Shown here piece by piece: positions 1 to 64,000 of a stretch of DNA of 64,000 nucleotides. Location: positions 2,604,001 to 2,668,000 of the forward strand of contig CM102284.1 in NCBI GenBank assembly GCA_046563655.1. The letters are read 5' to 3'. The notes below the pieces were generated by a model. It made no database searches, had not been told where the DNA came from, and was given only the letters and a program-made list of their open reading frames with translations. The translations under genes and the position numbers were made by a program. Numbering within the stretch: position 1 is the first letter of the stretch; each line of letters opens with the position of its first letter. Source of the stretch: Yuukianura sp. NJ FZ-2021. Its lineage: Eukaryota.

Positions 1-3000
1 TATTGATTTTTAAAAACACCATCACACCTTCTAACTTTCTACAGAAGGATTTTTGGAAAAAGTCAGGATTAGGCTAACAAATTCACTACAGTGCATTTTG
101 CTTTTTTATGGAAATTTAAAAAATTCCAAAGTATTCATTTTTAAAAACACCATCACACCTTCTAACTTTCTACAGAAGGATTTTTGGAAAAAGTCAGGAT
201 TAGGCTAACAAATTCACTACAGTGCATTTTGCTTTTTTATGGAAATTAAAAAAATTCCAAAGTATTGATTTTTAAAAACACCATCACACCTTCTAACTTT
301 CTACAGAAGGATTTTTGGAAAAAGTCAGGATTAGGCTAACAACTTCACTACAGTGCATTTTGCTTTTTTATGGAAATTTAAAAAATTCCAAAGTATTCAT
401 TTTTAAAAACACCATCACACCTTCTAACTTTCTACAGAAGGATTTTTGGAAAAAGTCAGGATTAGGCTAACAAATTCACTACAGTGCATTTTGCTTTTTT
501 ATGGAAATTTAAAAAATTCCAAAGTATTGATTTTTAAAAACACCATCACACCTTCTAACTTTCTACAGAAGGATTTTTGGAAAAAGTCAGGATTAGGCTA
601 ACAAATTCACTACAGTGCATTTTGCTTTTTTATGGAAATTTAAAAAATTCCAAAGTATTCATTTTTAAAAACACCATCACACCTTCTAACTTTCTACAGA
701 AGGATTTTTGGAAAAAGTCAGGATTAGGCTAACAAATTCACTACAGTGCATTTTGCTTTTTTATGGAAATTAAAAAAATTCCAAAGTATTGATTTTTAAA
801 AACACGATCACACCTTCTAACTTTCTACAGAAGGATTTTTGGAAAAAGTCAGGATTAGGCTAACAAATTCACTACAGTGCATTTTGCTTTTTTATGGAAA
901 TTTAAAAAATTCCAAAGTATTCATTTTTAAAAACACCATCACACCTTCTAACTTTCTACAGAAGGATTTTTGGAAAAAGTCAGGATTAGGCTAACAAATT
1001 CACTACAGTGCATTTTGCTTTTTTATGGAAATTTAAAAAATTCCAAAGTATTCATTTTTAAAAACACCATCACACCTTCTAACTTTCTACAGAAGGATTT
1101 TTGGAAAAAGTCAGGATTAGGCTAACAAATTCACTACAGTGCATTTTGCTTTTTTATGGAAATTAAAAAAATTCCAAAGTATTGATTTTTAAAAACACCA
1201 TCACACCTTCTAACTTTCTACAGAAGGATTTTTGGAAAAAGTCAGGATTAGGCTAACAACTTCACTACAGTGCATTTTGCTTTTTTATGGAAATTTAAAA
1301 AATTCCAAAGTATTCATTTTTAAAAACACCATCACACCTTCTAACTTTCTACAGAAGGATTTTTGGAAAAAGTCAGGATTAGGCTAACAAATTCACTACA
1401 GTGCATTTTGCTTTTTTATGGAAATTTAAAAAATTCCAAAGTATTCATTTTTAAAAACACCATCACACCTTCTAACTTTCTACAGAAGGATTTTTGGAAA
1501 AAGTCAGGATTAGGCTAACAAATTCACTACAGTGCATTTTGCTTTTTTATGGAAATTAAAAAAATTCCAAAGTATTGATTTTTAAAAACACCATCACACC
1601 TTCTAACTTTCTACAGAAGGATTTTTGGAAAAAGTCAGGATTAGGCTAACAACTTCACTACAGTGCATTTTGCTTTTTTATGGAAATTTAAAAAATTCCA
1701 AAGTATTCATTTTTAAAAACACCATCACACCTTCTAACTTTCTACAGAAGGATTTTTGGAAAAAGTCAGGATTAGGCTAACAAATTCACTACAGTGCATT
1801 TTGCTTTTTTATGGAAATTAAAAAAATTCCAAAGTATTGATTTTTAAAAACACGATCACACCTTCTAACTTTCTACAGAAGGATTTTTGGAAAAAGTCAG
1901 GATTAGGCTAACAAATTCACTACAGTGCATTTTGCTTTTTTATGGAAATTTAAAAAATTCCAAAGTATTCATTTTTAAAAACACCATCACACCTTCTAAC
2001 TTTCTACAGAAGGATTTTTGGAAAAAGTCAGGATTAGGCTAACAACTTCACTACAGTGCATTTTGCTTTTTTATGGAAATTTAAAAAATTCCAAAGTATT
2101 GATTTTTAAAAACACCATCACACCTTCTAACTTTCTACAGAAGGATTTTTGGAAAAAGTCAGGATTAGGCTAACAAATTCACTACAGTGCATTTTGCTTT
2201 TTTATGGAAATTTAAAAAATTCCAAAGTATTGATTTTTAAAAACACCATCACACCTTCTAACTTTCTACAGAAGGATTTTTGGAAAAAGTCAGGATTAGG
2301 CTAACAACTTCACTACAGTGCATTTTGCTTTTTTATGGAAATTTAAAAAATTCCAAAGTATTCATTTTTAAAAACACCATCACACCTTCTAACTTTCTAC
2401 AGAAGGATTTTTGGAAAAAGTCAGGATTAGGCTAACAAATTCACTACAGTGCATTTTGCCTTTTTATGGAAATTAAAAAAATTCCAAAGTATTGATTTTT
2501 AAAAACACGATCACACCTTCTAACTTTCTACAGAAGGATTTTTGGAAAAAGTCAGGATTAGGCTAACAAATTCACTACAGTGCATTTTGCTTTTTTATGG
2601 AAATTTAAAAAATTCCAAAGTATTGATTTTTAAAAACACCATCACACCTTCTAACTTTCTACAGAAGGATTTTTGGAAAAAGTCAGGATTAGGCTAACAA
2701 CTTCACTACAGTGTATTTTGCTTTTTTATGGAAATTAAAAAAATTCCAAAGTATTGATTTTTAAAAACACCATCACACCTTCTAACTTTCTACAGAAGGA
2801 TTTTTGGAAAAAGTCAGGATTAGGCTAACAAATTCATTACAGTGCATTTTCCTTTTTTATGGAAATTTAAAAAATTCTAAAGTATTGATTTTTAAAAGCA
2901 CCATCACACCTTCTAACTTTCTACAGAAGGATTTTTGGAAAAAGTCAGGATTAGGCTAACAACTTCACTACAGTGTATTTTGCTTTTTTATGGAAATTAA

Positions 3001-5472
3001 AAAAATTCCAAAGTATTGATTTTTAAAAACACGATCACACCTTCTAACTTTCTACAGAAGGATTTTTGGAAAAAGTCAGGATTAGGCTAACAACTTCACT
3101 ACAGTGTATTTTGCTTTTTTATGGAAATTAAAAAAATTCCAAAGTATTGATTTTTAAAAACACGATCACACCTTCTAACTTTCTACAGAAGGATTTTTGG
3201 AAAAAGTCAGGATTAGGCTAGCAACTTCACTACAGTGCATTTTGCTTTTTTATGGAAATTTAAAAAATTCCAAAGTATTGATTTTTAAAAACACCATCAC
3301 ACCTTCTAACTTTCTACAGAAGGATTTTTGGAAAAAGTCAGGATTAGGCTAACAAATTCACTACAGTGCATTTTGCTTTTTTATGGAAATTAAAAAAATT
3401 CCAAAGTATAGATTTTTAAAAACACGATCACACCTTCTAACTTTCTACAGAAGGATTTTTGGAAAAAGTCAGGATGAGGCTAACAAATTCACTGCAGTGC
3501 ATTTTGCTTTTTTATGGAAATTTAAAAAATTCCAAAGTATTGATTTTTAAAAACAGCATCACACCTTCTAACTTTCTACAGAAGGATTTTTGGAAAAAGT
3601 CAGGATTAGGCTAACAACTTCACTACAGTGCATTTTGCTTTTTTATGGAAATTTAAAAAATTCCAAAGTATTCATTTTTAAAAACACCATCACACCTTCT
3701 AACTTTCTACAGAAGGATTTTTGGAAAAAGTCAGGATTAGGCTAACAAATTCACTACAGTGCATTTTGCTTTTTTATGGAAATTTAAAAAATTCCAAAGT
3801 ATTGATTTTTAAAAACACCATCACACCTTCTAACTTTCTACAGAAGGATTTTTGGAAAAAGTCAGGATTAGGCTAACAACTTCACTACAGTGTATTTTGC
3901 TTTTTTATGGAAATTAAAAAAATTCCAAAGTATTGATTTTTAAAAACACCATCACACCTTCTAACTTTCTACAGAAGGATTTTTGGAAAAAGTCAGGATT
4001 AGGCTAACAAATTCATTACAGTGCATTTTCCTTTTTTATGGAAATTTAAAAAATTCTAAAGTATTGATTTTTAAAAACACCATCACACCTTCTAACTTTC
4101 TACAGAAGGATTTTTGGAAAAAGTCAGGATTAGGCTAACAACTTCACTACAGTGTATTTTGCTTTTTTATGGAAATTAAAAAAATTCCAAAGTATTGATT
4201 TTTAAAAACACGATCACACCTTCTAACTTTCTACAGAAGGATTTTTGGAAAAAGTCAGGATTAGGCTAACAACTTCACTACAGTGTATTTTGCTTTTTTA
4301 TGGAAATTAAAAAAATTCCAAAGTATTGATTTTTAAAAACACGATCACACCTTCTAACTTTCTACGGAAGGATTTTTGGAAAAAGTCAGGATTAGGCTAA
4401 CAAATTCACTACAGTGCATTTTGCTTTTTTATGGAAATTTAAAAAATTCCAAAGTATTGATTTTTAAAAACACCATCACACCTTCTAACTTTCTACAGAA
4501 GGATTTTTGGAAAAAGTCAGGATTAGGCTAACAAGTTCACTACAGTGCATTTTGCTTTTTTATGGAAATTTAAAAAATTCCAAAGTATTCATTTTTAAAA
4601 ACACCATCACACCTTCTAACTTTCTACAGAAGGATTTTTGGAAAAAGTCAGGATTAGGCTAACAAATTCACTACAGTGCATTTTGCTTTTTTATGGAAAT
4701 TTAAAAAATTCCAAAGTATTCATTTTTAAAAACACCATCACACCTTCTAACTTTCTACAGAAGGATTTTTGGAAAAAGTCAGGATTAGGCTAACAACTTC
4801 ACTACAGTGCATTTTGCTTTTTTATGGAAATTTAAAAAAAATTCCAAAGTATTCATTTTTAAAAACACCATCACACCTTCTAACTTTCTACAGAAGGATT
4901 TTTGGAAAAAGTCAGGATTAGGCTAACAACTTCACTACAGTGCATTTTGCTTTTTTATGGAAATTTAAAAAATTCCAAAGTATTCATTTTTAAAAACACC
5001 ATCACACCTTCTAACTTTCTACAGAAGGATTTTTGGAAAAAGTCAGGATTAGGCTATTAAATTCACTACAGTGCATTTTGCTTTTTTATGGAAATTTAAA
5101 AAATTCCAAAGTATTGATTTTTAAAAACACCATCACACCTTCTAACTTTCTACAGAAGGATTTTTGGAAAAAGTCAGGATTAGGCTAACAACTTCACTAC
5201 AGTGTATTTTGCTTTTTTATGGAAATTAAAAAAATTCCAAAGTATTGATTTTTAAAAACACCATCACACCTTCTAACTTTCTACAGAAGGATTTTTGGAA
5301 AAAGTCAGGATTAGGCTAACAAATTCACTACAGTGCATTTTGCTTTTTTATGGAAATTTAAAAAATTCCAAAGTATTGATTTTTAAAAACACCATCACAC
5401 CTTCTAACTTTCTACAGAAGGACTTTTGGAAAATGTCAGGATAAAGCTAACAAATTCACTACAGTGCATTTT
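1..5472. repeat. 131-bp tandem satellite array, ~42 copies, truncated by the window start
   Basis: The unit TATT(G/C)ATTTTTAAAAACACCATCACACCTTCTAAC...AAAAAATTCCAAAG recurs at 1, 132, 263, 394 and onward. Copies are near-identical; the last (~5370-5472) is degenerate. Confidence 0.99.
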
Positions 5473-5899
5473 CCTCATTTGAAATTGAAAAGTTAATACT
5501 GTTTTTGTTTTAAAAATAATAAACAATTTGGGTAAATGTCTTTAACCTGCCATTGGCAGGTGCATGTTTTAATTTGTTTTGAATAAAAAAGTATAAAATT
5601 TAAAAAAAAATTTGGGTAAACAAAACTAGCACTTCAATTCAGTTCAATTTTGAAGTCAGACTCGAGTATGAAAAGTTTCTGACTCGAGTCTCGAGTCTGA
5701 AAAAAATGGACGAGTACTCGAGTTCGAGTCGATCTCTAGAATCGAGTTTGCCACCCCTAATGGCCGTGCTTTCGCTGAAATAGTTCTTGAATGTTTTACT
5801 ACAACAGTAAAAATTCCTGGATGTGGCTGGAAAAACGTCTAACTTAAGAATTTGGCTTATTATGCTAAAACTATAATGTGTGTTAGTGGCGTCGTTTAC

Positions 5900-7549
5900 C
5901 TGATGTGATTGGCGGCATGTGTACACAACTTCTGCCGCCCGCCAGACTCCATCTGTAGAGTCTCCGGTTTCCCACAGAACGACATCAGCTCCACGGTCGA
6001 ATTCACGATTCAAAGGATGCCCATCTACTGTGTACTCATTGACTTCATGAATTGGATGGAGCAGTACTCGAACTTTTTCTGGACTGAGGCCTTCCAACGC
6101 ATAACTTAAAATAAAAACAGAATTTGAAAGGTTTCAAAATTAAAAACACTGAAGCTAATTTCTCACTTGAAGGATAAGCAGAGTCCCTGCGCCGTAGAAG
6201 GACCGCGAACTGGCCCCTCGAAAACAGCACTCTGCGATATTCTTCCAGAAATGTTTGGAATTTGCGACGTTTCAAATATAATGTATCCACCTACAAATAT
6301 AATATTTTAAAGCAAATTGTGTTTACCTGCGCATTGTTTTAACTAGTTGTTTCAAATTACGAAACAAACTGGAATTGCAGAAATTGGTGCTACCTTCAGA
6401 CACGTCGTTGGCGTCTGTTGCTGGTCCTCCCACCCAATTCGAGTTGACCCCAAATGTGACCTCCCATTGTAATGAACTGAGGTTGCTACGCGACCATCCG
6501 CAAAGATTAGCCTCATCCGGTCCAGTTCCAAACGTACAGGCTTCTCCCCCTACAAGGCGGCCATAAGAGCGTATCCAGCCAACAATAACACCTGATTTAA
6601 GGAGTACGACATTCCCAGTTCCTCACACTTTCAGCGTCAAGCAACACAGAAAACAATTGCTCAAGCGCAAAACATGGTATCAAGTAAGCACGCATTCAAA
6701 GTCGTAAAGTAAGCAAGTTGGTTTGAAATAAAAAATGACGTTAAGTTAATTTTATACACAAATGAGTAATCTTGGCAGCAGAGAAAGTTAGCTTATTCAA
6801 ACAATTTCTGTTAGATATGTAAATAACAAAATCTTAGCTTACCCGGAAGCGCTTGCCTTCCTGTTCTGACCTGTAAAAAAGCAAAAAAGGAAGTTTGTTA
6901 AATTTTATTTTAGGATTATAGAACTCATATTATTATTTAAATTGCTTTATGAAATGACGAAGTTATTTCTGCTGCTTTCTTTTTCCCTGTACTTTAATCG
7001 ATAGAGCAAAATCTTGTACACAAACAACAGGATATAAACCAAAAAAAACGACTCGTGAAAGCAAACTTCGTTCAAAATTGCATGATAAGGGGAGAATAAA
7101 AGAAAAACGCAACATCGATTAGTTTTTCAAAGTAATTCTTCAAATAAAAAACAGAGAATAACCTTTACTAATATTGGGAATGTTAAGTTTTGCTTGAACG
7201 TACAAAAAAAAACTAGCTCCCAACAGTTACATACTGGTTCAATTCCAAAAGAGGTCAATGTCCTTAAATTTTAAAACAAAAATCGAAAAATATTCAAGGA
7301 ATTTGTGTCCTTTGTTAGTGGTCCAAGTATTACAAAGACAAAAAAAAACTGAATAATGTGTATAAATAAGTGTTTAAAAAGTTTAAGTTAAGTTAATTTC
7401 AAATATTAATTAAATTAAAGTGTTACCTTTGACGTTTTGTTGTTACTTTGTGGAACGGGTTGTGGCAGAGACATTGATTGTGTGATTAATGGTAGAACCG
7501 ACAAGATTGTAAAAACTACGCAACTTAATTTTATCTTTGATGATTTCAT
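5900..7549 (-). CDS. Secreted MAM-domain protein, 5' part (gene appears to continue beyond the satellite)
   Basis: Phase-consistent exons 7549-7427, 6870-6843, 6549-6394, 6290-6167, 6104-5900. They give MKSSKIKLSCVVFTILSVLPLITQS (signal peptide)...ACTFGTGPDEANLCGW...GPATDANDVSEGGYIIFETS...GLCLSFNYALEG...VVLWETGDSTDGVWRAAEV, a MAM pattern. The last exon ends at a GT donor with no stop. Confidence 0.85.
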
Positions 7550-7773
7550 TATTTCTTTCCTCTGATGGTTCAACTTTAAAATTTAGCTTAATTAGTTAAT
7601 TTTTCTATTTTTGAGAAACTTGATGTCTCAACTAACAAGTTTGTTCTTCAACTGTTGAGAATTCTACTTGTGAAGCTTTTGTTGCAGTTAAAGGTTATTG
7701 TTTTGTCTTTAAACTGGGGAGAACTGTTTTGCTTTTCACTTTCACCTCACAACAGGATGCATGGTGAAAGTTG

Positions 7774-7789
7774 TTCCTGGAAATACCCC
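7774..7789. promoter_or_regulatory. Overlapping STAT (GAS) and NF-kB-like site TTCCTGGAAATACCCC
   Basis: TTCCTGGAA matches TTCN3GAA. The reverse complement of GGAAATACCCC is GGGGTATTTCC (kB-like). It lies ~225 bp upstream of the MAM gene ATG, in the region shared with the divergent SMYD4-like gene. Confidence 0.45.
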
Positions 7790-8378
7790 TTTCAGTCTAT
7801 TGACTCCGCGAATTTAGGTGGAAGCGTTTGACAAAATTTTCACCTGGTGAAATCATACTCAGTCACAAAGGTCATTCACTTTTCTTTCGACTCAGCCAAA
7901 CAATAGGCTACCCTAGACGGATTATCCAAGAAAAATTACTCTTTTCTTTTAGTTCTTTTTTTATTCGTTGATTTGACACGAAACCAAAAAATTTTCGTCT
8001 ACAGGCTACACTCTTAGCAATTTTTCTCCAAACCAACTCTTGGCAATGTCCAAATTCAATTTTCAAATAAACGATGACGATTATTTCTATTTACTAAAAA
8101 TGGTTTCTGTTTTCGTTCTCTTTAGCTAAAAATTCTACCCTTAAAAACTGTAATTTGTACTTACTTGTGCATGTTTTTTACCTCTTTGGGAATAAATACA
8201 TCGTCACATTTTTTTGAGTAAGTTTATCCTTCTTGCCGTTGAGATGCGACTAAGCGGCTGATTCATCTAAAAATAAAATTCTAAAAATAATGTTTTACAG
8301 GATCTGTAGCTCCAAAGTGAATTTACCAAAACGAGTTCTGCGTTTAACAAGTCTTTTTGTTGCTTTCTTCCTTTTAGC

Positions 8379-10605
8379 ATGATGAATTCATCAACTGGAG
8401 AATATCGTTTGCGTTGCAGCAAGAGTACCCTGCAAAATAAATCTGAGGGCTGCTTTTTTGATTTGGTAGAAAAGTTTAGTTACAATGTGGATTTACGTGA
8501 ATTTTCAAAGTGTTCAACCGATTTGGAAAAAATTACTTTTTGTGCTACACAATTTTGGAATTCCATTGGAGTTGAATTGATCTTCAGAGGTAAATGCACT
8601 TTTAACTTCGCTATGTGCAGGAAGACTGTTGGCAGGAGATTATTTGAAAAATTCCAATTGTTCGTTATGACGCATATAATTGTATATTTAGTTATTTTGC
8701 CAATGTTTATGCTAGGTAAAGTTGCTGATGAAGGAACTCGCTTTCGTTTGGAAGGAAACACGGCTTTCGAGCAAGGAGATTTACAGAAGGCACTTTTGTG
8801 TTACTGCAAAAGTGTCATAAAGACGCCCCCTGGAGATGACCTTGCAACTGTTTTTGCAAACAGATCTGCACTACTGTACAAATTAAAAGAATGGAACCAA
8901 GCCATCGAGGATGCTAAACTTGCTATAAGTCAAAATTATCCTGAGCAAAAGCGGTAACACTCACGTTTCACAAAATATATTTGATTTTTTGTCCTTTTTT
9001 TTGCCGTTTTTCAAAATTTGAATTGTCTCAGGCATAAATTATATGAAAGGATGACTTCAGCGTACGTTCACCTAAAAAACTACAATTTAGCAAAAGTGAC
9101 TCTTGGACTTGCCGAACATTTTTCGACCAACGCGGATACGACGTTCAATAGGCAAATTCAAAAATTGCAAAAACAAATCACTGAAGGCGCGGCATCTACA
9201 AACAGCACCGCTGAGCTGCCCGTTACATTGGCGCCAAAAAACAGGAAATTCAAATCTGCCTGTTCAAATTTTGACGTCAAGGTCACAGCCGCGGAAGGTC
9301 GATTTGCAGTTGCCTCTGGCGACATTGTTGTTGGAGAAGAAGTTTTAGTCGAGACGCCATTTGCTTCTTGTCTTCTACCAGAGCGAAACGGAAGTCACTG
9401 TCACCACTGCATGAGTCGTCTTAAAAGTTGTACTGCATGTGAAGCATGCGCTTACGTCGCTTTTTGCTCGATCAGTTGCAGAGACATGGCCAAGAGTTAC
9501 CACCAATTTGAGTGCAAAGTGCTTCTGTTATTGGTCGGTTCTGGTATGAGCGTTCTCCCACTTTTGGCATTTAGGATCATTACGCAACAAACCGCTGAAA
9601 GTCTACTCAAAGTACAACTTTTTGGCTATTTTTATATAAAAAAAATTATAAATATTTTAATTATACAATATTTTTATTAGGACTGGGATAGTCTAAGGTT
9701 CGACGGAACCGAAATTACAGCAGATGCAGATGGTGTGTATGATGACACATCGTACAGAAGTGTTTACAATTTAGTCGGACATGAGAAAGCGAGGGACCCA
9801 GAAGACTTTTTTCAAAGGACAATTATGGCCCTGTTTTTGCTCAAATGTCTCAGATTGGTGGGATATTTCAAAATTAACATTTTTACAACTCCGGAACCAA
9901 CGCTGGACGAGTTGCGTATTGGGTCGTTGCTCCTGCGCAATCTTCAAGTACTCCAGTTCAATGCCTACGAGATAGTGGAAAGCATTCTCCCACCAAAATC
10001 ACCATGTTCTAAGCTACGACTAATACCAGTTGGACTCGGCATTTACACAACAGCGGCATTTTTGAATCATTCGTGTGATCCAAATGTTGCTAGGTGAGTT
10101 AGCCTTAGGCAAATTAACGTAAGAAAACATTTTTTGAGGTTTGGGAATTTTGCAAAGTAATCTTTACAAGTTAAAAATGTTTTGCAGGTATTTCTGCGGA
10201 AATAAGTTGCATGCCATTGCAGTAAAAAACATACCAGGGCAAGGAGCAATTGAAGACAACTATGGACCTATGTTCACCAAGGTACCATGCAGTGGACGAC
10301 GAAAAATTTTGGAAGGAAGGTACTGGTTTACCTGCGCTTGTGTAGCTTGTCAAGAAAATTGGCCACTTTCTAAAGAAATTGAACAAAGTTCAAATTCGGA
10401 AATGGACACACGCCTGCGTACAGCGTTGGATCTTCTCGAATCTGGCAATGTACAAAAAGGCAAAGATATTTTAATCCATCTTTTGCGGGAACATTTCAAG
10501 AAGCAAAAGCGTTTGGCAACTACAAGTGTACCCAACATCGATGTTGTCATTGCAGAAGAGGCGCTACGGCTTGCAGTAGCTTCTGTTTGTAACGACACAC
10601 TTTAA
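8379..10605 (+). CDS. SMYD4: SET and MYND domain protein (SMYD4-like lysine methyltransferase) with N-terminal TPRs
   Basis: Exons ~8379-8589, 8716-8953, 9032-9611, 9681-10093, 10188-10605. Motifs: TPR (RLEGNTAF...FANRSALL), GRFAVASGDIVVGE, MYND (CHHC...CEAC...FCSISC...HQFEC), SET NHSCDPN, post-SET YWFTCACVAC. AATAAA at 10621. Confidence 0.9.
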
Positions 10606-10929
10606 AATGTTAGTCAGAATAATAAACACGTTTTTGAAAATAATTTTGAGAAAGATTTGTGTTACACTAGTTACCAGTTCGTCTAACGAGCAACAACAAC
10701 CTTCAAATTCCGAAATTAAAAAAAATATACGTCAACACAACAATCATTTAATTTGAAATTTCAAAAATATCCGAATAAGGCTTTTGTCACAAGATAGAAA
10801 TTCTAAGACAAAACTTTTTTTTTAAAGTTGTTTGAGTTTTTTAACGTCAAATGCTTTTTCGTAATAATTCCCGTTAATGGAATTGCGGTCGGCGTTGGGT
10901 ACTATGTCCGTAATGGTATCGTACACTTC

Positions 10930-13900
10930 TCAGGCTCCAAAATTTTGGAAAATTAAGCCGTTCGGCATGTAGATGTCTAGATCAAAGTCAGGACTGTTGC
11001 CACCGTCATCCGAGTTATCATACATCGAGATAAAGTCCATGAGGTCTAGAGAGTCGCTATAAATCATAAAACAACAGAAATCCACATTTCAAAAGTTTGT
11101 ATAAGGAGTATTTGTATATTACAGAGCTTCAAAATTCTTCATTAACTTCAGGTTTTGTTTCTATCACCCAGCTGACTTTTGAATGTATGAATGAATTATT
11201 AAACATTTAAGTACATAATTTTTACCTTTCGCTGGTAAAGTTTTGCTCAACATACGGCCCAAATGTATTATTATCTGGACTTGCGGGGTAGATGGGGGTA
11301 CCAGGTTGACTGTAGGGTACGTCTGATACACTGCATAGTAAGATGAACGCAAAAGTTATTAATACATTACAAATATAAAGCATCGATTGCATGTGGGCCG
11401 TACCCATTAAATCATGTTGTAATTATTACCCTTACCCTAGAATGGTTGTTCGCAGTCCTCTCCTTACGTATCCGTTTGAGTTTGGAGTCAGTGTCTCATC
11501 TGTTGACGTATAGTACTTTCCAAATGCACTGGATTTTGAAATATTTGGATACAAGCAGTGGAGGTGCGGAAGGTCAAAGATGCGATCCGCCAAAGATCGC
11601 ATGGCTAACTCTTTTCCACTAAATGGTGCCAAGCTCAGAATATTTTGATCTGAAATGCAAAAGTTTTACTCGAAGGTAAATATTTACAGTATTAATGTTT
11701 TTGCAAAAAAAAAAATACCCAAGTAAACTGAAAAGTCAGAATATTTTATTTGCATTACCAGTGTGAACCCAGGAAATGGTGATGCCGCCCAGTTCCGAAT
11801 CGCTAAAACGCAGTAGAAAAGTACCAGGAGCGCATGAGCTTAACAGTTCCATTGCCTTTTGCTTATCAACGAAGCCCATGATGGATCCATCAACCCACGA
11901 ATGAGACAAATGCTGTTTTGTTAACTAGTAGAAACAAAATAATGTTGAAAATAGGGTTAAAAGGTTAAAAGTTAACTTTTAGTTTTAAAAAGTGTTCTGT
12001 TAAACCTCTCATAAATTCCTACCTTCATAATAGCATAAAACCAATCCCAAAATGTAAAAGCCTTATCCCGAAGTGGCACTTTGCAAAACTGTGTCCAACT
12101 CAGTACTTGCTCGGACTCCGGAGTTCTGCATCATAAGAACCAACTGATGTAAGGTAGTTACATAAATTTGAGTCACTTTAAAAGTGAAAAAAAGAGCTTG
12201 GATTCTTTTTAACCTAGACAACTTTGCTGCTAAAAAGTGAATGTGGTCTTCCGTAAGGCCCCTGCCGGTGATTGCTTCGAATTTGGCATTCAGAGCATGG
12301 GCAAACTGGGACCAGGGCACTTCCATCGGAACGCTCAATCCCGGGTCTCCAAAGCTGTTTGCCCAAAACACCGGAGCCCACGCGTGTGGATCTTGCACTC
12401 CATGGACAATCACGACCACGGGAACAGACAAAGTCCAAAGTTTGAATTTCAGCTCACCAACCGCACATACACATTGGAAAAGCAAATAAAATTTTGCATC
12501 CGTGACCACTTCGCTTCCCTTCTTTTCCGCTCTTTGAATACGTTTTAGCTGCATATTCCTGAAAATGAAACTCAAATTTTTATAATTTCCGTTCGCAATG
12601 GAAAAGGTATTTGAATTTCTCACCTGAAAAACGCACTCAAATATCTGGTCTGGCTGTTATACTGCATCGTTCCACTGTTATTCAAAATTTCTCCGCTGGT
12701 CTCATTTGCCCGTTCTGGTTGCTCATTTTTGAGCAGTCGAATTGCTTGAACTTCGTTGATGATAGTGACTTTGACCTCGGGCGGAGTCATGCTTGAATGT
12801 GACAATTTTTTTTAATTACAGAATTACAAAGTTAAGGTGTGCGACTACCCTGGAAACTGGGGGTCAAAATGCGGCTGTAACTCATGAATTGAAAAATGGT
12901 CTGGATCAGTGTAGGAAGGTCGTACAATGACCCACAATATATCAAACTTTAGGAAAAGACTTGATCTAGTACCCTGTCGGAGCAAATTACAAAATTTTAG
13001 TTCTAACTGTGAAAAAAATTGACGCATACATTCCTCCTCCATATTTACATAGATAGAACTAAAATTTTGTAATTTGCTCCGACAGGGTACTAGATCAAGT
13101 CTTTTCCTAAAGTTTGATATATTGTGGGTCATTGTACAACCTTCCTACGCTGATCCAGACCATTTTTCAATTTCAATGTCGCGGTCTCAGAAAAGTTATT
13201 TTAAAACCCAGACGACGGCAACCGAACTTGTGTCAGTGGTTTGTTTGTTTGAAAGTGCATACTTTTTTTGATCATCTTTCCACTGATCCTTTTTCACCAC
13301 TCACTAAGGGTGTTTCTTTTTGTCGATGTCTGCATGTTTTACTAACTGCACAAGCTCCGTTATCGTGGTTACTAAATTTAACGATTATTGTTTATTAGAC
13401 GCATAACACACGTCCTTAAGATACATTTTGATTTAAAGTTAAATTAAAATTTAGCACGTACTTTAACCGTCCGCCCACTAGAAGCCGGACGGCAGATACA
13501 AATCGAGTGCCCTTTTTCATCACTTGGGGTGGCTGCTTTTCAACAATGAATGTTGAACTCAAAAGACGTGAGAACAACTGAGTTACCTAGAGGTTGTAGT
13601 AAACACAATCATGCATACATAAATGTAAAAAACTTTAAGGTCATAGATATGATAAGTATTTCCAAGCTCTGACCTGATGATTCAAAGTAGCAAGATCTGC
13701 GTCGCACGGATGAATTCGATCCCAAACCGAATTTGATTGTTGCAGACGTTCAATTTCCTTTAACTGATTCCGCGTGCTCCAAATAAGTTCAGCTAAATCC
13801 TCACAAAAAGACTGAAGTGTGTCCAAGCTATTTTGAAGTTGAGCGCTGTTTCGCGCGAGTTGATTTTCGCGCTTCCATTTTGCCAATTCGTCCAATACGT

Positions 13901-15213
13901 TGGACTGAGTTGCACTGAGATCCGTAGCGATGGTGCTAATTTTTTCAATAAATTCTGACCTCATCTGTGCCAAACTTTGCATTTTCTGGTTCAGCGATTC
14001 TAAGCGATCCTTTTGCTGTGAAGCGTTTTGCTCAAACATTTCTACTTGATTTGCAGGAATTGTTGCATTGTGCAATCGGTAAGCTCGAATTATACCTAGG
14101 GATAAAAAGTATCTATTTTATATTTTCTATTGCATTTTGCATTGTTTCAATTTTTTCAATTTTGAGAAACGAAAAGTTACTCAAACCTTCAAGTTTTTGA
14201 AACTCGTGACATTTTATGGCAAAATTTTCTTGTTCCTGTTCCAATTGCTGTAAAATATCTGCAGTCTCTAGCACTCTGGCGCGAATGTTGGTTAGCTTCG
14301 GAATAATTTCTGCTGTCACGTGGTCATGTTGTAACTGGAGGTCCCGAAAACTATGTTGTTCAACACAATTTATTTCAACAGCGAGGCATTCGCGAAGACA
14401 TCGGAACAATGAGGCAGGATCGTGTCCAAATTTTTCCTTAAAATACAATTCGGTTCACCAGAAGAGAAAATACAGAAAAACTTAAGGATTAAGTAAAAAT
14501 TTTCACTTTCGAGCTATGCTGATTTTTTTTTGAAAGTACTACTTTCATTGTATCTGCTACTTGGGATTCCAATGTTGTTGCGACTTTATTATTATTTTAA
14601 TAATAAATATTTAGTTCAACTAATTAATCTTACTTGTATTTTTGGCAGTGCTCCCAGAAGTTTGATTCTTAGAAGGTACGGGTCATCATTAGCCATTGTT
14701 TTGACTTTGAATTCAATTTGTTTATGAAGGTCATCGAGGAATTGGCGAATGAGCAGTTCATGGCTAGGATTATCCGGGTCAATAGCTGGATTTCTAAAAC
14801 ATAAACAACACTCTGCAAATCCTGTCTTCCTGTTGTGAATGTATGCTTAAAATACCAAACTGATGTGGAGAAAAATAATAGAATAATAAATATAATACAA
14901 AAATAATATTATATTCCTGAGGATCATTTCGACAGCGTAATGAGATTTTCTTAGTTTCGGTACAAAAAATATTTATCACCTTATTTAATTTCAGGTTAAG
15001 TTTTGGTTTCAAGTATATTTTGCGAAAAGAAGTAATTCATTCCACCTTTGTTTAAAAGCTTCAGTTGTCGTTTAGTTTGACTGACCTTACGCTCTCCTCA
15101 ATCCAAGGAGCCAAAACACCTCTGACCTCTATGGGAAAATGATCTCCATATAAATTATGAATTTTATGGATGTCCGCATGATTTAGGGTTTGCACTCTGT
15201 TCCAAATTGACAT
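10930..15213 (-). CDS. STAT: Signal transducer and activator of transcription (STAT5/STAT92E-like), 12 exons
   Basis: Exons 15213-15086, 14793-14634, 14436-14187, 14095-13674, 13586-13462, 12791-12624, 12558-12214, 12125-12023, 11924-11759, 11649-11436, 11330-11226, 11056-10930. Motifs: N-domain [26 protein letters not shown]-binding PVVVIVHG, linker [10 protein letters not shown]2 [20 protein letters not shown], phospho-Tyr GYVR. Confidence 0.95.
12887..13172. repeat. Long inverted repeat (119-bp arms, 48-nt spacer) in STAT intron 5; foldback/MITE-like
   Basis: Arm 12887-13005 is the reverse complement of arm 13054-13172 with 2 mismatches. Confidence 0.95.
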
Positions 15214-16704
15214 CTCGGAGAACACTTCTTTTCTCTAAAAATTACTAAGACTTTTGCATGTAAATCGTTTTTTTTCTTCACTTACTGACTTACAATGCAA
15301 TAAACTCGTTTGGATGATTCGTTTTTGACTTTATAGGTTTCTTTTAGTTTCACAAGGAATATCTCACAATTAACAGATAGCTTTTTATGCAGATTTATTT
15401 ACTTTCCTCGTTTAGCAACATCACTGAGGGAGTCCGAACTTGAACTTACTAATTTTGCACTCTATGAAACTATTTTATACAGTTGTGGTTTCTTTTTTTC
15501 TTCGTCTTTTTTTTTGCATGAGATCACTATTCTCTGGAAAAACAAACAAACTGGCGTCGGCATTTTCTTATGCTCATGACTGCACTCTACACCGCTGAAT
15601 CATACGAAATCTTTGAATAACATTCATTACATATAAAAAACTGTCACTCAATTGACAACGTAGCAGTGTAATAAATTATTGCATTTGCAAGGCCGGCAAA
15701 AGCTTTTGTTTTCATCTAATCTATATTATATTAGAACTAGAGAATAAATAGATTATATTAGAACTTTGTTTTTGTTTGTGTTTGGGCAAGGCTGTAGCGT
15801 AGCATGTCATACTTTATACTCGGAAACCGACAATTTCTAAATTCGCAAAACCTAAGACTAGGAAAAGCTTTACAATCGGTTTTAGGTTGGACTGTGCTTG
15901 ATTAGTTAAGTTATTAATTTCTTATTAAATTAAGAAAGCTTTGCGGCTACATTCTGTTTAAGTTGCGTTACAGAAAAGTTCCGGGTAGGTTAGTTTATAA
16001 TCCGTTTTAGGCACGTTTTCTAGGCTTGTGGAATGGTTGGTACTTGATTGTGGGCTATGAAATGGTACTACTCCCAGGGAATTAAAAGATTTAGAATGGA
16101 ATGAACATGCACATAAATTGCCGACCTCTGGACTGCAGAGAAGATGTATCGGGTTATGTTCTGCAGTGTTTTTGCAAATCTTGAGAGGCTTCAAACGAGG
16201 AGAGAGAATTCCTGGAACTGAACTGCGATGCAGATAAGCTGGATCGGCTTTATGTGGAAATGTGATTTTGCATATTATTTGCTTTGTAAACTAACGGCAG
16301 TTGCAATAATTTCACGGAATGCACTCAATCAAAGTTCATACCTTTAGACGCTACAAGGCGCAATAGTATTCGGGATCAAATTGCTGCGGTCTTATTTGGA
16401 AAATTAGCTATGCTTGAGATTAGGAAATTTTCAGGAATTAATTACTTAATTAATTAACAAGAACTATTAATAGTTGATAATTTAAAAAATTCCAGGAGTC
16501 AAATTGCAGTTTAACGTTTAAACTGAGTGAGCATTAATGAGAAACGCTGTAGTCAAGTATTCACTTAATTTGTTTCTTTAATTTACTTAATGCACGTTCC
16601 TGCATTGTGGAATGAAAACTTTCAATATATTTGTTAACACGGAAATGAGTAATGTGACATAATAAAGGCCAATTAATTTGTTAATAGCTTTAGATGGTTG
16701 CGAA

Positions 16705-18176
16705 TTAACTCTGGTAGCCTCCTTTCTTTGTTCCTCCAAAGCTCCTGCTTAGCTGGTCCGCATCAAAAAATTGAAGGACCTTAGGTTGCCATTCGCTTTT
16801 GTTAATACCAAGTACCTAGAATATAAAAAATTTCAGTATTTGAAAGATGTAGATAGATAAACTGAACATAAAGTGAAAATGCATAATTCTATTTCTCTTT
16901 GAATTCCAAATAAATTTCACCTGCAACGTCCTGGAAGTGTGAGGGCTAAAAAGGTTTCTGACGAGATTGAGAATAGTGTCAAACGCTCTTGGTGCTAAGA
17001 CAAAAAACCGTGCTTAAAATGTAAATTTGAGAAATTTTGTGAAATTACACGCATTGATAAAAATAAAGACAGAACCCATAAAATAAATGGGAGCGATTAG
17101 CTTGTGTAATCAAAATATTAACCAAGCATATGTAACGGTTGATCAACTTACAATTGATAGCTAAATGAGCAACCGCCATGTTCGGGTAATTGTTTTCGTA
17201 GATCACAATGTAGTTAATATAGAACTGTAGACCTGTCAAAATGTTTTACATAAAGTCAGATACCATTAAATGCGTTAAACTCGATGTGCACAAACACGTA
17301 CGGAATAGAGGGACATGCTTACAAGCTAGACATGCATGCTGTCTGAGATTAAACTGGTTCAGGTCAATGAGAAACATAAATTGAGAGTGGTTGGAGTGAT
17401 ACGCCATTGTTGAGATTTTTTCAAAATTGTAGATGAGAAATTTGTCAAAATTGAAACCGAGCAAGTAGCCTTTGCGCAAGTCCCATCTTGAGTAGGCTGT
17501 TTGAATAGCTGGATAAAATTTCAAAGTTATATAAAATTTGCAAGTAAACTTAATTATTGTTGCTGGTAATGTTTGCTAATAAAAAAAATGCAGCTACTAT
17601 ATTTACTTGGTCTGCCAACTTTGTCCCTAGCAACACCATAGCCAACCGGGTAGAGCCTTTCCGCTGCAGCAATCAATTCCTTGTCATACAGTACCTCGTC
17701 GACTTTGTTCTGTTTTCTCCAAGTCATTGCCTAAAGTTTAAAATTTTCAAAAACCTTATGCAATAACTTTATCAACAACAAAAATTCTATCTTGCTTATG
17801 TTTTTGTATATCATCGTAACTGAAGTTTGTACTGTTTACTTTTTCCAGCATTTCTAAGGATGACTTTATGTTCAAATCCCTGGCCCTTAGCCAATGGATC
17901 AAATAAATATCTTTCTTCTCATAGTCCTTTTTTACAATGTTGTGGGCCAAAGGACGGAACTGCAAACATTAAGTAAAACATTTATGCAAAAAACAATAAT
18001 ATTGATTTCGTATTTTATATGTGTGTTTTAACTAATCGGTTTAACTAAATTAATTTAACTAAACTTACTTCGTTTAAAGCTTGCAATTCTTTTAGTGTGT
18101 AGACTTCTTCATATTCTGCTCCAACACTTATTGTTAACGAAATGAATAACAGAACTAGGAAATTTGAAAAATTCAT
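16705..18176 (-). CDS. SEC14/CRAL-TRIO-like lipid-binding protein with signal peptide (copy 1)
   Basis: Seven exons. MNFSNFLVLLFISLTISVGA...; DIYLIHWLRARDLNIKSSLEML (CRAL-TRIO N-domain); RDKVGRP; YENNYPNM; INSPRAF; FGGTK. Confidence 0.88.
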
Positions 18177-19013
18177 AACAATTCGAATCTCTGACAAAAT
18201 CTAGAGTGAAGTGTAAGATTTCGGGTGTACAAACGTAATGCAAAACAGGAAAGCGCTGAAGCATTCAGAACAAGAAAATCAAGTTTGCCAAATGATTTTT
18301 TTCGAATAAAATGTCAGTTTTCATATCGTGCAAAATTGTGGCACGGACAACTTCTACCCTTCAATTTACAAATCTCATCCGTCTGACAGCTTTTCCGCCC
18401 AAATTCTAAAGTTCTCATGAAACTTGATGAAATCAGAAAAATCGCGTGTGTAGAATCGAATGATACAGCAACATTTGGAATTTTTTAGAAACAAGTTGTA
18501 ATAACATGGGGTTTGCTAAATCAGCGCAATTAGAAGACCGCGGTTCAAACAAAGTTGATATCACAAGAATATATTTTTCCAGAAGGTCATCTGTTACGCA
18601 AGTTAACTAACTACTACGTGATCAACGGCTGCTAATCAACTAGTTAGCACAGGAAATGTTTTCCAATTTTTAGCAATTACTTCCATATATATATATATAA
18701 TTTCAGAAATATGATTTCGTGTAGATAACCTGAAATCATGCAAGAACCTGCAAGTAATTTTTGTTTAAATGACGTAAAAAACATGATTCTATAGCATATG
18801 TATACATGAAACTGATTGTGTCAAATGTGTTGTACATTAAGTTATGCTGTTATTTATGGAATAGGCAAACTGGTTTTCATATGTTAACAACTTTTACCAC
18901 ATTTTCATTTTCTGATTTACAAGATAAGTTATTGGAGATATATTAAACAGGACTGGGGTCAACATGACAACGTCTGCGTATTGATTCCGTACATTAAGCA
19001 TGCTGTGTACCGC

Positions 19014-20361
19014 TCAAATTGCTTTGCTACCTCCGTAAGATCTGGTCAATTTCGAGGCATTAAATTCCTTCAGAATAATTGGTTGCCACTCTGCCTTGTC
19101 AACACCAAATACCTAAATTTATAATTTTATAAATATTAAGCCAATTAAAATTAACCAAGTGAATGAATGTTTAATAAGTTTGTCTAACCTTCATCACACG
19201 TCGCGTGTGAGGACTCATGAGTCTGGTAATTATTTGAAGTATAGCTTCAAATGTTCTTGGGGCTAAAAAAGCGTCAAAATTGTTGCTGTGTTCTTGAATG
19301 TTGTTTATACTTGTTAGTAAAAAATTTTTGTCAGGCACTTACTATTGACAAGGAGAATAGTTCTTGCAGTGTTTGGATAATTTTTTTCATACATATTCAC
19401 TAAATCAATATAGAATTGAAGGCCTAAAAACATACAAACGCAAATTTAAGCATTTTAAAATAAGAATAAACAAAATTTTAAACGGAAATCCAAAAACTTG
19501 TATTAGCTTTAAAGTTTTTTGCAAGTATAATGTATCTTACATAAAAGACATGCGTGTTGTCTGGCGTTATATCCGCTCATGTCCACTAAGAAGTTCCACT
19601 CGGAATGTCCTCCTCCGTACGTCAGAGCAATGATCCGCTCAAAACTATACATGAAGTAGCGCGCAAAGTTGTGTCCATTCAAGTAGCCTTTACGAAGATC
19701 CCATTTTCCAAGAGCAGTCTGGTAAGCTACATTACACATTGTGCAAAATACGTATTTATAATATATATATATATTATATAAATACTATGTTTTTACTGAA
19801 TACATAATACAATTAAATCAAACCAAAGAGTTACCGGGTCTGCCTTGTTTGTCGCTAGCTGTTCCAAATTCGGCAGGGTATAACAGGGTGTAGTTCTGAA
19901 TTGTTTTATCTCCCAAAATTCCATCTACTCGATTCTCTTTCCGCCAGTTTTTATGCTAAAAAAATAGTTTGTTTGAAATTTGTTGAATATATTTTAAAAA
20001 CTTTTGTGTATACATGAAGTCAGTGTTTGAGGAAAAATAAATTACTTCTTCAAGCATTTGCTTTGCCGCTTTGACATCCAAGTTCCTGGCTCGGAGCCAG
20101 TGTACTAAATAGATATCCAACTTCTCATAGTCTTTTCTCAGCAAACTGCTAACAAGTGGGCGAAACTGTTAGGCAACATTGTAAATTGTATTCATTACTG
20201 ATTTCAAACTTTTTTAGTTAAATTATAAATGTTATTTAGTTCCTTACTTGTCTCAGAGCCGCAGCTTCCTCTGTACTGATATATGCTGTGCCTTGGGCCA
20301 GCGCACTTACCAAGCAAACAGAAAAGACGAAAAGTATTTTCAAACTTCCTACGGCTTTCAT
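19014..20361 (-). CDS. SEC14/CRAL-TRIO-like lipid-binding protein with signal peptide (copy 2, tandem paralog)
   Basis: Same seven-exon layout as copy 1. MKAVGSLKILFVFSVCLVSALA...; DIYLVHWLRARNLDV; SDKQGRP; YEKNYPNT; VNTPRTF; YGGSK. Confidence 0.88.
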
Positions 20362-21958
20362 TTCGTATGAGATTTTGAAAACCGTTGAAATGCTCAAACT
20401 TTTGAAATCAAATGAATCCTTGCTCGTGAGAGGAGTGAATTCAACGCAATTGAGCTAGTGCCTCTGCAGTCAACAATCCTTGAATTACTTAACTATTTCT
20501 GCAATTAAGTAGCCCTCTCAGGATGCTTAGATTATAATCGGTTTGGGCTTGCCTTCTTTTCAATGTCAAGAGAATATCAAAAAAAAAGAAGAAATAAGAA
20601 AGAGGTTGCCCTTGTCACTCATCCTTCCGTAAACTTTTCCCTAATTGTGCATTCTTTAGTGATTTCAAGTTTTTCCGCGAAACCGGTTTGTGGATTAGTA
20701 TTTGAAAGAAAGTTTCCAAAGAAACAAAAACAAAAGAATTCATCAGAATCACATGATTTCCAACAAATTTTCCTTCTAATGACAATAAAAAGCATTCTGC
20801 CAGTAATTACGTGTGATTTCACCAGTAAAGAATTCTGTTTTTGTTTGAACTTTGTCTCTTCATTCCTCGAAATCGTTTTCTTTTTTGTCATTGCACACAT
20901 ATGTATGTGAAAGATCACGAAAATCCTTTGTCATTGCTTCAGTCTTCAAAATTGAACGCATACCCAGCATGATGCACCAACAACATGATAACATGATAAA
21001 GTAGCGCAATTGTTAATAATGTTGAAAATATGTTTATTTGAAAACCTTCGTTATGTAATACGTATTCTTTTAGTTTCTGTTAATAGACTTTTTTTAGTGT
21101 GCAATATAATAGCAGCTCTACCTCAAGCGCCATTTGGTGAGCCTTGGGCTCTAACAAGTTTGTTAAAACTGGAGAATATGTTGGGCGAAGTTCAATTTTC
21201 ACAAGCAAAAATTAGTATGAAAATCAAGTTTTTGTTTCGTTAACTTGATGTCATGCGTAGATTTCACACGGCAATGACGAACGGTTAAAAAAATATTTTC
21301 CTAATTACCGCCTCGTGCAATTTATATGCAACCCGGAGCACCCGATTTAGCTATAAACTGGTTTTTAGTTAATTCGTTCTACAAAGTGCATCCGCTAAAG
21401 CTCTACAAGTTATATTTGCTTCTTATTTTAGGTAATTAGATTAACGATACGATGAAAATACTGTAGTTTAGGTTTTCAAAATGCATTTGAACATTATAAG
21501 TACAGTTTGTGTATGCGAGAACATTTTTAATTTTTATTTTAATCTTGTTGTTCATAGTTTTTTTTTTTTGCAGTTTTTTGTTTGTTTAATTTTTGTTCAA
21601 AAACTTGCAATTTTGTATTGGACATCAACTTCATATGAGCTTTTCCAGAAAAAAGATATTTCTACACCTGGGTGCTTTTTAGATTTCATCACACAAGATT
21701 GATGAAATTTCGCTGAAGAGGATAAAGATAAAATCACTTACAGCAATTCAATTAAAAGCAATATGTCAAGACATAATTAACATGTTTCTCGCAAAGGTTG
21801 CGAAAATTAGCCTGCCTTTTTTTCTTTTTTCACAGAAGTTTACTAGATTCCTACTTGTTACTAAATTAAGGTTTTTAATTAAAAAAAAGAATATATATAT
21901 TCCACGATCGAGGTCGTTTTCCTCAAGGAGTAAATCTTTTGAGCAGAAGTTGTACGAA

Positions 21959-23628
21959 ATGATTCGAAAGTTCAACCTAGTTTCATACTCTGTCATATTC
22001 AAGGCAGTATCATTACTGAATGTATTTCCGTGTAGTTGGTGCAATGCAACTCAAACGTTAAAAATTACAAAATCCAAACTGAAACTTGCATTGTGGCACA
22101 TAATATATATCTTGGAAATTTTTCATTTTACGTTTCTTACAGTTCGGATAATAGAGTCTATTCACAGACGTTACTCTCCATCTTTTCTTTTATTTCAATT
22201 TGTATGGAACGCTTTGTATTCGGTACCACTATTTTGTCAGGCAAACACAATTGCAAGGTAACCAGATGGTTTCAAAAATGTCGAGAAGAAATACATTTTA
22301 AAAATTTTCAAAAAACGAAAGGTTTTGGACAATTTTTAACGAGATACACGATACAAGTTTCGTGCTTAGATTATTAAACTATCTTTTTTCAGATATAATA
22401 CTCTTTGAAGTGTAAAATTTGAATCTGATTTTTAGACGGCAGGAATTTTCGAATTTGATAACATATTGGCTGAAAATGGAATCCTTGGAACCTGCGTTGC
22501 ATAAAAATTCGTTACATAAGTTCTTTGCTGTGTTTTTCCCAATTGGGCTTCTACATACAATCAACCAGGCCGTAGTTTATGTGAAAAGTCCAGAGTTGCC
22601 ACAATATTGGATGTCGCTGTACAGAGAATATATTTGTGAAGATGTCAACCCAGCAACCTATTTTGCCTTTACAGCGTTTGAAATAACTTTAACAACATGG
22701 AATTGGGCGCAAGTTTTTTTCTATTCTACAACACTACTTGGATGTTGTTCAACGATTCAAGAAAAAATTTCAGAAATAAGGTTTGGGTTAACACCTAAAT
22801 TTTACTATCTTCGCAAGGTTTGTTCACTTGATTTTCTTTAATAGGTTGCGTAATAACTAATGTTTTTTTTGTCGATGTTAAAAAAAGTTCATTTGTATTC
22901 CGCAACCATAACATTTTAAACGCATTTCAAAAATTTTACTTAAGAATTGGTATCCAAAGCTCTAATCTTTTGGAACGGGTATTTCTGGTGCTCCGTCCGT
23001 TTTTGTCTCTTGTTTTAATTTTTTGGCAAACAACAGGCATTACGCAACCTGTTAAAGAAAACAAAATGGGTGTCAAAGAACCTTTCTGTCTTGGTATTTA
23101 AATAATACATAGACGTTACCTGCTTGAATGTCGGAAATAGCGGTTCAATATGTACAACTGGTATTCATTTTTAGGAGTTCAAAGGACAATGAAAGAGCAA
23201 CAATGCTGTACTATAACCTCAATCGTTTTGGACTAGGTTTTGAGGAGTGTTACGTTTTGATCAGTTTGGGCATCAAAATTTGCGTGTTCAATTTGATTGT
23301 CGGCGGTACATACAATATGGTTACGTTTAGATTGCCATTACTTCAATTCTCTCTAATGATGTTGACAGTAGTTGCATGTTCATCTGTCTTTTACTACGTG
23401 TTGGTTCCACTTTGTAATTTGCACTACATGGCGCAAGAGTGTATCAAAAAAAGGAAGTACGAAGCAACTTCGCCGTGGCAAAGAAAATGTTGGACGTCAT
23501 TTAGACCCATGCGAATGACCGTCAGTTTCTACGTTCTGGAAAATAATAGCGTTCTTGTATACTTCAACTTCGTAGTCCTTCATGTTATCAACATTATTTT
23601 GTTGTTCCCAGCAGAGCCGAAGGTATAA
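21959..23628 (+). CDS. Multi-pass gustatory-receptor-like chemoreceptor
   Basis: Exons ~21959-22257, 22436-22780, 23175-23628. About 7 hydrophobic segments; GR-like C-terminus (FRPMRMTVSFYVLENNSVLVYFNFVVLHVINIILL). Start codon uncertain. Confidence 0.65.
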
Positions 23629-23996
23629 GTTAGAGCTACAGCTGTATTGTTATAATCAAAACCTAAGCTGTCAAACAAATATTTGGAAGTCATTGCTTCA
23701 GAACACAAAGATGAGTAATTCACTTTAGCGCTGCATCGTTATTGCAATCTGAGTTCTGGTATTTATAGGATGTGGATGGAATGTTCTTTAAATAAAAAAA
23801 GTGTTATGCATTTATGGCTATCCTTATTTTAAAACAATCAAAGAAAAGATGTCGCTGGAACAGGTTGAATAGGCGAGAGAAGAAGTATCAACCATTTTTC
23901 AGTTTCAAAAGTATATATGGGTGTTTTGAATGCAAATTTCGAGAAACAATAATATTTTCAAAGTTTGTTTATTAAGAGGAATTGCATGGTTAGGAT

Positions 23997-24716
23997 TTAT
24001 CGAACATTCATACTTGCTTCGTTATACGTCGTAGCAATTACAATGTCTCCAACTTTGTTCACAACTTTGAATTCCGTTCCTCCATACACTCCCCATTTTG
24101 GATCAACAGCATTCCCATCAAATGTGCGACAAACAAATCTTGTCTTTTTGTTATTACTAAAGGTAACCTGCTTCCCTTCAAACCAAAATTCCACAAAACC
24201 TATGTTAATGTTTTTCGAAACTTTAATTCTGAGAACAATGGAATACCAAACGCCGTTTTTAAATGGGCTTGTCCAAAGTGTTGACCTCCGCTTGCCTGGA
24301 TTGTACTGTTCCAGAACAAGTTGACCCCTTATAGTCTTAATCACAACAGGATAGTTCTGCTGGTCTGCTGGATAAGCTTTCCATTGGAAATTGGCATTTG
24401 TTGTACCCGTTTGCAAATCCTGATTCAGTTGCAGCTTCCAACCAATGTACAGGTCATCACCCTCTTTTGCTTGAAATCCCTTTGCTCCGTGACCTTCACA
24501 ACGCATAGCTCCTTTGGGCTTTGTAAATGCCCACACCTTCGTGTCAAGTTCAGAGTCTTCTATGGCTTCAATTTTGTTACCAGTTCCTTCGAAGTTCAAG
24601 TGCTTCCACACTGCTGAACTTCCGCGGTTGGCTGATCCGTCAAACAAAATTTTAGCAGAAGCCAGGTAATAGTTAAGCACAAAAAGTAGCATAACAGTGA
24701 CCGGTTGGTTGATCAT
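23997..24716 (-). CDS. Secreted polysaccharide-lyase-like (beta-jelly-roll) protein, bacterial type, intronless
   Basis: Single 239-aa ORF with a signal peptide. Motifs RCE, YIGW, NANFQWK, QNYPVV, GFVEFWFEG and DPKWGVYG match the RxE / Q / KxGxY pattern of jelly-roll lyases and recalled actinobacterial secreted proteins. Confidence 0.75.
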   Translation of the reverse strand: MINQPVTVMLLFVLNYYLASAKILFDGSANRGSSAVWKHLNFEGTGNKIEAIEDSELDTKVWAFTKPKGAMRCEGHGAKGFQAKEGDDLYIGWKLQLNQDLQTGTTNANFQWKAYPADQQNYPVVIKTIRGQLVLEQYNPGKRRSTLWTSPFKNGVWYSIVLRIKVSKNINIGFVEFWFEGKQVTFSNNKKTRFVCRTFDGNAVDPKWGVYGGTEFKVVNKVGDIVIATTYNEASMNVR

Positions 24717-25072
24717 TGTAGCGCCGACCTTATCGGAATTCGAAAACCAAATATTTTTTTAATAATTTTTGTTTACTTTGAGTCACAATTTAAACAGGAA
24801 CAAATTTTCCAAGTTGTTCTTTTAGGAAAGACAGTGTACGGCAATATTAAACGGTTTGAGGGAGTTTTTTTTTCTGTTGTCGTTTTAAGTAAGTGTGTAT
24901 CGACAATTGCTAGTACCACAAGTTTTGTTTGAAGTCGTTTTGTAGAATACTGCGAACAACATTCATCAAAAAAAATAACAGGCATTACGAATAATGACAT
25001 ATTTGCTATTTAGCATCAAAAATTGAAACCTAGACAATGAAAGGGACACAATTTAGAACTTTTGTGTTGTCA

Positions 25073-27847
25073 CTATTCTTCATCTGGGTCTCTGTCTTCT
25101 GTGTCTGCTTCTGGTTCCGTAGAACTAGGTGTGTCTGTTAGCTCAGTTGCAGCCGCCGGAATGTCCTTGATTCCGCCATACTGCTGCGGTAGTTGCTCTG
25201 GTGAAACATCCTGAAATAGTGCCAACTGCCAGTAGTATCTAACTGGTCCATAGACTTTCCATTTGACCCGAGCTTGTTCTGGGAGAAACAGTTTGAGTAG
25301 GTTGTAGGCCATTGTGAATGGTGTAGGGGCTGAAACACAAACAAACATTATGTTTGTGCGTGAGTATAAAATTTTTAGGTAATACCTTCTTATGATGTAC
25401 GGATTTTCAAAAATGTTGCTAACATAATCACTATAATTAAAATGTTTTACTTACTGTTGATGAGGTACCAACGCTTGAGAATTCGGTTGTCGTACTTGGT
25501 TTCGAAATACTCTGTCATCTCAATCATGAATGCATTTGCTAGAAATTCAATGAAGTGCACTCTTACGCCAAACCGGTACAGTGTGGCGCAAAAGTAATGT
25601 AGACGACGTTATGTGCTAAAGGGTTTGAACACAATAACCCGATCAAGTTCTGTAAACAGAATGCGTTGGTAGTCTGGTAAAAACTTTGTGTATTGGATGC
25701 GCTTCAAATTCCCTCTGTTAAGCGCAGTTCTTACCAACCGCTTTTATTATGTTGCATGTTTCAATAAAATGCACTCTTACGCCAAAACGGTACAGTGTGG
25801 CGCAAAAGTAATGTAGACGACGTTATCGACTAAAAGGTTTGAACACAATAACTCGATCAAGTTCTGTAAACAGAATGCTTTGGTAGTGTGGTGAAAACTT
25901 TGTGTATTGGATGCGCTTCAAATTCCCTCTGTTAAGCGCAGTTCTTACCAACCGCTTTTATTATGTTGCATGTTTCAATAAAATGCACTCTTACGCCAAA
26001 ACGGTACAGTGTGGCGCAAAAGTAATGTAGACGACGTTATCGACTAAAAGGTTTGAACAGAATAACTCGATCAAGTTCTGTAAACAGAATGCTTTTTTAG
26101 TGTGGTGAAAACTTTGTGTATTGGATGCGCTTCAAATTCCCTCTGTTAAGTTCAGTCCTTACCAGCCGCTTTTATTATGTTGTATGTTTCAATAAAATGC
26201 ACTCTTACGCCAAAACGGTACAGTGTGGCGCAAAAGTAATGTAGACGACGTTATCGACTAAAAGGTTTGAACACAATAACTCGATCAAGTTCTGTAAACA
26301 GAATGCTTTGGTAGTGTGGTGAAAACTTTGTGTATTGGATGCGCTTCAAATTCCCTCTGTTAAGCGCAGTTCTTACCAACCGCTTTTATTATGTTGCATG
26401 TTTCAATAAAATGCACTCTTACGCCAAAACGGTACAGTGTGGCGCAAAAGTAATGTAGACGACGTTATCGACTAAAAGGTTTGAACACAATAACTCGATC
26501 AAGTTCTGTAAACAGAATGCTTTGGTAGTGTGGTGAAAACTTTGTGTATTGGATGCGCTTCAAATTCCCTCTGTTAAGCGCAGTTCTTACCAACCGCTTT
26601 TATTATGTTGTATATTCCAATAAAATGCACTCTTACGCCAAAACGGTACAGTGTGGCGCAAAAGTAATGTAGACGACGTTATCGACTAAAAGGTTTGAAC
26701 AGAATAACTCGATCAAGTTCTGTAAACAGAATGCTTTGGTAGTGTGGTGAAAACTTTGTGTATTGGATGCGCTTCAAATTCCCTCTGTTAAGCGCAGTTC
26801 TTACCAACCGCTTTTATTATGTTGCATGTTTCAATAAAATGCACTCTTACGCCAAAACGGTACAGTGTGGCGCAAAAGTAATGTAGACGACGTTATCGAC
26901 TAAAAGGTTTGAACAGAATAACTCGATCAAGTTCTGTAAACAGAATGCTTTTTTAGTGTGGTGAAAACTTTGTGTATTGGATGCGCTTCAAATTCCCTCT
27001 GTTAAGTTCAGTCCTTACCAGCCGCTTTTATTATGTTGTATGTTTCAATGAAGTGCACTCTTACGCCACAACGGTACAGTGTGGCGCAAAAGTAATGTAG
27101 ACGACGTTATGTACTAATTGCTTGTTTATACCGGACCATTTGATGGATTTTCCATCCACTGGACGGCAATCCAGTCGTTCACATTCACATCGTTCACAAA
27201 GTACACTCTTTACGCCAAAACGGTACAGTATGGGATTTATATCGTACTCTACCGATTCAAAATTTAATAACTTTCTACGGATTTGTTTACCTTCCGGACT
27301 AAATCCCTGTAATACCGAGTACTTTGTCATGTCAAATATTGAAACACCGGATTTGACCTTTCCGTCCGGTTGAATACTAATATTTGCCAGTTTGTCAAAT
27401 ATTTCGTGGTAAATGGCTCGCAACTTCTCTTTTTCTCCATCTCGAATTGCTACGAATAAAAAGAATCACTGTTATTTAGTTGATAATTTCGCAAAGCCAA
27501 ATTTCAGTAGTTTTTAAAACTAAAAGTCGCAAAATTTAAATCAAACGAAACAAATGTGAACATTCGCACCTCGAACAACATCCCACTCTCCGTAAGGAAT
27601 TGTTAATACTGTAAATATTAAAAATAAATTATGAATTTTTGTCATCCATTAAATTACAAATCGGAAAATCAAAATTTTCATAAATATAATGAAAATTAAT
27701 TACAAAGTTGCATGTAATACCTGGGCCGCCGTCAAGTGTAACGCCTTCAATTCTGTACGCGTAGCGTTTTCGAAAGGCTTCATCTAGTGCTAGCGCTCCA
27801 GCGATTGTAGTTAGCAAGGTTGAAAATATTAAAAGTTTGATCAACAT
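25073..27847 (-). CDS. Short SEC14/CRAL-TRIO-like protein with signal peptide and acidic tail (copy 3)
   Basis: Phase-consistent exons 27847-27721, 27608-27570, 27449-27291, 25538-25455, 25329-25073. Motifs: DGGPVLTIPYGEWDV, IFDMTKYS, YLINTPTPFTMAYNLLKLFL, VSPEQLPQQYGG. Confidence 0.85.
25546..27111. repeat. 214-bp tandem array (7 full units plus a partial) inside intron 3 of SEC14-like copy 3
   Basis: GCACTCTTACGCCA recurs at 25557, 25771, 25985, 26199, 26413, 26627, 26841 and 27055. A further fragment lies near 27204-27229. Confidence 0.98.
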
Positions 27848-28467
27848 CTTGTTTAAAAATATTTTAAAATTTGGAAATTCTAAAAGGATTGAAGCTTTTT
27901 AAATTGTTTTGCCTTCAAACAATGCAATCAGTATTAGAAGAATTATGTCCAAAAAAAAATTTTTTTTTGAACTCTCTCTTGCAAATGTAAGTACCAGATT
28001 TTCATTAGCATTCCACGCCGCATATGTGGCAAATTTCATTACAGTTCAACTACCTCTACGTGTTCTTGTCAACTACTGACTTCCCAAATACAATTGCCTT
28101 ATCTTAAAACAACAAATGAATATTTAAATGAAAAGTTAGAGAATATTTTTTGAGATTTACTATACTTCTGTACCGCTTTTTTTTATGAGAATTGCGTAAT
28201 TCACTTTTTGTTTTTGTCTGAAACAAAAAAGCTTTTTTTACACAAGGTTGACCAGTAACTCGAAGTTTTAAAATTTGTGCGAAAGTAGCAAATCTGCCTT
28301 TCTATGAGAATTTTTTGCATGCAATTTAAATGGGATTAGCACTAGAAGTTGTTTGAAGCAAAATTTTTGAAAACCATGAGTTATTGGACAACTTGTTGTT
28401 GAAAATACAATTCGGTCGTCAGGGAACCTTGGTCTGAAATTTTTCAGTTTAGCTCCCCATTTCAGTT

Positions 28468-29883
28468 TTAGGCTATTTGTTTGTCGATGTTTTCTGGTGC
28501 GGTCGGAATTTGCTGATGCTTTTGACTTTTGTGTCTCATTGAACCTGGGCCGTGTGCCTCTGACACTTCCGGTGAGACGGTAGTTTGCATGCAGCAGTAC
28601 ATTCTTAAGAATTCTTGTTTGAACGCCATTCCCAACAGGCAGTAGAATACAAAATTGACTGATGAATTTGTGAGTAGAAGTAGATCAGTTATATCCTTTA
28701 GTAGAACATAGACGAAATGCAAATAGAGCCTGTGCTCTTCGTCTCTGAAGTAGCCAACAATTGCTACCACTGCAAAAACTATGTCCGTCAAGCAGGACAA
28801 CGAGATGACCCAGATTACAATTTTTGTGTACGAGATGTTTCTAGCTTCGGAACTTGTGATTCTGCGTCTGCGCTGTTCAATCGCTTTTAGGGCAAACCAA
28901 ATTTTCCAATTAAGGTAGAACAAAATGCCGAGCGGTATGAGATAATGCAGCACCAAAATTTTGAACTTGGACATGTACACTCTCATCACTGCAGACGCTT
29001 TCATTGCTGGATTTTTTCTTACGATGTAATGACCTGGACTGGGACAGTGAGCGAGAACTTCATCAGAAATTGCAATTGTTTCAAATCGCCACCACAACGG
29101 AAGTTCGTAAATGATGAAGCCAATGAGAATGAAGAATGCGATTATCACGGTCTTCCTCCTGTTTATAATTTTACTACTTTCCAGTGGCTTGCAAACTGCA
29201 ATGTAAAAAAAATTAGCAATTAAAAAAGTCTCCGAAATTTCTGTTTCTACATTTTTTCGTTAACTTAAAACGTTTCGTTTTGGAAAACTTACCGTAAATA
29301 TATCTCTCTATCGTGAGAAAAAGTGTAAACCCAATGGAAGCATTTTGAGCTGTAAAAAACAAAACACAATATGGTACACCTAAGTTTATTTTTAAAAACT
29401 TCAAAATTTCAATATTTTGTTTTAGAGTTTGCATAATTAGCAGACATCTAAAATGTGCTAACCTGTCCAAAGTAATGGGTACAAGTATGGGTATGCCATT
29501 GGTCTCCAGTGTGTCATAAAATAATTGTCAAACTGAACCATGTCACTTCCGGCCATCATGGCTTCTCTCGCAATAATTGTTGGTATTGACCAACTAATCA
29601 AGTAAAGTAAAATGTAAATTGAGTCACATGCAGTCAAAAACAATAGGATGACATTGATTGGTAGAACTCTCATCGCAGGTCTCGTTAGTACACTGGCACT
29701 GAGAATGTTACCAACGAGACCAAATGCACACACAAAGCACGAAACCCAACCGCGTAACAAGTACGCAGCGTCACTGTTCGCATTTAGCGACGAAATTCCA
29801 AAGACCAAAGAACTGTTGATAGCCATCGCCTCTTTCTCTTCACAAAATGTCTCGTTGAGTACATTTGCGTCTTCCTCTTCCAT
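28468..29883 (-). CDS. Class A peptide GPCR (FMRFamide-receptor-like family)
   Basis: Exons 29883-29463, 29349-29293, 29195-28468. TM1 FGLVGNILS..VLTRPAMR, TM2 LTACD, TM3 LTIERYIYVCKPL, TM5 YLIPL..LFYLN, TM7 NSSVNFVFY. Confidence 0.88.
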
Positions 29884-31928
29884 TTTGAACTTCTCGTTTT
29901 CAAATTTTTGAAAAACTCCGACAATGAACTTCGAAAAAGAACCGGCGATGGTTAGATTTTACAGAGATTCTTAGAAATGTAAACGTGGAACGATGTTTCT
30001 CAGAACTCTGGATCGTCAAAAATTCTACGATTTCGACAAGATTTCTAAGAAGTATATGTTTAGATATTGTGAAAAGGTTATGTCTCCGTGTCAGAAGGCA
30101 GCGAAATAAACAGAAGTTGAAGAGGGCACTAAACCGAAAGGCAGGACCGCCGCAGAGCCTACCACCAGAAACCGCAAACGGCGTGTGCCAATTTGTAATA
30201 AAGCTGAAATCCAAGAACTCGAAACCTCCCTCCACCGAAGGGGAAGTGCGTGGGAAGGAGGGCAAAAGTTAATGAAAAATATGAAACTTAAAAATAGAAA
30301 TTTTGGAGAGTGTCGGTGACAAAATACGGAAATATTTTTAGGTACTACAACATCCGGAAAGTGGAGAGATTTTAAACTCCTACTCCATTTTTTAAAGCAC
30401 CCAAAATAAAAAGTGTCATTGAAAAACTCCTCTGTGGCTATAGAGATCATGTGTCAATGAGCCCCAAAATACATAAAAATTTAACAATTTCAATTTATTT
30501 AAAAACAGACTCAATTTTTTTTTATCTGACACTTTCGTTGTTGGCACACTTTCAGAAGTCCTTAGGGCTTGTCCCAAAGTCCAACAGTAACAGACAGCAG
30601 AAGTGAACCTGCGGGATATTAACAGAGTTATTGATGTGGACTTGGCACGAGACGCTGTTTTCCCTTCACTGATATCCTTCATCGCTGCCAAAAAGCCACT
30701 TGAAAGAAATTTGTTTAAAACATTGTTTAATAAAAACCACAAAATTTTAAAATTTTGACGTCTTACTTTTCATCAACTTGCCAATTTTGATCTGAAAACT
30801 GAATTAAACCGCTTTTATTATGAACGTCAAAGGACTTGTTGATGAAAGCTTGTTGCTTAAGATTTAAGATATTTGTTTTACAAAATTGAACATTTTTAAC
30901 ATCATTTTTGAAGAAAAATTTATACAAACGCTTCCATACTTTTTCAGCTTTTGTACAATTCAAGCTCCAATCAACTTTGATTTGCTTTGAAGACATTCAT
31001 TCCAGAGTAAATTAAAACACTTCTCTTCCATGTCTAGTTTCTTTTCAAGTGCTTAGTAATTTGCGGTCAAATTAATCGTCATTCAAACCACATAGAGTGT
31101 TAGTTTGAAGCATTGCATGGAGTCTTATTTCCTCTGTTAGTAAACTTTTCTGGGCAACAAGAAGTAACCTTGTTATGTCCTACTGGTTACGGTGACGTCA
31201 GTTAGTTTCCGCTTTCATTCTACTCACTATTAAGTCACTCCCGCAAAGCTTTCTAGCTACAAACGAGTAATGGCAGCTAAACGGTCGATCTAGTTTTTGC
31301 TATTTTACAGATTATACTTTTCGCATAAAACAGTGTTACCCATGCAGGACGTCTTTTGTGAGGAAGCGCATAATTTTTAATAATAATTTTTAGTCGCTTT
31401 ATTACATACGCTTTTTTTTGTTGGCACTTATCATCTGGAATATGTACGACAACCTATGAAACTGCTTAATCATTTCCCAATTTTTTGACGTTTTTAACAA
31501 CCCATTACTGGACATTGACTGAGCGATAAATTATCTTTTCAATATCCTACTCTTTTTGACATTTATAATCCAAAAGCACTAAAAAAACTACTCAAAAAGG
31601 CACCATTTGTGTGAAAGTGATCAATTGATTTTTTGATTTTTATACCACGGGTTGGCGTATCAAGCAAAAAAAAAAAACACATTTGGGAAATATCATATTC
31701 GGATAGACACATTGAAGAAAACGACGAAAAGGAAAACTAAATTGACTAAATTGACTCCATCAATCAGAAAACTGCATTTATATTTAGTTGTCCTAATACC
31801 GGCTAAAACCGTCAAAATCATCCCGAAACCAAACTTGGAGGCTTCAAAAGTTTCACAACGCACTGCAGCGTGCTGTCGGAAATCCCTTCCAAAAATTTTC
31901 TAGTTCTTTTTCAAAAATTTGTTTAAAA

Positions 31929-34109
31929 ATGATAAAATTTGGTTTTCCGTTGGAGACTTTAAAATACCAAGCAATAATAATGCTTTTTACAAATCCTGCT
32001 GTCGTTGGGACAATTGACACGGCCTTTGACGCGGCTAGTTTATTGTTGACCTCTTCTGTAGCACATGCTTCTGCGTCGTGTCAAACTTGGGTCATCGTTG
32101 GGCCAAGAAATTTTGAATTTTCCACTACACAAAATTCAGAAAGTTCAGCATTTTTGATTTATAGAAATGGAGAAAATTGGACAAACAAATCTGTGAAATA
32201 CACAACAGAATATGAACATTCCGAGGAAGAACTGCTGTTTCCACTGTATTCCGGTCCACTGAAGAACGGTGCACAATGTCAAGTAGTTTTCATGTTGACC
32301 TTTGACCCCAACTTTATTGAATCTGCTACCCTACACCTAGTCCAGTCTAGACTCGTGCGCCCCCACAAAGACCACTTTTTCTACTTCAGTAGTACTGTTT
32401 CCGCAAATATTCAAAATCAAATGCGTTACACTTATCATTTCAACCAAAACGTTTCTTCCTACCTTAATAATACGCATGCAACCGGAAATCTGTTCCTGTC
32501 TAAATCAAAGTCCAGCCAAATTTTAAACGGGCAACATTTTCGTGTATCAGCAGTTTTCGGCAGATGCTTTATTCGCATCAAAGAAAACGTCGTTTTGAAA
32601 ACCAACGAAAGTGAAGGAATTTACACCGATATTTTGGAAGAAGGCGCTAAGCGTTTCAACTTCACATTTTCAATTCATCTTGCCAATCATGGTGGAGCGT
32701 CTGGGTTTAAAAAAGGTGGACGTTGGTATGGGAGTGTTGGAGAAGTTTACCATAACGAAGCGGACATTGGCGTTGGTACGGGCATGTCTGCTACGCGAGA
32801 CTGCGTGATTGATAACGGAATTTCCTTTGGAGAGAACAAACGTGTTTTCTTTATAAAAGATCAAACACTGAGACCGAACTGGAAAGCAATTTTCAGTCCA
32901 TTTCAACCAATCGTGTGGAGTCTCATAGTTGCGACTGCGTTGTTTCTCACGCCAGTGTACTACGCGTCGATTCGAATTTTGCTAAACCAGGTATACTCAA
33001 AAATGGATTCTTTTTGGTTTTTCAAAATTTTGAAATCTTTTGATGTAAGCAGGCCACCGATCACTGCGCAGACGCCCTCCGAGTTCACTTTTGCTCAAAA
33101 AATGGAGCCACAATTCTAAACGACGTCGTCGTGTCTCTGCTGAAGATTTTGCTTGAGCAGTCTTCGACTCCCGGGAAGCATTTGGTTGGCCTCCGAATTC
33201 GGTTTTTAATTCTCCTTTGGGTAATATTTTGTCTAGTGGTGGGGGCGGGGTACAGGTCACGCCTCGTCTACTTCTTGACATTCATCACACCGGACGAAGA
33301 ATTGCCAAGGACGCATGCAGATCTTGTGGCAGCCGGTTACAAAATACATTTTCGAAATTATGGTGGTCTTGCGTACAAATTTATGCGAGAAAGTACAGAT
33401 CCGATTCAAAAAGAATTGTCCAAACAGGCTGTGTTGTACAACAATTCTGAGTCATGTATGATCAGTACAATGTTGACAGAGCGATCAGCATGCCTTGACT
33501 GGGAAATTCATGGGAGTTATGCCGTGGCTACAAATGCGACTTTGCACGTCTACCAAACCAAACCGCTATTAATTAAATCCACTGACTCCGTTCTTACCAC
33601 ACTTGGCACGTGGGTTTATCGAAAACGATCACCATTGCGCGATGTTTTTGACTCTTATTTGATACAAGTAAGATTTACGATTGTAGATAACAGTTCCACA
33701 TATTACAGAAATTTTACTCACGGTGCCCCAAACACCCCGTCTTAGTAAATTCTAAAAAAAAAAAAAAACACGTTACCTAAAACTGTAACTTAAGTGTTTG
33801 AAATTCTTTCAGGTTTTTGCTTCTGGCCTTGACATTAAATGGGGTGACGATGATTGGAGAAAAGGAAAAGTTGAAGGCTCAAAGTGGCTTCGTCAAAACG
33901 CTGGTGACGGTCGACTCCAGCAACAAATTTTGAACATGTTTGACGAATATTCAACGTCTCCCAAAGCCCTCAAATTAGTCAGCATCTACGGAATTCTGGG
34001 AACCCTTGTACTTGGAAGTATACTGGCTGCAGTAGTATTTGGACGAGAGTTATGCGTAAAATCACTACCGATAAAGTTGTTACCTGTCATGAATTTACGT
34101 AAACACTAA
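31929..34109 (+). CDS. Divergent ionotropic receptor (IR, iGluR-related chemoreceptor)
   Basis: Exons 31929-32990, 33053-33667, 33813-34109. S1 EGIYTDIL...WYGSVGEVYHNEADIGV; IFSPFQPIVW (M1); LLEQS pore segment; LWVIFCLVVGAGYRSRLVYFLT (M3); C-terminal TM GILGTLVLGSILAAVVFGRE. Confidence 0.88.
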
Positions 34110-34356
34110 CCTTAACGGCAAATTCGTATAGGACGTAGTAGTAGTTTGAAGACTGCCCTGACAAAATTTTAATAGTTGACTATATTTGCTTCAACTAAAA
34201 AATGAAATATAACAAAACCGAGCAATTTATGAAAATGGAAACAATTTGATTATTCAATTAAATGTTTCATTTCAAATATTTAAATATTCAAATCTAACCT
34301 ACGGTTAACATTTAAAACATTCACTGTGCCCATGTTGTAGGCTAATTCGACACACA

Positions 34357-37104
34357 CTAAAAGAAATTGAGGACTTTTTCGTCAGCGTATACTTCCACAT
34401 AGTTGCTGGTTGTTTGAAAACTTTCATTGCCTCCCGGTTCGGTGGGATAAGATACTGTATTCTGGCTATCGCTTTGCAGCGGTAAACAACTTTTGCTCTC
34501 CCTTTGATGCCTCATAAGATACATCTTTATTGGAAACGTTTTCCCACATCGTTCACAGTCCCATGGCCTCAACTCTGAGTTATGCACCAAGTGATTATGT
34601 CGCTTGAATCCCGCCAAATTTGAACAGTACTTTTCACAAAGTTCACAAAAAATTGAATCTGGTCCAATTTTGATGGGTTTGCAATTCGGGTATTTGATTT
34701 CGTGCCGCCTCAAGTATTTCTTGGTAGGAAATCCACGCTTGCAGCGACTACATGAAAAATCATTCTTGTTTCCTTCTGTATGTTTAATGGCTATGTGGTC
34801 CTCCAAAGTCTTAGGAGAGCTCAATTTTAAGCCACATAAGGCGCAGGTCCACCGCTTCTTCGGTTCACGTTCATTCTTAGGTGTGTGAACTCTTTGTATG
34901 TGAACTTTAATAGTATTCTGGTGTTTGAACATACGAGAACACCCTGGAACAGTGCATTTGAACCTCTTTTCTGTTGTCTCGTGCACACATTCGATATGTT
35001 TCTTAAGGTAAGCCTTGGCTTCTGAACGGTAGTTGCAACCTTCGTGTGGACACGTATGTGGTTTCAGAACTTCAACTGAAACCCCTCATGCTGAAGTTGA
35101 TGACGGCGAAAATTGGCTTTTGAACCAAACGTCTTACCACACTCGGCACATACTTCACGTTCTTGTGGAGATTTTGGTTTTAAAAGATTTGGATACAAGT
35201 CTGGATGAACTCGTGATTGGTGGTACCAGAGTTTTGCTTTGCCTGCACATCCAAAACTGCAGCCGGCAACCGTGCATTTTCTTGAAAAAAAAAAGACAAA
35301 GAAATGATGAATTTTTTTGTAAAAATTCATTTTCAGATTCAATTCTGAATAATTTTAAGTTTGAAGCTTACTCAGTCTTGCCTAATTTCTCAAAAAAATA
35401 AAATTCGACTCACCGAGATGGTTGCGAATGACAATCTTTGACGTGATACTTGAGATCTCGCTCAATACGAAAGGACCGATTACAGATGGAACAACAGTGG
35501 AGCACAGGGTTAGTCGTATGACGTCGCAATATGTGTTCGTTAAGTTTCCCTTGACGATCAAATCCCTTAGAACAAAGGTGGCACGAAAAATAAAACAGGC
35601 CTTTGTGTCGGTTCCGATGTGAGTGTAATGCGTGGAAGGCTGCATACTGCTTGTTGCATGTTGGTTCACTACATTTGTATGGATAAGGATCCTTCAAATG
35701 CTTTCGCCGATAATGTCCAGCTAATCGATCAGGGTCTGTTGATGAGAACTTGCAGCGTGGAGCGAAACAGAATTCTGGAATGCCTTCTGGTGCTTTGTAC
35801 CTCGAGGAAGGTGGTGCACGCATTTTCGTCCCTTTATTTCCAAGATCTGAGCTTAAGTTGGAGTTAGCAAGTGCTTTTTTGCGAAACCGTTCGATCATTG
35901 CGAGGTAATGTGAGTCCAATTTTTTGGCTTTTGATTTGATTGCAGAACACTTTCTCTTGCTTCTCCGATCGTTTGGTTGAAAACTGTGATGGTCGCATCG
36001 GATAAGTTGAATCTTCGCGAATTTCAGCAGCACTGGGCCTCCGACGGTTTCGTAAGTAAAAGCTATATGCAAAACCATAAATGAATATAAAATAATTAGA
36101 TTCTTTCGAGACTTCGAAATCAAAATTCGATTGAGAACACCTACTATTAGACTTTTCCTGTCTCTCCTGGAATATTTTGGGTTGAAGTGTTTTCCAGCAG
36201 AGCTTAAGGTTTGGAATGGAATTCGGTTCTGCATTAGACACAGCTGTTGCTACTTCGTTCCAAATTTGACTAACAGCAGGATCCTCGTCGTCGTATCTTG
36301 TGCTTTCTAATATAACCTTGTTGTTTTCGTACTGCTGAAAAAGGACAACCTTTTGAACTCGTGTAAACCTTGGCGTTAAGGAGCGCAGGGCAGTAAGAGA
36401 ATCGCAGCTTGGTCCAGCTGAAGTTTCGTCTGGAACCCATTCTGGATCATCATCATCATGTTTCCGCTTCACTGCACGTTGTTTCGTACGATCATGACCT
36501 TCATCTCCTTCACTTCCTGCCAATGACGAATCATCTCTGTCATTCTCAGACTCATCTGGAGGTAAAAAATGTTCCGGTGTTCCTGGAATGTCTGGCAATA
36601 TTTGCTCTTCAAACTCGTTGGTGTAATCTAAAAAAAAACAAATAAATTAGCACATGGGGAGTAAGTTATTTAATAGGTAGTGAGAAAATAGAAATAAGCA
36701 TTACCCAATTGTGGGATGATAAGAAAGTCAGGAGAAGGTTGGAAGTGATATTCTGATTTAATGCAGTGAAGATGCATGGGTTTCTTGGTATTTCCTGCTC
36801 GTTTCTTACTCTCTCGTATAATTTGTAACAAGCGCGAGCCAATCGTTCTCATTCTGTGCAAAACTAGCTCCCATTCCTCAACAACTGACTCTGCTTCTGT
36901 TAAGTATTCTTGGCAAGAAGTACATGGCGTTGCGTGTAGGTACTTGACTTCCGTTTCCTTGCTGGGCAACGGAGAGGTTTGACCCTCAAGACTAAGGACT
37001 GTTGACAGAGCACGAGCTTGAACTGAAGTAATAGTAGTCGTAGCTGACTCCTCGCAACGCCGTAAACAGAAAGTACAGATTCGTTGAGGTTCACCGACAT
37101 CCAT
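34357..37104 (-). CDS. ZAD-like/C2H2 zinc-finger protein A (apparent 1-nt frameshift at ~35082-35085)
   Basis: Exons 37104-36705, 36627-36145, 36062-35414, 35280-34357. N-terminal CTFC...PCTSC and many C2H2 fingers. The frame breaks at HEG relative to paralog B. Confidence 0.8.
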
Positions 37105-37930
37105 CCCTATGAAGGTAGAGCAGAAGCTCAAATATACGTATCGTATGTTTCGTTTTTGTTTCACCAGATTCGTAGTCTATCGCTCTCCTTTCGACTGTCC
37201 TTTGATTACAAGAAAGGAAATTACAAAATATATTTCATAAATTTTGTAGACCAGTCACGACTTTCCTCCTAGAGGTCATCTTTTCAATTGTGAAGGGCCA
37301 TGTCGATGCCCTCGCAAACATATATAAAAGGCTTCAATTTATTGTTTTGTTTAGTAATTACATAGTAATTTTATTTATTTTTTTACTAGGTTAAAAAACC
37401 CGATGGTTGAATAGTAACCGACACCGACAGCATTGGAGTATAAGGCGAACTTACAAAATCTTTCAAAAGGTATGTTGGTTAATAATTAATTCGAAGTTAC
37501 CGATTGCTGAAGCCCACACGCAATTCATAATCGCTCCATCTTGATGTGTTGATAATTCGTGTCCACAGGAGCATTAAGTTCTCGATTACAAACTAGTGAA
37601 GATGAAATTAACGTAAAGAAAAGTTGAAAATACTTTTCTCACTACAAACACTTTACTAAATTCTGTTCCAAAACTCAAAAGAGAGGTTGCAGTACGGATT
37701 ACGTGTTCAAATGTGCTTTCGCTTACGAAGAGAAGCAACTAATCCTTGGATAATCCAAGATGGATTCATAACAGATTGACTAATTCTAAGATTTGCAAGG
37801 CCTTGACTAATCCCCGGAGTCGAATTTGCATAAATATATTAAATCTTAAAACTATAACGTAAAACAATTATTCGTCTAACATTCGAAACGGTAAAATTAA
37901 AATGTAACCTAACTTTAATACATCTTCAGG

Positions 37931-40900
37931 TTACTCCGTCGTTGGTTGCTCATACCCGTAGAAGGCAAAGTAAAAGTCTTGTTGCATCTGCGATTGAACA
38001 TCTACGTTCATAGGGATCTGGATTTCAGTACGATTGGCGTCTGCTTTGCTTTCCTTGGTTATTCTAATTCTCTGTAGCGCCAATTCCCTCCGCGATTTCA
38101 ATGCGATTTTGACGTCTGATTTCCTGTTGGAGATGTGCTGCTTTCTGCGTCCCTCCTCGCAATTGTCTCTTGTAATCCTAGTAGACGGTTCGGGTCCAGC
38201 CTCAAGTTGAATATCTGCGTCTGATGACATTGGTTCAACTACTTGTTCTTCTAAGGCAATATGCTCCTGGAACGAGGATGTAGTAGAAACAGCCTCTTCC
38301 CGCGGAAAACAACTCTTGCTATCCCTTTGATGTCTCATTAGATACATTTTGATTGGAAACGTTTTGTCACAACGTCCGCATTTCCATGGTCTCAAGTCTG
38401 AGTGAACCAAGCGATTATGCCTCTTTAACCCTGCCAAATTCGAACAGTATTTGTTGCAAAGTTCACACAAGACTGAAGTGGGGCCAATTTCGATAGGTTT
38501 GCAATTCGGGTAAGTCACTTCATGCCGTCTCAAGTATTTTTGCGTAGGAAATCCGCGATTGCATCGAGCACAAGAAAAATCCTGCCTATTACCCTCCGTG
38601 TGTTTAATGGCAATGTGATCCTTCAGTGACTTACTGCTACTCAGTTTTAGGTCACAGAAGTCACAAGGCCAAAGTTTGTGTTTTTCGGAAGGAGGTGCAT
38701 GAATTCTTTGAATGTGCGTTCTCATGCCGCTACGTTGTTTGAACATGGCAGAGCAACCAGGCTCGGTACATTTGAACTGCTTCCCAGTTGTCTCGTGTAC
38801 AAGGTGAATGTGCTTTTTAACCTGGCTCTTAAGGGAGGAACGGTATTTGCATTCTTCATAGGAACATGTGTAAGGCTTCAAAACTTCAGCTGGAATTCCT
38901 TCATGTGACAACTGATGACGACGAAAAAGAAAGTTTGAAACAAACGTCATGCCACATTCGGAGCACACTTCGCGCTCTTTTCGTTTAGCCTTTTTGAGGT
39001 TGGGATACTTGTCCGAGTGATGTCGTATTCGATGGTTACGAAGATTTGAAAAGTTTCTGCTGACGTATGTACAGCCCTCTATTGTACACCTACAACCAAA
39101 ACATTTTAGATTAAATCAGTTATAACTAATTGTGTTTAATACATTTTTTTTTGTCATACAAGGAGATGTATATTGTTATTACCGACATTGCGGCGGATTA
39201 TGGAAGTATTTGAGGTGATTTTTTAATTTACGTTCTAGGCGAAAGGACCGAGCACACAAGTGACAAGAATGGAGCGGAGCATTTTCCGTATGAAACAACA
39301 AGATGTGATCTCGAAGTGACTCGGAGCGCTGGAATCCTTTGCTACAGTGTTGACACATATAAGAGAAGAGCCCGCCGTGGGCATTTCGATGGATGACCAA
39401 ACGTCGAAATTCTCGAAAGTTTCTGTCGCAGTTGGGTTCTCGACACTTGTATGGACGTGGATCCTTTAAGTGCATTTCACGGTAGTGCCCCGCTAACTCA
39501 TCCGGATCTGTGGATGAGAACTTGCAGCGTGGGGCAAGGCATGATTCTAATTTGCCTTCAAGAATTTTGAACTTCCGCGGTCGTCCTATAGGTTTCTTGG
39601 GTGACACAGCAACAGTAGCCGTTTTCCAACGCCTAGCCCTTCTGCGCAAGCGCTTGATCGTTGCCATGCGTGAAGAATTTTTTGGACTTTGACGAACAAC
39701 AACTTTTCCGGCCTTATTTTCATGACATCGTGCAAAAGCTGCGTGGTCACAAGGAATAAGCTGAATCCTTAGATATTTGAGTTTAACGGTACCTCCAACT
39801 GTCTCATGAGAGTAAGCTAAAGTGATAGCAATTGGATATTATTAAAATGGTTACTCGTACCTACTAACTACAAACAAAAGAAAACTTACTGCTGGAGTCT
39901 TCCTCGTTTTCATTCAAAGTTTTCGGCTGATGTGTTTTCCAGCAGCGTGTGGGTTCAAAATTGTTTGCTGCAGCAGGTGATTGGTGATGTATTTGAGGTA
40001 CATGGGTACCCACATGATCGCGTTGTGTGCTTCGTAGTTTTACTTTGTAGCCTTCATTCTGCTGACGAAGACCTGTGTGCTGATCTTGCGTCAATCTCCC
40101 GGGAAATATACAATGAACTTTACTCTCAGATTCAGGATGTACTAAAGTATTTTCCTCTGTAATCCATCCCGCATCATGGGCATTGTGATCTCCATCGGAA
40201 AGGTTTGAATCGCTAAGTAAACTTTCCTTGACGTCGATCATGCTAACGTTGACATATTTTGTAATTTCTTTCATCAACGGTACCCCCATTTTCTTTGTTT
40301 TCAAACAATCATCGGCCGGGAACTGAAAGGCCGCTCCCGCAGTCTTTGATACGCAATCGTAATCTAAAGCAAGAAAAGATGAATAATTAGTTGTTTATCG
40401 ATATATTTAAAGGAATTACATTATGACCCATTGACTTTTGATGGAAGCTTTTATAGTTTGGAATAATAAGAGCGAGAAACTTGGTTGGGTTGCCTAACAA
40501 GGAAGCTTCTAGTAAATTAAATGTAGCGTATAAAATGTAATATAAAATAAATGTAATATAATATCAAATAAAATATACAAAATGCAACCTAACCATAAAT
40601 CCTCACCATCCGACGTATGTCCTACTCTTAAATTGTTCGAACCTGAGATAGAAGACGAGGCCGCTCCTTTGCGGCAAGACTTCTTCCCATTTTGTCGTAA
40701 CTGCTCCCCATCTCTGATGATTTGTTTCAATGCAGACTTAACAGTTCTAATTTTATGTAAAATGTTTTCCCAGTCTTCGATTACTGCCTCCGCCTCTACT
40801 ACCCATTGTTGACAGCTCACGCATGGTGTAGCGTGTAAATACTTCAATTCCAGTACCCCGCCGTTCGGAACGTATGACCCTTGACCTTCAAAATTGAGTA

Positions 40901-41012
40901 CAGTTGATAGTGCACGCGCTTGCACTGGACTTATTAAATGTAGTGGACTAATCAACTCGTCACAATTACCGAAACAAAAAGCACAGCATCGCCTGCTTAT
41001 ATCCCAATCCAT
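37931..41012 (-). CDS. ZAD-like/C2H2 zinc-finger protein B (tandem paralog of A)
   Basis: Exons 41012-40607, 40363-39890, 39816-39183, 39089-37931. CAFC...PCVSC and a C2H2 array. Intron positions and phases match gene A. Confidence 0.88.
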
Positions 41013-42089
41013 GCTGGCTCGGTATCAGCCTTTACTAAAATTCGCTAAGTCCATGATTTCAAAACAACTTTTAAAAATGCAGGAATATGAAATGGGTTTA
41101 CTACTACCTGGGTACATAACCTTCTGTCTGTGAATTCATAAAACGGTGTAACCGCGCTACGGAGACAGTTGTCTAATCCTCAGAAATTCGATGCTTACAA
41201 AACCTTACCTTGGATTCTGAGGAGTAGTCACTTCAAGAAATACCGCAGTCTGAATTCGCGTATCGCGTTCCTCTTTCCTCATCAGAAAAAGCCAAAAGGT
41301 CTGGCTAAAGATTGGAAGTCGGATTTCTCGGATATTATATGTGCAGTTTCCTGCTTAAGTTTCAATAAGTTTCGACGCTTTTACCATAACCAAAAAGCAG
41401 GATCCTTTATCGTAGGCAAACTCGCTTTTTCTTACGTACGTTACGCTTAAAAAACTAACAATTTTGAAACAAAAACCAACGTTGTTAGGATATTTAATTG
41501 AATTGACAATGCTTAGATATTAATCTTTGCACCACATCTAATCTTACCCATCAACTAATGTAAGGTCTAATGTGTTTTACAATTGAACGGTCTATCGGAT
41601 ACGTTTTTCGCTGTATTTGGCTCATTTAAGACAAGCATAAATTAATAGGTTTTTTCGACTACTACTACTTGCTTTTTTACTACAGCGGGAGATTACGAAA
41701 ATTTTAGCCGCCCCTAGAACCATAAGCTGCCTAATTTCATTTCTAAAATTCCCAAGCTGTCTAATATCCAATATACCAATACCGCCCGTCAACAATCAAT
41801 AAAATCGAAACCCATTCCCAATAAAAAGGAGTATGCATAATGTTCCCATATATAATTCCACAGCCCAATTCTGGACGACGCGACGTCCCATGGCCCGACT
41901 TGGCTTTATGTGGACATATTCCAGAAAACAATGAATTATTTGTAAAAATTTATAACTTAGAATGCAAGGTTTAAATCCATATTTCAAGTTAAAAAATTGT
42001 CAATAGGTTAGCAAAACTTGACAAACAACAAATCCACTCTGAGCTGCTTTAAAAATTTTGGAATTTCCGACCAGCACCAACGCAAAACA

Positions 42090-43328
42090 ATGGATTCATC
42101 ATTAACCCGTAGTTTCACGATGGTAATCAACTGGGCAAGAATTTCTGGACAAGTCCCATTCAAGTTTGACGTTAAAACACACGAAATTATTTACTCTACA
42201 TCTGTTCAGTGGAAGATGATGTGTTGGATTCTCATACCGAACATACTATTTAGCACTGTACGGTTCATAACAACAATTGCGCGACAAACAATGATAATTT
42301 TTATTTGGCAATCCATTTACATTCTTTGTCTGGCACTTAACTACATGTACCACCTCATCTGTTTCATTCGTGGGAAGGATATAGTTCATCACTGTAACAT
42401 CATGTACGCGGCACTTAAGGACATTAACGGTAAGATATTAATTATGGAATAGTTTATGATAGTATTACTGTTACTATAAAATATTATGTAGTATATTAAT
42501 ATTATATATAAAATTTTAGAGTGTTGTAGTCACAACAAAGAACGGGATACCAAAACAGAAACGTGGCAGCAGCTCAGTAAACTGCTTACTGCGTCAGTCT
42601 GTATAACTGCCTTGGGCACATCGATAGCAGCTTCAATATTTACGTTGAACTATAAGGAGGGCATGGCGGTTCAATTAGGCTCACTTATCGTATCAGAGGC
42701 GCCGTTTCTAGCGGCGATTTTGCAGTTTCTGATTCCTTTCTGTTTATGGTCCAGCGTGGCGTTCATGGGTATCTTCTTCATAATTTACGTCTTCTGGCTG
42801 TTGTCAACTCTGGACAAGCTGCGCAATCTCGTACACTTGAGCGACACGCCTGTGCGTCTGATCTACGTCGTATCCATGTACAAGTCATTACAAATAACGG
42901 TTCTCCTATGTAACGACCTCACGCGTGACTATGCCCTCATTGTATCAACAAATGTATTCACCGGGGTAGCCACGGCGGGATTGACGTTGTATATTGGTTA
43001 CCATCATATTCTGGACTTTGTTACCTTCTATCCAATTTTTCTCTTCACGGTATTGTCCATAACCGTTTTGGTACTGATTTACTATACACTGGGCGACATT
43101 AACTACAAGGCGGCAAAATTGATAACAAAAATTCGCTATAAAATTTTGCGAATGCATCTGAGCAGAAGAGACAGAACTTTGCTGCAAATGTACAACCGAT
43201 CTCTGTTACCATTAAAAATTGAGCTCGGTTCTTTCGGCTACTACAAAAAGCAAAATAGTCTCAGAATCATTGCAAAGGTATTCTACTACTCCAACAAAAT
43301 GATTTTAATTACTAAAAAGGTATTCTAG
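42090..43328 (+). CDS. GR-like multi-pass chemoreceptor, paralog 1
   Basis: Exons 42090-42429 and 42520-43328. Multiple TM segments; C-terminus LPLKIELGSFGYYKKQNSLRIIAKVFYY. Confidence 0.75.
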
Positions 43329-43860
43329 TATATCTATAACAGTAATCAAATCATGTATAAGGAACCAGAGCTACGGAATATCTTTGAACAGGATAGAAAT
43401 GTGCAAGTTACTGTGTAGGGTGTAGGTAGTCATAAATAAATTGTAAACCAAAAACTTACGACAAATTTTGAGAAGTAATTATATTTTTACCTCCGCCAGC
43501 AAGTCAGTCTTAGTAAAATGTGAAAAATTGATTACATTTAATTTCCTCCTAGTTTTTCCAATTTCGATCGAAATTGGTTAAAATTAAAAAATTATAAAAG
43601 AAAACCGAAACTTTTTTTTAAATTATTAATATGATCAGACGCATTTTGTTCCAATATTCCAAGAAATTTTAATTCCAATGATTTAAAAAAAAAATTCGAA
43701 GGAACTGCTCGAGTTTAGTATTCTTTAATAACCCAAAAAATTCTGTGCCATGTGTAAGTCATCAGATGAATTAAGAAAAACTAGCTCATGTGAGTATCAA
43801 ACCTTTAGCTAATTGTTTTTGCATTGTTTCCTCTAAATTTCATATTGTAAGACAAAAGAG

Positions 43861-44179
43861 TTCCAGGAATAGAAACAGAAACTACACACAGAAATTTTGT
43901 TTGACTTGTGTACTGCCCCTAGGGCTTGCGTCAGACACTGCTTTACGTTTTACTTACGAATTTCTAATTCTTTATTCCTGGAAATATCCCGGAAAGAAAT
44001 TTGTCATACCAGCCCAAAATGAAATTTATTTATTAAAACACACGCACTGACATGCCACAGCTTGTTTCTTGTCAAAATTTTTTCATGCTGTCGCATACTG
44101 ATACATTCTATGACGTGATATGTGATATTCGACATTGCTCACAAAGTGTTCCCGGAACGGCCGAATTTTTGCTATAAAA
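43861..44179 (+). promoter_or_regulatory. Promoter with clustered STAT (GAS) sites, a kB-like site and a TATA box
   Basis: TTCCAGGAA 43861, TTCCTGGAA 43975, near-site ATCCCGGAA 43986, TTCCCGGAA 44149, GGAAATATCCC 43980-43990, TATAAAA 44173. Confidence 0.6.
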
Positions 44180-44288
44180 CACCGAAATGTTTTAGGTCAG
44201 CAACACAGAACAATATTTATTTGAAAGTATTTTCTGAAACACTAAGTAAGTTTTCCTTTCAAAAAAAAATCTTCAAACAATTTCTAAT

Positions 44289-44823
44289 ATGGCAAATACG
44301 AATAAGTTCATTTTAGTTGTCATCTTGGTCCTGTCCGTTTCGATAACAGTAACACACGGAGCGTCGTTTGAAGGTATTTGCCATATGACCTTAGTTGTAT
44401 CGACAGTGACAGAAATTTTAAATAATTGAATTGCATTTTCATTTTTAGTGATTCGAAACACAGGATGTCGTATATTCCGCAGTAGCACGGAGTTCAAACC
44501 AGGGTATTTATGCTTTTGTATTGTTACTGGGTTCCTTGAAACAGGATGGATGTGCGGGAAATTTGATACTGACACGATATTCAACCAAACAGCATTCAAC
44601 GCAACAAACGAATGTGAGCAACAGCAATTTCTAAAAAAACATTATTAGAATTTGCCAGTAGCTTCAAAAGCGTATTTTACTTTTAATGAATTCTTCTGAA
44701 ATTGTAGATATGCTTGATAAGGCATGTATGCATATTAGCATGTTTGCTTAAATTAAAATTTATTACTATCGTTTTTAATTTGCAGATCCTTTAGTTGGCA
44801 ACCAAGATGGTACTCCTTTGTAA
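44289..44823 (+). CDS. Small secreted cysteine-containing orphan protein (~95 aa)
   Basis: Phase-consistent exons 44289-44373, 44449-44613, 44786-44823 give MANTNKFILVVILVLSVSITVTHGASFEVIRNTGCRIFRSSTEFKPGYLCFCIVTGFLETGWMCGKFDTDTIFNQTAFNATNEYPLVGNQDGTPL*. TATA box upstream, AATAAA near 44857. The alternative is read-through to TAG at 44648. Confidence 0.7.
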
Positions 44824-45724
44824 CGCCCGGTCGAATAAGAATTGGAGTTTCATCAAAATAAAATAAAAAAAATGAATTTTTACAAATTTATTTAACAAAA
44901 TTAGCATACAGTGTTGTAAAACTCATTTTTGGAAACAATTGAATTACCTATGTATTTAAAATTCTATACAAAATTGTACATAAAATATGTACGGTTAGCA
45001 GTATACTAACTACAACAACAAATTTGTTGCTGGGTATTTTGTTGCTATTTTTTTTGAAAATCAATTTCAATTGAGTTTAAAACAAAAGATATGGCAAAAA
45101 AGTTCTTTAACTTGAATAAAGCAATTTTTATCGATTGCAGAAAGTTAATTTCAAAAATTGTCTTACATAAGTTATGGTTTGATTTTTAAAAACTTAATTT
45201 TGTTAGAAGATTGCTTGTTTTTTGGAGCAAATTTCCTTTTTTAGACAAATTATTTCCAATACAAACTCATTCCTGTGTTATTGATTACTAGTTAGTAAAT
45301 TGTTTTCTTTCTTATGCAACGCTATAAAAAAAAAGAGTTTTAATGACTCGGAGGTTGTTAAGCTGAAGTAAAGCAATATTTTTAAGTTCCTTGTTGTTGT
45401 TTTTCATTTTCACGATTTGTTCCAACAACAGTCTAATTCTCTAGTAATTGCTATCCTTAATCCTCGATTGATTTTAAAATTTTACATGAAAAGCTGGAAT
45501 AATTTTGAAGTTGCTGTCAAAGATCTAACAACTGAAACAACTTTTCTAGATGTTGAGTTGTAGAGGTGAAAAACAAAACTCTCAGAACATTACAATTGTT
45601 AATACCACTCGATATTCGAAAATCAGTTCAAATTTCCATTAGAAACAATTTATAAACAAACAAATTCAACGTCTTTAAAATTTTTGGAAAACTTTCTTCA
45701 GGCAGTTCATTGCAATTTGCAACT

Positions 45725-46939
45725 ATGGATACAACACTTGTTAAAATTATCAAAGTTGTTGCAGTCTGGGGACACGCTTCTGGTCAAATTCCAATCAAAT
45801 TCGACGACGCAAAAAATATAGAAATTTTTCACCCTTCTATCCAATGGTGGATCAGTTCCCGAATTTTTGTTCCTTTTCACATGCTATTTGTTTTGTACCG
45901 GTTCTTTTCAACTATCTCTAGTGAATCGCTGCATATCTTTATCATGCAGTCAATCTACTGCCTTTGTGTTGGAAACCACCTTGTGTACTACTCTATGTAC
46001 GCATTTACCGGAAATAAAATGTCCAACTACCGCAACAGAATGTTTGCCTCCCTCAAATACATTTCTGGTAAGCTTATTTTTAGTCATGCTTTTTAATAGT
46101 TGAAGGTGAAATTTTTAATTTGAGCAGAATGCTGTGAATCTTCAGCTAAAGCAAAAATTCCAAAGGATAATTGGCAAAACCTGACCAAATTCTGTATCAT
46201 GTCTGTTGGTGCCTCTGCTGTGATAACGTCTCTTGCAACTATTGTCATTCAAATCAGCCACAACGGAGGCCTGTCAGTACAATTAAGCTCAATTCTTGCA
46301 TCGAGGTCAATGACCTTGGCTTCAATCGTACAATTTCTGGTAGCGCTAAACCTATGGGCAATCGGAACCTATTTAGTTTGCTTCCTCGTCACTTTTATTT
46401 TGTGGACAATTTCCTGCCTCAGGACGATGATATACCTTGTACAACATGCTGGCAACAGCCCTGTACAACTCGTCTATGTTGTATCTTTGTACAAGAAGAT
46501 GAAGTTAACCGTCATGTTGGGTAACGAACTTACACGTGATTATGTACTAATGGCTTCTACGAATATGTTGACAGGAATGGCCACTGTTGGGTTAAGTCTG
46601 TACATTGGTTACCGCCATACGCTGCAATTTGATACACTTTTCGCAACGTCTGGAATCACAATTTTGTCCATTGGGTTAGTTCTATTGTCATACTATACAC
46701 TGGGTGACATCAACTACAAATCAAACAAGTTGATTGTGAAAATACGTTACAAAATTTTACGTATGGATATCAGCAGAAGAGACAGAACACTACTCCAAAT
46801 GTATAACAGATCTCTTTTGCCGCTAAAAATTGAGCTTAGCTCATTTGGCTTCTACAAAAAGCAAAACAGCCTCCGCATCATTGCGAAATTGTTCTACTAC
46901 TCAAACAAAATGGTTCTCATTACAAAAAAGGCATTTTAG
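45725..46939 (+). CDS. GR-like multi-pass chemoreceptor, paralog 2
   Basis: Exons 45725-46067 and 46128-46939. Same intron phase and C-terminal motif as paralog 1. Confidence 0.75.
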
Positions 46940-47624
46940 TTGTTTAAATAGTTATTTTCGAAAATTATTTTTACTGTTAATTTCATAATTTTACATATTA
47001 TGTATAATATGTATAATTTAAAAGAATTTGACTTCTGGAGAAGTGTGTCTACGACATGGTGAAGGAGAATACTTTTGAATGATCATACTTTATGAGCGTA
47101 ACTTTATAATAAGATCAACCTTTAACAAGAAAAATTTTCATGCATCGCTTGTTAGTCTGAAGTATTGCAGTTTGTTTTAAGTTAAGCAACATCATTCAAT
47201 GTAATGTAATAAAATTTTCACCTACTGACCTTGGTGGTCTCTTCTTTAAATTTTCAGCGATGTGGCTTTCTTTGCACATCTGCACAAAGCACAATGATTG
47301 TACCTTCGTTGTAGTGTTAATAATCTCTTCTTTTGTTTTCTATGAGAAGATGCCTTTCATAGGCAAACACTAACATTTGCAGTCCATAGTCCAAAGCCAA
47401 ATTCTGTAACAGATAACATCTCTATAGAGTTCCGTTTAACCACTACTAATTATCATGTTACTGTTCTCAACTGGCTTGTAGAATTAATGAAGCTGAATTA
47501 AGTCGCTGGACATCACATTTCTTCCAGCCGAAGTCGCGTTTGGACAAATAAGCACGTCCTGGATTTTCCTTGTTTCAAAGTTTCAATTTTTTGATTTCTA
47601 ACTTTATTTGGCAATCAACAAGAA

Positions 47625-49985
47625 ATGGAACATCAAATATTGTTAAACGTCATTCGGAACAAGAGAGATAGAAAAGAGCTAACCGCAACAGAAATTCAGT
47701 CGTTTGTTGCTGCCGTGGGCACAGAAGCTCTTAGCGAGGCTCAGATTGGTAAAAAGATTAAATAATAAATTAACTAAAGTGACTTTTTGGTATAATAACC
47801 TAACAAATTGAAAGTAACTAAATATAAAGGTTCCTTGACAACCAAATTGTATTTCCTACAACATGTTGTCCACTAAGTGAGGGTTTCCAAAAATCTTACT
47901 TCAAAATTTGCACCAATTTTGTTTATGCTTCTTACCTCAAGTTTTTCCAAACTTTGAACCTTTGGATAAAAAAAGTTTAAAATTACGATAGAAATGGTGC
48001 TGAAGTTCAGCCTATTTCATTTTTGAAAATTTTGGCAAACAATTAAAAAACCCGAGTCATTGGACAACCTGGAGTAGAAAAAGTTTTTTTTTTTTGTTTA
48101 CGAACCTTTTGGTAACTATGATCGGAAATGGTTGAGGTGAACAATACCTTGTCTTAAAGTATTTGTCAATCTCGAGTTTTGATATACACTACAGGAGCAT
48201 TCCTGATGGCGATTTACCTCAATGACATCTCTTTAGAAGAAACAGCGAATTTGACAAACTCCATGGCCAACTCCGGTATAAGTTGAAATATTTTCAAATT
48301 TCCCACAAAAATTCTAACTTAAGTAGTTTTTAAGGAATTCGACTGGAGTGGCCAATGGAGTGGAAAGGAACTGTAGTTGACAAGCACGCCACTGGTGGTG
48401 TTGGTGACAAGGTTTAATAGATGATTTCGCATCCATTTTTTTTAATTTTTTCAAAATATTTTCACTAAATTTAAATATTTTTAAGACTTCTCTTGTGCTC
48501 GCTCCTGCACTGGCCGCTTGTGGATTACGTGTTCCTATGATTTCTGGTCGATCACTGGGATTCACCGGAGGAACATTGGACAAGCTCGAATCTATTCCAG
48601 GATTCAACGTCAATTTGCAAACGGGGGATATCCAAAAAGCATTGGAGAATTCAGGATGTTGTATCGTGAGCCAATCAGAAGAGATAGCTCCAGCCGATAG
48701 GATTCTCTACCGAATCCGTGATGCTACTGGGACTGTTGAAAATGAAGGCGTCATCACTTGTGAGAAGAAAAATTTTCAAAAAATTCTGAAATATTTTAAA
48801 TTTTTATGTCGATTTCCTATTATTTCGTACAAACATTTGTTAAACTGTGTTTTTCAAGCATCAATCATTTCGAAGAAGGCTGCTGAGGGCCTAGATGCCC
48901 TTGTGCTGGATGTCAAATTTGGTCGTGGATCGTTTATGAAAAGGGTTGAAACTGCACAATCTTTGGCGCGAAAATTGGTAAAATTTTCAAGTTTTGAAAT
49001 TTTCTCAAAAGTGAGAAGTTGATGCTTGGTTTCCAAGTATTCGATCCTGTAAAATTTGAACTAGTAGCTAATTCGTGGCATCAAAAATACAAAATCACAA
49101 TTTTAAAAAGGTTGCGGCGGGAAACTCGTTTGGAATAAAAACGAGTGCAGTTTTATCTCGAATGGACTCACCGCTCGGATATGCTGTTGGAAACGCATTA
49201 GAAGTAGCAGAGGCTATCGATACATTGAAAGGCCACGGGCCAGCAGACCTTTTGGAGCTTGTTGCAGCATTAGGTTGTGGTTAAATTTTTACGAAAGGTA
49301 ATACAGGAATGTCAAGTCGAAAGAATATGGTTTTCCAATCTAGGTGGTAAACTGCTCAAATCCACTGGCCATGCGCAGTCAAAAAAAGACGCCAAGTCCA
49401 AAATTCTGGAAGTGATTGAAAACGGAAAAGCTCTGCGGTACTTCGGTATGATGTTGATCTGTCAAGGGTGTGAATCAACCAACGTCAAAGAACTCTGCGC
49501 TGGAGACAAGTGGAAAATTCTTCCGAGAACTTCATCTGTGTCTCCACTTTTGGCAAAATCGACAGGTATAAAACAAAAGTCAAGAGCTGTATCCATCGGT
49601 GTAGCCTAGTGTGTAATGGATGGTTTAACTAGTAACTTCTTCAATAAGCTAAAACTTCAAAGCGTACAATGAATTAGATTTTTAGATATATGCATATAAT
49701 TAATTCCTCGTTTCAGGTTACTTGGAATCCATTGATGCTCTTGTTGTTGCATCAGTGAGTCATGGCGTTGGGTCCGACGGAGTGCAGCCACACAACAAGC
49801 ATGCTGCTGGCATTGTGCTAAAGAAGAAACCCGGAGACGCAGTTTCTGAAGGCGACGTTCTTATGGAGATACATCATGACGGAAGAGACGTCGCTCTAGT
49901 TTTGCAAAAATTACATTCAGCCATAAAAATTATTTCTAACCAACCCACGATCCCGCCCCTTATCTCAAAATCTGAGCGAATTTGA
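47625..49985 (+). CDS. TYMP: Thymidine phosphorylase (pyrimidine nucleoside phosphorylase family II)
   Basis: Spliced gene: [10 protein letters not shown]...[14 protein letters not shown]...[51 protein letters not shown]...[26 protein letters not shown]...[16 protein letters not shown]...[12 protein letters not shown]. Confidence 0.93.
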
Positions 49986-50576
49986 AAGTAAATTGATAGC
50001 TTGCATGTCCTTGCAAGCAAAAAAATGTGATCAAAGTATGGTGGAACAGAACATTAACTTTGTAACGTTTTTTATTTCAAAATCTTTTTACCAGTAATCT
50101 TATCAGGCTATTTCTACAATTCTACTTCTGAAATTCCACTTCTGACGTCCGTATGTTATAAATAATAATCTGTAGTACCTCGTGAATCTATTTCTAAAAC
50201 GGTTTAAAATTTGCAAAGTTCCAACATAAAACCCAAATTAGTTTAATGAGGTAAGGTAAACAAACGAAAGCGTGCGTAAACAAGAGACACACTTAACCCA
50301 TCTGCAATTTCAAATTTTGCGGAGAATTGTTCTAAAACTGGGTTTTCTGTTTGTTCTGATGAAAACGCAAACCAGGATGCAAATTTTCTCTAACTACATT
50401 TTCAACTTCAAGTTTTAAAAATTATGCCGCTAAGTTGAGTTTGAAGTATTTTTTTTCTTAATCTAAAGTCAATCGTAACGTTGTTTCATAGTTACCTCTC
50501 AGAAGGAAATTGGTGAAAACTAAACTTGAAAGGTTAAAGTTTACTCTATTTCACTGCCAGTTCAAATAGAGCTGTC

Positions 50577-51790
50577 ATGGATTCAACACTTGCCAAGATT
50601 TACAAAGTTGTTGCGGACTGGGGTTATTTTTGCGGTCAACTCCCAATCAAACTTGATCGTGAAAAAAATATTGAAATTTATCAGCCTTCTGTTCAATGGT
50701 GGATCAGTTCTCGCTTATTTGTTCCGTTTCACATGCTCTTTGTTCTGTATCGATTCATCTCAACAATTTCAGAGCAATCGCTGCACGTATTCATCTTGCA
50801 GTCAATCTACTGTCTCACTATGGGAAACCACTTTGTGTATTACACAATGTACGCATGCGCTGGTCGGAAAATTTCGACCTCCCGTAACAAGATGTTTGCA
50901 TCCCTGCAAAACATTTCAGGTCAGTTGAATTTTTTTGCCGTAGTTTTTTTTTTCTCTAAAAAACTGATGTTTTGCTTATTTGATCAGAAAGGTGCGAATA
51001 TTCCTCTGTATCAAGAATTCCAAGCGGTAATTGGCAAAAATACACCAAATTCTGCGTTTTCTCTGTCGGGGTTTCTGCTATAGTCACGTCACTTGCAACT
51101 GTCATCATTCAAATTAATTACAATGGACGAGTATCGGTTCAAATTGGATCAATTTTAGTTTCGAGATCAATGACCTTGGCTTCCGTTTTACAATTTCTGG
51201 TGGCCATTTCTTTCTGGTCAATCGGGACCTATCTGGCTTGCTTCTTAGTCACATTCTATTTGTGGACTATTTCCTGCCTCAAGAAGCTGACAATTATTGT
51301 ACAACATGCTGGCAGTAGCGGCAAACACCTAGCCAATGTTGTATCTCTGTACAAGTCGATGCAGTTGACGGTCCAACTGTGCAACGAATTTACACGTGAC
51401 TACGCTCTAGTTGCGTCGACAAATGCATTGACAGGAATCGCCACAGTTGGATTTGCATTGTACCTAGGTTATCATCGCACGCTTGAATTCGATACACTTT
51501 TAGCAACGTCTATCATCACTGCTTTGTCTGCTGAGCTATTGATTATGATATATTACACATTGGGTGAAATCAACTACAAGTCTACAAAACTCATTTCGAA
51601 GCTACGTTTGCGAACGAATCGGAACAATAGAGACAAGACGTTGCTCCAAATGTACAATAGATCTCTCTTGCCGCTAAAAATTGAGCTTAGCTCGTTTGGA
51701 TACTACAAAAAACAGAACAGTCTTAAAATTATTCCAAAGGTGTTCTACTACGCGAACAAACTGGTTCTCATTACCAAAAATGTATTTTAG
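50577..51790 (+). CDS. GR-like multi-pass chemoreceptor, paralog 3
   Basis: Exons 50577-50919 and 50988-51790. N-terminal half very similar to paralog 2. Confidence 0.75.
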
Positions 51791-52475
51791 TCGTACGCAT
51801 AGCGGTGGTACACATTATTTCAAAACAATTCATTCGTTTCAAATAAAATAAAAATCTAACAGTAATACCTATTTTTTTAAAGTTTCTTTTCCACTATCCA
51901 TTAAATATTCAGAATTCATTTTGTTGTTTTAAGTTTCATTTTGAACAACATCATTTCAGCAGAATAATTTTCTTTGTTGATCTTATGAAAATTAGCGCCA
52001 TTTTATTAAGATATGATGTGATTTAATACCCTTTTTAACCTTATGAAGCTCTTAGCAGCGGCGGTTGCTATGTTGAACGCATGAAATTTTGTTGAATTAT
52101 CTCATTGTGGAGGTTAGTTCTCAGCGGATATGCCTAATGATTTCACAAATGTTTCTAATTTTTTTTTCCTATTTCTTTTATTGTTTTTCTGTATGTTAGG
52201 TGAGGTACTATTCAAACTTTTACCCTTTTTAATTAGTTTCTATTTGTGGCTATTCTACTTGAAAAGGCCTTTCAAAGAACATTGAGTTTTCTGCAACCAA
52301 AATTCTACCACAAGTCAACGCAAAGCCATTAGACGCCAAGAGACGTGGAAGTTCTAATTACTTACAAAACTCCACTTAAAAGCTAAGGTGGCAGAAGGAT
52401 TTTAGAAAAGTGTGAGTGTTTGACAATTTGTAACATAAAAAATACCTTGTTGTAGGTGTTTTCGAATTAAAAAAA

Positions 52476-53684
52476 ATGGCTTCAGATAAAATTGGCGGAG
52501 CAAAGCGAGTTTTAATTACAGGTCTGGACGGATTTATTGCCCACCATGTGACAGATTTTCTCGTGTCCAATACTGATTGGTCCATTGTTGGCTTGAGTAA
52601 GATTGATTCAGCTTCTACACTGCATCGACTCAAGGACGTGCAACAGACAAATTCAAAGTTCGATGGACGCGTTGAATTTATTTTCCATGATTTACGAGCT
52701 CCAGTGAATCAGTATACAGCATCCCGCCTGGGAGCAGTCAACTACATCTTGCACATGGCTGCAAGTACGCATGTCGACAGGAGTATTGAGTGCCCGATGG
52801 ACTTTGTCCTGGACAATGTCGTTGCTACTTGTAATGTTCTCGACTATGCCAGAACCTTGCCATCTTTGGATCTCTTCGTTTACTTCTCCACGGATGAAGT
52901 TTTTGGTCCAGCTCCACCGGGAGTGGCATTCAAAGAATGGGATCGTTACAAATCTGGTTATTCTTTTTTTTTTTGAAAATTTTGTAAATTGAAACAAATC
53001 AAATTAAGAAAGGATTTAATTTTGAATTCGTTGTCCATAGGTAATCCATATGCTGCTTCGAAAGCTGGTGGTGAAGAACTTGCGCTGAGTTACTTCAACA
53101 CTTATAAATTGCCCGTGGCCATTACTCATACAATGAACGTCATCGGAGAACGACAGCACCCAGAAAAGTTTGTGCCAAAGGTCATCAATGCCGTTACAAG
53201 CGGGCAGTGTATCTATATACACGCTAATGCCGATCGTACCAAAGCAGGAACAAGATGTTACCTTCATGCTAAAAATGTTGCAGCAGCACTTCTATTTCTG
53301 ATTGAACAGCACGCTAAGCACGGTAATGTTGTAGGAGATAAATTCAACATTGTTGGGGAACAAGAAATTGATAACCTTACACTTGCAAAAATGATTGCTG
53401 AAATAATCGGAAAGCCACTGCAATACGAAATGGTGGATTTCCACTCCAGTCGCCCGGGTCATGACCTACGGTATGCACTTGACGGCTCTAAGCTAAAGGC
53501 TATGAACTTCACGTACCCTCAAACTTTTGAAGAGAGCTTGAAGAAAACAGTTTTGTGGTATTTGGAAAACAAGGTGTGGCTTCTTGCAGAAGATGCTCAA
53601 GAGACACTCCACCTTGAAAGTTTAAAATTTAAACAAAATGTACAAACAAATTCAAAAGCTGTTTGCACACTTTCTAAATTGTAA
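52476..53684 (+). CDS. rmlB: dTDP/UDP-glucose 4,6-dehydratase (RmlB-like extended SDR)
   Basis: Exons 52476-52956 and 53041-53684. Motifs: ITGLDGFIA, HMAASTHVDRS, catalytic FSTDEVFG, NPYAASK, PEKFVPK, RPGHDLRYALDG. Confidence 0.9.
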
Positions 53685-54360
53685 GTTCCCATTTGGTTGA
53701 TGTATAATAAGTAATTTTAAATAGTAATTGTACAAATTAATGGTCATAGGAAAATTGTAAATTGGGCATTGGTAGTGAACAGTTAACTGTGCTATAATTG
53801 CAACAGAAATCATAGTTGCATAAGAAGTTTGCAAAGGTTGAGAAATCCGGATTTAAAATGCAAATCCTTGAATAAAAAATAAAACTCATTGAAATAAGAA
53901 GTTCAATTCGTTTAACCACAAAAATTACTTCGCTGTCACATTCAGATTTAGAACACGAATCGGCAGTTTAATTAAACTCAACCACAAACTTCTGTCTCAA
54001 AGCGTGTTGAGTACAATGGCTGGACTAATTAGTTATGGTTGGAGTTCAGTCAGTTGACATCAGCAGAAAACCGTGGGGACAAGGACAGTCTAGTCTGTTT
54101 TTTTTTAAAAAGGACAACCAGACTATAATCCGAAATTCAGTCATAGGTGTACATGGTTTTATAAATGTAAAATGCTAGAATCTTTATAAAAACGACACAA
54201 AAGTTGATTGTTGCGATGAATCACTTTCATGTACATCATGTGACCCTAGGTCTTCTTATGAGTCAGAGGTCAACTTATTGTGGTTCACAAAGAAAAGTGG
54301 ACTGGATATTCTAGCAAAATTCTCTACGGTGGGCTACGGCTCGCTCGCACCATTCGCTAC

Positions 54361-54401
54361 GCATCACTGATGCGGCAATACTGATGCGGCATCAGTATTG
54401 C
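54361..54401. repeat. Two adjacent short palindromes
   Basis: GCATCA-C-TGATGC at 54361-54373 and GCAATACTGATG-CGG-CATCAGTATTGC at 54375-54401. Confidence 0.85.
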
Positions 54402-55052
54402 GGTTGGAAGGTTTTATAATTGATTGTGGCAAGACTCGTGCCAGAATAGTTGCGCTTGCGACGCAGCACGGAAGGGCAGAGACAGAGAGTCAGACAGATA
54501 AATCAGGGATTTAGTTACGTGCAACCTGTTGACAATTTTATGACAACCCAACTTAACAACAGTTAATTGTGCGACGAGGGAAGTCAAATCAGACATCAGT
54601 TTACTGGGGGGCGTTACGCGTAAGAGCAGAAGTTTGTTATTTTCTACAAAACATACAGGATTCACACAGAGTAGCGTTAAACGAATCATTGATCGAACTG
54701 GATGCGGTAAAGGCATTGTTCATTCATAGCTTGAATTTTGAAAGGCATTTTAAATGACACAATGTCAGCTAAAATGCATTTCCAAAATTCAAACGTAAAG
54801 TTTTACGTTGTGAATATCATTAACCTAACCAACATTATTTGAATTCCAGAACAATCAGAGAACCTTGAACCTAACCAAATATTGGGGTTGTCTGACGTCC
54901 GACCCAACTTGAATGACCCGATTTCTGACGAGTCCTGTTATTCGGTAAGTGCAGTTATTACACGCCTCACAGACAATGGAATAATGAGAATATTATTTAA
55001 TTTATAGTACATTTTTAGTGTAGATTGATCTGTGAATCTCTTGTTTTGAAAC

Positions 55053-57715
55053 ATGGATGCTCAATTTTTCAAAAGACTGGAACAAATGAGGGCAGGAATT
55101 CCGAACAACCCGTCGATGATAAGCCAGTATACAGACAAGAGATTTGTTTGTATGGAGCATGAGAAGTCACTACAGAGCCAAGCGGCTTTACGTATCAAGA
55201 ATTCGCCTTATAATTTTCAACAAAGCATGTCTTCCGGAATTAAACCGTCCATAAATTCTGTTGTCCAGTTGGATTTAGAAAACCGAGTTGACATTACCAC
55301 AATGTCCAAAAATACCGACGTTGTGCTGACCGGAAAATACTTTCTTTGCCGCACCCTTGCTCCTCCATTTAAGATAACAGCAATCATGACAGTCGTTGAA
55401 GACCCTGAAGGAGAAAAGGCATTGCGACTTGCACTTTATAACTATTCTTTTGCGGATTGGAGCTCGCTTGAAGCAATGTGCGAAGAATTACCAGTGGGAC
55501 AAATCTTAATTATCAAAAACCCGTGGTTTAAATCCACACAAGACGGCGGATTTTCTCTTCGTTGTGATAACCCAGGTGATGTTGTCTTTCTTTCTACTGT
55601 GTCTTTTAAGGAGAAGTTTCCTACAATTTCCTGGAAGGGAGAAATCCCAATTCATTGGCGAAACTATGTTAAGAAGCCACCAGCGACTGCGGAGGAGTGG
55701 AAAAATGAAGGAAACGGACTGTTCCGAAAAGCTAAATACGAACAGGCTGTGGAATATTACACAACAGGACTTCAGTTAAAGCGGCGTGAAGAAGTCACGA
55801 AGGCTTTGCTTTCAAACCGAGCAGCAGCGTATATTGCGATGAGATGTTTTCGGACTGCTCTAAAAGACTTGGATGAACTATTATCCATCGACCCACGTCA
55901 CGAGAAGGGCAACTACAGAAAAGCAAAGTGTCTCATTGGACTGCAACTTTACACTGACGCAATTACTTTCATGGAGGGACTACCAGTGGAAACTCGAACA
56001 ACGTTTGATGCACTGCTAGAATCAGCCAGTACTCAGTACAAGCAGCAAACCACCGGTGGCTACGACATTATGAAACTTTACGCCGCCGAAGGCACAACGT
56101 GCCATGAAGATATTGCTGACTACGTTGGACCTGTTCGAATGGAACACATTCCTGGAAAAGGCCGAGGACTGGTTGCAACTCGGGACATTTCCGCTGGGGA
56201 GGTTCTTCTTGTTTCCAAGGCATTTGACATTGTATTCCCACCAAAGAAAGGCTTGGAGACAGTGGCGATAAGCGTTAATTTGGAAACGAATTTGATGCAT
56301 CTGCCGGGACATGACCTTCTTGTGAAAACCATAGCCCAGAGAGTCAAACTTGAACCCGAGCTTGCAAAACAGTTGTATGACCTTTATGCAGGTACATTGA
56401 ATCTCAGCTCGGTAAAAATGTGCTATCGCGGCGCTGCATGGATTTGGCCGCCATGTTTTGTTTTTTCTAAACAAAGAGTATGCTGAGTCCGAATCCGCAA
56501 GTATTTCTTTCCGGAAAGGAACGGAAGTATTTTTTTTTAGTTTTGAAAATTGAAATTTCCCCATAAGGATTACATGTTAATTATTTTCTGAAATTAGGTT
56601 TTTGCTTCTATCTTGCTAGGTTGGGTTAGGTAACTTGAAAGCTATAAACAATATTTCTATAACGTTTGGTTAGGTACCCAAAAATGCTGAATCCATGCTG
56701 CACCGCCTTAGCACAATTATTCCCTCAACTCAACCGACAGATTAATAGATTTCACTTCCTGAGCACTTTTTAAAACACAATGTTTTTATAACATAATATT
56801 GAAATTTTACCTTATTGAATAGGGCCAGGCTTATCCCCGTGGAGTGGCGAAGCTTGCAACGAAAACGGTCAAATACCGCCGGTCGATTTAAAAAGAATTG
56901 ACTCAATTTGTACTTACAATGCCTTTTCGGACTGTGCCATGAGGACACGACGAGACGTAAAAGCTGAAACTGGTGACGAAACTGGGCCTGAATCTTTGGT
57001 TGAGAAGAATGACCTAACAGGCCTCTGGGTCATGCCTTCTTACATTAACCACAGTTGTTGGAACTGCAACTGTCGCTGGAGCACTTCCGCCAACGTGATG
57101 CTGGTGAGAGCATTCAAGTCGATTGGAACGGGCGAAGAGATTCTCACGTCATACACCTCTCCTGAAGGTAAACAAGCAAAGCGCCAGAAAATAATGAAAA
57201 AGCATGGCTTCGCATGTCCTTGTCAGTTATGCCTTCTCGACTCCGATACTTCGGCAGCTGGGATCAAACGGCGGGAGCTTTTGAAAAGAATTGAGGAACT
57301 GACTCCTAAAAATGAAGATGGATCTGAGAAGTGGAAAATGACTGGCGCTAAACAAGTTTTGAAGCTAATCAAAGAACTAAACGAGTTGAAGTTGCCACAA
57401 ATTCATCCCAGACTGATCTCGACCTTGTTTTCGCTAGGAATGTACTTCACTCAAAAGGGAAATATCAAGCAGTCTACGGATTTGATGCTGCAATGTCACT
57501 CGATGACCGAGAATTCACCTCTGATCGAGATTACAGTGCAAGCCACGGTGAATGTCATTGGGAATTTACTTCTACAGAACAAAATCCAAGCAGCCCAGAA
57601 GTGGATTGAAACTTTGAAACGGGAGCTAATGATATGCTACGGTACGATAGAAGTTGCTACTGACTTCTTTCCCCACACAACTACGATGATGACCAAGGCG
57701 GGAATTTCTTTGTGA
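55053..57715 (+). CDS. TPR + SET domain protein, fungal-type architecture
   Basis: Exons 55053-56391 and 56823-57715. N-domain GKYFLCRTL...VVEDPEG...LALYNY...LPVGQILIIKNPWFK...LRCDNPGDV; TPRs (WKNEGNGLF, LLSNRAAAY); SET GKGRGLVATRDISAGE, GLWVMPSYINHSC, GEEILTSY; post-SET HGFACPCQLC. Confidence 0.88.
56411..56723. mobile_element. MITE (non-autonomous, MULE-like) in the TPR-SET intron
   Basis: 34-bp imperfect terminal inverted repeats (27/34 identical) beginning GG. Flanked by CTCAGCTC (56403-56410) and CTCAACTC (56724-56731), an 8-bp TSD with 1 mismatch. Internal GGTTAGG motifs. Confidence 0.7.
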
Positions 57716-58519
57716 CTTCTCTCTGATCAATGGTAAAAAATGACTGACGAAGAAAGACTTATGCTATATAACTTATAAAATAATATAATATCAATATTTA
57801 TATATTTATTATTATTCTCAAGCAATATGGTCAGTTGTTTGTTATTTGGAGAGCTAAAAAGAAGTCAAACCGCCGATTAAAAATTTCCCACATAAATGAA
57901 ATATTTCCCTAATCACTTTACACCAAAAAACATTTTTTTTTCTCCAAACGTTCCAAAAACGTTTGAAGCATCATGAAACGAAAAGAATTGTTTGAAGGCG
58001 AAAAAGTTTTCACTACTTACTTGAAAATTTTCACAGCTTCTCGCTTGCCCTAGCCCCAATTGACAATTGCATTACAGCCATTCATTTTTTCTGATTTTTG
58101 AAAAACAATTCTGAAAAATGAGTCGAGTCATAATTGCATTCTTATTTTTGAAACTTTTAACCTGCATCACGCCATTATCAGTTGAGTTGACGTAATTGGC
58201 AATGGTTTTCAAGATGAATTGTTTTTACAGCTTATTAATCCATAGCAACAGCCAAATTACTGTTGAAGCCCTTTGCCTTTTTAGGGAATTCCACTTATAA
58301 ATTTCAAAAGCTGATAGAAATTATTTGTAATTGCTATGCATATGGTAGATCTCATGAAACACTTGATACTTTTTTTTTTTTTTCAATTTTCAAGTTTATT
58401 AAGTTATTAACTCTGTTGCAAAAAAAAAAAACGATTTTACCTTCTACAGATATTCGCCAAGGTTTTGGTGCTGTTCGGTTTTACAGGAAATATACACAAG
58501 TTTATGTTAGCGAAACATC

Positions 58520-60842
58520 ATGGCAAAGAATAAGACTGTGATTGTAATTGGTGGTGGTGTGGCTGGCTTGGCAGCGGCGGCAATGCTTGTAAAACAATGC
58601 AACTGGGAAGTTACGTTATTAGAAGCATCGGATCGTATCGGTGGAAGAGTGCACACTAAAGAATTTGGAAGTGGGATGGTGGAAATTGGTGCCGAATGGA
58701 TTCATGGTCAAACTGGAAATTCGGTGTATGAGGCCGTAACTTCAGCGGCTTCAAACCTACTTAATACTGCCAACATTTCTGATGATGTAAATATATGTAC
58801 ATGCGAAAATATACTTGACCGAGTGATATTCAAATATTAGAAGCGCATAAAGATTTCCTGTATCAAAATTTATATAGCACTTTTTGGTTCTCAGATACTG
58901 AGTTTTTACAAAACAAGTTGCAATTGCTTCTTGATTAGCATCTGAGCAACAAGCGACTAATCAAAAAAAAAATTAATACAGAAATTTTGGTCCGATGTTG
59001 GCTACATTTACGCAACACAGCACGGGGTCAAGTTGGACAAGTCTCTGAATACAGCCATTACTCAATTTATGAATATCATGGAAGAAGATCCACGTCACTT
59101 TGCAACTGACAGATTACTGTCCAAATCTGAAGTGGCAGTTAAATATACCAAAGCAGTGGGACCGATTTGGACTGATAAACGTATTTCCAATGCAGCTATG
59201 AATTGGATTGAAAGGTACTGGGTAAGCTAACTCTTTATGTATCAGGATTCATGATTCGTAATTAATTGTCGTCCGATGTCCATCCACGCCGTATCGTTAG
59301 TCTATGCTAATTAATTCAAACTAATTAATACAATAGTTTACTAAAGATTTGTTGAGGTTAGTTTACTTTGGTTTACTAAATATTAAAAATACATCATATC
59401 TACAGAACTCCTACGACTGCGCGGATAGCTGGGAGGAGGTTTCTTATGCCGGAACTACTCTGGACTACGTCGAGCTTCCTGGAATTCGAAACATTGCTTG
59501 GAATGCACCCGCAAATTCAACAACATTTCTCAAGGTCATCTTGGTAAGATTTTGGAAATAGTATGTGTGAGCTGAGGTTTCCGTGAACACGGGAACCAAA
59601 GCTCACAGTATGTTCTGTTGGTTGAAATGCACCCAACACTTGAAATTGTTTCCCAACTAAATTTTTTACCGTAGGAAGGGGCTAGCTTTGATGCGAAGTC
59701 TCGATTGATGCTCCCAGAGTGGATCCAACTTAAAAAGGAAGTGACGAACATTAACTACTCAGACTCAGAGGTATATAAAATGTAACGCTGTGCGAAAACG
59801 AAATGTGAAACTCGTTGGCTAAAATTTTTCTCAATTTTTACTTACTAGAAAGTAACAGTAGAGTGTGGAGATGGTACCAAATACAAGGCTGACTACGTAA
59901 TTTGTACAATTCCTTTGGGTGTGCTCAAAAGAAACCACTCGGCTCTATTTCATCCGAAACTGGCTGGTTCCAAATTGCGAGCAATCGAGGTAACAATGGG
60001 GCTACCGACAACAGAAATTACGGTGATTATAAAAGCGGTTGATTGACATTTGAAATTTTAGAATATTGGCTTTGGTACTGTGAACAAGCTTTATTTTGAA
60101 TTTGACGCTGCTTGGTGGCCTCCAGAATTCAACGGAGTGAACTTGCTTTGGGATGAACCTACACTAAAGAATAATTCAGGTCACATGAGCAGTGCTGAAT
60201 TGCTTGAAGAGCGGAATGGGGTAAGCGTCAGAATATAAAATTATGACATTCTAGGCAAACAAATCTGAGAAAAAAGTTGAAATTCAAAAAGTTCATATTA
60301 CCCACTTCAGTTTCCAATGTGGTGTCGCGGATTACTAAATTTCCATACAGTGGAATCATATCCAAGAGCCCTGCGGAGTTGGCTTACAGGACGCGCAGCT
60401 CGGGTTGTAGAAGCCTTGTCAGATAAGGACGTTAAAACAGCTTGTATGAAAGTACTGCGTCAATTCATGGGTCCAGACTACGAAATTCCGGAACCAATTG
60501 AATTTATGGCAACAAAGTGGAGCTCAAACCCATTTTCAGGCGGGACATACAGTTTACGCACGATAAGTAGCGAAAGAGAAAACGTTTGGGCGTCAAACCT
60601 AGCGGAACCAATTCGAAATCCTAATGGAACTCCGGTAATTAACTAAGAAAACAATCGGGCAATTAAAAAATTTATTGCAAATCACAAGTTAAATTATATA
60701 TTTGCTGTGTTTTTATTAGATCGTCTGTTTTGCTGGTGAAGCAACTGACACTAACTTTTATTCATCACTTCATGGCGCATATTCTTCAGGTTTGAGAGAA
60801 GCAAATCGGTTAATAGAATGGAACTCCGCAAATCAAAATTAA
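58520..60842 (+). CDS. Flavin-containing amine oxidase (spermine/polyamine oxidase family)
   Basis: Multi-exon. [81 protein letters not shown]...[11 protein letters not shown]. Confidence 0.92.
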
Positions 60843-61033
60843 CATTAATAATTTGTATTAAAAGTTATTTTTCCAAAAAGGTTGCTGGTTAAATTGTAAG
60901 GCGTCATCTTTTGCCACTTTTCACACTCCGGCTTACGTCAGATTTGTTAAGTGCATTTAGAATTTACGGAGTTAAATAAATTCGTTAAGCCCAGTGAGCC
61001 TCGTTTAATAGAAAGAAAGTCTATTTTGGTATG

Positions 61034-62549
61034 TTAATATTTGTTTTCAATTCCAAGCAATTGGCACGATTTTTCCCAAAGTGCTAATTGTAATGTGGCG
61101 TCTTGGGATTGGGAATTTGGAGTCTCCACTTTGCAGTTCATAAGAAAAAGTCCTCCACGCTTTTCAAATTCAGGACTTGCAGCAGCGCAAACAATCACAT
61201 CGGCTCCATCTTCAGTCGTCTGGAATACACAAAGAATTTGTTAAATTTTTATTTGCAGAAAGCAAGTTTCCGCCTTACCCTAAACAGTTTTTTCGCAAAA
61301 CTTGGAGGATTGATGAAGTTATCACCGAGTTCGGTTGGAATTGCTCCTGGGTGCAAAGAATAGACGTAAACGTTTGTTCCTTTCTCACGCAGCTTTTTGT
61401 CAAGGTAGTTTGACGCAGCGACTTGGCTCAACTTGGCATCGCAGTAAGCTTTGAAGGGATTGTATTCCCTGATGACAAGACAAAAATTAATAAATCGAAA
61501 ACTAAAAAAATGAATTCCTTACGTCGCTCTTGTTTCGATTTCATTCAAATCTTTAATCTGCCCGGACCAATTGGCCGCAGAAGAAACATTTACAATACGA
61601 CCGGCGTGATTACTTTCGGTAGCAGTTTGAATAATCCGCGGCAGCAAAATATCCGTCAACAAAAAGTGGCTTAAATAATCCACTTGAAATTGACTCTCGA
61701 ATCCATCGATAGTTAGCTCATAGGGAGTGAACATGATTCCAGCTAAATCAAACAAAATAGTACATTTAAAAAATAAAATATAAAAAGTAATAAAGTCGTT
61801 TAAGCCATATAAATTTTTGTGGCTTTTGTGATATCCAAAATTAATAACAATCAACTTTTGAAGTAGAAACATTTAACATAGTTTTGCGTAACTATTTTTT
61901 AGAAAACTAATTTTAAAATTTTCATACCGTTGCAAATGAGTATGTTGATATTGGGGTATTTTTCTAAAACTTGATTTGCAAATTCCCGTACGGATTGGAG
62001 GGATTTAAGGTCAAGGGGCAAGCAGGTCGCAGTGCCAGTAGCAATTCCAGCTTTTCTGAAGCTTGAAACAAGATCGTCCCCTGCTGACGGGGTTCTAAGT
62101 CCTGATAAAAATTTTTAAAAAAGATTTCAGATTTTGAAAAACTTTTTCAATTTTGTTAACCAAGGTTTACAACTGGAACTCCTACCCATTACGACATGGA
62201 AATCGCATTGCAACAATTTCTTAACAACGTCTGCGCCAATTCCTCTTGCTCCGCCGGTGATCACCACTACATCTCCAGTCCGTTTCCCAATTACTAAAAA
62301 AGTATATTTGCCCAGGTCAAAATTTTGAAATGAAGGCTGTCGAGAATCGATATTTTTTGCTTGTTTTGCTTTGATGAAGTTCGTTTAACATTCAATCTGC
62401 TGTTTACCATTTTAGTAATATATTTTCTTACGCTTTAAGTCCAATCTCTTTGTAAACTGAATCATTTCTTGAAATGTTTTGAGTGCAGTAGCAAATGTAA
62501 ACGGGAAATCCTTTGTTTCTCTCGGCTTGTACTGTACGGTGTCAGCCAT
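61034..62549 (-). CDS. Short-chain dehydrogenase/reductase (retinol dehydrogenase/DHRSX-like)
   Basis: Multi-exon. VVVITGGARGIG, LICNAGIMFTP, DGFESQFQVDYLSHFLLT, GRIVNVSS, catalytic YCDAK, SLHPGAIPT, LWEKSCQLL. Confidence 0.9.
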
Positions 62550-63189
62550 TGTAAATTACTTTAGAAATTAAACGTTTTTTGTGTCTGCTTGTTTTATTTG
62601 CAATGGAACTGCACGGTTGGAGTCGATCACTCCGCTTGCTGAATAGTCAAAAAATAAAAATCACACAAAGCCAGAAGACTGCTACGTATTTCAGCTGAGT
62701 CCCATCCGCTAAAAAAAGACACAGATAAAGAAAAACTTCCAGATACGATATGCTAACAAAGAGAAGTTGTAATTTCGTGTTAACTCTTCTTGTGTGACAC
62801 TTAACTCAAATGTTAATTTGAAGTGCTACAGAGCTCTTCAACATTTTTGAATAGCAAAAAGGCATTTTGAAGGACTAGAATTTCCCAATTAGGAATTTGG
62901 CCAGTTTCAATCCAACGTTGTTGCATGAAGTCGCAATCACTTGCAAAAAAAAATGGCAATGACCAGTATTGCTTCTACTACGACTTATAGCATAGTTGAG
63001 CTTAGTATGCATTAATTTCCTTCAAAACGACGACGTTCAAATTTTTTACGTTTATAGGTTTTTGCATCAAGAATAATAAAAATCAATTTATTCAATTTAT
63101 TTCCTTGAAAACGGTGACTTATTAGTAAGACAATAATAATTACTTATATAAAACACACTTATCTTTTGAGAATTTAAATTTAAACACAA

Positions 63190-64000
63190 CTAACTATTCA
63201 ATTGGCCAACGTAAAATTCCGCCTCGCGTTCAGTTGGAAACGGAAGAGAAAGACCATCGGGGTATTGCCCACAAAAATAGCTGTCATGAGCAAGAGTTAA
63301 ACCGGCGAACCGTAAATAAATTACTACAAGCAGAATCTGCTGATCTAATTGCTTCTCATCGACAGGATGTCCCATTGCCATCTACTCCAATATTTAAAAA
63401 AAACTTTTTTGTCAGACTGAAAATGAACATGAACTACGAGTATTCTTTTGTAGTGCAAAAACATTACTTGGATAATTTTTGTTTGAAGTTCTTTACTGCC
63501 GTTTTTTCCGATCAAAGAGTTTTTAGCTCCCCACATGCCGCCCATGAGCGCATGCCGGCCTCCATGCTGTGGATGGTCCCTCATTGTGTGAATTTTAAAA
63601 TTTGAATTCTCCCACGCTTCCACAGCTAGCCGTTCTCGTTTCGAAATTGTACTATCCAAGTCTCGGCTAATAAATTTATCAACCAGTGGATCTCCCAGTG
63701 GTAGAAATCGCCAGCACATTCCAGCCATTTTCGTCAAGTCTCCTGCAATTTTTTTTAAATTCAATATTAGTCGATTCTTTACTTTTTGCTCAAAAGGAGC
63801 ACTGTATTTCCATACCCAAGCCTGGTAACTTTTCTACATTGCACCAAAATACAAAACTGTACTTTTCAAATGCAGTTTTAGGAATCAATTCTTCTGGAAT
63901 ATTTGTGTACACCCTTGCAACCCAGTCAGGATACAGCTCTGGCATTTTTTCTAAATTTTTTTCAAGGCCGTCTAGAAAGCGACTTGGTTCGTAATTCCCG
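63190..64000 (-). CDS. Uncharacterised conserved protein, possibly glycosyltransferase-like (5' end outside the window)
   Basis: Exons >64000-63816, 63742-63468, 63381-63190. Motifs: YPDWVARVY, MCWRFLPLGDPLVDKFISRDLDS, RERLAVEAW, HTMRDHPQH, LMGGMWG, DQQIL, HDSYFC, PFPTER, YVG. Confidence 0.8.

Follow-up and report, generated by a model that had tools for sequence, protein, structure and literature searches.

Does the short gene-like segment at 44289-44823 encode a small secreted protein, and do the sites that precede it place that protein under the control of STAT? We asked this within the window, by which we mean the whole 64-kb stretch of DNA that was analysed, a gene-dense, AT-rich, arthropod-like eukaryotic sequence with a GC content of 29-43%. 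The original prediction had put three exact TTCCNGGAA palindromes, a near-site, a TATA box and an ATG at 44289 in this region, and reading the sequence recovered every one of them in its place. With the further elements upstream, the putative control region contains, from distal to proximal:

43558-43577: 20-bp perfect palindrome CCAATTTCGATCGAAATTGG, containing a 4n STAT-type site, TTCGATCGAA (43563-43572), and marking the distal limit of the site-rich region
43657-43665: TTCCAAGAA, a 3n STAT-type site (TTCN3GAA) with one mismatch to TTCCNGGAA, from the pattern scan
43861-43869: TTCCAGGAA, an extended STAT palindrome without mismatch, ~334 bp before the putative transcription start, read from the sequence
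43975-43983: TTCCTGGAA, an extended STAT palindrome without mismatch, ~220 bp before the putative start, read from the sequence
43986-43994: ATCCCGGAA, one mismatch from TTCCNGGAA and 2 bp past the site at 43975-43983, read from the sequence
44149-44157: TTCCCGGAA, also a perfect STAT palindrome, with the TATA box 15 bp and the putative start ~46 bp downstream of it
44173-44179, plus strand: TATAAAA box, read from the sequence and found by the pattern scan
44197-44201, plus strand: TCAGC, initiator-like, read by eye and differing from the TCAGTY form that was scanned

Transcription would start at A 44199, which lies 26 bp beyond the first T of the TATA box. The copy of the palindrome closest to that box, TTCCCGGAA, is what we take to be the optimal fly STAT site. 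The plus strand of the 64-kb window has 43 copies of TATAAA (0.67 per kb). The 20-bp palindrome at 43558-43577, which could be a site for a dimeric factor, is one of six perfect palindromes of at least 16 bp in the window; the remaining five consist of A and T only, save for single terminal C/G pairs in two of them and the central GTTAAC of the one at 11966-11981.

In flies, both TTCnnnGAA and TTCnnnnGAA are used by STAT92E, and STAT-regulated enhancers are marked by clusters of such sites (PMC2877871). Three exact copies of TTCCNGGAA lie inside 297 bp upstream of the candidate gene. A random model built from base composition gives one such site per 88.6 kb, and 100 dinucleotide-preserving shuffles gave a mean of 1.04 sites per window with a maximum of 3, so the rate of about one per 100 kb that had been estimated earlier holds under random models. 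The real 64-kb window contains 9 copies, a count reached in 0 of the 100 shuffles, and the 6 that fall outside the cluster correspond to ~1 per 10.6 kb. When 9 sites were placed at random, at least three fell within 300 bp in 1032 of 200,000 trials (~0.5%). The claim that three sites in 300 bp would be unlikely by chance therefore stands even at the empirical rate, and it also stands against a control set of 96 composition-matched 4-N-4 palindromes, among which TTCCNGGAA was the most frequent (9 copies, with 3 for the runner-up) and the only one to have two or more copies in 300 bp.

The looser TTCN3GAA pattern showed no enrichment over the window as a whole, with 34 copies observed against 31.4 expected and 36 of 100 shuffles reaching 34. 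Locally, the ~600 bp from 43563 to 44157 hold six TTCN3-4GAA sites, the top local density of the window; the next-densest interval starts at 43657 within the same cluster and is followed by satellite intervals at the start of the window. Clustering of STAT-type palindromes directly upstream of the TATA box thus exceeds chance. No second copy of 43331-45650 and no paralogue of either exon was found in the 64-kb window, no transposon-like terminal repeats flank the locus, where only short AT-rich repeats were found, and no Rfam family matched 43300-45700 at E <= 1.

TTCCWGGAA is also about six times more frequent in the window than in random models. Outside the cluster there are six copies where ~1 would be expected. 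Each of the six is TTCCTGGAA, and no fewer than three of them (36580, 55628 and 56149) fall in long open frames with Pfam-confirmed domains nearby. Because of this excess, and because copies occur inside the open frames of other genes, the motif by itself is no proof of STAT control.

We then considered the gene that the cluster would serve. Its proposed parts, all on the plus strand, are:

44289-44373, plus strand: exon 1, with the ATG and a signal-peptide-like segment, ending in phase 1 before GTATTT; GC 41.2%
44449-44613, plus strand: exon 2, 165 nt with both ends in phase 1, acceptor TTTTTAG and donor GTGAGC; GC 41.2%
44786-44823, plus strand: exon 3, with the final 12 codons and TAA, acceptor TTTGCAG; GC 39.5%
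44857-44862, plus strand: AATAAA polyadenylation-type signal, starting 34 nt past the stop codon

Joined, the three exons form an open frame of 95 aa with GT/AG borders and pyrimidine tracts. The spliced frame described earlier, three exons for about 95 aa with four Cys and two sequons, is present at these positions. An alternative two-exon reading continues exon 2 through to a TAG at 44646-44648 and gives 94 aa with a fifth Cys. Base composition follows the proposed structure, at 41.2, 28.0, 41.2, 27.3 and 39.5% GC for exon, intron, exon, intron and exon in turn; for comparison, verified neighbouring exons lie at 37-44% and the flanks at 27-32%, and none of 147 flanking 165-bp windows reached the GC of exon 2. 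The order of elements, with TATAAAA, TCAGC, an ATG ~90 nt later, the stop and AATAAA, has the spacing expected for a gene, on a background of 1.06 AATAAA per kb on the plus strand of the window.

These features have to be weighed against the possibility that there is no functional unit here at all, only a chance motif cluster beside a chance open reading, with GT/AG pairs picked to keep the frame in AT-rich DNA. Codon usage offers this reading some room. A log-odds measure of codon usage, with 19 long exons of the window as its training set, cannot separate the model from non-genes: it gives 0.069 bits per codon for the model, 0.058-0.166 for real exons and 0.077 for a nearby upstream ORF of 91 aa that is probably non-coding. 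The same 2.3 kb that holds this 91-aa frame on the plus strand also holds an antisense stop-free frame of 122 aa (44273-44641, minus strand). The latter spans exon 1, intron 1 and exon 2, has its first Met near its end and a codon score of 0.027, and probably owes its openness to the coding region on the sense strand. Exon 2 has no homologue in our searches and its AlphaFold2 score equals that of the antisense control (both below), and a cluster chance of ~0.5% per window permits some chance clusters genome-wide. Set against this, GC rises and falls exactly at the proposed splice borders, the TATA box, ATG, stop and AATAAA stand in the expected order and at the expected spacing, and a signal-peptide-like start is rare in random sequence. 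We regard the absence of any functional unit as unlikely, though not negligible, and the candidate gene itself as likely to be real.

The predicted N-terminus fits entry into the secretory pathway, as had been proposed: a Lys at residue 6 is followed by 15 uncharged hydrophobic residues and by T-H-G before the likely cleavage point. A simple rule of our own, drawn up after viewing the sequence, picks out 7 signal-peptide-like ATG starts in the real window, the candidate among them, where 20 random sequences of 64 kb averaged 0.35; of the six besides the candidate, three or more appear to run antisense to known genes. Exon 2 encodes all four Cys, at residues 35, 50, 52 and 64 (C-x14-C-x-C-x11-C), as well as both N-glycosylation sequons, NQT (74) and NAT (79).

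Family assignment was attempted from several directions. With E values up to 10 allowed, Pfam matched no family to exon 2, to the antisense 122-aa frame or to the upstream 91-aa frame. Exon 1 resembled the Pfam profile Nodulin_late at 15.7 bits against a cutoff of 30.4, which we took as signal-peptide likeness only. A word-index protein search with the exon-2 frame returned no candidate. An exhaustive phmmer search over 1.84 billion representatives gave two matches, P0001 (E 4.6e-9) and P0002 (E 6.7e-5), both long proteins with four fn3 repeats each, P0001 being bacterial-type. Exon 2 aligned to each of the four P0001 repeats over ~40 residues at 42-45% identity (14-17 matches over 33-40 columns), and each repeat contributed ~29 bits; by our own arithmetic, 29.6 bits against 2.36x10^11 residues corresponds to an E of order 10^4, and the listed E-values are low because near-identical fn3 repeats were summed. 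We therefore ascribe the fn3 relationship to chance: the alignment covers under half of a domain of ~84 positions, three of the candidate's four Cys have no partner in it, and exon 2 gets no match from the Pfam fn3 profile.

The original prediction had seen in the Cys spacing a loose likeness to Fn1 or VWC half-modules, and this did not survive. VWC modules have 8-10 Cys, and the candidate has just four; no Pfam family came up with E allowed to reach 10, the lowest E among PDB sequences was 0.42, and Foldseek against the PDB gave 0 matches at E <= 0.001, its best fibronectin F1 match having E 5.8 and probability 0.06. An Fn1 or VWC identity is not supported by this profile, structure and Cys-count evidence. 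In the ESM Atlas feature search the top score was 0.86 (recognition 1184), which is under the meaningful level. AlphaFold2, run on exon 2 as a single sequence, produced three strands and a helix at pLDDT 65.5 and pTM 0.43, compared with 66.6 and 0.30 for the antisense control, and because the model is no better than that control it carries no weight either way.

How much the missing matches mean can be gauged from the neighbours. The conserved TPR-SET neighbour has a best match 43% identical, and its best match with a named source, from Folsomia candida, is 34% identical. The word-index search returned no homologue for an exon of a flanking membrane-protein gene, and the exact sequence of the neighbouring single-exon lyase was not found in a collection of 15 billion proteins. 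The collections are without this organism and its near relatives, and missing matches therefore say nothing about the gene being new; its proposed orphan status is unproven.

The regulatory reading had a second component, control by NF-kB alongside JAK/STAT, which was tied to a kB-like string overlapping the site at 43975. The string is present (GGAAATATCCC, 43980-43990) and forms the junction between the TTCCTGGAA site and the adjoining one-mismatch STAT-like site; on the opposite strand it reads GGG-ATATTT-CC. In GGGATATTTCC, 6 bases separate GGG from CC, one beyond the widest consensus form. We scanned 43331-44288 with five kB/Dorsal forms (GGGRNNYYCC, GGGGATTYYT, GGGAAANYCC, GGGWWWWCCM and GGGWDWWWCCM) and obtained 0 exact matches. 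The string comes within one mismatch solely of the loosest form, GGGRNNYYCC, and the window contains 85 such matches. An NF-kB-responsive promoter is accordingly not supported, since the string is the junction of adjacent STAT-like sites and fails all five consensus forms: its position was correct, but its kB identity is unsupported. No GATA site was found in 43331-44288 either, and of the proposed dual control the STAT-type cluster is left standing and the NF-kB input is not.

Insect immune promoters usually carry kB or GATA companion sites. Their absence from 43331-44288 favours a reading in which the gene is real and the palindromes are unused by STAT, or are not what drives it. In that case the product would be a tissue-specific small secreted protein of an ordinary sort, for instance of the gut, the salivary or reproductive glands or the cuticle, and the GGAA cores would be bound by an ETS-type protein or by nothing. 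The evidence for the gene model is independent of the sites and is as good under this reading, and the general excess of TTCCWGGAA in the window, with six copies outside the cluster against ~1 expected, also speaks for it. It has to accommodate, however, three exact palindromes within 300 bp, a grouping unique among the 96 matched patterns, and the mere 15 bp that separate the TATA box from TTCCCGGAA, which we take as the optimal site for fly STAT. We judge a real gene without STAT control to be improbable but worth keeping in view.

A further question is whether the cluster serves the small gene or another one. The genes of the window that bear on this are:

12063-14451, minus strand: STAT gene, with Pfam STAT_int, STAT_alpha (4.7e-24), STAT_bind (2.1e-18) and STAT_linker on successive exons
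21683-23628, plus strand: two-exon membrane-protein gene of a tandem family, multi-pass, with 4 TM-like segments in the second exon
42012-43328, plus strand: tandem two-exon membrane-protein gene of the same build
45656-46939, plus strand: tandem two-exon membrane-protein gene of the same build
50538-51790, plus strand: tandem two-exon membrane-protein gene of the same build

The STAT gene lies ~30 kb from the site cluster, and its presence in the window, with a DNA-binding domain that can be recognised, means that the factor is present in the organism. The tandem membrane-protein family has no Pfam family, and its closest look-alikes in the ESM Atlas are arthropod hypothetical proteins (score 0.97). 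The candidate gene sits between the copies at 42012-43328 and 45656-46939, and the cluster, 0.5-0.8 kb downstream of the one and 1.5-1.8 kb upstream of the next, might be a STAT-responsive enhancer for a flanking membrane-protein gene or for a gene farther away, with the small gene a bystander or no gene. Fly STAT enhancers were found as far as 60 kb from their promoters, even past another predicted gene (PMC2877871); as they can act across tens of kb, the target is not necessarily the nearest gene. The nearest site, though, has a TATA box 15 bp away that points toward the small gene, and the paralogues at 21683-23628 and 50538-51790 are without TTCCNGGAA nearby. We consider an enhancer for another gene rather unlikely. 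In the same study, fly enhancers with non-conserved STAT sites alone were independent of JAK/STAT (PMC2877871).

The explanation that we prefer is a STAT-responsive gene for a small secreted glycoprotein, similar in function to TotA and vir-1 but not homologous to them. We hold it tentatively: the full chain, from STAT binding to released product, has in our view something short of an even chance. Cytokine-activated STAT dimers would bind the three high-affinity TTCCNGGAA palindromes ~46, 220 and 334 bp upstream of 44199 and would thereby turn on a compact TATA promoter, with weaker TTCN3-4GAA sites further upstream. An mRNA of ~0.45 kb from the three-exon gene would encode a 95-aa precursor that would enter the secretory pathway and be cleaved after about residue 24, releasing a protein of ~71 aa with two predicted disulfides and two predicted N-glycans. 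The product would be silent at rest and made after cytokine signalling from injury, infection or stress. The window itself shows the motifs and their clustering, the open spliced frame, its GC pattern and the STAT gene; from these we infer transcription, splicing, secretion, STAT binding, inducibility and the immune role. The STAT inference is reasonable, and the immune-effector role is unproven.

A variant of the preferred explanation would make the product a signal in its own right: a small, lineage-restricted, glycosylated, cytokine-like JAK/STAT ligand or feedback factor, equivalent in function to Unpaired or Vago, whose own promoter would place it under STAT induction. We know of no Unpaired- or Vago-like ligand in this arthropod group, and we think the variant very unlikely.

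The standard way to monitor JAK/STAT activity in flies is through Turandot and vir-1, and Pfam includes a Turandot family. With the candidate, no named family of STAT-induced peptides, Turandot included, was recovered in Pfam or as a phmmer match among the 1.84 billion representatives. TotA and vir-1 are induced genes that depend on JAK/STAT; TotA protein is found in the hemolymph, and the vir-1 promoter has STAT sites (PMC3772119). The logic proposed for the candidate is that of Turandot A of Drosophila, a small secreted hemolymph protein whose induction by septic injury needs JAK/STAT (PMC3772119), but no sequence relationship between the two was found, as exon 2 matched no Pfam family even at E up to 10, and the candidate carries four Cys and two sequons. 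With vir-1, which is likewise induced, has STAT sites in its promoter and requires hop and Dome (PMC3772119), the candidate shows no detected sequence similarity, and nothing ties its locus to viruses. The STAT92E enhancers of vvl, trh, crb and dome contain clusters of TTCnnnGAA and TTCnnnnGAA (PMC2877871), of which the candidate region has six, three of them extended and perfect. Those enhancers are developmental, often distant from their promoters, and validated by conservation and mutagenesis, whereas the candidate cluster is proximal to its promoter. The likeness to fn3 repeats is of a different order, with ~40 exon-2 residues at 42-45% identity to the repeats of P0001, offset by scores of ~29 bits each and by the mismatch at most of the Cys.

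The locus is thus best described as a sequence-level candidate of a familiar kind. Should transcription and STAT dependence hold, it would provide a natural STAT-responsive promoter that is compact (~350 bp), combines a TATA box with three optimal sites and could be used as a pathway reporter. If the preferred explanation is true, the product would be a new, apparently lineage-restricted humoral factor in a non-model arthropod, and would join the known class of STAT-induced small humoral proteins without being a new type of system. Such factors are poorly known outside Diptera. A literature search on Collembola combining JAK STAT, immune and genome found no papers.

Several other features of the window were recorded along the way. 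Its further genes, by Pfam, are C2H2 zinc-finger genes, an ionotropic-receptor-type gene, a rhodopsin-type GPCR and an epimerase/dehydratase gene. Positions 1 to ~5400, where GC is lower than anywhere else in the window (29%), form a satellite-like tandem array with a 15-bp word repeated at intervals of 131, 262 and 393 bp. A second signal-peptide-like start, an ATG at 7549 on the minus strand, has a perfect TTCCTGGAA at 7774-7782, 225 bp upstream; the later exons of the gene that starts there (5639-6622) have no Pfam family. On the upstream side of the STAT gene, TTCCTGGAA occurs at 16209 and TTCACGGAA at 16311. Finally, a single-exon ORF of 239 aa at 24000-24716 on the minus strand has a hydrophobic N-terminus and matches Pfam Polysacc_lyase (PF14099, 5.1e-15); such a domain is unusual for an animal genome, and the gene may have been acquired from microbes.

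What the first reader, a model, noticed from the sequence alone, without database searches (positions are those of the whole stretch)
52476..53684. Prokaryote/phage-type NDP-glucose 4,6-dehydratase that carries an intron (HGT candidate)
Seen: intact catalytic TDE and YxxxK motifs and one spliceosomal intron. Signatures NTDW, HVDRSI, FGPAP, THTMNVIGERQHPEK, AGTRCYLHA and VDFHSSRPGHDLRYALDG differ from animal TGDS as recalled (HVDLSF, TRSSNVYGPHQYPEK). They match a clade recalled from environmental bacteria and phages. Established: this reaction is the committed step to L-rhamnose and other 6-deoxysugars, which are rare in animals. Inference: a domesticated foreign gene enabling unusual glycans.
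Basis: partly seen in the sequence, partly recalled or inferred. Interest (0 to 1): 0.7.

Follow-up and report, generated by a model that had tools for sequence, protein, structure and literature searches.

The report
Bacterial sugar-dehydratase gene in a springtail-like genome
An animal genome, probably a springtail's, carries an intact, intron-bearing gene for a sugar-nucleotide dehydratase that came from tiny uncultured Peregrinibacteria-type bacteria, a kind of enzyme that insects are reported to lack.

Summary
At 52476-53684 (+) lies a two-exon gene: 374 codons and one 84-nt GT..AG intron. It encodes an RmlB-like NDP-hexose 4,6-dehydratase with the NAD-binding motif, T-D-E, Y-xxx-K and RPGHDLRY all intact.

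The foreign-origin reading is also supported, and the donor can be named more precisely. The protein is 64-70% identical over its full length to proteins of Candidatus Peregrinibacteria/Peribacteria. Phage and viral-contig relatives reach only 49-56%, and E. coli RfbB 33%. In a careful tree the gene, with two unnamed metagenome proteins, lies inside the Peregrinibacteria clade (branches 100/99 and 99/96). An AU test does not reject a position just beside that clade (p 0.17).

The gene sits between animal genes and has host-like base composition. It recurs with its flanks in DNA runs of a second study, and all eight listed coding variants are synonymous.

"Rhamnose" and "unusual glycans" are not shown. 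Five donor genomes have no RmlC and no RmlD over the family cut-off. The host genome could not be searched, and no RNA data were found.

One new point: the protein ends in -SKL, a peroxisome-import-type signal.

This is a new member of a known kind, because gene transfer into springtails is well documented. The scan had not noted this gene before.

The parts
52476..52956 (+). Exon 1: codons 1-160 plus the first base of Gly161. It holds a 9-residue N-terminal extension, the NAD-binding TGLDGFIA motif (52518-52541) and the catalytic S-T-D-E-V (52887-52901).
   Evidence: Pfam PF16363/PF01370 and TIGR01181 at 70 bits. Alignment to PDB 2hun.
52957..53040 (+). Spliceosomal-type intron: 84 nt, GT..AG, phase 1, 20% G+C, with an in-frame stop.
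   Evidence: The junction is gapless against 15 homologues. There is no RNA evidence.
53041..53684 (+). Exon 2: the last two bases of Gly161, codons 162-374 and the TAA stop. It holds YAASK (53049-53063), THTMNVIGERQHPEK (53124-53168) and RPGHDLRYALDG (53451-53486).
   Evidence: TIGR01181 at 134 bits. PDB 1bxk at 91 bits, with alignment.
53673..53681 (+). C-terminal tripeptide Ser-Lys-Leu, a candidate peroxisomal targeting signal type 1. It ends a tail of about 33 residues beyond the enzyme fold.
   Evidence: That SKL is the canonical PTS1 is established knowledge. Import was not tested.
53871..53883 (+). Two overlapping AATAAA polyadenylation-like signals, about 190 nt after the stop.
   Evidence: pattern only.
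50538..51790 (+). Upstream neighbour: the last copy of a tandem array of multi-pass membrane protein genes (other copies at 42012-43328 and 45656-46939). This is host-type context, not part of the transferred DNA.
   Evidence: ORFs similar to each other. No Pfam match. No match to Peribacteria neighbour genes.
55050..57715 (+). Downstream neighbour: a TPR + SET domain gene (host-type context).
   Evidence: PF07719/PF00515, PF00856.

Best explanation
This is a functional gene that an ancestor of this springtail-like animal acquired by transfer of a single gene from a Peregrinibacteria/Peribacteria-like bacterium.

Since the transfer it has gained four things:
- a short spliceosomal intron;
- a new start codon 9 codons upstream of the bacterial one;
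- host-like base composition;
- a C-terminal -SKL.

The protein is an extended short-chain dehydrogenase that binds NAD+ tightly. It should convert an NDP-glucose into NDP-4-keto-6-deoxy-glucose in three steps:
1. Tyr164/Lys168 with Thr139 oxidise C4.
2. Asp140/Glu141 eliminate water across C5-C6.
3. The hydride returns to C6.

Shown here: gene structure, integrity, family, catalytic residues, phylogenetic position, genomic context and synonymous-only variation.

Inferred: splicing, expression and the chemistry. The nucleotide moiety is also inferred. [quoted passage not shown] What happens to the product, and where in the cell, is open. The product could be reduced, epimerised or aminated to a 6-deoxy sugar for glycans or small molecules. 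It could also act by itself, as the product of vertebrate TGDS does.
For: Family:
- Pfam PF16363/PF01370.
- The best NCBIfam model is TIGR01181.
- The best PDB matches are dTDP-glucose 4,6-dehydratases, E 6e-25.
- T-D-E and YxxxK/RPGHDLRY align with solved enzymes.

Origin:
- The best database hits are 59-72% identical to the exon-2 query; every hit among the best 36 that carries a source name is Peregrinibacteria or Patescibacteria.
- 34 of the top 35 genome loci are titled Peribacteria, Peregrinibacteria or Patescibacteria group.
- FastTree, 289 rows: the gene with P0003 and P0123 has support 99, inside an 88-row clade (98) whose 29 named rows are all Peregrinibacteriota or Patescibacteria.
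- Quick IQ-TREE, 90 rows: supports 100, 96 and 99.
- Careful IQ-TREE, 51 rows: the trio has 100/99, inside clades with 100/99 and 99/96.
- Nothing among 155 added metagenome and viral loci joins the trio.

In the animal genome:
- The window holds STAT, 7tm_1, iGluR, C2H2 and SET/TPR genes.
- It has an intron.
- G+C is 42.9% and GC3 38.9%. Host ORFs have 37-45% G+C; 34 Peribacteria orthologues have medians of 55.7% and 71.5%.
- Contigs of a run from a second study cover exon 1, the end of exon 2 and both flanks.

Under constraint:
- 8 of 8 listed coding variants are synonymous third-position changes.
- 166 of 183 columns that are at least 95% conserved in 85 bacterial rows are kept.

Single-gene transfer: 0 matches outside the gene for 542 ORFs taken from 10 Peribacteria loci.
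Against: - No RNA run was listed, so splicing and expression are unproven.
- The AU test does not reject the trio lying beside rather than inside the sampled Peribacteria clade (delta lnL 13.6, p 0.17). 'Donor within Peribacteria' is therefore not settled.
- The two nearest proteins, P0003 and P0123, come from one unnamed 6-kb metagenome contig that I could not fetch. They could belong to an unsampled bacterium rather than to another animal.
- The two exons score 70 + 134 bits on TIGR01181 against a cut-off of 365. The Peribacteria orthologues score 225-234. The clade is therefore not an RmlB equivalog, and its substrate is unknown.
- Only 40 of 243 variant sites were listed, so the 8-of-8 count covers the best-supported sites only.
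- No partner enzyme is known. The host genome is not held.
- The springtail assignment rests on earlier notes of this scan, which I did not test.
Confidence: 0.8

Rival explanations
1. The gene is intact but stands alone. Its product, UDP-4-keto-6-deoxyglucose, is the end point and is not a precursor of a 6-deoxy sugar. It could re-oxidise stalled UDP-xylose synthase (UXS1), as vertebrate TGDS does. On this reading a foreign gene supplies an activity that hexapods otherwise lack.
For: PMC12488480 (passages read) reports three relevant points:
- Products of the bacterial and fungal orthologues also reactivate UXS1.
- Insects have UXS1 but no TGDS.

The transfer was of one gene, with no partner in the window. 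Five donor genomes have no RmlC and no RmlD over the cut-off.
Against: The same paper ties the need for TGDS to H6PD, which it says insects lack. A C-terminal SKL points away from the ER/Golgi, where UXS1 works. Nothing here tests the idea. The host genome could not be searched for UXS1, H6PD, TGDS or reductases.
Confidence: 0.12
2. The gene reached the animal not from Peregrinibacteria but through a phage, a giant virus or another eukaryote that carries a Peribacteria-like copy.
For: - The family is abundant in phages: 205 phage records, 600 viral-contig stretches and mainly viral Atlas clusters.
- The trio's two other members are of unknown origin.
- The AU test allows a position outside the sampled bacteria.
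Against: - All 205 phage records are below 60% identity.
- The best viral contigs are 49-55% identical to P0003.
- None joins the trio or the Peribacteria clade in the 444-row tree.
- The named haptophyte homologue is only 45.6% identical.
Confidence: 0.08
3. It is bacterial contamination or an assembly chimera, not an animal gene.
For: Springtail samples carry soil and gut bacteria. No long record spanning the whole stretch was listed.
Against: - It has a GT..AG intron with an in-frame stop.
- Its composition is host-like.
- Animal genes lie 686 bp upstream and 1.4 kb downstream in one window.
- Contigs of three runs of one sample and of a run from a second study cover the gene and both flanks.
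- No other Peribacteria-like gene is nearby.
Confidence: 0.02
4. It is a decaying, non-functional relic of a transfer.
For: - There is no expression evidence.
- The terminal branch is longer than the median (0.51 against 0.24).
- 17 of 183 conserved positions have changed, including the third Gly of the NAD motif to Ala.
- The paralogue-like P0123 has lost the catalytic Asp.
Against: - The 374-codon frame is complete and needs precise splicing.
- All catalytic residues are kept.
- 8 of 8 listed coding variants are synonymous.
- Composition is fully host-like, which implies long residence without decay.
Confidence: 0.05
5. It is a vertically inherited metazoan TGDS-type gene.
For: TGDS is also an RmlB-like enzyme. 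No TGDS sequence could be put in the trees.
Against: - It is 64-70% identical to Peribacteria proteins but 33% to E. coli RfbB. Human TGDS is given as 34% identical to RmlB (PMC12488480).
- It lies within or beside a bacterial clade, with strong support.
- Insects are reported to lack TGDS.
Confidence: 0.01

Closest known systems
'NAD-dependent epimerase/dehydratase family' proteins of Candidatus Peregrinibacteria/Peribacteria (for example the Candidatus Peribacter riflensis protein P0126, MDD5055898.1 and HLC76319.1)
   Same: - 64-70% identical over the full length, with the same tail after the fold.
- All motifs are shared.
- The animal gene lies within or beside this clade.
   Different: - The bacterial genes have no intron, start at MKRVL, and have median G+C 55.7%.
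- They lie in loci of GT-C (PMT_2-like), GT2, DUF2304 and many GT4 glycosyltransferases.
- None has been characterised, and all score below the RmlB cut-off.
- The animal gene stands alone and ends in SKL.
RmlB/RfbB/RffG dTDP-glucose 4,6-dehydratase (TIGR01181; PDB 1bxk, 1g1a, 2hun)
   Same: The fold family, the NAD motif, T-D-E, YxxxK and RPGHDLRY are shared. The reaction mechanism is presumably the same.
   Different: - Only 33% identical to E. coli RfbB and below the equivalog cut-off.
- The motif is MNVIGE where E. coli RffG has SNNYGP.
- No RmlA, RmlC or RmlD context.
Cyanophage 'nucleotide-sugar epimerase' genes (Synechococcus phage S-SM2 SSM2_191, S-SCSM1, ACG-2014f)
   Same: They belong to the same wider clade. 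S-SM2 is 53.6% identical.
   Different: They lie outside the Peribacteria clade in every tree. Their function is also untested.
Vertebrate TGDS (UDP-glucose 4,6-dehydratase; PMC12488480)
   Same: It is an animal enzyme of the same reaction type that works without a rhamnose pathway. Its product, UDP-4-keto-6-deoxyglucose, has a role of its own.
   Different: TGDS is the canonical eukaryotic form and is reported absent from insects. The gene here is a bacterial xenologue. The two were not compared directly.
Nematode rml-3 (an RmlC-type gene acquired from bacteria; PMC10473587, abstract read)
   Same: It is a precedent for a bacterial 6-deoxysugar-pathway gene domesticated by an animal and used for the cuticle.
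   Different: It is a different enzyme (epimerase), a different animal phylum and a different donor. Nematodes have the whole pathway; here no partner is known.
Horizontally acquired genes of Collembola (Folsomia candida, PMC5490193; Orchesella cincta, PMC4987106)
   Same: The phenomenon is the same: intron-bearing foreign genes among host genes. Earlier notes of this scan list many in this genome.
   Different: Searches for 'dehydratase', 'epimerase' and 'dTDP' found nothing relevant:
- The F. candida main text has no occurrence.
- Its 3 held supplements have none either; one file was cut when stored.
- The O. cincta supplement showed only NDUFA9-type entries among the places listed (2 per term; 10 'dehydratase' occurrences in all). 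File 1 was not searched.

Membership tests
Extended-SDR NDP-hexose 4,6-dehydratase (RmlB-like) | N-terminal Rossmann NAD-binding motif GxxGxxG/A | tested here: met
   TGLDGFIA at residues 15-22. The third Gly is Ala here but Gly in at least 95% of 85 bacterial rows. The Pfam Epimerase and GDP_Man_Dehyd profiles match from profile position 1.
Extended-SDR NDP-hexose 4,6-dehydratase (RmlB-like) | Catalytic Tyr-x-x-x-Lys | tested here: met
   YAASK at 164-168 aligns with the Y-S-A-S-K of E. coli RffG, 1bxk.
Extended-SDR NDP-hexose 4,6-dehydratase (RmlB-like) | Thr followed by the Asp-Glu acid/base pair that marks 4,6-dehydratases. That epimerases and decarboxylases differ at this site is recalled knowledge. 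| tested here: met
   STDEV at 138-142 aligns with the STDEV of PDB 2hun.
Extended-SDR NDP-hexose 4,6-dehydratase (RmlB-like) | Score over the TIGR01181 equivalog cut-off (365.1 bits) | tested here: not met
   The two exons score 70.4 and 134.3 bits. The full-length Peribacteria orthologues score 225-234 bits. It is therefore a sister clade and not an RmlB equivalog; the substrate nucleotide is open.
Extended-SDR NDP-hexose 4,6-dehydratase (RmlB-like) | Conversion of NDP-glucose to NDP-4-keto-6-deoxyglucose | not testable with these tools
   This needs an enzyme assay.
dTDP-L-rhamnose pathway (RmlA-B-C-D) | RmlC and RmlD partners present | tested here: inconclusive
   The host genome is not held, and no partner lies in the window. 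In 5 donor genomes, RmlC is found in 0 of 5 and RmlD over the cut-off in 0 of 5. Sugar-1-phosphate nucleotidyltransferases are found in 5 of 5.
Metazoan TGDS orthologue | Groups with animal TGDS in a tree | not tested
   No TGDS sequence could be obtained from any tool. The indirect evidence is against it: the gene lies within or beside a bacterial clade, and insects are reported to lack TGDS (PMC12488480).
Gene horizontally acquired by an animal | Placed within or beside a donor clade, away from animal sequences | tested here: met
   Supports are 100/99 and 99/96 in the careful tree, 96 and 99 in the quick tree and 98 in FastTree. The AU test leaves a sister position open (p 0.17).
Gene horizontally acquired by an animal | Physically part of the host genome: host neighbours, intron, host composition and an independent data set | tested here: met
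   Contigs of a run from a second study cover the gene and its flanks. No single spanning record was listed.
Gene horizontally acquired by an animal | Expressed and spliced | not testable with these tools
   No RNA holder was listed.
PTS1-targeted peroxisomal protein | C-terminal [SAC][KRH][LM], canonically SKL | tested here: met
   The protein ends ..CTLSKL. Import itself is not testable here.

The most novel reading that the evidence does not exclude
A gene from a Candidate-Phyla-Radiation bacterium (Peregrinibacteria) was domesticated by a hexapod. No such donor-to-animal case turned up in my searches. By acquiring a C-terminal SKL the enzyme was sent to peroxisomes.

There, or in the cytosol, it would give springtails a stand-alone source of UDP-4-keto-6-deoxyglucose. 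That product could serve in two ways:
- as a cofactor-rescue metabolite, replacing the TGDS that hexapods lack;
- as the entry point to 6-deoxy sugars that decorate the animal's own bacterial-type polyketides and terpenoids, through its horizontally acquired glycosyltransferases.

Other homologues also end in SKL or AKL. One is from a haptophyte and the rest are of unknown origin. This would mean that eukaryotes repeatedly send this enzyme family to peroxisomes.
Probability: 0.12. Interest if true: 0.8.

Novelty: new member of a known kind. Interest (0 to 1): 0.45.

Why it matters
Springtails are already known for many foreign genes, so one more is not a surprise in kind. Three points make this one worth a note.

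- **Unusual donor.** The donor lineage is an ultra-small, uncultured Peregrinibacteria-type bacterium. My search for Peregrinibacteria plus horizontal gene transfer plus eukaryote listed 10 papers (titles and abstract starts seen). None concerned transfer to an animal.
- **An activity hexapods lack.** The gene supplies an NDP-glucose 4,6-dehydratase. A 2025 study says insects lack this enzyme, and in vertebrates its product has a function of its own.
- **A possible peroxisomal signal.** The protein has gained what looks like a peroxisomal import signal. That would be an unexpected place for nucleotide-sugar chemistry in an animal.

If the product feeds a 6-deoxy sugar into cuticle glycans or secreted small molecules, the gene would bear on springtail surface chemistry and defence.

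Tried and rejected
- **Host genome search.** No genome is held for this window. TGDS, UXS1, H6PD, RmlC/D-like or reductase partners could therefore not be sought.
- **Expression.** No RNA holder was listed.
- **Fetching the P0003/P0123 contig.** The viral-contig scan found only relatives 49-55% identical.
- **Last protein search.** I spent it on the downstream neighbour (55050-56486) with lengths 'longer'. That searched only proteins of 838 residues or more and gave two irrelevant TPR hits. The 'springtail' label was therefore not tested by me.
- **Careful 90-row tree.** It did not finish in two runs. I report its quick version and a finished careful tree of 51 rows.
- **Rows left out of the trees.** For the 289-row tree I left out 57 rows: fragments under 300 residues, and fused, intein-bearing or over-long forms above 420 (P rows) or 460 (L rows). 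They are listed. For the 51-row tree I chose rows by hand to span the clades and left out E. coli RfbB because of its very long branch.
- **Earlier notes of the scan.** Word and sequence look-ups found no note on this gene and no partner enzyme in this genome.
- **Literature.**
  - 'dTDP-glucose 4 6-dehydratase' + 'horizontal gene transfer' + 'arthropod': 0 papers.
  - 'Collembola' + 'horizontal gene transfer' + 'dehydratase': 4 papers, none relevant by title or abstract.
  - The main text of the metazoan HGT compendium (PMC13342648) has none of my terms, and its supplements could not be read. They may list this gene family.
- **Atlas look-up of P0003.** It returned only large phage and bacterial clusters of the family.
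- **Not run.** I ran no structure prediction and no complex prediction. Sequence matches to solved RmlB enzymes already settle the fold.
Full report
**1. What is there**

The + strand between 52476 and 53684 holds two open frames joined by a short intron.
- Exon 1 runs from the ATG at 52476, which follows an in-frame stop, to 52956.
- The intron is 52957-53040: 84 nt, GT..AG, 20% G+C, phase 1.
- Exon 2 runs from 53041 to the TAA at 53682-53684.

The intron contains an in-frame stop, so the gene works only if it is spliced. Splicing gives 1125 nt, or 374 codons. Across the junction the protein (..EWDRYKS-G-NPYAASK..) aligns without a gap to 15 homologues. No RNA run was listed for this DNA, so the intron rests on sequence and homology.

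**2. Family and active site**

- Both exons match Pfam GDP_Man_Dehyd and Epimerase.
- The best NCBIfam model for both is TIGR01181, dTDP-glucose 4,6-dehydratase. They score 70 and 134 bits against a cut-off of 365.
- The best solved relatives are dTDP-glucose 4,6-dehydratases. For exon 2 these are 1bxk, 6bi4, 8du1, 2hun and 1g1a, at E about 1e-24.
- STDEV aligns with the STDEV of 2hun.
- YAASK and RPGHDLRY align with the same motifs of E. coli RffG.
- The NAD motif reads TGLDGFIA.

The chemistry of an RmlB-type 4,6-dehydratase is therefore fully provided for. The protein is nevertheless not an RmlB equivalog: it is 33% identical to E. coli RfbB. It belongs to a separate large clade.

**3. Relatives**

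The two protein searches gave no hit above 72% identity to the exon-2 query and no copy of the window's own protein.
- Every hit among the best 36 that carries a source name is Candidatus Peregrinibacteria, Peribacter or Patescibacteria; a Nanoarchaeota protein appears lower in the list.
- In one genome per species, 34 of the 35 best loci are titled Peribacteria, Peregrinibacteria or Patescibacteria group, at 63-71% identity.
- Further down come other Patescibacteria, DPANN archaea, Bdellovibrionota, Acidobacteriota and Planctomycetota.
- Phages hold the family too: 205 records, all under 60% identity, with Synechococcus phage S-SM2 best at 54.9%.
- IMG/VR contigs reach 49-55% identity to P0003.

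**4. Trees**

| Tree | Rows | Result |
|---|---|---|
| FastTree | 289 (57 left out, listed) | The gene joins two unnamed proteins, P0003 and P0123 (99). The trio sits inside an 88-row clade (98) whose 29 named rows are all Peregrinibacteriota or 'Patescibacteria group'. |
| Quick IQ-TREE, site-mixture model | 90 | Trio 100; enclosing clades 96 and 99. |
| Careful IQ-TREE | 51 | Trio 100/99, inside clades of 35 rows (100/99), 31 rows (99/96) and 26 rows (91/84). Two Peregrinibacteria subclades branch off outside it. |
| FastTree with 155 added metagenome and viral loci | 444 | No new member of the trio. |

An AU test does not reject a tree in which the 32 bacterial rows are held together without the trio (delta lnL 13.6, p 0.17). 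The safe statement is 'within or immediately beside the sampled Peribacteria clade'.

**5. The two nearest proteins**

P0003 (373 aa) and P0123 (375 aa) each come from a JGI contig recorded as 6,038 bp, apparently the same one.
- Like the animal protein, they have lost the bacterial start Met at MKRVL and begin 9-15 residues earlier.
- P0003 shares four departures from otherwise conserved bacterial residues with the animal protein.
- P0123 has lost the catalytic Asp (STAEV).

This looks like a tandem pair in another host of the same transfer. I could not fetch the contig, so it may instead be an unsampled bacterium.

**6. Is the gene really in the animal genome, and is it kept?**

- The window carries STAT, rhodopsin-type GPCR, ionotropic glutamate receptor, C2H2 zinc-finger and TPR+SET genes.
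- A tandem array of membrane-protein genes ends 686 bp upstream of the ATG.
- None of 542 ORFs from 10 Peribacteria loci matches the window outside the gene, so one gene was transferred.
- G+C is 42.9% and GC3 38.9%, like the host ORFs (G+C 37-45%). The 34 Peribacteria orthologues have medians of 55.7% and 71.5%.
- Contigs of three runs of one sample cover the stretch.
- A run of another study and organism label covers exon 1 (459 bp, 34 differences), the end of exon 2 (273 bp, 3 differences) and both flanks.
- All 8 variant sites listed inside the coding sequence are synonymous third-position changes. Only the best-supported sites were listed.
- The protein keeps 166 of 183 columns that are at least 95% conserved among 85 bacterial rows.

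Contamination and decay are therefore both unlikely.

**7. What it may do**

In Peribacteria the gene lies in a conserved locus with a large PMT_2-type GT-C enzyme, a small GT2, DUF2304 and many GT4 enzymes. One locus adds a methyltransferase and another a DegT aminotransferase. This is a surface-glycan locus.

In five such genomes:
- This protein is the best TIGR01181 match (225-234 bits), and none is over the cut-off.
- There is no RmlC (0 of 5).
- There is no RmlD over the cut-off (0 of 5).
- Sugar-1-phosphate nucleotidyltransferases are present (5 of 5).

The donor context is therefore not a classical rhamnose pathway. Some homologues are fused to DegT or to glycosyltransferases.

In the animal no partner is known. 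Passages of PMC12488480 state three things:
- The products of the bacterial and fungal orthologues do the same.
- Insects have UXS1 but neither TGDS nor H6PD.

A stand-alone dehydratase can thus be useful by itself. The paper's logic (need tied to H6PD) does not obviously apply to hexapods. The abstract of PMC10473587 gives a precedent for an animal using a bacterial rhamnose-pathway gene for its cuticle.

I commit to 'active NDP-glucose 4,6-dehydratase, probably using UDP-glucose'. I leave the fate of the product open between a 6-deoxy sugar (more likely) and a stand-alone metabolite.

**8.

The protein ends in -SKL (53673-53681), the canonical peroxisomal targeting signal.

Among 263 database homologues, 5 end in [SAC][KRH][LM]:
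- P0206 (SKL);
- P0208 (SKL), from a haptophyte transcriptome;
- P0234 (SKL);
- P0242 (AKL);
- one Peribacteria protein (AKM).

By my rough residue-frequency estimate, which is not a tool result, fewer than one such ending, and about 0.1 exact SKL, would be expected by chance. Whether the unnamed ones are eukaryotic is unknown.

**9. Novelty**

Gene transfer into springtails is well documented, and earlier notes of this scan list many cases in this genome. None concerns this gene.

I found no mention of it in the papers and supplements I could search. There are gaps:
- One F. candida supplement was cut when stored.
- One O. cincta file was not searched.
- The supplements of the metazoan HGT compendium could not be read.

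I class it as a new member of a known kind. It has an unusual donor and an interesting possible targeting signal.

Noticed in passing
window 53673-53681: The dehydratase ends in Ser-Lys-Leu, the canonical peroxisomal import signal. Three database homologues also end in SKL (one is from the haptophyte Haptolina ericina) and one ends in AKL. Only one Peribacteria protein has a loosely similar ending (AKM).
   Followed up: partly
window 23997-24758 (-): A single uninterrupted 253-codon frame matches Pfam PF14099 (Polysaccharide lyase, E 5e-15). It has a hydrophobic N-terminal stretch and host-like composition (G+C 41%). It may be another foreign carbohydrate-active gene.
   Followed up: no
window 42012-43328, 45656-46939, 50538-51790 (+): Three tandem two-exon copies of a multi-pass membrane protein gene lie here. 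The large exons are clearly alike, and there is no Pfam match. They may be a lineage-specific chemoreceptor-like family.
   Followed up: no
window 48408-49022 (+): An exon matches Glycos_transf_3 (PF00591, E 4e-21), the fold of thymidine/pyrimidine-nucleoside phosphorylases. It lies 3.5 kb upstream of the dehydratase. There is no evidence that the two are linked.
   Followed up: no
proteins P0003 and P0123 (unnamed JGI contig recorded as 6,038 bp): These are the only close relatives of the animal protein. They appear to be a tandem pair with N-terminal extensions like the animal gene's. P0123 has lost the catalytic Asp (STAEV) and part of the THVD motif, which suggests a paralogue with a changed or lost function.
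   Followed up: partly
homologues P0135, P0146-P0151, P0155, P0163 and others: Many members of the wider clade, about 660-700 aa long, carry intein and homing-endonuclease domains (PF14528, PF14890) inside the dehydratase. Others are fused to DegT aminotransferase (P0208, P0234) or to glycosyltransferase domains (P0175).
   Followed up: no
loci L002, L009, L028, L033 (Peribacteria genomes): A conserved surface-glycan locus surrounds the dehydratase. It holds a GT-C protein of about 960 aa with a PMT_2 domain, a small GT2, DUF2304 and five to seven GT4 genes. RmlC is absent from all 5 genomes checked.
   Followed up: partly
window 34357-41024 (-): There are two tandem copies of a multi-exon C2H2 zinc-finger gene. 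Their exon sets (34357-37176 and 37931-41024) are clearly paralogous.
   Followed up: no
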